Source of the DNA: a virus
Taxonomy: Duplodnaviria > Caudoviricetes
Length of the DNA: 40,215 nucleotides
Virus record (IMG/VR): IMGVR_UViG_3300037524_000872
Coordinates: 1 to 40,215 of that record
Direction: 5' to 3' (one strand)
The notes beneath the pieces are model-generated. The model did no database searches. It was not told the DNA's origin and saw nothing but the letters and a program-made list of their open reading frames with translations. A program made the position numbers and the translations under genes. This document shows positions 1 to 40,215 of the stretch, piece by piece (the stretch's first letter is position 1; the number at the start of each line of letters is the position of its first letter).

Positions 1-1631
1 GACCCGCCACCGCCGGACCCGCCACCGCCCTCCGTCACGTGCAGCCGCGATGTGGTCCCCGCCACCTCCAGATAAGTGCCCGTCGCGCCCGGCACGAATT
101 CCATCACCATCGTCGCGCCGTTGGTCGCGAATGGCGTCTGCACCCTAATCACCGCCGTCGACCCAGCCGGCACATCCGTCAATAGCGCCGCGCTGCCCTC
201 GAAAGCCGTTGCCTTGACAGTGCCCACCACTTCCAGCGCCTGCGTCGGGCTCGCCGTGTTGATGCCCATCGTCCCGCGGTTGGTCCCATCCCAGAGGAAC
301 AGCACGCTGCGGGGCCGCACTGACTGCAGCTTGCTCGTCTGTACGTCGCCCCAGATGAATGCCGCGCTGTCGCTGTTGGTCAGCGCAAAGTAGCGCCCGA
401 ACCCGAAGGAGCCATTGGCCGAAATCTCGAAATCCAACCCGCCAGGCGCTGCGCTCCACTGGCCGCTGATGTCAATGTCGTCGCCGCCGCCCACCGCGCT
501 GTAGTCCCCCGCCGTGTGGTTGACGCCGCCGGCAATCGTCGCCCCGGACCCGCCCGCCGTGCTGCCTGCGCCGCCACTCACGGTCGACCGCGTACCGCCC
601 GCCGTGTTCTGGTAGCCGCCCGCCGCCGTGGATTGCTGGCCGCTGGCCACCACGTTGCTCGCCGTCGTCCCGACCGTGGCCCCGTCCGCGATGCTCACGC
701 CCTGCCCACTCCGGATCAGCATGCCCTCGAAGTAAGCGTTGTCCTCGAACTGGTTGAACTCCGTCCACCGGTTGGAGCTGTTCAGCCGCCCCAGGTCGTT
801 GCTTCCGCCTGCCAGGTTAAGCCGCGCGACGAGCTGCGATACGCCGTTGTTCGTCCGCCACACAAATTCCCAGTCCGCATTGACGCCCGCCTCGATGCCG
901 GCCAGGTCGGCCGCATCCAGTTGCCCGTCGTCATAGATCCAGAAGTTGGTATGGTTGGCAAAGTCCAGGTAGTACCCGGGCCCCTGCGCATTGAAGAGCG
1001 CCGCGTTGGTCGCGTCGCCCACCGGCACTGTCGACCGGAAAACCGGCGTGGTCCCGTCGATGAAGAAGTACCCGCTCGTGCTGCCCGGCGTGTCGAACCA
1101 GGTCATGTTGTACGGCGACACGAGGCTCCGGTAATAGATCCGCGTCACGTCGACCGTCTGCCGCGGGAAAAGCGCCTCCACGCTGCTCGTCACCCCGCCG
1201 TCGATGTAGATGTTTCCATCGGCCGCGTTGGATGCCGTGATGCCGCCGCTCCCTTTGATCCGCGCGAAGGTGAACGTCTGCGCGCTTCCGCTCTGCAGCA
1301 CGTTCGCATAAGGAGCCCCCGGCGCCGTAATGCTCGATGCCCCGGTGACGTACTGCCCCAGGTTGAGAAAGCTCGCCCCGGCCAGGTCGTCCCAGTTGTC
1401 GATCATCTCGCCGCCAAGCTGGATTTCCACCGCCACGAAACGGTCCGCACCCACCTGCAGGAATCCGCTCAGCGTCTTCGGTGTGTGGGCCGCGCCGTTG
1501 GTCCCGACCATAACGGCCACGCTCACCGCGCCCGTCGGGTTCGGGTTCGTCCACTGCGCTTGGCTGCTTTGCGCCATACAAAACAGCCAGCTCGCCACCC
1601 CGTAGCCGACGAGGCGCAGGCGGGTGCTCAT
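1..1631 (-). CDS. Tail fibre/spike, N-terminal part (not in the ORF track because it runs off the left end)
   Basis: ATG at 1631 with AGGA upstream. Reads MSTRLRLVGYGVASWLFCMAQSSQAQW..., Gly-rich repeats (STAAGGYQNTAGGTRSTVSGG), MGINTASPTQALEVVGTV, and ends ...GGGGSGGGGS at base 1. Confidence 0.85.
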   Translation of the reverse strand, partial: MSTRLRLVGYGVASWLFCMAQSSQAQWTNPNPTGAVSVAVMVGTNGAAHTPKTLSGFLQVGADRFVAVEIQLGGEMIDNWDDLAGASFLNLGQYVTGASSITAPGAPYANVLQSGSAQTFTFARIKGSGGITASNAADGNIYIDGGVTSSVEALFPRQTVDVTRIYYRSLVSPYNMTWFDTPGSTSGYFFIDGTTPVFRSTVPVGDATNAALFNAQGPGYYLDFANHTNFWIYDDGQLDAADLAGIEAGVNADWEFVWRTNNGVSQLVARLNLAGGSNDLGRLNSSNRWTEFNQFEDNAYFEGMLIRSGQGVSIADGATVGTTASNVVASGQQSTAAGGYQNTAGGTRSTVSGGAGSTAGGSGATIAGGVNHTAGDYSAVGGGDDIDISGQWSAAPGGLDFEISANGSFGFGRYFALTNSDSAAFIWGDVQTSKLQSVRPRSVLFLWDGTNRGTMGINTASPTQALEVVGTVKATAFEGSAALLTDVPAGSTAVIRVQTPFATNGATMVMEFVPGATGTYLEVAGTTSRLHVTEGGGGSGGGG

Positions 1632-1645
1632 GTGCCGGTTCCTGC

Positions 1646-1960
1646 TCATCCCAGGTAAAACTCCGTGCCGACCGCGACCGCATTGCTTCCGGTCTTGATG
1701 AACTTCGCCGCCTTCGCCCGGGCCGCGCTCCACATGCCGATGTACGGCGCCGTGAGCAGGTGCCCCGTGTTCGCGTCCGGCGTCGATCCGTCAAAGGTCA
1801 CGCGCACGTTGGCCGTGTCCACGCTCACCAGTACATGGGTGGTCTTCGGGCTCAGCGTGCCAAACGCCAGCGCCCCGGCTGTCAGCGCAAGCTGCTGCTG
1901 CAACCGGTCCGGCGTGGGCTTCACTTCGTTTTCAAGGTTCACAATTCTGTCGTTGTACAT
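1646..1960 (-). CDS. Small virion-associated hypothetical protein (104 aa)
   Basis: GGAAGAGGAG RBS. Beta-rich sequence (VRVTFDGSTP) in the structural operon. Confidence 0.7.
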   Translation of the reverse strand: MYNDRIVNLENEVKPTPDRLQQQLALTAGALAFGTLSPKTTHVLVSVDTANVRVTFDGSTPDANTGHLLTAPYIGMWSAARAKAAKFIKTGSNAVAVGTEFYLG

Positions 1961-1981
1961 CCGCGTTCTCCTCTTCCGCCG

Positions 1982-2872
1982 TCAGCGACCAACTACCGTT
2001 GCCCTCATGGTCAGCCCCTGCTGCCCCATCTCCACATCGTGCAGGCGCTGCAGCTCCCAAAACGCCGTCCCGTGGCGCGGGCTGTCCGTTTCGCCCAGCA
2101 CCGCCTCCGCCTTCTCAAGCTGGCCGTCGTCCTTGAGCGCGTCCGCATAGGCCGCCAGCACCACAAATGTCTCGTAGACTGCCGGAAAATCCACCTTCAC
2201 CCACGTCCCGTCCGTCGTCGGCGCCTGGTTGTCGTGCGCCACCAGACACTCGTAGACCTCGCCGGTCGTGGTGTAGTAGGCGCGGTCGCCGACCGCGTAG
2301 CTCGTCGTGTTGTTCCACGGCGTCGCCGTGAACCGCGGCGCAGGCGTCCGGAACCTCACAAACGGCCACGCTGGCGCGCCGGCATACATCTGCACCCCGT
2401 CCTGGCTGATCCAGTGCGGGACCGTGTACGGGTCGTCGTTCAGTCGCGGGTCGCGCTTGCAGACATATTCCACATGCGCAATGGTCTTGAGCCCCGTTGT
2501 CCCGGCCGGCGGAGCAAACGGGATATACCTGTTGAAATCCTCCGTCAGCTCCTCCCAGTACGTGCCCGCCGTGTCCAGGTCCGGCTGCTCGCCCGTGCTT
2601 GCCGCCACCGCCGTGTAGTAAAGCTCGTCCTCTTCGTTGAAGACCTCGTCGCCGATCGCGTAGGCCGTGCTCGCTTCCCAGCTCTGCCGGTACGCGCGCT
2701 GCTCCACCACCATCAGGTCATTCCAGAAATCGTGCTCGTGCGCCTCGCGCGCGCGCAGCGTCATAAACATCGCGTAGGCGTTCGCCAGCTCCTCGGAAAG
2801 GTCCTTCGCCGGATCCATTCCCATCATCCGCGCGATGCTGTGCAGCACGCTCCTGAATGTGACCGTTCGCAT
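1982..2872 (-). CDS. Head-tail adaptor / tail tubular protein A-like, with two CBM5/12-like inserts
   Basis: Position after the capsid genes. WEASTAYAIGDEV and WNNTTSYAVGDRA repeats. C-terminal FPAVYETFVVLAAYADAL is adaptor-like. Confidence 0.6.
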   Translation of the reverse strand: MRTVTFRSVLHSIARMMGMDPAKDLSEELANAYAMFMTLRAREAHEHDFWNDLMVVEQRAYRQSWEASTAYAIGDEVFNEEDELYYTAVAASTGEQPDLDTAGTYWEELTEDFNRYIPFAPPAGTTGLKTIAHVEYVCKRDPRLNDDPYTVPHWISQDGVQMYAGAPAWPFVRFRTPAPRFTATPWNNTTSYAVGDRAYYTTTGEVYECLVAHDNQAPTTDGTWVKVDFPAVYETFVVLAAYADALKDDGQLEKAEAVLGETDSPRHGTAFWELQRLHDVEMGQQGLTMRATVVGR

Positions 2873-2878
2873 GGTTTC

Positions 2879-3286
2879 CTACGCCGCCTTGGTCGTTTCC
2901 GCGTACGTCTTCGTGAACTTCGCGCGGTTCCGGTCCGGACCCCACGCATTCACCACCGTGGTCGTCTCCGACCTGCTCCTGATCCGGCACGCCGGATTGT
3001 CGCGCAGGAACTCCTTCACAAACTGCGCATCCTTCCAGCAGTCCCTTCCCAGGCGGTTCGCCCAGAACCAGTAGAATGCTGGATGCACCTGCATCTTCAC
3101 CTCGCCGAAATCCAGAAGCCTCCGCTCCCCGTTGCGCGCAGCCGCCTCGATCTGCTGGCGCTCCGCCATCTTCAGCTCCGCGAGCTCGTAATCCGCCAGC
3201 GCCTTCAGCGCCTCGTCGTCAAGCTCCAGCTCGTAGCCGCTTCCGGTTTCCTGGATGGGTGACACCATGTCCTTGCCTGCCTTCAA
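2879..3286 (-). CDS. Phage hypothetical protein (start may be 3268)
   Basis: In the structural operon. YWFWANRLGRDCWKDAQFVKEFLRDNP resembles small proteins often found after capsid genes. Confidence 0.65.
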   Translation of the reverse strand: MKAGKDMVSPIQETGSGYELELDDEALKALADYELAELKMAERQQIEAAARNGERRLLDFGEVKMQVHPAFYWFWANRLGRDCWKDAQFVKEFLRDNPACRIRSRSETTTVVNAWGPDRNRAKFTKTYAETTKAA

Positions 3287-3290
3287 GACA

Positions 3291-3320
3291 AGGGGCGCCG
3301 GTCGTGTAGCCGGCGCCCCT
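3291..3320 (-). terminator. Intergenic GC-rich hairpin, possible weak terminator
   Basis: AGGGGCGCCGG-N8-CCGGCGCCCCT, followed on the minus strand by TGTCTTG. Confidence 0.5.
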
Positions 3321-3350
3321 CGTGTTCTGCACTCGTCTCGGGTCGCCGTC

Positions 3351-3965
3351 CTAGAAACGCTGGCGAATTCGGAAATAGGCGCGCCCGGCGCCGTTGCTCA
3401 GCGCGCTGACGCTCTCTTCCGCGTTGGGCGTGAAGACCACGTCCACCGTGTCGTCCACCGTGTACACCTTCCCGCCCAGCAGCGCCTCCGCCACGGTGAG
3501 CGTGGCGTTCGTCACCACGGCGCGCGCGTCGTTCGTGTGCACGCCCGTCTGCAGCGTGAGCGTCACCGTGTTGCTGTTGACCGGCGGCAGCTTGAACCAG
3601 ATCTCCGTCCCGTCGACGTTCAACTCCGTCGAGGTGAGATACAGGTCCGCGTCCGTGCCGTCGCCGATATGCAGCAGCGTCGATCCGGTGTAGTTCGTGT
3701 CCCCGCTGTCGCAGGCCTCATCCAGCACGAACACCGCAAGCTCCACGGACGAATTGCTCACCACGGGGAGAGTAAACGTCTGCGTCGCGTTGGTCGTCGT
3801 GTTGGTCAGGTCGTTGTGCGTCCAGGTGAAAAGGTAGTTGCCTCCCCACTGCGCCGCCTCCTGGCTGCTGATCGGGCCCCACGTGTACGCCTTCGCCGCC
3901 GGCACCGCCGCAAGCGCCAGCGCCGCGGCAACCATCGCCATCATCATCTGTTTCTGAATCTTCAT
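3351..3965 (-). CDS. Putative capsid decoration/cement protein with N-terminal signal peptide
   Basis: Directly after the MCP. Beta-rich (LHIGDGTDADLYL). N-terminus MKIQKQMMMAMVAAALALAAVPAAKA-Y is Sec-like. Confidence 0.6.
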   Translation of the reverse strand: MKIQKQMMMAMVAAALALAAVPAAKAYTWGPISSQEAAQWGGNYLFTWTHNDLTNTTTNATQTFTLPVVSNSSVELAVFVLDEACDSGDTNYTGSTLLHIGDGTDADLYLTSTELNVDGTEIWFKLPPVNSNTVTLTLQTGVHTNDARAVVTNATLTVAEALLGGKVYTVDDTVDVVFTPNAEESVSALSNGAGRAYFRIRQRF

Positions 3966-4021
3966 CGCTTCTTGTCCTTTACGTCGTTTTGGTCCTTGTA
4001 CGTCACTTGCCGCCTTGCGTT

Positions 4022-4048
4022 GCGGGCCCGGCCGGTGGCCGGGCCCGC
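4022..4048 (-). other. Perfect 12-bp hairpin just after the MCP stop (mRNA stabiliser or attenuator)
   Basis: GCGGGCCCGGCC-GGT-GGCCGGGCCCGC with no U-tract on the minus strand. Confidence 0.55.
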
Positions 4049-4056
4049 CGGTTCGC

Positions 4057-5061
4057 TTACGCGTCCGCGCTGATGTCCATCTTCATGTCGCCGATGGGCG
4101 TCCACTTGATCAGCCCGAAGATCGTGTCCACGATGCTGCGCGGACCGCCACCCTCGTCCTGCAGGTCCATGATGCGCGGCATGCGCATGTACGCGATGCT
4201 GTGCATGTCCGGGTCCAGGAAGAGCCCGCTGCGGGTCGTCTTCGCCGTCGCCGCGCCGGAGGCCGGCGCGCGGTAGAGGAACGCGCTCAACATCAGCTCG
4301 ACTTCGCCGAAGTCCGTCGCGAGCTTGTCGATCACGTTGTAGATCACGCGGCTCTTCAGGTCCGTGTTGAACTGCCGCACGATGGTCGACCCGCTCACGT
4401 TCGGCGTGTACCGGGTGAAGTCGCTGAATTTCTTCTTCAGCGCGCTGCCCAGCACGCCGACCCAGGTTCCGGGGCCCTTGCGCTGGTTGAACGAGGCCGA
4501 CAGCATGTCCAGCAGCGTCGTTTCCGTCACGTTCGCCAGCGTGCCGCTGTAGATCTGCGCCGCCGGCGTGCGGACTTCCGCGGGAACCGGGAAGTGCCCC
4601 TGCGCCGTCGCCTGGATCCACTTCGGCAGCCCGCGCGTCTCGTTCGGAAGCGTGCCGTTGTCTTCCTGGCTGTCCTTGTCCGCAAGGATCGACATCTCGA
4701 TCTTGCGCTTGCACATGATCAGCGCCTTGGCCTTCTGGTTCTTCATCTCGCTCTGGATGCCGGCCACATCCGTCTCCTCGGCGAAATCCGTCACCTTCGG
4801 GTTCTCCCAGACCTTCTGGCAGATCGCCTTCATGGCGTAGCGCGGAACGTGGTCAAACGTGTCCGCGTCCTTCCCGTCCACAACGCCCGCAAAGGCGCGG
4901 TCCGGGTAGACTTCCGCCTGGTAGTCGATGACCTTCTGCGCCGGCTTCGGGTGCTTCTTGGCCATCGAAGATACCGGGCACTTCGTGCTTTCGATGTTCG
5001 CGATGATGTCGGCCAGCGCCTGGCGCTTGCCTACCTGATCTCTCTCGTATGCCGCTGCCAT
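4057..5061 (-). CDS. Major capsid protein (DUF5309/SU10-like)
   Basis: AGGAG RBS. GKRQALADIIANIESTKCP, KRKIEMSIL, ETRGLPKWI and TDFGEVEL motifs. Follows the scaffold. Confidence 0.85.
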   Translation of the reverse strand: MAAAYERDQVGKRQALADIIANIESTKCPVSSMAKKHPKPAQKVIDYQAEVYPDRAFAGVVDGKDADTFDHVPRYAMKAICQKVWENPKVTDFAEETDVAGIQSEMKNQKAKALIMCKRKIEMSILADKDSQEDNGTLPNETRGLPKWIQATAQGHFPVPAEVRTPAAQIYSGTLANVTETTLLDMLSASFNQRKGPGTWVGVLGSALKKKFSDFTRYTPNVSGSTIVRQFNTDLKSRVIYNVIDKLATDFGEVELMLSAFLYRAPASGAATAKTTRSGLFLDPDMHSIAYMRMPRIMDLQDEGGGPRSIVDTIFGLIKWTPIGDMKMDISADA

Positions 5062-5076
5062 GTTGAAAACTCCTGT

Positions 5077-6141
5077 TTAATTGTCGTCGGTGGTTTCGAG
5101 GCCATCAATGGCCTCGGCGAGTGCGGCTTCCGTGCCGCCCCCTTCGATGAACTTGTTCACGCGGTTCGATGATGCCGTCACGGTCTTCTTGGGCGCTGCA
5201 GGCTCTCGCCGGCTGGGCGCGGGCTCGGATGGCACGCGCGGCGGCGCGGGTGTCCGCTCGTCGGGCTTCTTGCCCTTGGCCGCGATCTTCTCGCGCAGGG
5301 CCTTTTCCCCGGCCAGCAGTTGTCCGATGATGACGTTGACGAAGGGGTGGCTCTTCAGCCCGGGGAACGATTTCAGGATGCGCTCGCGCGCCTGGCTCGC
5401 CTCGCTCTTCGCGTCGAGCAGTTCCGGGTAGTGTTCCCGCACGAGGATCTGGTCGACCTTCGCGCGCTGCCTCACGCGCTCGCGCGCCCTCGGCAGCTCT
5501 TCCTGGCGCAGGCGCTGCACCTCGCGGTGACGCGCCCGCACTTCCTTCGCGGAAAACGTTGTCTGCCCGTCCTCGCTCTCGTAGCCGTCCAGGTTCTCAA
5601 ACAGCACGTCTTCCTGCTGCTTCAGCTTGGCGTCGAGCGTTTCCAGCTCCGCCTCCGTTTCGGCCATGTGGATCGGGCTCGCGCCCCGCGGAAGCTCCGC
5701 GGGCTCGCTGGTTCCCCGCCTGGCCAGCTCCGCCTCGGCCTTCTCCGCGCGCGCCACGGCGGCCTTCTCGGCCTCCTTGCCCCTCGCGTGGATCTTGTCG
5801 ATGCGCCGCTGGATCTTCGCCGCCAGCTCCGGGCCGATGCCCTTGATCTTGTCGATCGGCTGGCTCTCGTCGTCGTCAGCCCCAGGCTCCCCGTCGGTGC
5901 TGCGCGCCGGGTCCGGATCCTTCTCGCCGCCGGCTCCGTCGCCGTCCGGCTTGAAGTTCACCAGGTCCCCGACCCCTGCCCCTTCGGCGAGTCCCTGCAA
6001 CTCGCTGATTTCCGTGTCGGTTTCTTCTGCACCCCCGCGAGCCTCTTGCCCCGGTTCGTTCACAGCAGGATTCAGTGCGGCGCCGGGTTCCGGCTCCGCC
6101 ACCGCGGCCGCTGAGGCGCCGCCTTTGGTCGGGTCATTCAT
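5077..6141 (-). CDS. Capsid scaffolding protein (354 aa)
   Basis: GAGGG RBS before ATG 6141. Acidic disordered N-terminus and coiled coil (KIQRRIDKIHARGKEAE). Lies upstream of the MCP. Confidence 0.8.
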   Translation of the reverse strand: MNDPTKGGASAAAVAEPEPGAALNPAVNEPGQEARGGAEETDTEISELQGLAEGAGVGDLVNFKPDGDGAGGEKDPDPARSTDGEPGADDDESQPIDKIKGIGPELAAKIQRRIDKIHARGKEAEKAAVARAEKAEAELARRGTSEPAELPRGASPIHMAETEAELETLDAKLKQQEDVLFENLDGYESEDGQTTFSAKEVRARHREVQRLRQEELPRARERVRQRAKVDQILVREHYPELLDAKSEASQARERILKSFPGLKSHPFVNVIIGQLLAGEKALREKIAAKGKKPDERTPAPPRVPSEPAPSRREPAAPKKTVTASSNRVNKFIEGGGTEAALAEAIDGLETTDDN

Positions 6142-6241
6142 GTGGGTCCCTCGACATGGCTGGGCGTACACCGTCGCGGGCTCCGCCAAGAAAAGCGCCG
6201 CGATGACATTTCGTCCTCACGGCGCAAAGAAAACGCCTATT

Positions 6242-6250
6242 CTTAGTAAG
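6242..6250. promoter_or_regulatory. Operator-like palindrome CTTAGTAAG (degenerate second copy at 6253-6261)
   Basis: AT-rich palindrome in the intergenic region upstream of scaffold/MCP. One of six exact copies. Confidence 0.7.
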
Positions 6251-6312
6251 TGTCTACTAAGTGTTTCCGATAAGCGGGCAATACCGGACAAATGCGGTCA
6301 AAGGAATGCCGG

Positions 6313-6573
6313 TTATGCGCTTCGTGCGGGCAGCGGCGGCGGAAGTGGCGGCGGCTCATTCGCGCGGCGCAGGCATCGCGCGTCAAACGGGAGCAGGGTG
6401 GAATCCAGCGCCCCGCAGTAACGGCATTCCAGATGCTCCAGTGGCGCCCCTGGATGTACAAACGCCTCATAGACGGCCTTGCACACGTGGCACTTCATCA
6501 GCCCCACCACAAAGCCCTCCGCGCAGTAGTACGCGCGGACCCTGTCAAAATCGGCGTAGAGCGCCCGGTTCAC
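6313..6573 (-). CDS. Small zinc-ribbon protein (86 aa)
   Basis: GTG overlaps the upstream TGA. CHVC...CRYC motifs. Confidence 0.6.
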   Translation of the reverse strand: MNRALYADFDRVRAYYCAEGFVVGLMKCHVCKAVYEAFVHPGAPLEHLECRYCGALDSTLLPFDARCLRRANEPPPLPPPLPARSA

Positions 6574-6896
6574 TTTTCTTCGGACGCCGCCAGTTCGGCC
6601 TCGACGGCCGCCTCGACTTCGTCCATCGCGTCGATTTTGCCCCGCAGCAGGTCCACTTCCCGGTCCTGCAGCTTCGGGTCCGTGATCGCGTTCGTCGCGT
6701 CCTCGCGCAGTTGGTGCAGGATCGCCAGGATGCCGCGCACCGTCGCGTGCCCCCGGCCCACGGCAAACGCCGCGCGCATCTCCTTTTCCAGCAGGATCAG
6801 CGCCCCCCTCCGATTCGGCCGGCGCGGCACCGCTCCGATACGCATACCGACAGCAGCCCCGCAAACAAACACCCCCATGAGAATAAACACTTCCAC
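6570..6896 (-). CDS. Hypothetical protein downstream of portal, with hydrophobic N-terminus
   Basis: Coupled to the portal. The C-terminal LLRGKIDAMDEV helix is typical of small post-portal proteins. Confidence 0.65.
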   Translation of the reverse strand: MEVFILMGVFVCGAAVGMRIGAVPRRPNRRGALILLEKEMRAAFAVGRGHATVRGILAILHQLREDATNAITDPKLQDREVDLLRGKIDAMDEVEAAVEAELAASEEK

Positions 6897-6900
6897 GGTT

Positions 6901-9075
6901 CTAGCCCTCCTTCTCCACGCCCACGCGTCCCGTCTCGGCGTTCTTGATCTGCTGCACCTGGAAGTCCAGGTATTCGAGCCGCTTCAGGAGCAGGCCCTTC
7001 TTCCGCTCGCTCAGCTCCGCGAGGAAGTCCGGCTGCGTCTGCACCATCCGCGTCACCGCCTGCAGGCGCAGCGGGAAGTTCAGGCCCTCCGGCGGCATCG
7101 GCGGCTCAATGCCGGCCGCAATCAGCGCCAGGTTCTTCAGCTCGTCGTCCAGCTCGCGCTGGTCCGCCGCCTGCGGGTCGGAAAGCACATCGTCCGCCAG
7201 TTCGGGGTCGTACATCGCCAGCGCGCGCCGCACGAGCTTGTCGTATTGCAGCGTCTGCCGGCGGTCCAGCGGAACGATCACGCTGCCCACCGTCTTCGCA
7301 AAAGCCTCGATATAGGCCGGGTCCATCGTCCGCGCGTCAAAGGTGAGCGTCAGGTCGATCATGCTGCGCAGTTCGGACGCGCTCGGCTTGCTCGGCCACT
7401 TCTTCCCCGTGATTCGCTCCAGCTCCCCGCGGCTCAGGTAGTGGATCGCGCACTGCACCGCCATCGTCAGCGCCGTCGCCAACCGGTCCAGGAACTGGTC
7501 CACCATCATCTGCCGCAACACCACCGCCAGGTCGTTCGGGTTCTCCGGATCCATCCGACCCATGTACTCGTTGACCTGCCTCCGGATTTCGCCGATCTGC
7601 GCCGCGCTCACCTGCGGAGGCGGCGGCGGCTGGAACCAGCGGTATTCACCCGGCCGGCGCTCCGGTATCTGCCCCAGGCTCCGTATCACCAGCGGCGTCT
7701 TCGGCCGGTTGTGCGGCGTCATAATCGGCGGAAGCCCGCCGATCACCGCCACGTCGTCCACCACATCGTGGTGGGTCTTCATGCTCGCCTGTTGCGTCAT
7801 CAGCAGTCCGGCCACGCCACGGCTGTCCCACAGGCGCGATGTGATGATCTCCCGCGGAAACTCGACAAACGGCTGGCCCATGTGCGGGTAGTCCAGCAGC
7901 TCGCGCCCCTTCGCCGTCTCGTCCGTCACCAGGTGGTGGAACGTCGTCATGTACACGCCGGGCACCCCGTCGTCGTTCACCGCCCGCTGGAAAGCCGTGA
8001 TCACCTGGAACCGGTCGCGATACTTCTCGCGCGTATCCGAACGCGCGTTCGTCAGGCTGTAGTCGGAAGTCACCTTGTCCAGCAGGCTGTAGTCCGGGAA
8101 CGCCGCTTCGCTTTCCCGCTTCAGCACTTCCTCGATGAACTCGGGTGACCACCCCTCGGAATGTTCCTTCTCGCGGACCTCCGATGCCGTCAGGGTCTGC
8201 ACCATGTACACCGCTCGGGCCCGCTGCAGGTCCGTCGGTGTGTTCGACGGAAACAGCACATCTTCAAACAGCTTCAGCGCAGCCAGGCGCGGCATGCGGC
8301 ACTCCGTCACCATGCGCGGGAAGGTCGCCTTGCCCGTCTCGCGAAACTCGCGGATCATCTCCCGCGCGCGGCCGTCGCTCTTGATCACCTTCACCATCGT
8401 CCGCAGCAGCGCGATCGCCTCGTCCTCGCGCTCGGGATTCTGGAGCATGTCGAGCAGGTCCGTTATTTCCTGCTTCTCCAGTTTGCGCTGCAGGAGCTGT
8501 GAAATCACTCCGGCCAGTTCCTCCAGCGTCACCGTGGTCAGCTCCAGCCCGCGGCGCTCGTACCAGTACACGTACAGCACGCCAATGCCCGGGTCGTCGC
8601 CCTCCATGTAGTTCGCCAGCTTCGTCAGCTCCGTGCGGTACAGGCAGCGCCATTGGCTCTTGATGATGAAGCGCATGAGGATCTTCACGCGCGCCGCCAG
8701 GCCCGTGTCGTTGATCTCCATGCCGAACAGACCGGGCGCGGCCCGCGTCGCCGCCGTCACCAGGATCGCCACGCGCTCGTTGATCACCGTGTCGGCCAGG
8801 CGCACCCGTTGGTCGCTCGCACCCTCGAACGGGAAGGGCTCCTTGCCGATCACTTCCTTGCGTTTCTTCCCGTCCGGGCTCTGCCCGTCCCAGATGCAGA
8901 AACGCGTCTCTTCCGCGTGCTTGCGCTGCTCGAAGAGCCCGGCGCTCGCGTCCGTCCAGATTTGGTCGATGTCCTTGTTCAGCGCGTCGATCAGCTCCTT
9001 GGTCGGATTCTTCTCTCCGCCCCCGTCGCCCTCGACCTGCTCCAGCTCCGCGCGCGTCTGCTCCTGGTCGTTCAT
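6901..9075 (-). CDS. Portal protein (724 aa)
   Basis: Size and position between TerL and scaffold. PFPFEGASDQRVRLAD and DSRGVAGLL motifs. Confidence 0.85.
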   Translation of the reverse strand: MNDQEQTRAELEQVEGDGGGEKNPTKELIDALNKDIDQIWTDASAGLFEQRKHAEETRFCIWDGQSPDGKKRKEVIGKEPFPFEGASDQRVRLADTVINERVAILVTAATRAAPGLFGMEINDTGLAARVKILMRFIIKSQWRCLYRTELTKLANYMEGDDPGIGVLYVYWYERRGLELTTVTLEELAGVISQLLQRKLEKQEITDLLDMLQNPEREDEAIALLRTMVKVIKSDGRAREMIREFRETGKATFPRMVTECRMPRLAALKLFEDVLFPSNTPTDLQRARAVYMVQTLTASEVREKEHSEGWSPEFIEEVLKRESEAAFPDYSLLDKVTSDYSLTNARSDTREKYRDRFQVITAFQRAVNDDGVPGVYMTTFHHLVTDETAKGRELLDYPHMGQPFVEFPREIITSRLWDSRGVAGLLMTQQASMKTHHDVVDDVAVIGGLPPIMTPHNRPKTPLVIRSLGQIPERRPGEYRWFQPPPPPQVSAAQIGEIRRQVNEYMGRMDPENPNDLAVVLRQMMVDQFLDRLATALTMAVQCAIHYLSRGELERITGKKWPSKPSASELRSMIDLTLTFDARTMDPAYIEAFAKTVGSVIVPLDRRQTLQYDKLVRRALAMYDPELADDVLSDPQAADQRELDDELKNLALIAAGIEPPMPPEGLNFPLRLQAVTRMVQTQPDFLAELSERKKGLLLKRLEYLDFQVQQIKNAETGRVGVEKEG

Positions 9076-9275
9076 GTTCCGCCTTTCGTCGTGCTCGTGT
9101 GCGCCACGCGGTTCGCCAGGGCCACCACCTCCGCCTCGATGAACACCGCCCGGGCCTTCGCCGTGAACCGCCTCGGCACCAGCTCCCCCGCCCGGATCAG
9201 TTTCGTCAGCGACTCATCGCTCAGCCCCAGCATCGTCCGAACCTCGCGCCTGCGCATAAATCTCGGCAAGTCCAT
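9072..9275 (-). CDS. AlpA/excisionase-like HTH protein (67 aa)
   Basis: FMRRREVRTMLGLSDESLTKLIRAGEL, with a GGGAG RBS. Confidence 0.75.
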   Translation of the reverse strand: MDLPRFMRRREVRTMLGLSDESLTKLIRAGELVPRRFTAKARAVFIEAEVVALANRVAHTSTTKGGT

Positions 9276-9310
9276 CGTGGTGTACTCCCAAATTAAGAGC
9301 TTGACAAGTT

Positions 9311-9319
9311 CTTACTAAG
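9311..9319. promoter_or_regulatory. Operator-like palindrome CTTACTAAG
   Basis: Overlaps the stop of the 56-aa ORF, upstream of the HTH and portal genes. Confidence 0.7.
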
Positions 9320-9485
9320 ATTCTTCGAGCAACGCATCCGCCATCGCCAGCGACGCATTCGCAATCAGTCGCGCCGACATGGCCATGACGTTCGCGTTTG
9401 GATTTGCCAACACCGCCTTCGCCAACTCAAGCGCGACCTTTTGCCTCATGGTCAGCCCTGTCGTCCCTCCGCGCTTCTTCTTCAT
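9315..9485 (-). CDS. Small phage hypothetical protein (56 aa)
   Basis: ATG overlaps the TerL stop. GLTMRQKVA...LAMADALL is a pattern common in small phage proteins. Confidence 0.65.
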   Translation of the reverse strand: MKKKRGGTTGLTMRQKVALELAKAVLANPNANVMAMSARLIANASLAMADALLEES

Positions 9486-11464
9486 CAGTAGCTTCCTCCT
9501 CCGATAACTTGCCCCGTCGCCTGGTCGTCCATGTAAATCGGGTCGCTCTGCAGCCACATCCAGAGCACGTCGATCAGGTCCTTGGTGGCTCCCTTGGCGC
9601 CGTCCGCGCCGGTCCAGGTTGAAAGCGCGAAGATCAGGTTGATGCACTCCTCGCTGATCACCAGGTCCGCCATGTTCAGGTATCCGACCGGCCGCTCTTC
9701 GTCATAGTCCAGCGCGTCGTTGATCGCCTGCACGGCATCCGCGAGGCTCTTGCCCGGGGCCGTCTTGAATGTAACGCCAACGTCCGCAAAGTCGGTGATC
9801 AGTGTGCTGGGCCGGTCGTTCTCAATCTTCGGGTTACTCGCGAAGCGCGCGTCTACAATCCGCTCGAAAATCATCTCCCTGGCCTTGCCGTCCTCCGCCA
9901 GTTTGATGATCCAGTCCTCTTCCCGTACATCGCTGCTTCCCTCTCCGCCGCCGCGCCCCTTCTCGTAGCTCTCCCATCCCTCCAGCCTGGCCAGCTCGCG
10001 CTTATAGCGCCAGTAGCCGAATCCGAAGCTGCGCTGCGCCGGCCCGGCTTTCCCGTCCGGATGGTTCGCGTCTCCGGGGATCGCCCAGGGGCCCGGCACG
10101 CCCACCCCGGGGATGTGGTAGTTGCCGGGCCATTCCCGGTACACCACGTGCCGCGGCTTCTCGCTGTCCGGCAGGCGGCTCCCCCAGAGCATGCAGAAAT
10201 TGCGCGCATTCGCCGGGTCCAGGATGTGGTATCGCGTCCCGCGCGCCGCCAGCTCCGCCGCGCGCTCGCGCGAAACCACGTGCACCTTCACATTGAATTT
10301 CGGGAAGCGCGCGCTCAGCAGCTTGTGGCCCAGCCCGTAAAAGCGCTCCCTCACGTGGTCCGCCGGCTTGCCCGCCATCATGTTCCAGACATTCATCGGT
10401 GTGCTGTACGGGTTATCGCTGGAGTGGAAAAACGCCACCGCCCGGATCCCCTTCGGGTCTGCAACCGCTGACGGCCGCATGACGCGCGGCACCAGTTCGA
10501 AGTTCCGGCCCTCCGGCATCTTCGGTTTCGTTTCCCCGCGCAGGATCCGCTCGATCAGGTTCTCCGGCCGGGCCCGCACGCACTGCGGCGCGCGGTTCTC
10601 CTCCTTGGCCAGCTCCATCTCCCGCAGCTCCTCGTCCGATACTCCCAGCGCCTGGTGCACATCCGGCGGCTTCCCGTCCTTCGGCAGCACATACCCCACG
10701 CTGCTCAGCACTGTTTCCGCTCCGTCCTGAAACATCCCCACCGTTTGGGTATACCCGTCCGTCGGCGTGAACGTGATCACCATGCGCCCGCCCTTTTCCG
10801 CGATGCGCAGCTCCAGCGTCTGCACCCAGTCCGGCGGGATTTTCTCGTCCGGCCATACCCAGTTCAGGTTGCCGCCCTCGACGCCTTCGATCTTCATCGT
10901 GTAGTAGAAAAAGCGCAGATTGGCATGGTTCGGGCAGGTAAACTTCCCGTCGGCAAAGCCCGTCTGCTCCTTGTAGCTCATGTACATGACGGACGATTTC
11001 TTCGTTGTCCGCCATTCCGGCGGCAGGTACTTCCAGAGCAGCGGATGTTGCCAGTCGATTGATTGGTCCTCCTTCTCGTGCAGCGCCCAGGCGCGCCAGC
11101 CCGGATTCTCCACAATCTGCCGGACCGTCCGTTTCGCCGCGTACTCCGACTTGCCGCCACGGTTCCCTCCGTTGATCAGCAGCACCTGCACCGGCTTCTT
11201 GAACCCCATCGCCTCGCGCACGCGGCGCGCCATGTCGGCGTCCACCCAGGGGAACCCCAGCAGGCAGTCGCAGACCGTCCACATGGGAGGCTCCCACCCA
11301 TAGCGCAGCGGATCCGTCAGCTCCTTCTGGATCGCCCGCTCGCGCTGCTTGTGCAGCCGGATATAGGCCTCATCCGCCTGACACTTATTAATCTCCGCGT
11401 AGCGCCGCACCTCCGCGATGCCGGGCACCGGAAGCACAGGGTGAGCTGTAGGCACAAACCCCAT
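9485..11464 (-). CDS. terL: Terminase large subunit (659 aa)
   Basis: Walker A GGNRGGKS, Walker B WVWPDE, motif III ITFTP, nuclease ILDPA and KDLID. GGAGGGG RBS before ATG 11464. Confidence 0.9.
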   Translation of the reverse strand: MGFVPTAHPVLPVPGIAEVRRYAEINKCQADEAYIRLHKQRERAIQKELTDPLRYGWEPPMWTVCDCLLGFPWVDADMARRVREAMGFKKPVQVLLINGGNRGGKSEYAAKRTVRQIVENPGWRAWALHEKEDQSIDWQHPLLWKYLPPEWRTTKKSSVMYMSYKEQTGFADGKFTCPNHANLRFFYYTMKIEGVEGGNLNWVWPDEKIPPDWVQTLELRIAEKGGRMVITFTPTDGYTQTVGMFQDGAETVLSSVGYVLPKDGKPPDVHQALGVSDEELREMELAKEENRAPQCVRARPENLIERILRGETKPKMPEGRNFELVPRVMRPSAVADPKGIRAVAFFHSSDNPYSTPMNVWNMMAGKPADHVRERFYGLGHKLLSARFPKFNVKVHVVSRERAAELAARGTRYHILDPANARNFCMLWGSRLPDSEKPRHVVYREWPGNYHIPGVGVPGPWAIPGDANHPDGKAGPAQRSFGFGYWRYKRELARLEGWESYEKGRGGGEGSSDVREEDWIIKLAEDGKAREMIFERIVDARFASNPKIENDRPSTLITDFADVGVTFKTAPGKSLADAVQAINDALDYDEERPVGYLNMADLVISEECINLIFALSTWTGADGAKGATKDLIDVLWMWLQSDPIYMDDQATGQVIGGGSY

Positions 11465-11712
11465 CAGCCCTGCCCCTCCTCCGCGACGCGCGCGCCAGCA
11501 AAGCGAGCACCCGCGCCTGCCTTCAACCCGCAATCAATCGTCCATGTCCCATAGCGCAGCAGTCGGACCGCCTCATCGAATTCGAGCACCTTATCCGCCA
11601 GGCGAGAGAAGTCTTCATCGCGCCCCTCGTTCTTGGCCTGTCGCATCTGGTCCCTAAGAATCCCCAGGTCCAGCTCCAGCGCATGCACCACATTGTGAAA
11701 CGGCTTCGTCAT
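11464..11712 (-). CDS. Hypothetical protein (82 aa)
   Basis: ATGA-coupled to the upstream gene and fills the gap before terL. Confidence 0.6.
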   Translation of the reverse strand: MTKPFHNVVHALELDLGILRDQMRQAKNEGRDEDFSRLADKVLEFDEAVRLLRYGTWTIDCGLKAGAGARFAGARVAEEGQG

Positions 11713-12062
11713 TCTCTCAGCCGCCTGACAGCGGGAAACCGTTTTGCGATCGCGCGAAGAAGCCTTGCCATTCCGCAGCGTTTCCACGGCTTCCCGTCGA
11801 TCGTCACGTCATACTGGTCGCAGCGCACTTCCGACTGCAGACAGACCAGGAAGTGCGTCTTCGGAGGAATCGCCGGATGCCCGCCAAGGTGCCCCTCCAC
11901 GATCCGGATCTGCACAAAGCGCAGATACTCCTTATCGACCGGCCCAGGGCCCGCCGCTAAGCGCTTCCGCTCCTTCGCCGCGTGACAATTCCGCGACCAT
12001 GTACGCGCCTTCTCCTTGCGGAGTCGCCTGTAGGTACTTGAGGCAAACGGCTTTAGCTTCAT
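11709..12062 (-). CDS. Basic hypothetical protein (117 aa)
   Basis: ATG 12062 overlaps TGA 12059, with a GGAAGGGGG RBS. Confidence 0.6.
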   Translation of the reverse strand: MKLKPFASSTYRRLRKEKARTWSRNCHAAKERKRLAAGPGPVDKEYLRFVQIRIVEGHLGGHPAIPPKTHFLVCLQSEVRCDQYDVTIDGKPWKRCGMARLLRAIAKRFPAVRRLRE

Positions 12063-12110
12063 AAAGCAGAACCCCCTTCCGTTCTGTGGTCGGCTAATAG
12101 AGTGTTCGGT
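12042..12110 (+). repeat. Degenerate attC-like site C
   Basis: R' GTTCGGT (12104-12110). Candidate R'' GGCAAAC (12042-12048). Short TTAGC/GCTAA pairing and inner GCAGAAC/GTTCTGT hairpin. Confidence 0.4.
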
Positions 12111-12385
12111 GGATTTGGAAGCGGCATCCAGTGTGTCATTCCGAGATACCGACATCGCTCGATTCCGCAGTTCGGCGGTTCGCCGGTCGCTGGGAAGAAC
12201 GTTGTGACGACTTCGCCATCCCAGCCGATAACCTCTTTGCCAAACGGCAGTGTTTTCTCAACATCGTGCCACGTCCCGAAGGCGGACACCGAACCAGTGC
12301 ATGGAGGCGTACCCGAATGGGCCGCTTCGTCGCTCGTTCCAATGCCCTCTTGATGCACGGCCGGGTCGCTCGTGTTCAGTCTCAT
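12059..12385 (-). CDS. DUF551-like protein (108 aa)
   Basis: WHDVEKTLP...THWMPLPNPP signature. ATGA coupling and GGAGG RBS. Confidence 0.75.
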   Translation of the reverse strand: MRLNTSDPAVHQEGIGTSDEAAHSGTPPCTGSVSAFGTWHDVEKTLPFGKEVIGWDGEVVTTFFPATGEPPNCGIERCRYLGMTHWMPLPNPPNTLLADHRTEGGSAL

Positions 12386-12427
12386 GGTTCCTCCCGCCCA
12401 TTCGGGCCGCTCATGCTTTTGTTCGGC
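12288..12427 (+). repeat. attC-like site B (140 bp)
   Basis: R'' ACCGAAC. Left arm GCATGGAGGCGTACCCGAATGGGC pairs with right arm GCCCATTCGGGCCGCTCATGC, with unpaired extra bases on the left arm. R' GTTCGGC. Confidence 0.72.
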
Positions 12428-12711
12428 GGCTCCGGCAGCGGCATCCAATACGGTGCCTCGGACAGATCGACGCGATCCATGCCGCCATTGTCCACGACCT
12501 CGAAATGCTGCTCCTCGTCGCAGTCGCACAACTGGGCCATGCGAATCTGGCACTGGCCGCTCCCTCCGAATCGGCTCGTGAAGATCAACACGCGATCCCA
12601 ATGCGTTGGCAGTGTCTCGCTCGTATTCCTCCACGCCGTCCCACAGACGCTTGGAGGCAACGGCGAACCCGAAGCGGGTCCACCGTTGCTGTCTTGCATC
12701 GGGTCACTCAT
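12382..12711 (-). CDS. DUF551-like protein (109 aa)
   Basis: WRNTSETLP...YWMPLPEPP signature and ATGA coupling. Confidence 0.75.
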   Translation of the reverse strand: MSDPMQDSNGGPASGSPLPPSVCGTAWRNTSETLPTHWDRVLIFTSRFGGSGQCQIRMAQLCDCDEEQHFEVVDNGGMDRVDLSEAPYWMPLPEPPNKSMSGPNGREEP

Positions 12712-12738
12712 CGCCGTGCCTCAAGCTTTCGGTTAGGC
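12638..12738 (+). repeat. attC-like site A (101 bp)
   Basis: Degenerate R'' GTCCCAC. Left arm GCTTGGAGGCAACGGCGA pairs with TCGCCGTGCCTCAAGC, leaving two extrahelical bases. Canonical R' GTTAGGC. Confidence 0.7.
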
Positions 12739-13028
12739 TTTACAGTTTCCCGCACGCGCACGGCTTTGAATATCCAGCGGGAACAAATGGCGTGTCCCTG
12801 ATATTTTCGGTGCTGCGCTCGGCACCAGTCGCGCGCTGCCTGGCGGGACGTGAACAGTAATAGGCGCGACGGCTCTCCGATGTATGCCGCCGAACGTGGT
12901 TCGTGCCACGACTCACCGATCAGTAAGTTTTTGAGGCTCGCACCCCAGAGCACGCGATCCCATCCTCGCGGCCCAATATTCGCTTGCACGCGACAAGCGG
13001 CCCGCCACGGCTTTGCTGCCTTCGTCAT
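12708..13028 (-). CDS. Hypothetical protein (106 aa)
   Basis: GGAG RBS before ATG 13028. LLFTSRQAARDW motif. Confidence 0.6.
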   Translation of the reverse strand: MTKAAKPWRAACRVQANIGPRGWDRVLWGASLKNLLIGESWHEPRSAAYIGEPSRLLLFTSRQAARDWCRAQHRKYQGHAICSRWIFKAVRVRETVKPNRKLEARR

Positions 13029-13066
13029 TACTTTTCTCCGGTTGCCCGCTCGTGAACCGGTGGGTT

Positions 13067-13360
13067 TCACGGCCAGCACTCCGTCAAAACCCGATACCCG
13101 CCCTCGTTCGCCATTTGCCACTCCATATTGGTCGACACGAAATGGAGCCACCCGGACACGTCAACCCACTGCGCATAAAGCCACGGCGTCCACTCGACGC
13201 GATACCGCTGATCAATCTGACCAAACCACGTGATACGGTGATGGTGCGGCGCAGCAGGAAGCTCGGGCGCGAGCGTTGTCATTCGTCTCGGCCGGTCCTG
13301 CTCCACCGGCGTGGCGCAGCCGGCCAGGATGAACATGACCAGTGCGGACCACCTGCTCAC
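13067..13360 (-). CDS. Putative lipoprotein (97 aa)
   Basis: GTG overlaps the DHH stop. MSRWSALVMFILAG-C lipobox. Confidence 0.55.
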   Translation of the reverse strand: MSRWSALVMFILAGCATPVEQDRPRRMTTLAPELPAAPHHHRITWFGQIDQRYRVEWTPWLYAQWVDVSGWLHFVSTNMEWQMANEGGYRVLTECWP

Positions 13361-14220
13361 GCCGGCACCTCGGGCTCGCGCACCAGGAATTCGCGAGGCA
13401 TTTCCGTGGTGATAAAGCCCGCGGCCCCCTTGTGGCCTCCCCCGCCGCGGGCCTTGCAGATCGCCCCACAGTCCACATCCTCGTTGTCGCTGTACACGCT
13501 CACGCGCCACTGACCGTCGCGCCGCATGTGGAACATGACCATGGCCGCGTGCCGCTCGCGGGCATACACGCTTCGGAACGATTCGCTGTTCCCGTGCCCG
13601 TTCATCGCGATCACGCGCAAACCGCCCAGGCGCGTCTCGAAAGCGTTGTCCGCTTTCTTCGCGTCGCCGTGCCGCTTGTACTTCAAGATCAGTTGGCCAT
13701 TCTCGACAATCCGCTCCACGTCGGGCCGGTGATCCTTAAAAAGCTCCTGCCAGAGCCCTCGGTCCGCCCCGCCGCGCGGATCCAGGTCCAGCACCTTCGC
13801 CCCAAACTGAAAAGGCAGAACCTCCGCGTCGCCGTGGTCCCATACGTCATACCGCCCCAACAGCCGAACCGCTCTCGGCACCGGCAAGTTGGGCATGAAA
13901 TATCCCCACGCCAATTCACACGCCGCCAGTCCGACCGTCCGCACGCCGGGGATAATCAGGCCAGCCCGGGCCGCATCCTCGATCGCCGTTTTGTGGTGGT
14001 CGATCCACGTCAACAGGCACAGCGCCGACAACTGCCCCATCTCGCTCGCGGGCAAGCTCACGTCCACCATCACCACATCCTCGCCCGGCGTGATCGCGGC
14101 CCACGGAAACCTTTTCCCGTAGTCGTATCCGATCATCTCGCACTCCGGGAATGCGTGCTTCACAATCGCCCCGCTGCAGTGCCCGTCCAGATCAGCCTCG
14201 TGATAAAAGCATTTCATCAT
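13357..14220 (-). CDS. DHH/DHHA1-family phosphoesterase
   Basis: YHEADLDG, VMVD, WIDHHKT and GGGGHKGAAGF motifs. Confidence 0.92.
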   Translation of the reverse strand: MMKCFYHEADLDGHCSGAIVKHAFPECEMIGYDYGKRFPWAAITPGEDVVMVDVSLPASEMGQLSALCLLTWIDHHKTAIEDAARAGLIIPGVRTVGLAACELAWGYFMPNLPVPRAVRLLGRYDVWDHGDAEVLPFQFGAKVLDLDPRGGADRGLWQELFKDHRPDVERIVENGQLILKYKRHGDAKKADNAFETRLGGLRVIAMNGHGNSESFRSVYARERHAAMVMFHMRRDGQWRVSVYSDNEDVDCGAICKARGGGGHKGAAGFITTEMPREFLVREPEVPA

Positions 14221-14568
14221 TCACTCCCGCTCAAGTTGATCTTCGGAAGAACTTACTAAGTCTTGAGAATCTTCGCAAGCACTTACTAAGTCCTGCGCCG
14301 CGATCGCCTCGCCGGCCCCATTGACCGTGCGCGCCTTGATGCCGCCGCCGTCCGCTCTCCGCGCGGCGCGCTCCTTCTTCAGTTCGCGCTCCATCTGCGC
14401 CGCCTCCTCCATCGTGCCGGCCAGCCCCACGACAAAATATCCGTCCCCGTCGCCGGCCAGGCACTTCTGCCGGTTCATCGCGATATGCTCGCGTACCGAC
14501 TGTGTCCGGAATGCTCCCTTGGGGTGCCACAACACAAACCAGCTCTCCAGTGTCAGTGCCATCGTCAT
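14221..14568 (-). CDS. Hypothetical protein (115 aa)
   Basis: Coupled to the helicase stop. The C-terminus is encoded by the operator-containing tandem repeat. Confidence 0.65.
   Translation of the reverse strand: MTMALTLESWFVLWHPKGAFRTQSVREHIAMNRQKCLAGDGDGYFVVGLAGTMEEAAQMERELKKERAARRADGGGIKARTVNGAGEAIAAQDLVSACEDSQDLVSSSEDQLERE
14239..14298. promoter_or_regulatory. 30-bp tandem duplication carrying two ACTTACTAAGT operator copies (cores 14252-14260 and 14282-14290)
   Basis: ATCTTCGGAAGAACTTACTAAGTCTTGAGA / ATCTTCGCAAGCACTTACTAAGTCCTGCGC. Confidence 0.7.
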
Positions 14569-15974
14569 CCCTCCGGTCGGTTCGGGTCCTTCTCGTCCAC
14601 GGGCGGATACGCAAATTCGGGGTGGGCCCGGTCGAAACGGAAATAGTGCGGGCGCAGCCAGAACTCCAGCGCCGCCGTCTCGCCGTCCTGGTTCTTCTGC
14701 ACGTCGATCAGCACCGGCCGGCGCTGTTTCGTCTCAAGCTCCAGCTCCTTGTCCACGTTCGTCTTGTAGGCAAACGTCACCGTGGTCGCGTCCTCCTCCA
14801 GGCTGCCGCTCTCCTTCAGGTCGGACAGCCTCGGAACGCGAGGCTTTTTGCCTTCCTTCTCCAACCCGCGTGAAAGCTGCGATAGCAGCAGTCCAGGAAT
14901 ACCAAGCTCCAGCGCCAGCGCCTTCAGCGTCTTCGTGACATACTTCACCTCGCGCCGCAGATCCCATCCCTTCCCCGCCTTCGCAATCTCCGGCAGCGTG
15001 GCGTGGTCCAGCGTGAATGCCTGGATGTCGAAGCGGATCTTCATCGCGCGGATCCATGAGCAGATCGCCCCGATCTCGCGCAGCTCCGTGATGTACATCG
15101 GCCACCCGGCAATCACCTTCTTTGCCTCGGCAATGCGCGCCAGATCCGCCTGCGTCGCATACCCGAATTTCAGCTTTGGCGCCGACACGCCAGCCAGCCT
15201 GCAGGCGTCGCGCATCAGCAGCCGCTTCTTCGTGATGTCCAGGGACGCCCGCGCCACTGGGATCCCGCACTCGCACCAGTACGACGCGATGGACCCCTCC
15301 AGCGATGTCTTGCCGGCGCTCGGCCTGCCGGCGAGCAGGTGCAGCCCGGGCTCAAACCCGCCGATCACGTGGTTGTAGTCGCGCCACGGCGTCTGCAGCC
15401 CGGAAACCGGCACCGGCCTTTTTGAGTAGAAAGCCTCGTGCGCTGCGCGCCAGCTCGTTTCAAGCTCGTCCATGAGCTGCAAATTCGACTTCTCGCGCGT
15501 CACGTCTTCCACCAGGTCGCTGAACGCCTGACCGGCCGTCCGAATCACTGCATCCCCTCGCTCGCACACATACGCCTCGGAAATCAGTTGGCGGGCCTCG
15601 TCGATCACGCGCCGCGCCAGGTATTTCTGGCGCACGATGTCGCAGTAAAATTCGGCGTTCGAGTCCGTTGGGGTCGCATCAATCAGCCGCTCGACATAGG
15701 CGTTTCCGCCCACCTGGTCCAGAATCCCGGCGTCGCGCAGATACTGCGTCGTCAGCAGCAGGTCCACGGGCTTGCCGTTGGCGAACATGTCGACCACGGC
15801 CTGGAACAGTTGCCCGTGTGCCTTCACGTGGAACATCTCGGCTTTCATCCGAAACGTCGCCAGCGCCATAGGGATTACCCTGACGGCATCCAATAGCGCC
15901 GACCCCAGCACCGCGCGCTCAGCCTCCGCGCTGTGCGGTGGCACGCGCTCCACGCTCACCGCGTCCGCTATCAC
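14565..15974 (-). CDS. dnaB: Replicative DNA helicase, DnaB-like
   Basis: PPHSAEAERAVLGS, Walker A AGRPSAGKTS, LLSQLSR, PRLSDLKESGSLEEDA and KNQDG. Confidence 0.95.
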   Translation of the reverse strand: MIADAVSVERVPPHSAEAERAVLGSALLDAVRVIPMALATFRMKAEMFHVKAHGQLFQAVVDMFANGKPVDLLLTTQYLRDAGILDQVGGNAYVERLIDATPTDSNAEFYCDIVRQKYLARRVIDEARQLISEAYVCERGDAVIRTAGQAFSDLVEDVTREKSNLQLMDELETSWRAAHEAFYSKRPVPVSGLQTPWRDYNHVIGGFEPGLHLLAGRPSAGKTSLEGSIASYWCECGIPVARASLDITKKRLLMRDACRLAGVSAPKLKFGYATQADLARIAEAKKVIAGWPMYITELREIGAICSWIRAMKIRFDIQAFTLDHATLPEIAKAGKGWDLRREVKYVTKTLKALALELGIPGLLLSQLSRGLEKEGKKPRVPRLSDLKESGSLEEDATTVTFAYKTNVDKELELETKQRRPVLIDVQKNQDGETAALEFWLRPHYFRFDRAHPEFAYPPVDEKDPNRPEG

Positions 15975-16843
15975 GTCGCCACCTCGCCGCCCATCGGGAC
16001 AAACCGCCTCTCCTTCGCGCCCTCACCCCCGCCGTCTTTTTTTTGCGCCTCCGCCTCCCGGCGCTGCTCAAGCCTGGAAACCACCTTCCTCAACCACGGC
16101 AAAGCCGACCCGACACTGCCGGCCACCCCGGCCAATTCCAGCACCAGCTCGCGGAAATTGTCCTGCGCCTGTATTTGCGCCAGCGGGTACTCCTGCGCCA
16201 CCTTGGCCAGCATCTCGTAGCGAAGCTGGTTCATCTTCCCCGTGGCCTTCAGCGCCCGAAAGGCGTCGCGGTAAGTACCGTTCACCCCCTCGAACTCTTC
16301 CTCCGGTTCCGGATCCTCCGAACCGTCGCGACCCTCGCCCTCGCTCAGAGAGTGGGTCTGGGTATGGGTATGGGTATGGGTATGAGAGGCGGGACTAATC
16401 TCGACAAGAGGCGCCATTTGTCGCGACTCAGTCGCGACTTGTCCCGACTTTTGTTTCCTGCGCGTGCCATGCCCGAGAGCATATTGTAAGCCCTTGTCTG
16501 ACAGATACTTGTCGGCAGCCTCGTCGGAATGATCGTGCCAGTCGTGAATGTACAGGCGGCAAGTGTCGTGACGATCAATCCATCTTGTCGCGACAAGTGC
16601 CTCTATCAGTCGCGACTCCGTCGCGACTTGTCCCGACTTGTCGGGATACATCGACACGAAGTCGCGCCAACCACACTCTTTTTCGATCACGGCATCAGGC
16701 CACTTGCCGATGTCGCCCTGCGGCGCATACCTTGCCGACCAGTGCCAAAGCTTTTCAAGGATCCCCACCGCAACCACGGCCGGGATACCCAGGGCAACGG
16801 CCAACATGAGTGTTTTCGGGTGTTCTGGTGTTCCGCGTTTCAT
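15971..16843 (-). CDS. Phage replication initiator (replisome organiser-like)
   Basis: HPKTLML...GILEKLWHW...IHDWHDH N-terminal domain, HTHTHT linker, internal iterons, upstream of DnaB. Confidence 0.75.
   Translation of the reverse strand: MKRGTPEHPKTLMLAVALGIPAVVAVGILEKLWHWSARYAPQGDIGKWPDAVIEKECGWRDFVSMYPDKSGQVATESRLIEALVATRWIDRHDTCRLYIHDWHDHSDEAADKYLSDKGLQYALGHGTRRKQKSGQVATESRQMAPLVEISPASHTHTHTHTQTHSLSEGEGRDGSEDPEPEEEFEGVNGTYRDAFRALKATGKMNQLRYEMLAKVAQEYPLAQIQAQDNFRELVLELAGVAGSVGSALPWLRKVVSRLEQRREAEAQKKDGGGEGAKERRFVPMGGEVAT
16325..16647. repeat. Iteron cluster / probable replication origin
   Basis: GTCGCGAC at 16325, 16420, 16431, 16587, 16609 and 16620, with variants at 16441, 16565, 16630 and 16640. 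A 31-bp block is duplicated at 16420-16450 and 16609-16639. Confidence 0.7.
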
Positions 16844-16875
16844 AATATGCCCGCTTATGCCCGCCTTTCTTTTTG

Positions 16876-17286
16876 TTACCAGCGCCCATACCCACGCGGG
16901 CAGCGCCTCGCCAACTCGTACACCCCCGCCGTCTCCGTCTCGCGTACAGGGATCGCCATACCCGCGATGAAATTCACTGACGTACTGACACGGACCAGCA
17001 CCTTTTTTCCGTCCAGGGAGGCTTCCAGCACGCGCGGATTGGGAAATTTTCGCAGCACGCGCGCCTCGACCTGGGCCGGGGTCTTTTTTTCAAATTTAGA
17101 CGGCTCACCGGCCAGCCCCGACACTTCCAGCAGTCGCTGGATACCCGCGGCGCTGTAGAGCACCTTCACCCCTTGGTGCACCCAGTCAACGCCCTCCTTG
17201 AGGACGTTCTTTCTGGCCTCCGCCAGCACCGGCTGCGCAACATTCATTTGCTTCGCGACCTCTCGCTCCTCATGGTCAAAGCTCAC
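16876..17286 (-). CDS. Hypothetical protein, possible N-terminal DNA-binding domain (136 aa)
   Basis: GTG 17286 with AAGGGGG RBS. LKEGVDW...VLYSAAGIQRL. Confidence 0.65.
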   Translation of the reverse strand: MSFDHEEREVAKQMNVAQPVLAEARKNVLKEGVDWVHQGVKVLYSAAGIQRLLEVSGLAGEPSKFEKKTPAQVEARVLRKFPNPRVLEASLDGKKVLVRVSTSVNFIAGMAIPVRETETAGVYELARRCPRGYGRW

Positions 17287-17541
17287 AAGACCCCCTTTTG
17301 CTACAAATCGTTCGGGCCCGTACTCATTGATGACCGCCGCCCCCAGCGCGCAAACGCGACCCCCCCCGCCCCCCTTTGCGGCCGCGCGCGCCCGATCCGC
17401 ACGACCTGACCGCGCCCGTGTCCGCCAGCCGCACGCCCAGGCCCGAAGCCCTTTTCCTTCCGGCAAGCGTCGCCAACATGTAGCACCGTGCCTGTATCCA
17501 CCTGAAAACATTGGTTAATGTCGGAATACGCACAAGACGCC

Positions 17542-18186
17542 CTATCCTGCATGAGGCTCCTGGCCCTGGTCGGTCGGCGCCGCGGATCCAGGCGCCGGCG
17601 GCCCGACGACCTCGATCACCTCGGCCTCGATCGCCCCCTTTTCCCCGCCGCTTCCCGCCTCCAAACCAGTCACCAGCTCTCGCATCATCCGCTCAAAGTC
17701 GGCCACGCTCGGCTCCGTTCGGTCGATGGTTTCGATCCGCGCAGTCACTCCACCAGAGAGCAACTCCGACTTCTCCACCAGGATGCCGTGGATCACCGCC
17801 AGGTCGCGCGCAGGTATCTTGGCGCGCTTGTCTGGGTCGACCAGCGCCTCCAGGATTCCCTCGACGCAGAGCTGCGCACCACGACGAGCCAGGGCGGCGA
17901 TCCTTGTTTTAAGTATCTCTACTTGGCCGCGCTCACGATCCTGCACGGCCATCACGGTGTTTCCGCTGCACTGCAGGAGAGCGCCGATGCGCAACACGCC
18001 AAGCCCTTCGGCCGTCAGCGCGATCACAGCGTTGTATTTCTCCGGATGCTTCTGGAAAAAGCGCGCCGCGGTGAATTCGGGGTTGCGCGGGTCTGCTTCC
18101 GCTTCAGCAAAAAAAGACGCCGGCATCTGGTCGCTGGTCAATAGCGGCAACTGCTGGCCGCTGCGCTCGATGAGGCTGTCCGTCAC
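17542..18186 (-). CDS. Putative terminase small subunit / HTH protein
   Basis: HTH-like GLGVLRIGALLQCSGNTV and RDLAVIHGILVEKSELLSGGVTARIE oligomerisation-like motif. GTGA overlap (alternative ATG at 18207). Confidence 0.55.
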   Translation of the reverse strand: MTDSLIERSGQQLPLLTSDQMPASFFAEAEADPRNPEFTAARFFQKHPEKYNAVIALTAEGLGVLRIGALLQCSGNTVMAVQDRERGQVEILKTRIAALARRGAQLCVEGILEALVDPDKRAKIPARDLAVIHGILVEKSELLSGGVTARIETIDRTEPSVADFERMMRELVTGLEAGSGGEKGAIEAEVIEVVGPPAPGSAAPTDQGQEPHAG

Positions 18187-18527
18187 GGCGTGATTGACTC
18201 CAGCCATCGGTTTACCGCGCTGGCCGGCACCAGCACCGACTTGCCGGCGCGACGCGTCGGGTAGATGCCCTTCGCGCCCTTGGACTCGGCCCCAAGTTTC
18301 ACCTGCTGCCACAGATACCGGACACTGACGCGCAGGCGCGCGGCCAGCTCGGGGATGCGCAGGTGTTCTTCGACAAAAGGTTGGCCGGGCACGCCATGCG
18401 GGGTTGATTCACCACCGCGGCCGGTGACTAACCGCACCGCCCTGGACGATTCTTGCACGGCCGGGGCAAGGGCATCTTCCCCACGTCTACTGGCCGCATG
18501 GTGCGTTGAGCGTCCCGTAGTCATCAA
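18183..18527 (-). CDS. Excisionase-like winged-HTH protein
   Basis: HLRIPELAARLRVSVRYLW...VLVPASAVNRWLE. Confidence 0.7.
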   Translation of the reverse strand: MMTTGRSTHHAASRRGEDALAPAVQESSRAVRLVTGRGGESTPHGVPGQPFVEEHLRIPELAARLRVSVRYLWQQVKLGAESKGAKGIYPTRRAGKSVLVPASAVNRWLESITP

Positions 18528-18799
18528 GCCGCCAGCCCTCGGGCACCACCGAATTCCAACTGAACAGCCGGCGCGGCAGAAAACCGCGTACCCCAGCCAG
18601 AACGAACAGCGTCAGCCCACACAAAAAAAGCAGCGCAGGGCCCGACGTAGGCACGATCCTTCGCGCTCCAGATCAATACCGTGCCCGCAGGACACCAGGG
18701 CGAAGCGCGCAGGGTCTGAACCAAGGCCGGCAGGCCATCACGCGCGAGCCAACGGTCAAGAATCGCGCCGACGTGATCCTCGGGGCTTACCTGATCCAT
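18524..18799 (-). CDS. Hypothetical protein (91 aa)
   Basis: GAGGTG RBS and coupling to the downstream gene. Confidence 0.6.
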   Translation of the reverse strand: MDQVSPEDHVGAILDRWLARDGLPALVQTLRASPWCPAGTVLIWSAKDRAYVGPCAAFFVWADAVRSGWGTRFSAAPAVQLEFGGARGLAA

Positions 18800-18808
18800 G
18801 ACGACACC

Positions 18809-19054
18809 TCACGAATGAGTATCACGACGCCGACGACCGCCTGGAGCAGCGCCAGGATTCTCCACCGCATAAGTTCCGCGTCTCTCGGCAACAAGCGCGA
18901 CATGTGCATGGTCTTCCTCCAGGTGGTCTTCAAGTACCCGGCGCACGATTGCGCTGGCGGATACACTGATCTTCGTGAGTTTCGACAGCTCGCGGGCCTT
19001 CCGCTTGATGTTGCGCGCGAGCGTTTCCGGCAAATTCAGCGTTAACGATGCCAT
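18809..19054 (-). CDS. Ribbon-helix-helix regulator, first gene of the lytic operon (Cro analogue, 81 aa)
   Basis: MASLTLNLPETLARNIKRKA...SASAIVRRVLEDHL: alternating beta strand then two helices. Confidence 0.72.
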   Translation of the reverse strand: MASLTLNLPETLARNIKRKARELSKLTKISVSASAIVRRVLEDHLEEDHAHVALVAERRGTYAVENPGAAPGGRRRRDTHS

Positions 19055-19061
19055 GAGTTTC

Positions 19062-19090
19062 AGAGTATGCATACACTTACTAAGTGTCAA
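19062..19090 (-). promoter_or_regulatory. Leftward sigma70-type promoter with operator in the spacer
   Basis: TTGACA-17-TACTCT. The palindrome ACACTTACTAAGTGT (19073-19087) covers the spacer and part of the -35. ATG lies 7 nt after the -10. Confidence 0.8.
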
Positions 19091-19109
19091 CCACCTATCT
19101 CAAATAATC

Positions 19110-19137
19110 TTTACCGCTGGCCCGGGCGGCGTATATT
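19110..19137 (+). promoter_or_regulatory. Rightward promoter for the repressor candidate
   Basis: TTTACC-16-TATATT. ATG lies 7 nt after the -10 with no RBS. Confidence 0.6.
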
Positions 19138-19144
19138 AAGACCT

Positions 19145-19417
19145 ATGCCAACAAACCCCATCGGCCGAAACACCAAGAATGTGGGGGTCAACCTTCCCAA
19201 AGACTTGATTTCCGACCTGGACGTTCTGTGCGAAAAATCAGGCGTCTCTCGCAATCGGTACATCCGGACCGTCCTCGAAGCCGCGGCGGCCAACAACTGG
19301 CAGGCAGTCGAAGAGCGCCTGCTGCTGCGCGAGACGGCGGACGCAAAGCTGCACATCCCCGAACCAGCCAAGCACGCCGGCCGCGTGATCTACCGCATGA
19401 AAAAGAAACAGAAGTGA
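19145..19417 (+). CDS. Ribbon-helix-helix (CopG/Arc-like) regulator, candidate immunity repressor (90 aa)
   Basis: KNVGVNLPKDLISDLDVLCEKSGVSRNRYIRTVLE. Divergent from the lytic operon. Confidence 0.8.
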   Translation: MPTNPIGRNTKNVGVNLPKDLISDLDVLCEKSGVSRNRYIRTVLEAAAANNWQAVEERLLLRETADAKLHIPEPAKHAGRVIYRMKKKQK

Positions 19418-19433
19418 ACATCGCCCTGCGCCG

Positions 19434-20564
19434 TTAGCCCTCGATGTCGACGGGGTCCGGATGCCGCTTCAAGTCTGCATAGTAATCCCACGTGACCTGC
19501 AGGGTATCCCCGAGCCAGTCTGCAGCCACTTCCACGCCGTAGCGCGTGTACCACTCCGAACCGATCAGCTTGCGTAGCTCGTGCGCCGCCTTCGGGTACT
19601 CTGCCCGCGTCCAGCCGATTGAACGCATCCAGGCCGCAAACTGGCGCGTAACCAGGTCACGACGGGCCCGCGGCGATCCGCCAGGAAGCATGAATTCATC
19701 GCCATCGCGCCGCAGCGCGACCAGTCGCTCGTAAACCTGCCGGCCCATCGGCACCGCGCGGTCGCGTGATTTGGGCTCGAAATCAGCGCGCCGCATGATT
19801 TGCATCAGTCGCTTGTCGCCGTCCTCGCGGATCCAGCCCCAGGTCGCCCCAGCGGCTTCCTTCGCGCGCATACCCAAGTAGTAGCACAAAAGAAAAACAC
19901 CAAACAGCGCCGGGGAATCCGCTTCCAGCGCGCGGGCGCCGGCCAGCGTTGCGTCAACCAGATCCCGCGGCGGAAACCGGTACTTGTTCTTCTGGGCCCG
20001 CACCGTCTCGCACTTCAAAAACTCCGAAAGGTTCGGAAGTTCCAGGCGGTCCTCCATGTCCCGTAGCGCCCATCGCGCAAAGACCGCGCGCGCATTTCTG
20101 ATCGTGCCAGCCGCCGTCCTGCGCGCGCGCTCGCGCGCAGCCGCATCCTCCGGATACGACTCGACAAAGCGCTGCGTGTAGTCCTTGAGCAATGCCCTGG
20201 TCAGAACAGAAACGGGGTGGTCCTTGGCCTTGCCATCATGCACGAACGCCACCAGCTTCTGAAGCTGCGCGACGTAGCCGGCCGCGGTCGATGCCCGCGG
20301 CTTGCCTGTTTCCGCGCGATGGCGCGCCGCCAGATCAAGATAAACCGCGCACACATCGCCGATCGTTGCCATCGGCCGGCGCGACTTCAGCGCTTCCACA
20401 TCCTCCCATCGCTGGCCTTGCGCATGATCAAGGATTATCCGAGCCCTGGCCTTGGCCACGGCCTGGTCGCCGGTGTCCAAGCTCTGGTAGATGCGGCAGC
20501 CCCGCACCGTTGCCCGGATGTAATAGACGCCGTGGCGCTTCTGCAGGTTGCGCAGGGTCTTCAT
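19434..20564 (-). CDS. int: Tyrosine integrase (376 aa)
   Basis: Arm-binding-like N-terminus (LQKRHGVYYIR...SLDTGD), GMRAKE, PKSR, HELRK, LGD and catalytic-type DYYA. ATGA-coupled start. Confidence 0.9.
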   Translation of the reverse strand: MKTLRNLQKRHGVYYIRATVRGCRIYQSLDTGDQAVAKARARIILDHAQGQRWEDVEALKSRRPMATIGDVCAVYLDLAARHRAETGKPRASTAAGYVAQLQKLVAFVHDGKAKDHPVSVLTRALLKDYTQRFVESYPEDAAARERARRTAAGTIRNARAVFARWALRDMEDRLELPNLSEFLKCETVRAQKNKYRFPPRDLVDATLAGARALEADSPALFGVFLLCYYLGMRAKEAAGATWGWIREDGDKRLMQIMRRADFEPKSRDRAVPMGRQVYERLVALRRDGDEFMLPGGSPRARRDLVTRQFAAWMRSIGWTRAEYPKAAHELRKLIGSEWYTRYGVEVAADWLGDTLQVTWDYYADLKRHPDPVDIEG

Positions 20565-20971
20565 GCGCGCACCCCCTGAATCTGCGAAACCGGCGCCGGG
20601 GTGAAATTGAAATCCAGCTCGATGTTCTCCTCCGTGAGTTCCGCGATGCTGATGTAGCCCATCTCGCCGCCATCGCCGAACAGATCCGCCAGTCCGAAGG
20701 CCTGCAACTGCCCTTCTCCGGCGCGCTCCACATCCTTCTCCGTAATCCAAAAATCGGCGCTTCCCCCGAAATAGTGCAGGTAGGCTACCGGATCCGCATT
20801 GCCCTCCTGCTCGTAGACGGCCGGCATCAGCTTGATCCGAAGCGCCAACCTCTCCACCAGGTCGACAAAGAATTCCCGCTCTTCACCGCGCAGGCACTCC
20901 GCCAGCGCCGCCATTTGCGACGGACCAACGAACTTCCGAAGCAACTCCATATTTGCGCCCAGATTACTCAT
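20561..20971 (-). CDS. DUF2958-like protein (136 aa)
   Basis: YEQEGNADPVAYLHYF...WITE...FGLAD...EMGYISIAEL...ELDFNFTP. AAGGGG RBS. Confidence 0.7.
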   Translation of the reverse strand: MSNLGANMELLRKFVGPSQMAALAECLRGEEREFFVDLVERLALRIKLMPAVYEQEGNADPVAYLHYFGGSADFWITEKDVERAGEGQLQAFGLADLFGDGGEMGYISIAELTEENIELDFNFTPAPVSQIQGVRA

Positions 20972-21054
20972 GTGGATCCCCTTTCCAGTGATACGACTTT
21001 GATACACATGTAACCGGATATACCGTGCGCGTCAATGCAAGAGTATGCAATAAT

Positions 21055-21063
21055 CTTAGTAAG
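21055..21063. promoter_or_regulatory. Operator-like palindrome CTTAGTAAG
   Basis: Lies between divergent TTGACG -35 candidates (minus 21035-21030, plus 21095-21100). Confidence 0.7.
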
Positions 21064-21094
21064 TTCTGGCGGCTTGCGCTTAGGTGCGCTACTA

Positions 21095-21123
21095 TTGACG
21101 ATTCGCGCATTCGCGCGTAGAAG
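21095..21123 (+). promoter_or_regulatory. Candidate promoter for the tRNA 5' half
   Basis: TTGACG-17-TAGAAG ending 11 nt before the tRNA start. The -10 lacks the conserved final T. Confidence 0.5.
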
Positions 21124-21134
21124 CAGGGGTCAGC

Positions 21135-21177
21135 GCTCCCGTGGCGGAATGGCAGACGCGCAGGACTTAGGATACTG
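21135..21177 (+). tRNA. 5' half of tRNA-Leu(TAG), fragment only
   Basis: GCTCCCG-TG-GCGGAATGGCAGACGC-G-CAGGA-CTTAGGA-TACTG gives the acceptor 5' strand, Leu-type D arm and anticodon arm. No variable arm, T arm or 3' acceptor strand follows. Confidence 0.85.
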
Positions 21178-21256
21178 GGAACGATGTTGACATGACGCTA
21201 CTTACAGCGCATTGCTACGCGCTATGATACACCTTGCGCCAGATTGGAAAATAGTC

Positions 21257-21550
21257 ATGCGGCACGCATCGGCGTGCTTCATCATTCTACTCTTACTGCT
21301 GTGGCCTACTGAAGTGAAAACGCGGTTGGTTGCCGACAAAGTTTACGTTGTCGAAGAGTGGGTCGACTGGAATCCAGTATTTGGCAAACCAGACTGGACC
21401 AACCAGGGGCAAATTCGCACAAACGATTGCGGCCCACATCTTCCGTCAGTGCTCACGCTCTCGCTTCTTGCTCTCGCGTGGGGCGGTTTCGTGGGGTCGT
21501 TTGGGCCGCGGCCGAAGAAACAAAAGCCGACTATTAGCGGTCTTCCATGA
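21257..21550 (+). CDS. Small two-TM membrane protein (moron-like; start may be 21224)
   Basis: Hydrophobic segments CFIILLLLLW and VLTLSLLALAWGGFVG. Lower GC and opposite strand to its neighbours. Confidence 0.6.
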   Translation: MRHASACFIILLLLLWPTEVKTRLVADKVYVVEEWVDWNPVFGKPDWTNQGQIRTNDCGPHLPSVLTLSLLALAWGGFVGSFGPRPKKQKPTISGLP

Positions 21551-24500
21551 TCGCCTGCAGGGTGACGGCCTCCTGCAACTTGCTGCCGGCATCCATGATC
21601 GCGCGTGCTTCAGGGCCTGCGGCCCTTATGGCTTGAATTTCCTTCAGCTTGTCCGCGGCGTAGTTGCTGAAGTACGGGTCCGTTTTGATTCGCACCTGGT
21701 CCGCCACCGTCAGGCCCTCGCCGGCCATCACGCGCTCGATCATATCGCGCGCGTCCTCGCGCCTCTGCGCTTCGGCCTTCTCGACGGCTTTGGCAGGCAG
21801 CCGGTACTTCTCATAGACGCCCTTGTTGGACACCTTAACCCAGCGCCCCAGGGTGTTTGAAATGACGGGCTGCCGCAGGATCTGCTCGGCCAGGGTCGGG
21901 TCGTCATCGGGGCGCACGTTGTCAAACCGCGTGATAATCGTTCCGCCCATCTGGTTCCAGGTCCACTTCCACAGCTTGGTGTCGCCAGCGCCGATCAATG
22001 CCTCGTCGTCGCCCAGCAACTGCTGGCCGCTGAATGGATCCACTGGGGCCCGGCCGGTCGTCTTGTACATCGTCCAGGCCATTCCCACCTTGAAAAGCGG
22101 ATTCAAGCCGGGCGCCTGGCCGCCGGCTACATTCCATAGGCCGGCCGTGTCCATCGGCTCCTGGTCGGCGCGCAGGAGCTTGGAAAGGAACACGTGCACG
22201 GCGCGCTCCGCCTCGTGCATCGGCACACGCAGGTACAGCGCCTTGCTGTTCTGGCGATCGACCCAGCCCAGCGGGTAGCAGTAGTAGTTGTCCCGGTCAT
22301 AGCGCGGGATTGCGTCGATCAGCTTGGAAATTTCCTTGCTGTCGTCGTCACCCAGCAGCCAGGCGAACATGCCGCGCCTGAACGCCTCCAGGGCCACCAG
22401 TGGCAGCAGGGTGTACTTGATCGTCTTCCATGCCCGTTCCCCGGGCCGGTCGCGCCAGCTCTTCCCCGTACTGTGCGTGCCGCGAATGATCGGGTTGTAC
22501 AGCGGGAAAATCAGGTTGATCCACGGAGCCAGGGCCCCGCGGCTCAGAAAATCGGGGCTTCCGCTCATCTCGCGCACCAGCTCGCGCTTGCGCGCCTCCG
22601 GCATGTCCGGGTAATACTTGTCCAGGTACAACATCCCGGCGATCTTCACCGACCGCTCGTTGACCTGCCCCCACATCTTCCAGCGCTCCCACAAGGCCCG
22701 CAGGGCATGCACCACTGGAGCCGCCGCGCTTGGCGCCGCGCCGTCCGGCCGCGCCGCCGCGGGAAGACCATGCGAGCGCAGAAGCTGGTCAATCGGGGTT
22801 TCCCCTGGCAGCACTCCTTCCGCTTCCGGCCGCGTGATCATCATGCCCCGGCCCAGCGCCCGTCGCGCCGTCGGGTCCGGCGTGCCCAGGATGCTCGATC
22901 GCGACGCCCGCTGCGCTTGCCGGCGAAACTCCCAAAACGACCGGCCCGCCCCCACGCCAAACCGCCGCAGTACGGGCACGCCGGCCCGGGCCCCGGGCAT
23001 CTGATCCCGGAACGCCCCAATGTCCCGCGCCCTGGCCACCGGCCAGAAGCCGTAGTTTAGCTGGGTCCAGAGCCTCGTGATGCTCTGCGAGAGCCACTTA
23101 TTCAGCCAGATCACCAGCCGGTTCTCGATCGCATCCCCGTGCGAGAATGCATCGACCAGCACCCGCGGCCCGTACCAGGCCCGCACCTTGCCGTCCTGCA
23201 CATAGATCAGCGTGCCCACTCGGTCCGTCTTGATAATTTTCGGCTCGCGATAGCGGCCGTTCCAGACCATATCCGCCGGCGTCCATTCGTCGGCAAACGT
23301 GCTGTCCTGCAGCGCGTCAAAGCAGGCCCGCTTCGTGGCCTCCCGCGCCGCCATATTCAGCAGAGCCAGGTCCTTCTGCATCGTCGCCAGCCAGGGATCC
23401 TTGATCGCCCCCATGAATCCGTATTGCCGGTAGATCATCCCGCCCACACCCTGCCCAAACGATGCCGTAAGAAGCTGCTCGATCGTGGGGTGCCCCTTCG
23501 CCGACTCCTCTGGAATCTCCGTCGCCCGGACCGGCGCGATCGTCGCGTAGAACTCGCGCGAGGCAAGGATCTCCATCGTCTTCTCGTCGAAGATCCCGGA
23601 CCGCCGCAGCGGCTCGATGACCTCCTCCTGACGCACCAGCCAGAAGACGCGCCGCGCCGCCTCCAGGCCGGCCCATCGCTCCGGGCCCAGTTCCCGTTCC
23701 ATCTCAGCCAGGCGCTCGCTGCTTATCTTCGGCGTCCACCCGTGCGGGTTTGCAATGTCCGTGCGGTTGTTGGCCACGTGCTTGTGGAACATGAATTCCG
23801 AAAGGTCCAGGAAGTCCAGGTTGGCCTTAAGCAGCGGCTCCATCACTTCCACCTTCATCCGGCCCAAGTACAGCTCGTGCCAGCTCTTCCGGTAGAGGTA
23901 ATCCCCGATCGCCTGCTCCATCGACCGGCGCGCGGCAGGGTCGCGCACGCGCTTCGCGCGCCAGAGGTACGGCCCAAACGTCCGCGAAAAGCCGTAGCGG
24001 ATCCGGTCAATCCACTCCCGCGCCGTCAGCGCCCGGCCCTGCTCCTCAAGCCCGCCGGCAATCTCCGTGGAATCGCGCAGCATCGTCCGCAGGCGCTGCA
24101 CCCGGTCCGTCATCACCTTGCCCGACTTGATCAGGTCCTGGATCGCCTCGTACTCGCGCTTCACCTCCGGCCGGTTCTCCATCCAGTTCAGCAGCGCGTT
24201 GTAGTAGCGTGGCGCGCGCTTCGCCATCGCGGCCGGGTTGTTCAGGAAGATCGACCCCGCCTCCGCAAACATCTCCGTCCCCGTCGTGTAGTAGTCCGGA
24301 ATCGTATCAGTGCCGCGCCACCAGGCGATAAGCGGGTCCAGCTCGGCCCGCACATCCTCATACAGCAGGATGCCGTTCGCCTCGGCGTAGGTGTCCAGCA
24401 TCTCGCGGTAGTTCTCCGCCACCTCCTGCCGCCACATCTCCAGCTCCGCCTCCTCATCCTTCGGCGGCCGCTTCCCGGCCTGCTTCTCGGCGAGCCGGCG

Positions 24501-27500
24501 CATCTTCGCGCGCTCCTCCTTCGGAATCGCCTGCTCCGGGTTCTGCGGATGATCGCCAATCGACTTGAGCAGGTAATGCTTGAACGCCGCGATGTGGCCC
24601 AGGATATTCCCGCGTTCCAGCGTCCGGTCCGGCAGGAAATCCACAAAGTGCATCAGTTCGTGCGCCATCACCCGCGAAGCCAGCTTCGGGTTCTCCTTCA
24701 GCGCCGCCTTGTACGCCTTCTCCATCTCCGCGACGAAGCGCTCTTCTTCCATCCGCTCCAGCGACATCACGCCGCCCTCTTCGAAGTTCGCCTTGGCCCA
24801 TGAATGCGCCGCCTCGCGGATAGACTCCTGCTGCTCGTCCGGCACGAGCTTGAACAGGCTCGCCAGTAGCTCGATTTCCTCGCCACCCCTGGCCGGAGCG
24901 CCACGGAAACGACCCAAAGCCTGGCCCATCTTCTGCCTGATCTTCGGATACTTCCCGCCCGTCAGGTCGTGGAACAGCGCCACCATCTCCGGCAGCTCGA
25001 TGGGCATGTGCTGGTTCGGGTCATCCTCGATCGGAACCGGCCCGCCCGCCGGGCCCAGATAGCCCGGGCCCTCCGGCGCGCCCTCGCGCACCACATACCC
25101 GGCCCGCTCCTCCGCAAACGACACCAGGCCGGACTCGCTCATGGAAAACGGAGCGCTCGGCCCCATCGCGTCCAGCACCTGGATCTCCGCGGCCTTCATC
25201 CCCGCCACCAGCTTCCGGGCCACCGCAATGTCGTCCCCGGCCTTCAAGCCATGCAGGTCAAAAATAACCGCGGAACCGCCTTCCTGCGCAGCCACCAAAA
25301 GCGTCTGCCGCAGAATTTCTTCCGGCGTTGATCCGCCAGGCAGCCGCAGCGCCGCCGTCAAAGCGTTCCTGTGCGTCAGCACGAGAACGTGAATGTTCCC
25401 TGGCGCGCCCTGGCGCATCGCGTTCAACACCGCCTGCGCATGTTGCGGCATGGTAATCGCGTGCAGGTCGCCTCGCTTCACGCCCTCCCATGCAGCCTGC
25501 TCGGGAAGCGCCGGCTCCAGCGTGGCCCCCGGTTCGGCCACCTTATCGCCCGGCCTGTAGCGCATGTTCACCGCGAATTCGACCAGGCCGGAATCCCGCA
25601 GCGACACATAGGCCCCGCCTTGCGTGATGATGTGGTCGATCACGTCGAAGCCGGCCAGCCCCGCGGCCGTCACCATGCGCCGCGAAATCATCAGGTCCTC
25701 GGCGGACGGGCTCGGGTTCCCGCTCGGATGATTGTGCGCCATGATCACGCTGACCGCGCCGGCTGGCGCGGGCCCGATTATCTTGCGGAAATCCACCAGC
25801 GACGCGTTCAGGATGCCGACCGACACCACCTCCGTGCTCAGCACCTTGTTGTTCTTGTCCAGGAAGACCACCGCCATCGTCTCGGCCAGCGGCGAGCGCA
25901 GCGAGTAGACCGCCGCAGCGGCATCGCGCGAGGTCCGGATCTTCATGCCGCGGTACTGCACCACAATGCCCGCTTCGGAAAGCGCCGACCGAATCAGGCT
26001 CGACGCCGTTTGGCTGATGCCAAAAATACGATCCCACACCGCGGGATTCATCGGATCGCGCAGCGCCGCATGCGCCGCGGCTTCAGCGTCCGTTACAGGG
26101 ATCCGTACACCGGCGCCGGCGCCGGTCGCAGGATCAGCAGGCCGTGCAGAGCCCGTTGCGGGCTCCAGGCCAGGGATATAAGGCGTTCCCGGCGCTTCCT
26201 GTAAAGCGTCGAGGTCTTCCTTGAGTTGTCGCGCCTTCGCATCGTCGTTGACTCCTACAGACCGCAGATAATCGCTTACACCGTCCGCGGCGACTGGGCC
26301 CTGCCCCTGCTGAACGGCGGATTCTTCTCCAGCTTTTCCGCCACCGCCCGCGCTCGTGCTCGAAGGGAATCGGCGGACAAGCCCGGCGCGCCCGGCAGCT
26401 CCGTTGAGGAGATACTGCTGGATCTGGGCGCCTGTAAGGGCTTCCGGTTCGTACCCGAGAATCTGGAAAAATTGCTCACGGCTGACCCCCGCCTTTCCAA
26501 GGAGTAACTTAATAGCTTTCGCGTCCGGCGTCAATGCGTTGCCATAGCGCCCGCTCGCCAACGTCGTCACCAAATCAGGGCGACGCCCCACCGCCACCGC
26601 CAGCGCCTTCAGCGTTGCGCCCGTCGTGAAGGTGTCGTCCGCCAGGATCACCACCGCGTCAGCCGGCGGCGGCGTTCCCGTGAAAGCCTGCACATTCCTG
26701 GACCGCTGGTCCGCGGGTGCATCCGTATTGGGCGCTCCGCCCGTCTTCACGATGTCCAGCCAAAGCTTCCCGCCCACCGCATCTGCGACCGCCTTCGCAT
26801 AGGCAATCGGCAGCGCGTTCAGGCTTGGCGCGTTCTCGCTCGCGATTACGGGCACCACATAAATCGGGCGACCCGCGGGAAGCTGGTCGCGCAGAGCCCT
26901 CAGCCGGTCCGGCTTCACCAGCCGCTCAATTACCCGCACCGCTGCGTCCACGTCCTCGTGTCGTTTCGCACGGTCAAAATCGGGGTCCTTCCGCAGCGCG
27001 GCCGTCGAAGTCTGGGAAATGTTCCTGGCCGGCAACACGTCTCCGGTGCGGCCATACTGCGCTCCAGGCTCGAACAGCATGCCGGGCTGCTTACCGAACA
27101 AGTCCGCCTGCTCGCCTCCAGCCTTCGGCGCCAGGCGATCCTCCTCGCGGCGCGCCGCCCGCGCCGTCTCGTTGAACCGCTGCAGCGCCTCCTCCCGGTC
27201 GATCCGTCCGGCCTCCACCGCATCGACCAGGGCCCGCGCCTTCCGCGTCAGTTCGCGGCTCAACAGGTTGGCCGTCGTGTCGCCCGCGGGAATAACCATC
27301 CGCGCTGTCTTCTCCACCGTCGCGTAGGTGTTCGCCTGATAGTCCGCCCCGGGTTCGCGCACCTCCGCCGTCGTCGCGCCGCGCACCTGCGCCACCAGGT
27401 CGGGGTGCACCGGCCAGTTCTGCCAGCGCGCCAGGTCCGCCTTCAGCCCTTCCACCCGCTTCAGCACGCCCTGCGGGTCGTCAATGTTGACACCCAGCTT

Positions 27501-30245
27501 GCGCGCCTCCGCCGGCCGCTTCGCCGCGCCGTGCACCGCGCGGATCTGGTTCTGCAGGTCCTGCTGCGCCGCCGTCGCGCGCTTCGCCATCTCCTCGGCC
27601 TGCTTCAGCGCCGAATCATCCGCGCCAAAGAGGTCCAGCGTCTCGCCGCGGCCGCCCGCCTCCTGCATCGCCGCCCGGACCACATTGCCCACAAACTCCG
27701 CCGGCTTACCCGCCACGGCATACTTGGCCCCGATCCGCTGCGCCGCCGCATCGCCAGGCGCAGCCCGGGCCACCGCTACGGCTTGCGCGTCGGTGATCTT
27801 GCCGTCCGCCCAGAGGGCGTAGAGATCATCGCCGGCATTGCGGCCCAGGTCCCAGCCGGCCTTGCCCTTAGCGCGGCTGAGTAGGCCCCTCGATCGCGCG
27901 GCTTCTTCGGTGAGCTGGGGCGTGTTTCTGAAGTAGTGCGCATAGTCTTCTGTGCTCCCCTGTCCATCACGGATATTCGCCTCCGCGTCAAACGTCAAGG
28001 CCATGTCCTTCGTGAAGCCCTGCCCCTCGTCGACCACCTGCGAGGGAATCGTCGTTTCCCCCGTGCGCCGCGCCAGGTCCAGCCGGTGCCGGCCCGTAAT
28101 CACCTCCAGGTCGCCGCCCTTCCGCCGCCAGAGCACGATCGGCGGCGTGCCCAAGCGCTCGTAGCGCCCCTCCAGCTTCTGGCCCTGCACCACGCCCGTT
28201 TCCGAGTCCGCATCCACCTTGAAATTCGGCACGTCCTTCGAGAGCTTGATGTCCGCCAGCGGCATCTCCACCACCGGCACCGTCTTCGGGTCCAGCGCCG
28301 TCGTGCTTTCGATAGCGTCTTCTTCGGCGCGCTCAGCCTGGCGCGCCAGATCCTTGGCCGTCGCGCGGCGCTTTCCTACAACGATCTGCGGCAAACCACT
28401 CTTACGTGTCTGCCAAACTTCCTTGATATACTCAACATCCGTACCGTCGCCCCGCGGAGCCGTACCCCCGTCGTCGTCTTCAAACACGACGACGGTGGCC
28501 ATCATGCCGGAGTTGTAGCTACGGCCTACGATGATCCCAAGCTCCTCGTTGCTCATCTCTGAAACCGGCTTGCGTGTTCCAGCCGTCGGAACTTCTGCAG
28601 CCGGTTCTTCCAAGGGTTGGACGGGGCCGGCAGGAGGCGCCGGCGGCGCTACAGCCGCGCTCGGTCCGGGCCGCATACGCAGAGCCACGTCCGTCGTCTC
28701 GGGCGTCCGCGACATCGCCCCGCTGTTCGCCGGCTTCGCTCCGGCCAGCGGGTCCTGAAGTTGGCGCGGGCCGGCGGCTCGCGCTTCGGCAGGCTTCATC
28801 GCCTGCTCAAGCTGGGCCAACCACTCGCCGAACTTCTTGCGCGTCAGCTCGTTCTCAATGATCGCGTCCACCCGCGGCGGCGAGTTGCCGGCCACGTACT
28901 GGTTTGCCCAGGCCGCTGCCTGTTCCGGTTTCAGGTTCGGCGCGTCCTTGCGCAGGCGCTGCTCGATCATGCCTGCCTTGAAACTCCTCACAATCTTCGG
29001 CGCGGACAGCCCGGCCGCGATCAGCACATTTTCACCCAGGCTTTCCAAGTTCGGTTGCTCACCAAATGCCAGCTTGGTTCCTTCCATCTCCAGCCCAGCA
29101 AAAACCGCGCGCCCGAGCTGCTGGCCCATGCGCTGGTAGACCGGCCCGGCGTCCTTCTGCAGCGCCTTCGGCATCGGCGCGTAGTGCAGCACCAGCCCTG
29201 TCGCCGTGGCGTTCGCCATGCGCTTGAGGTCCAATTCCGTCCCGTCAAACTGCTTATCCAGCGCCTGCTTCGCGGCGTCCACCACGCCCATACCAAGCGG
29301 GCCTGCAGCCCTCATCGCCTGCAGGTCGCCGGCCATGAGTCCTGGCAGCGTTTGCCCTAATAGCCGCACGCCGGCATTCGGGTGCTGGAAAAGCCCCGCT
29401 TTCGATGCCGCATCCTGGATTTCAAATGGCGTGAACTCACCGCTGCGCCGGCCCGGGTCGACAAGACTGAAGTATTTGCGCGGGTTCCAGAATAGCGTCG
29501 CCTCGTGCGCTACATTCCGCACGGCCTTCCCGCCCAGCGTCTCAAGGAAAGCCCCCTTACCCCAGCGCTGCGCCGCGTTCAGGCTATCCGCGAACTCGCG
29601 CGCCTGCACATCCAGCGCCGGGTTATTCTGCAACTCCATCTGCTTGGCCGCCTGTGCCGCGGCCGCCGCGCCGGTGGCCGGCGCGACCAGCTCGTGCCTC
29701 GGCGGCGACACATGGGTGAGCGCCGGCTGCGCCTCTGGCGCACGCGGCGGCCCAGGCGAAAACGCACCGGGCACCGCGTTCCGCTTCGTCACACTCCCCG
29801 GCTCACCAAACGCCAGGCGCGGCCCCTCTCCTGGCGGCAGGTCGCCCGGCGGTTCGGCATTCAAGGATGGACGCTCTGCCATCCCGCCAAGCGCTTCTAA
29901 CGCCGTCGGGCCGGTGGGTATGGCCACGGCAACCTCCGGCCGCTCCTCCGCCCCGCCCAGGGCATCCAGTGCCGTCGGCCCCGTGAGCGCCGCAGTGCGG
30001 CGCGCCTCATCGGTTTCCGTCTTCGGAAACCGATCAGGGAACTTGGCCCGCAGCATCCCCGAGAAACCGGCCCGGATCTCCTGCTGCTTCGCCGGCGGTG
30101 CCGCCTGCAGCTTCGCCGCATAGTCCGGATAGGACGCCACAAACGCCTTGAAAAGGTCGTCCTCCGCCGCCTGCAGCTTCGCCGGGTCCTTCCCCAGCTC
30201 CAGCCACCGCGGGTCTGTCACAACGGTTGTCGGGTCTAAAGGCAT
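21534..30245 (-). CDS. Giant polyvalent/ejection protein (2903 aa): ParB-like, PRTase, RadC/JAB, degenerate JAB, zincin metallopeptidase, LPD38-like C-terminus
   Basis: PPIVLW...ITGRHRL (~27960-28285); VILADDTFTTGATL (~26540-27000); MAHNHPSGNPSPSAED...DHII (~25575-25950); HELMH (24648-24662) with downstream EMFAE. Last gene of the virion operon. Confidence 0.85.
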   Translation of the reverse strand: MPLDPTTVVTDPRWLELGKDPAKLQAAEDDLFKAFVASYPDYAAKLQAAPPAKQQEIRAGFSGMLRAKFPDRFPKTETDEARRTAALTGPTALDALGGAEERPEVAVAIPTGPTALEALGGMAERPSLNAEPPGDLPPGEGPRLAFGEPGSVTKRNAVPGAFSPGPPRAPEAQPALTHVSPPRHELVAPATGAAAAAQAAKQMELQNNPALDVQAREFADSLNAAQRWGKGAFLETLGGKAVRNVAHEATLFWNPRKYFSLVDPGRRSGEFTPFEIQDAASKAGLFQHPNAGVRLLGQTLPGLMAGDLQAMRAAGPLGMGVVDAAKQALDKQFDGTELDLKRMANATATGLVLHYAPMPKALQKDAGPVYQRMGQQLGRAVFAGLEMEGTKLAFGEQPNLESLGENVLIAAGLSAPKIVRSFKAGMIEQRLRKDAPNLKPEQAAAWANQYVAGNSPPRVDAIIENELTRKKFGEWLAQLEQAMKPAEARAAGPRQLQDPLAGAKPANSGAMSRTPETTDVALRMRPGPSAAVAPPAPPAGPVQPLEEPAAEVPTAGTRKPVSEMSNEELGIIVGRSYNSGMMATVVVFEDDDGGTAPRGDGTDVEYIKEVWQTRKSGLPQIVVGKRRATAKDLARQAERAEEDAIESTTALDPKTVPVVEMPLADIKLSKDVPNFKVDADSETGVVQGQKLEGRYERLGTPPIVLWRRKGGDLEVITGRHRLDLARRTGETTIPSQVVDEGQGFTKDMALTFDAEANIRDGQGSTEDYAHYFRNTPQLTEEAARSRGLLSRAKGKAGWDLGRNAGDDLYALWADGKITDAQAVAVARAAPGDAAAQRIGAKYAVAGKPAEFVGNVVRAAMQEAGGRGETLDLFGADDSALKQAEEMAKRATAAQQDLQNQIRAVHGAAKRPAEARKLGVNIDDPQGVLKRVEGLKADLARWQNWPVHPDLVAQVRGATTAEVREPGADYQANTYATVEKTARMVIPAGDTTANLLSRELTRKARALVDAVEAGRIDREEALQRFNETARAARREEDRLAPKAGGEQADLFGKQPGMLFEPGAQYGRTGDVLPARNISQTSTAALRKDPDFDRAKRHEDVDAAVRVIERLVKPDRLRALRDQLPAGRPIYVVPVIASENAPSLNALPIAYAKAVADAVGGKLWLDIVKTGGAPNTDAPADQRSRNVQAFTGTPPPADAVVILADDTFTTGATLKALAVAVGRRPDLVTTLASGRYGNALTPDAKAIKLLLGKAGVSREQFFQILGYEPEALTGAQIQQYLLNGAAGRAGLVRRFPSSTSAGGGGKAGEESAVQQGQGPVAADGVSDYLRSVGVNDDAKARQLKEDLDALQEAPGTPYIPGLEPATGSARPADPATGAGAGVRIPVTDAEAAAHAALRDPMNPAVWDRIFGISQTASSLIRSALSEAGIVVQYRGMKIRTSRDAAAAVYSLRSPLAETMAVVFLDKNNKVLSTEVVSVGILNASLVDFRKIIGPAPAGAVSVIMAHNHPSGNPSPSAEDLMISRRMVTAAGLAGFDVIDHIITQGGAYVSLRDSGLVEFAVNMRYRPGDKVAEPGATLEPALPEQAAWEGVKRGDLHAITMPQHAQAVLNAMRQGAPGNIHVLVLTHRNALTAALRLPGGSTPEEILRQTLLVAAQEGGSAVIFDLHGLKAGDDIAVARKLVAGMKAAEIQVLDAMGPSAPFSMSESGLVSFAEERAGYVVREGAPEGPGYLGPAGGPVPIEDDPNQHMPIELPEMVALFHDLTGGKYPKIRQKMGQALGRFRGAPARGGEEIELLASLFKLVPDEQQESIREAAHSWAKANFEEGGVMSLERMEEERFVAEMEKAYKAALKENPKLASRVMAHELMHFVDFLPDRTLERGNILGHIAAFKHYLLKSIGDHPQNPEQAIPKEERAKMRRLAEKQAGKRPPKDEEAELEMWRQEVAENYREMLDTYAEANGILLYEDVRAELDPLIAWWRGTDTIPDYYTTGTEMFAEAGSIFLNNPAAMAKRAPRYYNALLNWMENRPEVKREYEAIQDLIKSGKVMTDRVQRLRTMLRDSTEIAGGLEEQGRALTAREWIDRIRYGFSRTFGPYLWRAKRVRDPAARRSMEQAIGDYLYRKSWHELYLGRMKVEVMEPLLKANLDFLDLSEFMFHKHVANNRTDIANPHGWTPKISSERLAEMERELGPERWAGLEAARRVFWLVRQEEVIEPLRRSGIFDEKTMEILASREFYATIAPVRATEIPEESAKGHPTIEQLLTASFGQGVGGMIYRQYGFMGAIKDPWLATMQKDLALLNMAAREATKRACFDALQDSTFADEWTPADMVWNGRYREPKIIKTDRVGTLIYVQDGKVRAWYGPRVLVDAFSHGDAIENRLVIWLNKWLSQSITRLWTQLNYGFWPVARARDIGAFRDQMPGARAGVPVLRRFGVGAGRSFWEFRRQAQRASRSSILGTPDPTARRALGRGMMITRPEAEGVLPGETPIDQLLRSHGLPAAARPDGAAPSAAAPVVHALRALWERWKMWGQVNERSVKIAGMLYLDKYYPDMPEARKRELVREMSGSPDFLSRGALAPWINLIFPLYNPIIRGTHSTGKSWRDRPGERAWKTIKYTLLPLVALEAFRRGMFAWLLGDDDSKEISKLIDAIPRYDRDNYYCYPLGWVDRQNSKALYLRVPMHEAERAVHVFLSKLLRADQEPMDTAGLWNVAGGQAPGLNPLFKVGMAWTMYKTTGRAPVDPFSGQQLLGDDEALIGAGDTKLWKWTWNQMGGTIITRFDNVRPDDDPTLAEQILRQPVISNTLGRWVKVSNKGVYEKYRLPAKAVEKAEAQRREDARDMIERVMAGEGLTVADQVRIKTDPYFSNYAADKLKEIQAIRAAGPEARAIMDAGSKLQEAVTLQAIMEDR

Positions 30246-31105
30246 CAGAGCGTGTGACTTGAAAAGAAAGTGTCATTGAAATTGTCAGTGCCCGTGTCAG
30301 TCGGCGCGGTCGGGCCCGCCGCAGCCGGCGGCGCGTTCGGCGCCGCGGGCTTCTCGCGCCCGCCGAAAAGTCGCTGCAGCCAGCCTGGCTCGCGTTGCTC
30401 GGTTGCCTGAACCAACGCGAGCTGCTCCTGCGCCGTCAGCGGTTGCTGCGAGCGCGTATTCACAAACTGAACCTTTCCGTTCACCTCGACCGCCGCCACG
30501 TCGCTCCGCGATCCGTCACCACGCGGAACGAAGTCGATCACCTTGTAGCCGCCCGCCGTCGTCTCCGGCTGGTCCAGCACCTGCAGGCTGTTCGGGCTCG
30601 TCGCCACACCCTTGCGCCCGCCCGGCAGGTCAACCGGCGCCCCCGGCGCCAGGTTCCATTTGCTCCCGCCGCCACGCATCGTTTCCTCGATGGACTGCGC
30701 CGCGTTCAGGATGTTGGGGTCGAAGACCTCCTTCTCCAAAAGGATGCTCGTCAGGCTCGCCTTTTCCCCGGCCCCGTGCCCCATCGCCATCTGGAACTCC
30801 CGAATGGCCTCGCCTGTCTTCTTCTTCGTTTCGGCTGTTTCGCGCGCGGCATAGCTTTGAGTCCACCCCATAAGCTGCGGCAAACTTGCAGCCGCCGCCG
30901 CGCCGGGGGCCATCCCTAGCTCCACGGCCACGGTTTCAAAGCGCTCGCGGTCCTCCTTCTTGCGGTCGTCCTCTTCCTTCCTGCGCCGATCCTCTTCCTT
31001 CTTGCGGCGAATGTTTCTGCCCAGGCCATCAAATGCGTCGTTCATGCTCAGCGCAAGAATTTCGCCGGCCCTGTTGTTCACGCGCGATTGATTTGTGATT
31101 GCCAT
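30245..31105 (-). CDS. Putative DNA ejection / internal virion protein (286 aa)
   Basis: Charged helical N-terminus, located between ejection-like genes. Confidence 0.6.
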   Translation of the reverse strand: MAITNQSRVNNRAGEILALSMNDAFDGLGRNIRRKKEEDRRRKEEDDRKKEDRERFETVAVELGMAPGAAAAASLPQLMGWTQSYAARETAETKKKTGEAIREFQMAMGHGAGEKASLTSILLEKEVFDPNILNAAQSIEETMRGGGSKWNLAPGAPVDLPGGRKGVATSPNSLQVLDQPETTAGGYKVIDFVPRGDGSRSDVAAVEVNGKVQFVNTRSQQPLTAQEQLALVQATEQREPGWLQRLFGGREKPAAPNAPPAAAGPTAPTDTGTDNFNDTFFSSHTL

Positions 31106-31114
31106 TGCCGTCTC

Positions 31115-32038
31115 CTACCCGCCATACATTGAGCCCATAACCTGCCCGGCCGCATTGATCACGGACCCGAAGAGCGCCGCCGACGTGTTCGCCGCCGTGT
31201 TCTCTGAATCCATCTCGGCCCCGTAGATCAGGCTGAAATAGTCGCTGTTCGCGTTCGCCGTCGCCGCGTTCGCATTGTTCACCGAAGCCTGGTTGCCGGA
31301 ATACAGGCTGCTCGCGTACTGGCTCTCCGGATTGAACACATCGTAGGCGTTCGAGGAGGTGGGCGACGGAATACCGCTGAAGCCCAGGTTGCTCGAAGCC
31401 CGGCCCAGCACGATGCTCGACGGGTCGCCGTAGATGGACTTGTTCAGCCCCAGCACGTTCGACGCGAAGGCGCGGCTCTCATTCAGCCGGGCCCGCTTCG
31501 CCGCGTCCAGGTTCATCACCTCGCTGAAAATCGCCGGGTCGCTCATCACCATCCCGCGGTCGTTGTAAGCCGCCCGGCTCGATTGCTCCACGGATCGCAC
31601 CTCGTCCGGCGAGAGCGCCCCGCCCCCGGAAAGCTCCGTCTTCGCCTGCGCGTTCAACTCGTCCAGGAGCGCCGCCGCCTCCGGGTTCGCCGCCCGGTAC
31701 GCGTCCGTCACCTGCGGCGCCAGCGTCACCAGGTCCTGCATGTCCTGCTCGCGCGACCCTGACGTAATGTCCTGCCCCAGCTCCGCGTAGCGCGGAAGAA
31801 ACGCCTCCTGGATGCCGTAGTTCAGCGCGGCATAGAGCGGCTGATAGATCAGGTTCGACCGGAACACCTCCGGCGCCATCTCGATCTGGGCTTCCAGCGT
31901 GTCCTTGTACTCCTGCGCGTAGTCGCGCACCGCGGGCTCATAGGTGAATTCCATCGGCGCGCGCGTCGGGATTGAAGACGGGTCCGGCGTGTCCGGCGGA
32001 TCAATACCCAGAACATCATCGGCAAAATCACTTCCCAT
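31115..32038 (-). CDS. Putative DNA ejection/pilot protein (307 aa)
   Basis: Ala/Asn/Ser-rich helical sequence (VEQSSRAAYNDRGM) with a Gly-rich hydrophobic C-terminus. Confidence 0.65.
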   Translation of the reverse strand: MGSDFADDVLGIDPPDTPDPSSIPTRAPMEFTYEPAVRDYAQEYKDTLEAQIEMAPEVFRSNLIYQPLYAALNYGIQEAFLPRYAELGQDITSGSREQDMQDLVTLAPQVTDAYRAANPEAAALLDELNAQAKTELSGGGALSPDEVRSVEQSSRAAYNDRGMVMSDPAIFSEVMNLDAAKRARLNESRAFASNVLGLNKSIYGDPSSIVLGRASSNLGFSGIPSPTSSNAYDVFNPESQYASSLYSGNQASVNNANAATANANSDYFSLIYGAEMDSENTAANTSAALFGSVINAAGQVMGSMYGG

Positions 32039-32387
32039 CGACGTACCTCCTCATGCGTGCCAACTCCCAAATCTTCAAAAACTTCTTCCGCCGGTGATAT
32101 GCGATGAAGGGCAGGTCAAACGGCAATAGCGCGCCGATCTTCTTCAGCGCCCCGCGGCCCGAAGCGATCAGGATAAACCAGCAGTCGGCTTTCTCTCGCT
32201 CCACCCGGCGCGGCAACCCGTCAACAAGCATCGCGCGCGCTGTCGGCCAGCCAAGGATGAAAGCGTCCGGCCCTGAATAGGCCACGCCATAGCGCGCCGC
32301 CTGCACCATGTCATCGTGCAGCTTCCCGCCGCGCTGCACGTAGGTGTTGTAGACGCTTTGCGCCAGTTGTACCGGTTCGTTCATCAT
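32028..32387 (-). CDS. Hypothetical protein, possibly GNAT-like virion assembly factor (119 aa)
   Basis: ATGA-coupled. DCWFILIASG motif at the usual position before podoviral ejection genes. Confidence 0.5.
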   Translation of the reverse strand: MMNEPVQLAQSVYNTYVQRGGKLHDDMVQAARYGVAYSGPDAFILGWPTARAMLVDGLPRRVEREKADCWFILIASGRGALKKIGALLPFDLPFIAYHRRKKFLKIWELARMRRYVDGK

Positions 32388-33103
32388 GTCCCGATCGCAA
32401 TCCAGACCACCTGCAGCGCCGCCGTCGACGACGGGTTGTCCGTCCTGTGGCAAAACAGCGACATCCCCGTGCTCGCCGTCCGCGACACATAGGGCGAGTA
32501 GGCCGTCGCCCCGGGGATCGACACCCCGTCCGCGTTGATGATCTGCGCAAACGGATAGTAGGACGTGGCCGAAGAGAACGCCGTCGGGAACGTGATCGTC
32601 TTCGCCGCCGACCAGTACAGCGTCGAGAGGATATTAACCGACTCGAAGCCCCAGAAAATCTTGCTCCCTTGCACGCCGATCACGCCCTGCCCGGCCACCA
32701 GCATCGCCGCCGTCAGCGCCGTGAACTGCAGCGTGCCGCTCTGCCGCGTCAGGAACTGCCCGTCCGCCGTCGCCTGCAGGAAGCTCGGCGCGCCCGCCGT
32801 TGCGCCGGCCCGCGCGATGATCGACCAGGCCGAAAAGTCTTCCAGCTTGGAAAGCGTCACCGCCCCGTTCACGATCTTGTTGGACGTGATGCTCCCGTCC
32901 GCCACGCCAAACTGGCTGCTCAGGTCCTCGGCCAGCTTGTCGGAGCTGATGCTGCCGTCCGCCAGCTCCCGGCTCGTCACCGCCCCTGCCTTGATCCGCG
33001 CCACTGCGTCCTGGACCATGCGGTTCAGCTTGTCGAGAGTGACCACCTCGCCGTCGGCCTCGTCAAACACATACCCGCTGGATAGATCAATTTCGCCGCT
33101 CAT
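32384..33103 (-). CDS. Short tail fibre / needle-like protein (239 aa)
   Basis: 10-residue repeats (AGAVTSREL, DGSISSDKL, DGSITSNKI, NGAVTLSKL). C-terminal ITFPTAFSS...WIAIG domain. Confidence 0.7.
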   Translation of the reverse strand: MSGEIDLSSGYVFDEADGEVVTLDKLNRMVQDAVARIKAGAVTSRELADGSISSDKLAEDLSSQFGVADGSITSNKIVNGAVTLSKLEDFSAWSIIARAGATAGAPSFLQATADGQFLTRQSGTLQFTALTAAMLVAGQGVIGVQGSKIFWGFESVNILSTLYWSAAKTITFPTAFSSATSYYPFAQIINADGVSIPGATAYSPYVSRTASTGMSLFCHRTDNPSSTAALQVVWIAIGT

Positions 33104-33106
33104 GTG

Positions 33107-33649
33107 TTACTCCGTCGCGCTCCAAAGCACCCAGATGTCCACGCTTCCCTGCGTCGCGTCCGATAGCCACCCCGTCGTGCTCGTGGCCGCCGCATAGATT
33201 TGCGTGCCCGCGTCCGCATGGCTTTCCCCGCCCACCGTCGAGGACAGGTCAAAATTCGTATCGCCCGGCGCGTCAAACACGTTGCTTGCCGCCGCGTACT
33301 TCGTGAGGTTCCCGGAGATACCCACGCTCACCGTGTAGGACGCGATCAGTCCGCCCGTGAACGCCGCGCTGTGCTTGATCTTCACCGCGTGGATAACGCC
33401 CTTCGGCGGAAGCGTGAACAGCGGCGCCGAGTACGTGAATCCGTTCGGTGCCATCTGGTCGTAGGTCAGCGTGTACTTGATCCAGACCGGCAGCGCATAC
33501 TTGCGCGCCAGGGCCCCGGCCACCACCTGCAGCGCCACCCCGTCCGTCGCGCCGGTCGTGAAGTCCAGCGTGCGCAGCAGCTCGTAGATATTCTCCCGGG
33601 TGCAGTTCGTCTCGGGCAGTTCAACGGTGGTTTGCAGTCTCGTGGTCAT
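33107..33649 (-). CDS. Virion structural protein, beta-rich (180 aa)
   Basis: LFTLPPKGVIHAVKI...QGSVDIWV jelly-roll-like pattern in the tail operon. Confidence 0.6.
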   Translation of the reverse strand: MTTRLQTTVELPETNCTRENIYELLRTLDFTTGATDGVALQVVAGALARKYALPVWIKYTLTYDQMAPNGFTYSAPLFTLPPKGVIHAVKIKHSAAFTGGLIASYTVSVGISGNLTKYAAASNVFDAPGDTNFDLSSTVGGESHADAGTQIYAAATSTTGWLSDATQGSVDIWVLWSATE

Positions 33650-33652
33650 CGG

Positions 33653-35968
33653 TTAAGCCTTCCGCCTCAGTGTCCGCTCCCCGGCCTGGTGCTCCACCAG
33701 CACGCCGTGCTGGTTGCAGCGGCCCCGGGCGCTCGCGATCTCCAGTTGCACAAACCCGCCGCGCCCGTCGATCCGGTACGGCTCCTGGATGCGCTGGTGC
33801 AGGTTCAGGTCCACCCCGTTCTCGCCCAGGTCCAGCTCGTCCAGCTCGTCCAGGTCCATGAACACGCTGTAATCCTCGCGGTACGGATCCCCGTGGTCGT
33901 CGTTCGCGTTGTCCTGCTCGTAGGCCGCCTTGCCCCAGATGTAGTAGGCCGTCCGGCTCTTCGTCACGCCGGCCGCCAGCGCGCGCTGCTCGTTCACACC
34001 GTCCAGCACCGCGTCTACGTCATAGCTCGGGTTGAACGTGCTCTGGTCCACCAGCAGCCGCATCGACCGCTTGCGCTCCAGGCTCTCCGCGGCATACCCG
34101 CGCGTGCGCAGCAGATCCTCAATCGGGAGTTCCTCGTCATAGAGATAGTCCGCATACCCGCGGCCCACCGCGTAGAAGGCCCCGTGCGCCTTCCGGTCCG
34201 CCAGGTTCGCCGTGTTCACCGCAAACAGCCGCCGCCGGCCGGCCAGATCGGTACGGACAAAGGAGTGCACATCCAGCATATCCTCCGCCAGCCAGTACCC
34301 CATCCAGGTCCGCGTGATGCCGTCAAACACGATCATCGCGTTGTTGTACTGCACCCCGTCGATCGGGATCGCCCAGTACAGCTTCTGCTCAAAGTAGCCG
34401 CCGGCGATCTTGTCCGCGTGGGTCCAGTTGATCCGGTCGATAATCGGCTGGATAGGCCCCGTCAGCGCCTCCGTCTGAAGCTGCAGCTCGTTGTCCAGCA
34501 CCTGGCCTATGGCGCGCACCCCGTCCTCGCAGAAGAAGAAAATGTCCTTCCCGTCGCTCGCCACGCTCTCCGGCGCGATGCAGCCGTACTCCATCGTCAG
34601 CACCTGGTTGTCCACCGTCTCAAGCTGCCCCACCAGGTTCAGCAGCGCATGTATGCTCTGGTTCTTGAAGCAGATCAGCGTCGTCCTGTTCGCCGGCCAG
34701 AGCCGCACCAGGTAGTCGTCGCTCCCGCTCGAAATTCGCAGACGGCCCGTGGAAGCCCCGTATCTCGTGTAGTCCAGGATGTCGCTGCAAAGAATCGCAT
34801 CGCGACCCTCGATCAGGTAGACCCTGTTATTGAGGAAAGCCCCCTCTGCCACGTTCGGGATTACCCTCGTTCCGTCCGCAAGCACCTCGTCAGACTGGTC
34901 GGGGTCGTCATCCCGCGCCTCCGTCTGCTCGATTTCTTCAAAATCATTAAGGATCGCCGTCATCTCGTTCGCCGGGTTCCATACCAGCGGCGTCTTCTCC
35001 GTGCCGCGCAGCATCAGCACCCGGTCAAACGCCTGGATCATGCGGACCGGCTCCTCGATCGGCTCCTGCCCGGGCAGGCGAATCCAGGACGGCGGCGCGT
35101 TCGGAATCAGCCGGACAACCCCCGTGCGCACCGCAATCAGGACCCCCTCAATGCCGTAGGGATCGCTGAAGACGCACGTGCCAAACACCTCGCCAAGCCC
35201 CGTCGGGTCGGCAAAGTCGAATCCCTCTTCCTCCATGCCGCTCGGGTCGATCGCCAGCGCCGCAATCCCCAGCACCCGCTCGATCCAGATTGTGTGCCAG
35301 TCCTGCGTCGTCGCGTTCCGTAGCTGCAGCGTCGTGTCCCCGCGCACGAGAAAGTTCGGATTCACCGCCGGCGTAAACACGGGCGTGTCCGGCATACCCG
35401 TCTGCTCCACCACCAGCGTCGGGATCCCCGCCACGTCGTCGATGTAGACCGTGTGCCAGAGCCCCGTGTCCACATTGCGCAGTTGAAACGTCGTATCCCC
35501 CCAGAGCCTGAAATTCGCTTCGCTCTCCGTGTAGTCGTCATACTCCCAGTCGGAGTCCGCCATCGCGTTCTGGTCGATCGCCAGCACCGTGTACGCCCCC
35601 AGCGTGTGCAGCCAGATCGCGTGCCATCCCGCCGGCGCGGCGCACCGCAGTTGCAGCGTCCGCCCGTTATAGATCCGGAAACTCGTCGCCGTAAAGCTGC
35701 GCTCGCTCTCCGTGAAAAGCGTCAGGAAATCGTGGTCCTCTAGGAAGTCGATCGGGAAGTCCACCCCCTTGTCCGCGCCCCAGGCCACCGTCTGGAAGCC
35801 ACCGCGGGTTTCCGCCACGCCCTTCCGGAAGTCCTTGTTGATCGCCCGCGCCGCCAGTCCGGCCGGCAACGTCCGCGGGTCCCGGCGCTCATCCACGCCC
35901 ACAAACTGCAGGTCGCCCTCCGGCGCCGGCGCCTCATCCTTCGCCCCGTAGGTGCGGTATCGGCTCAT
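33653..35968 (-). CDS. Tail nozzle / tubular protein B-like (P22 gp10-like beta-propeller, 771 aa)
   Basis: LICFKNQSIH, YGCIAPESVASDGKDIFFFCEDGVRAI and PIQPIIDRINW motifs. Confidence 0.8.
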   Translation of the reverse strand: MSRYRTYGAKDEAPAPEGDLQFVGVDERRDPRTLPAGLAARAINKDFRKGVAETRGGFQTVAWGADKGVDFPIDFLEDHDFLTLFTESERSFTATSFRIYNGRTLQLRCAAPAGWHAIWLHTLGAYTVLAIDQNAMADSDWEYDDYTESEANFRLWGDTTFQLRNVDTGLWHTVYIDDVAGIPTLVVEQTGMPDTPVFTPAVNPNFLVRGDTTLQLRNATTQDWHTIWIERVLGIAALAIDPSGMEEEGFDFADPTGLGEVFGTCVFSDPYGIEGVLIAVRTGVVRLIPNAPPSWIRLPGQEPIEEPVRMIQAFDRVLMLRGTEKTPLVWNPANEMTAILNDFEEIEQTEARDDDPDQSDEVLADGTRVIPNVAEGAFLNNRVYLIEGRDAILCSDILDYTRYGASTGRLRISSGSDDYLVRLWPANRTTLICFKNQSIHALLNLVGQLETVDNQVLTMEYGCIAPESVASDGKDIFFFCEDGVRAIGQVLDNELQLQTEALTGPIQPIIDRINWTHADKIAGGYFEQKLYWAIPIDGVQYNNAMIVFDGITRTWMGYWLAEDMLDVHSFVRTDLAGRRRLFAVNTANLADRKAHGAFYAVGRGYADYLYDEELPIEDLLRTRGYAAESLERKRSMRLLVDQSTFNPSYDVDAVLDGVNEQRALAAGVTKSRTAYYIWGKAAYEQDNANDDHGDPYREDYSVFMDLDELDELDLGENGVDLNLHQRIQEPYRIDGRGGFVQLEIASARGRCNQHGVLVEHQAGERTLRRKA

Positions 35969-36558
35969 TGCGCCCCGCGCTTTCTCGCCACGTCCGCCAG
36001 ATACTTCTCCATCGCCTCATAGAGCCCGCCCAGGGGGCGCGTGGAAGACGGCACCACATGGTCGTAAAGGATTTCCCCCAGCTTGAGATAGCGCGCGGCA
36101 ATCTCAATGGGCAGCACCCGGGCGCAGGTTTCCGAGCAGGTCCAGCGATCATCCGATGCCGAGGCCCCTAGGCGAATAATGATCTTGTGCTGCTGCAGGA
36201 GATTCCCCATCAACTGAATCTTCGCGTACCCGATATTGCGCGCCGCCCAGTTCAGCGTCCGCAGCGCCGCCTCGATCTCCGGCTTGGTCAGCGGCAGCCA
36301 GTCTTGCTCATGGAGGACGTGCCCCGGCTTGGAAGCCCACTCCAGAAGGTTCGCATAGGGAATCGGCCCGCGCACTCCGTCGCTCCCGTTCGGGTTACGC
36401 TTCCAGGACGATTCAAAGTAGAAAACCTCGCCGTCATCGTCCTCGATGCGGATCAGGGCATGGTTAAACCGGCCATTGGTCGCCGCCTGGATCGAGCGCC
36501 CCGCGTAGCCGCTCACGTCGGCGGTATAGCAAAAGCTCATTCTCATCACGTACCCCAT
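35965..36558 (-). CDS. Permuted papain-like NlpC/P60 (YiiX/YebB-like) enzyme
   Basis: His motif IQAATNGRFNHALI precedes Cys motif WTCSETCARVL. Confidence 0.75.
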   Translation of the reverse strand: MGYVMRMSFCYTADVSGYAGRSIQAATNGRFNHALIRIEDDDGEVFYFESSWKRNPNGSDGVRGPIPYANLLEWASKPGHVLHEQDWLPLTKPEIEAALRTLNWAARNIGYAKIQLMGNLLQQHKIIIRLGASASDDRWTCSETCARVLPIEIAARYLKLGEILYDHVVPSSTRPLGGLYEAMEKYLADVARKRGAQ

Positions 36559-37529
36559 GCGCTTCGTGTTGCGGTCAAAGCTGGAATAGATGGATCCCGA
36601 CTAAACGAGTAGATACCTGTGGAGGTTCCGGCCGCTTTGCAGCGCTGGATGTACTTGGAAATGTTGGCAGAGTTTGGGGTCCCGCCCTGGCGCCAGTTCT
36701 TACCGAACAGGGTATAGATCATGTCGCCGTTGTCGGGGATCTGCAGGCGCCGGTGGTCGCTCCCTTGGATGTGGTCCATCGTCCGGGGGTGGTTTTCGAC
36801 AAATCCAAGATCGCGCTTCGTATTCCACGAGACAAGTTGCCACTTCTGGAAGCCGCCGGCCAGGAGCCCCTCCTCGATCGCGTAGCGGTACGACTCGTTC
36901 ACCCGGGGATCCGTTTCGTTCACTGCGAGGCAAATAATGTTCTCCGGCCCGATGCGGACCGCGAAGCGTTTCGCGCGCGAGCTCCACCATTTCGGGGTTC
37001 TCTTCTGTACCTGGCTCCAGTTCGACTGCGTGAACTTCAGATTAACGACCAGCCCGAGTGATCGAACGATCGGCATGATGAAGGCCATCTCGTCTTCGGC
37101 GTGGTCGTACCAGCTCTCGAAATCGTAGTTCGGCGTTGGGTGACGGTTGATGTACTCGTCGACCACATCCGGGCCAGCCAGTTCGATCTCCGGTCCCGTG
37201 AGGCCTGCTTCGCGGATAATCCCGAGCCAGGGCATCACATGTACCCGAGGCATGAGAAGCCCGAAGTAGGCCGGGTAGTCGAAGAAGCACATCTGGCGAC
37301 TAAGTGGAGCCGTCCATGTCTGTTCCGGTACAGGCCCAGATACGGGTGTTGGTTCTGGAACATCTTCCACTTCCACGATAAGCGTATCGCAATTGAGCTT
37401 CTTCTCCCAACCGCGCGTGGAAGTTGTAGCCTTCAGCGCTTCAGCCTGCAGCTCCGGAGACAGTTCCTCCCACAGCCATTGGCCCAGCACTTCCTTAGTC
37501 TGTTTATGGTAGATGATGACCCGTTTCAT
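36546..37529 (-). CDS. Hypothetical enzyme, possible glycoside hydrolase (endolysin candidate, 327 aa)
   Basis: Pro-rich linker, then alternating beta/alpha pattern with NIICLAVNE (clan GH-A-like NE). Follows the holin candidate. Confidence 0.4.
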   Translation of the reverse strand: MKRVIIYHKQTKEVLGQWLWEELSPELQAEALKATTSTRGWEKKLNCDTLIVEVEDVPEPTPVSGPVPEQTWTAPLSRQMCFFDYPAYFGLLMPRVHVMPWLGIIREAGLTGPEIELAGPDVVDEYINRHPTPNYDFESWYDHAEDEMAFIMPIVRSLGLVVNLKFTQSNWSQVQKRTPKWWSSRAKRFAVRIGPENIICLAVNETDPRVNESYRYAIEEGLLAGGFQKWQLVSWNTKRDLGFVENHPRTMDHIQGSDHRRLQIPDNGDMIYTLFGKNWRQGGTPNSANISKYIQRCKAAGTSTGIYSFSRDPSIPALTATRSAWGT

Positions 37530-37978
37530 TGCTCGCCCTTGTCCGTGTCCATCGCGGATTTCACCTTGAGGATGGCCTGCTCTAACTTTTCATCCTGCGC
37601 CCCTCCGCGATGGATGAGGCACGGGCGCGAGCGAATGATGTCTACCAAAACTTGCAGCAACTCGCTGCCGTGTGCCTGCTGGCGTTGAGTGTGCTCGTTG
37701 TTCGTCACAAACCGCTCCACGCTTGACGCAAACTGCGTCACGATACGCTCGACCTCTTTGGCGCGATCCGTTGTCAGGGAGATCGAGAGCCGATAGTTCA
37801 TCCAGAGAGCGAAACCGGCTATGGCCCCAGCAACAACGTCGCCCTCCCACGTAGAGAGGGCCGTTAACTGGCTGGCATCAGGAATGATCTGGGCCAGCAC
37901 AGGCGTGTACGTAACAGCCAGCGTAGCCAGTGCCGTGCCGGTCACTATCTTCATGCCTGTGGCGGTAGCGATCATCAA
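37526..37978 (-). CDS. Holin-like membrane protein (150 aa)
   Basis: Two hydrophobic segments then a helical tail. Located after the tail fibre and before enzyme genes. Confidence 0.5.
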   Translation of the reverse strand: MMIATATGMKIVTGTALATLAVTYTPVLAQIIPDASQLTALSTWEGDVVAGAIAGFALWMNYRLSISLTTDRAKEVERIVTQFASSVERFVTNNEHTQRQQAHGSELLQVLVDIIRSRPCLIHRGGAQDEKLEQAILKVKSAMDTDKGEQ

Positions 37979-38286
37979 TCTCCAACAGGTCCGGTCACGT
38001 CCTCGACCACGCTCGTTACCGCTGCCGCGATGATCGCATTCCGTTCCCGCTGAAGCTGGTCGCGATAGATGCGATGCGCTTCATTTGATGTAACGATGTC
38101 GAAGTACGCCTGCCAGCGGGCGCGGTTGTTCGCGATGTTCGTGGACGCGGGCCACGCCACGGCAAGTCCAGCGTTCATCTGGTCGAGTTTCGCGTTCTTG
38201 ATCTTTGTTTCGTTTGTGACTATGAGCGCGAGTGCCGCGCTGCTGGTCAGGACGAGGACTGCTAGTGCTGCGAGTAATTTCTTCAT
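37975..38286 (-). CDS. Small exported protein with signal peptide (103 aa)
   Basis: AGGAG RBS. MKKLLAALAVLVLTSSAALA-L. Confidence 0.7.
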   Translation of the reverse strand: MKKLLAALAVLVLTSSAALALIVTNETKIKNAKLDQMNAGLAVAWPASTNIANNRARWQAYFDIVTSNEAHRIYRDQLQRERNAIIAAAVTSVVEDVTGPVGD

Positions 38287-38294
38287 GTGTGCTC

Positions 38295-40215
38295 CTACGG
38301 TAACTCGTTATCACTTCCCAACGACCAACGCTCGATGTGCGCGTCCATCGAGTGACCGAACATGTTGTCGTCATTCGCGTTGTTCTCGCGCACAAACTCG
38401 CCAACGACCAAATCGCTAGGCCCAACCCGATTCGTCACCGTGAACAGGCTGATGATTTGGTGAACAAAAGCTGTGCCGGTAGGTGTAGCTGTCCAGCCAT
38501 TTGTGACGGGAAGCGAGAACCCACCGTTGATTTTGCCGACTGCCCAGACGACGCGGCCAGTAACCGGGTCAGCGTCCGTGCCATCCATCGACACGTGGAT
38601 ATGAACACGCACCTCGCCAGTGGAGACGATCCCGTGCGGAGCCTGAAGGGAGAAGAAGCTGTCCTGTTCTGCATTGCCCGCGTAACGCAACGCCTTGATC
38701 GGTGTTCGCCAGTTTTCAATGGAGGCTGACCCACCACCAGCAGAATCCAGCGGCATGATGACATCATCCCACCACGTCGCTGTGCCACGTGCGAAGAGTC
38801 CGGTTGAGGTCAGTGAGATGCTTCCAGTTTGCGCGGGGTCTGAAACCGTCATGCCGCCGGGCTCAGGCGTTGCCGTGTTGATGCCGACGCCACCGGAAGC
38901 GCGGATGAGGAACTGGTTAGTGCCTGTAGAGTGGAAGGCCGTACCTTGATTGTCTGACCAGATGAACACCGAGTTGTGGTCCGTCTCAGCTTTGTGACCT
39001 AGCGCGACGGAAGCGATTGCCCCATTCGTAACCGCGCACTGATAACCTCCGACAATAGACTGCCGACCACCCTGACGATTCTGGTATCCGGCCAAGATCA
39101 CCCCCGCAGCACCGAAATCAGGATTGCTGCCCCCCGTCAGATTTTCGACACCACCCAAACTGATCGAGTGTTCTGCCGAGTAGTAGCCATCAATCCGGCA
39201 GTAATACCCTCCAATTACAACTGCGTTAGCTGTAGCATTTCCACGGATTTCGCTGCCGATGCCCCCAAGAATCCCTTTCTGGTCGCCTCCACCAGTGAGT
39301 TTTAAGTACGCGCCACCGATGAGAAATGAGTTGTTGCCACCTTGAAATAGCTGCTCCTGCCCTCCAAGCATGAGGCTTTGGTACGTGTTTCCTGCGTCAC
39401 TCGTCATGCGGTTGTTCTCTCCGCCGAGAGCGCCGGAATTAGGTGAGGTCGATGCTGTCCCTTCGAGGGAGATATTGTTTCCGCCGAGCGCGACCGAGCG
39501 AGGGGGAACGACTGTTAGATCAACTCCGGCAAACGCGCCACTAGACTCGCCATCGACCCTATTGGTGATACCACCGCTCGAAACTGAGTACGGCCCTAGC
39601 GCACCAGCGCCCTTGCCTCCTGTCACGGTTGCATAGTAACCGGTTGCAGAGTTGTAGCCGCCCGTCGGCGCAATGCTGCCCGTTGCAGCTTCGGCATAGG
39701 GACTGGCGGTGCACGTAAAATACCACCTACCCGTTGGCCCTGCCGCCTGATTACTCACCAGGGTCCCGCCCTGCCCCACGATGTCGATGGTGTTCAGGCC
39801 CGTCAGCAGCGACCCGCCATTGGCCAGCCCCTTGTCGATCGCGTTCGTGACGGACGCGGATCCAGCCGTATCCACATACTCCTTCGTCGCCGCATGACTG
39901 CCCGCTGTGGGTGTTGGTACGCTCACACTCGCCGCGTTGGTCATGTCCACCGCGTTGGTGTCCCCGATGGCATCCACAAACACGCGGTGCAGTTCCCCCA
40001 TCTTGTTCGTGGCCACGCTGTCGGTCAGCCCAAGGTTCCCGCGCGCTGTCGCCGCGTTGGCCAGGTCGGATAGATTATTGGCGGCAACAAGCGCGCCGAG
40101 TTGCCCCACCGTCCTGAATGTCGGGTTGGTGGAAGCTCCGTCCGAGGCCAGCACCGTATTGCTCTCGCCAAACGCGACCATCACCGCCGTGGTACTGCCG
40201 TGCGTCGTCGCCACG
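38295..40215 (-). CDS. Tail fibre/spike, C-terminal part (joins 1-1631 if circular; 1183 aa total)
   Basis: NNLSDLANAATARGNLGL, HAATKEYVD, Gly-rich beta-roll repeats, VFIWSD...NQFLIRASGGVGINT, and a C-terminal beta-sandwich. Confidence 0.85.
   Translation of the reverse strand, partial: VATTHGSTTAVMVAFGESNTVLASDGASTNPTFRTVGQLGALVAANNLSDLANAATARGNLGLTDSVATNKMGELHRVFVDAIGDTNAVDMTNAASVSVPTPTAGSHAATKEYVDTAGSASVTNAIDKGLANGGSLLTGLNTIDIVGQGGTLVSNQAAGPTGRWYFTCTASPYAEAATGSIAPTGGYNSATGYYATVTGGKGAGALGPYSVSSGGITNRVDGESSGAFAGVDLTVVPPRSVALGGNNISLEGTASTSPNSGALGGENNRMTSDAGNTYQSLMLGGQEQLFQGGNNSFLIGGAYLKLTGGGDQKGILGGIGSEIRGNATANAVVIGGYYCRIDGYYSAEHSISLGGVENLTGGSNPDFGAAGVILAGYQNRQGGRQSIVGGYQCAVTNGAIASVALGHKAETDHNSVFIWSDNQGTAFHSTGTNQFLIRASGGVGINTATPEPGGMTVSDPAQTGSISLTSTGLFARGTATWWDDVIMPLDSAGGGSASIENWRTPIKALRYAGNAEQDSFFSLQAPHGIVSTGEVRVHIHVSMDGTDADPVTGRVVWAVGKINGGFSLPVTNGWTATPTGTAFVHQIISLFTVTNRVGPSDLVVGEFVRENNANDDNMFGHSMDAHIERWSLGSDNELP

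Follow-up and report, generated by a model that had tools for sequence, protein, structure and literature searches.

How does an array of integron-type cassettes come to stand in a phage operon that encodes no integron integrase (IntI), with its genes reading against their own recombination sites, and by what means could it still exchange them? The question is raised by the stretch of DNA analysed here (the window), a whole virus record of 40,215 bases with a completeness estimate of 94%. The window's main genes lie on the minus strand, and the array is located between a DnaB-like helicase upstream (14565..15974, minus strand; PF03796, E 3.8e-42) and the terminase large subunit downstream (9485..11464, minus strand; homologues named 'phage terminase large subunit-like protein'). 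An earlier note on this DNA had described two clear attC sites and one degenerate one, and had proposed that a host IntI acts on them in trans. The sites are labelled A, B and C from left to right, and the 'site C' of that note is site A here.

An Rfam search of positions 9000-22000 returned nothing at E <= 1, a search of the minus strand from 11400 to 19500 for sigma-70-like promoters, which is a weak test, found none, and a search for the phage's host did not identify it. GC skew at fourfold sites is +0.34 on the coding strand, which is therefore G-rich, a weak hint of replication direction only. Further afield, positions 21534-30245 (minus strand) encode a 2903-aa protein with an internal RadC-like JAB domain (E 2e-29), which probably makes it a large polyvalent protein. 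At the end of the gene at 14221-14568, positions 14239-14295 hold a pair of 27-nt direct repeats that lie 30 nt apart, and a weaker third copy at 9298-9324 precedes an AlpA-like gene; these repeats are possibly protein-binding sites.

Recombination sites and cassettes in the window

Candidate attC sites were scored with three covariance models built for this analysis, which are not the IntegronFinder or HattCI models and whose E-values are rough. R1 comprises 66 gammaproteobacterial attC, R2 comprises 69 sites of terminase relatives with the window excluded, and R3 comprises 74 matches from bacterial and class 1 integron loci, with rows chosen and aligned by R2. R1 matched nothing anywhere in the window; it also missed obvious phage sites and was judged to be biased. 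With R2, five attC of class 1 integrons reach 23.8-38.9 bits, and 82 bacterial-integron loci yield 39 matches, all on the cassette strand. The L-box pairs covary, with 88% of cells paired against 28-40% when the pairing is slid, in an alignment that was fitted to that structure. In 80 bacterial intI loci, a geometric scanner placed 58 sites on the strand of the cassettes and 4 on the opposite one. Of 83 bacterial scanner matches, 14 were dropped as false by eye and three more were omitted from A1.

Site B (12288..12427, plus strand) is the only intact attC in the window, with R'' at 12288-12294, L'' at 12300-12307, L' at about 12409-12415 and R' at 12421-12427. It is the top window match of both R2 (33.3 bits, E 5.6e-6) and R3 (19.4 bits, E 0.012). 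A covariance-model check of the kind that the earlier note had advised, run with our own models, thereby gave a divided result, with matches by R2 and R3 and none by R1. The fold of site B, on either strand, comprises an R box and an L box with a 4x4 unpaired spacer between them. One extra G sits on the left arm of the plus strand, in L'', nine positions after AAC, which identifies the plus strand as the attC top strand; the bottom strand of site B is the coding (minus) strand. The case for site B as an attC is made by the covariance models and an independent copy, not by its whole-site folding energy, which is unremarkable (z -1.2 and -1.4), or by the scanner, whose single match in the window is site B but at chance level (1.28 matches per shuffled 40 kb, and at least one in 42 of 60 shuffles).

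The independent copy stands on a metagenome contig (L357), where it is identical to site B at 121 of 140 positions (86%) with unrelated flanks (11/40 and 8/40), and forms part of a four-site array in which it precedes a different antisense gene. Moreover, the N-terminal peptide encoded by site B is the only part common to five otherwise unrelated proteins. The recombinogenic fold probability computed for site B with our own constraint set is 0.20 for the bottom strand versus 0.055 for the top strand, with medians of 0.28 for 81 phage sites and 0.33 for 69 bacterial sites; in the passages of Loot 2017 available to us, values above 0.1 are treated as recombinogenic. In an arm-sequence matrix derived from R1's sites, the left arm of site B ranks first on the plus strand and its right arm lies outside the top ten. 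Exact DNA patterns taken from the window sequence were found in no viral contig, in none of the sequences of a first metagenome scan and once in a second.

Site C (12638..12738, plus strand) is an attC-derived hairpin with intact L boxes and R', whose R'' reads GTCCCAC and has no AAC. The hairpin itself is strong (z -4.1 and -2.9), R2 matches it only partially (8.4 bits, E 2.7), and with a computed recombinogenic fold probability near zero it is predicted to be non-recombinogenic. There is no independent copy of site C to compare, because a homologue search with the cassette-2 protein gave no match. One gene further on, site D (12971..13070, plus strand) is tentatively read as a decayed attC; it gives partial matches to R2 (12.9 bits, E 0.25) and R3 (8.2 bits, E 5.6) and does not fold as a single hairpin. 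A standard pipeline would probably report one attC here, given one site above 20 bits by R2 and two damaged ones.

The remaining site differs in kind. The stretch at 12042-12110 that had been described as a degenerate hairpin shows no hairpin (z 0.5 and 0.15) and no match with R1, R2 or R3, and its reading as a degenerate attC was rejected in favor of an attI-like core. This core, site A (12092..12110, plus strand), reads GGCTAAT - 5 nt - G|TT, with the G at 12104, and is a half-site with one arm only. Among the 897 GTTs of the window it ranks first (12.5 vs 6.2) under a matrix of 13 phage first junctions, which is small and includes the doubtful rows L301 and L242, and sixth under a matrix of 20 bacterial attI. 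The first cassette junction of relatives, taken as the complement of the first attC's R'', could be located in 14 of the 15 arrays that lie upstream of the terminase and in 2 of the 6 that lie downstream; several of these junctions read L box - 5 nt - G|TT, and a few resemble missed attC arms. The closest relative (G001) has the core of site A too, and in G017 and G029 this core precedes intI by about 30 nt, compared with an intI-attI spacing of 209-337 nt in 20 bacterial junctions. An attI core next to the start of intI is found in G017, G029 and G006, not in the window. A Shewanella attI quoted in the portion of Qi 2023 (PMC9892861) available to us ends as site A does. Judged by its letters, 12042-12110 is likely an attI and not a degenerate attC.

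As such, the earlier inventory of two clear sites and one degenerate one is only partly upheld: site B is intact, but site C lacks the AAC of its R'', site A is not an attC, and site D had been missed. Folding of both strands, also proposed in the earlier note, bears out the geometry of B and the strong hairpin of C, but not an exceptional energy for B or any hairpin at A. Only attI and site B are predicted to be usable in the window, C and D having probably decayed with distance from attI.

These sites delimit three cassettes, all with their top strand on plus. Cassette 1 (12105..12421, 317 bp) ends in site B and carries a 108-aa DUF551 gene (12059..12385, minus strand; PF04448, E 2.8e-4 on a longer ORF), for which site B contains the ribosome-binding-like site, the start and the first ~32 codons, and site A the tail and stop. 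Cassette 2 (12422..12732, 311 bp), with G|TT at 12421 and 12732, ends in the damaged site C and carries a 109-aa DUF551 gene (12382..12711, minus strand; PF04448, E 2e-5; phrog_924, E 1.2e-8), which starts inside site C and has its tail and stop inside site B. Cassette 3 (12733..13064, 332 bp) ends in the decayed site D, whose R'' (GCCCAAT) is complementary to the R' of site C (GTTAGGC) at 5 of 7 positions, and carries a 106-aa gene of an unnamed family (12708..13028, minus strand), which starts inside site D and stops inside site C. All three genes lie on the minus strand, antisense to the attC top strand, as had been recognized before. Each starts in the loop of its own attC and stops within the neighbouring site, and at sites A, B and C stop and start overlap as ATGA. 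The complementarity between one R' and the next R'' that the earlier note had pointed out is likewise present: in cassette 1, the R' remnant GTTCGGTG (12104-12111) complements the R'' CACCGAAC (12287-12294). Within the window this across-cassette match is a single case, and the R' of site B itself already gives pairs at 3 of the 4 outer positions.

The two DUF551 genes score 22.1 and 25.8 bits with PF04448, above the gathering cut-off of 22 bits, and share the C-terminal motif W-M-P-L-P-x-P-P-N. Read in reverse complement, the Asn codon of this motif gives the GTT box, at 12104 as at 12421, and both boxes are contained in a 28-nt direct repeat (82% identical) at 12103 and 12420. Among 121 random viral DUF551 ends, only 2 have AAC after the motif. 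At 59 viral loci chosen for DUF551 with AAC, the scanner gave attC-like matches antisense to the gene 33 times and sense 14 times, with 5 antisense and 0 sense matches beginning at the gene end. Most viral DUF551 ends with AAC are not attC junctions, because only 5 of the 59 carried a complete attC by the scanner. The cassette-3 gene has 247 homologues. Homology to it is mostly confined to the part between the boxes: of the 150 best alignments, 142 begin no earlier than residue 18, past the R'' of site D, and 142 extend no further than residue 101. By eye, members of this family occur both bare and with attC-like N- and C-terminal extensions (P0137, P0138, P0149, P0155 and P0173 versus P0133-P0135 and others).

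The position directly after the attI-like site, which intI occupies in IntI-encoding relatives, is taken by a conserved 117-aa gene (11709..12062, minus strand), whose ATG overlaps the stop of the cassette-1 gene (ATGA) and which has no match in NCBIfam. This small gene is shared with G001, where the gene at the equivalent place is 33% identical (E 7e-10); by eye, a similar-looking gene with an A-K/R-E-R-K-R-L stretch starts 21-31 nt after the attI-like site in L298, L322 and L303. A TIGR02249 profile search found no IntI in the window record, in agreement with the earlier note. The note was also right about the phage tyrosine integrase (19434..20750, minus strand; phrog_1, E 8e-20): it is not an IntI, being 18-20% identical to IntIs in the alignment and having no insertion before H-x-x-R, the IntI-specific marker. 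The true start of this integrase is probably near 20565, because a phrog_5203/DUF2958-like gene (20561-21007, minus strand) overlaps the listed start of the ORF. With no IntI and with reversed genes, the window is not a complete integron, and it is only borderline a CALIN, that is, a cluster of at least two attC within a few kb without IntI.

Polarity, crossover and the intI slot in related phages

The reversed polarity is not peculiar to the window. Across 80 terminase-relative loci, the scanner placed 93 sites opposite to and 25 along the terminase strand. After 12 of these loci were omitted as seemingly redundant, R2 found 99 sites in 19 of the remaining 68, 98 of them opposite, a result that holds partly by construction since 69 are its training sites; 16 of the 68 loci hold a CALIN by R2, again partly through training sites. 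R3, in eight chosen loci, gave 61 of 62 matches antisense. By contrast, 17 of 18 bacterial control cassettes are sense. Strand calls by longest ORF are noisy in the phage arrays and gave 68 of 90 antisense. Antisense arrays also occur downstream of the terminase, additionally or instead (L267:7778-12374, L299:10491-11158, L310:5328-7286, L287 and L283); there are 14 sites in L267, and the two arrays of L299 have attI-like cores that are nearly identical.

The same arrays carry the signature of crossover at G|TT that had been proposed for the window. Of 90 adjacent pairs, 74 have an R'' that perfectly complements the R' of the previous site, and 12 have one that complements the R' of its own site; permutation gave a mean of 5.3 and a maximum of 14. 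This count covers only pairs 60-900 nt apart with canonical boxes, with five R2 matches omitted and two scanner matches added. Bacterial controls gave 15 of 18 across the cassette versus 4 of 18 within the site. In addition, two loci share a methyltransferase-like cassette (the name is our reading of the sequence; 89% identity) that begins at the same G|TT in both; it follows an attC in L308 and the attI-like site in L322. The comparison of related phages that the earlier note had advised thereby shows one cassette beginning at G|TT in two different positions. A breakpoint count in which 36 of 60 alignment ends lay within 8 nt of a box, against 7% for random positions, was discounted because most alignments cover the attC only.

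In the closest relative, G001 (terminase 62% identical), the equivalent place between DnaB and terminase is occupied by three attC and by genes that differ from those of the window, in a reading that assumes that the two ends of its record join. Its linear record (G001:C1) begins and ends at its attI-like G|TT junction (L351 end, L350 start), with an 8-nt overlap; this assembly break could reflect different first cassettes in the population. Contigs of sequencing runs revealed no excision joint at any G|TT, a result that counts neither for nor against excision, since rare variants are lost from contigs and runs X1 and X2 may be the source.

The slot behind the attI-like site occurs in relatives with an intact intI, with an internally deleted intI, or with none. 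IntI exceeds the TIGR02249 cut-off in 2 of 32 phage records, many of which are fragments; these are G017 and G029, whose complete phage integrons (L313:445-2595 and L127:660-3363, respectively) have antisense cassettes that read towards intI. In G006, 27 nt separate the attI-like site from an internally deleted intI, beyond which lies the terminase. This remnant (L272:1437-1850, also in L271) fuses the N-terminal part to the C-terminal H-x-L-R-H...Y part in one open frame. The complete relatives G013 and G019 and the 94%-complete G005 have no IntI, yet they hold long, mostly perfectly matched arrays. Because relatives hold intact, internally deleted or no intI behind the attI-like site, the platform is likely phage-borne and its enzyme likely lost later, a direction of loss and not gain that we infer from these states. 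Virus Rctr41k (L359, KX853513) has at 4680-5678 an IntI-like gene, annotated xerD and 36% identical to the IntI of G017, followed by methyltransferase and small genes; it was set aside as a comparison, as its R2 matches are only weak (best 14.3 bits).

Proposed mechanism and alternative explanations

With moderate confidence, we favor a model in which the locus is an integron-type array of reversed polarity, with a likely attI and three single-gene cassettes, in a lineage that has likely lost its IntI and in which cassette gain and loss would now depend on IntI provided in trans by a host or a co-infecting phage. IntI would recombine the folded bottom strand of the attC of a circular cassette with the double-stranded attI at G|TT, a mechanism of insertion described in the accessible part of PMC8946536. 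A newly inserted gene would become the last of the replication-gene operon and would be read from an upstream phage promoter, not from a Pc beside intI. Each attC would carry both the stop codon of the gene upstream and the start codon of the gene that belongs to it, joined as ATGA, so that swapped genes would stay translationally coupled. The gradient along the array, with B intact, C damaged and D decayed at growing distance from attI, fits an order of insertion at attI, and the damage to two of the three attC-type sites speaks against current activity. The earlier suggestion of a host IntI acting in trans agrees with the absence of IntI here, but the intI of G017 and G006 makes the platform likely phage-borne and another phage a possible source as well. 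A host enzyme using site A is disfavored because non-cognate attI/IntI pairs are described in PMC8946536 as generally inefficient.

A broader version of this model is tentative and, on balance, doubtful. It holds that phages run a mirror-polarity cassette economy of their own, in which ordinary phage genes become cassettes by gaining an attC that also supplies their translation start. The replication operon would house the attI platform, phages could do without an intI of their own, as a public good that they share or obtain from the host, and the reversal would keep the recombinogenic strand on the lagging-strand template. Loot 2017, in the excerpts available, reports more excision when the bottom strand is the lagging-strand template; speculatively, the reversal would put the recombinogenic strand on that template while the genes remain co-directional with replication.

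The alternative that survives best, though we consider it unlikely, is that the array is frozen: it was built while the lineage had IntI and persists only since its sites carry the start and stop codons of the genes. The decay of C and D, the lack of IntI in a record estimated to be 94% complete and the ATGA overlaps, which are a coding reason to keep the sites, all agree with this explanation, as do runs X2 and X3, which show no other letters over the parts covered by their own contigs. Against it, site B and a copy on another gene agree at 86% of positions, the L-box stems of site B are kept, the attI core is conserved, and the IntI-less relatives G013, G019 and G005 retain long arrays in which most matches are perfect.

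It is very improbable that ordinary host cassettes were captured by chance, whether through a host IntI or through illegitimate recombination, and took their orientation from the insertion. Such capture is suggested for some phage CALINs in the passages of Qi 2023 (PMC9892861) available, the sites do belong to the bacterial attC family, and phage CALINs of canonical polarity exist (TJE1). However, polarity in the phage arrays is fixed relative to each cassette's own attC, whereas 17 of 18 bacterial cassettes are sense; the genes are of phage type (DUF551) and start inside their own attC; and the attI is of a phage type, with intI about 30 nt away in relatives versus 209-337 nt in bacteria.

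It is also highly unlikely that a different enzyme, either the phage's own tyrosine integrase or an Xer-like one, recombines these sites. The window does encode a tyrosine integrase, and 30 of the 32 phage records have no full IntI, though many are fragments. Yet that integrase lies 7 kb away and has no IntI insertion, the site geometry is that of IntI substrates, and relatives with the same site family carry a true IntI beside the array.

Finally, an artefact, in which a tandem DUF551 duplication, W-M-P-L-P-x-P-P-N codons that mimic R' boxes and chance GC-rich hairpins combine, is barely tenable: the 82% identical 28-nt repeat at 12103 and 12420, the weak folding z of site B, the chance-level scanner result and the negative R1 search all point that way, but AAC after the motif is rare (2/121), site B is found again, bordered at R'' and R', on unrelated genes, the long arrays of relatives carry the crossover signature, and the L357 copy together with the L308/L322 cassette effectively refutes it.

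If the favored model of a reversed-polarity array holds, a phage family varies its accessory genes by integron recombination, with a polarity and a translation design absent from bacterial integrons, and keeps attI after the loss of intI. It would also provide testable material on how integron cassettes are made, to our knowledge an open question. Under the broader version, the genesis of cassettes could be traced in these phages, because gene families occur both bare and as cassettes (DUF551 and the cassette-3 family) and one attC is found on several unrelated genes. The favored model would also supply natural attI/IntI pairs of phage origin, and a caution that in many small phage proteins the unusual peptides at the two termini are translated attC arms. 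The window alone is a modest, partly decayed example, and the weight lies in the family comparison.

Relation to known integrons and phage cassette clusters

Clusters of attC in phages are already published, and the systematic reversal of polarity would be the new element. In the literature searched, which mostly excluded subscription papers, no paper on antisense cassette arrays in phages was found. The sections of Qi 2023 (PMC9892861) available describe 17 phage CALINs, of which six sites were tested and five recombined with IntI1; the one failure was P12002L_attC1, while P12002L_attC2 recombined. Those sections note only 'divergent' sites in P12002L, the words 'antisense', 'opposite', 'reverse' and 'in trans' do not occur in them, and a reversed polarity is not presented there as a system. 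By our placement (L358, about 29175-30060), attC1 of P12002L is antisense and attC2 sense to the neighbouring methyltransferase genes; the failure of this antisense site with IntI1 counts against present activity of the window array. Further passages cited in this analysis come from the accessible parts of PMC5371416, PMC13366799 and 10.64898/2026.09.14.751636.

The window array resembles these phage CALINs (TJE1, PH101 and P12002L, as far as described in the available text of Qi 2023) in that attC clusters occur without IntI and with small accessory and methyltransferase cassettes. It differs from them in placing starts and stops inside the sites, in retaining an attI-like site and in a layout that extends across the family; and unlike TJE1, whose genes are sense to attC, every gene in the window is antisense. 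The first gene of the TJE1 CALIN (L126:77-1519, HQ225832) ends in the DUF551 motif and is followed by a sense attC, so that the DUF551 family occurs as a cassette in both polarities.

With bacterial integrons, both class 1 and the sedentary chromosomal integrons of Gammaproteobacteria, the phage arrays share the attC architecture, the G|TT signature and an attI core of L box - 5 nt - GTT, and in the relatives G017 and G029 the array likewise points away from intI. In contrast to bacterial integrons, phage cassette genes read towards attI and intI, intI is co-oriented with them, and the window has no intI at all. Inverted-integrase integrons, known to us from portions of PMC13323075 and, for Spirochaetota, of 10.1101/2022.02.06.479319, are also an integron orientation variant; as described there, intI is flipped relative to attC, whereas in the phage relatives the arrangement of intI and attC is regular and it is the cassette genes that are flipped.
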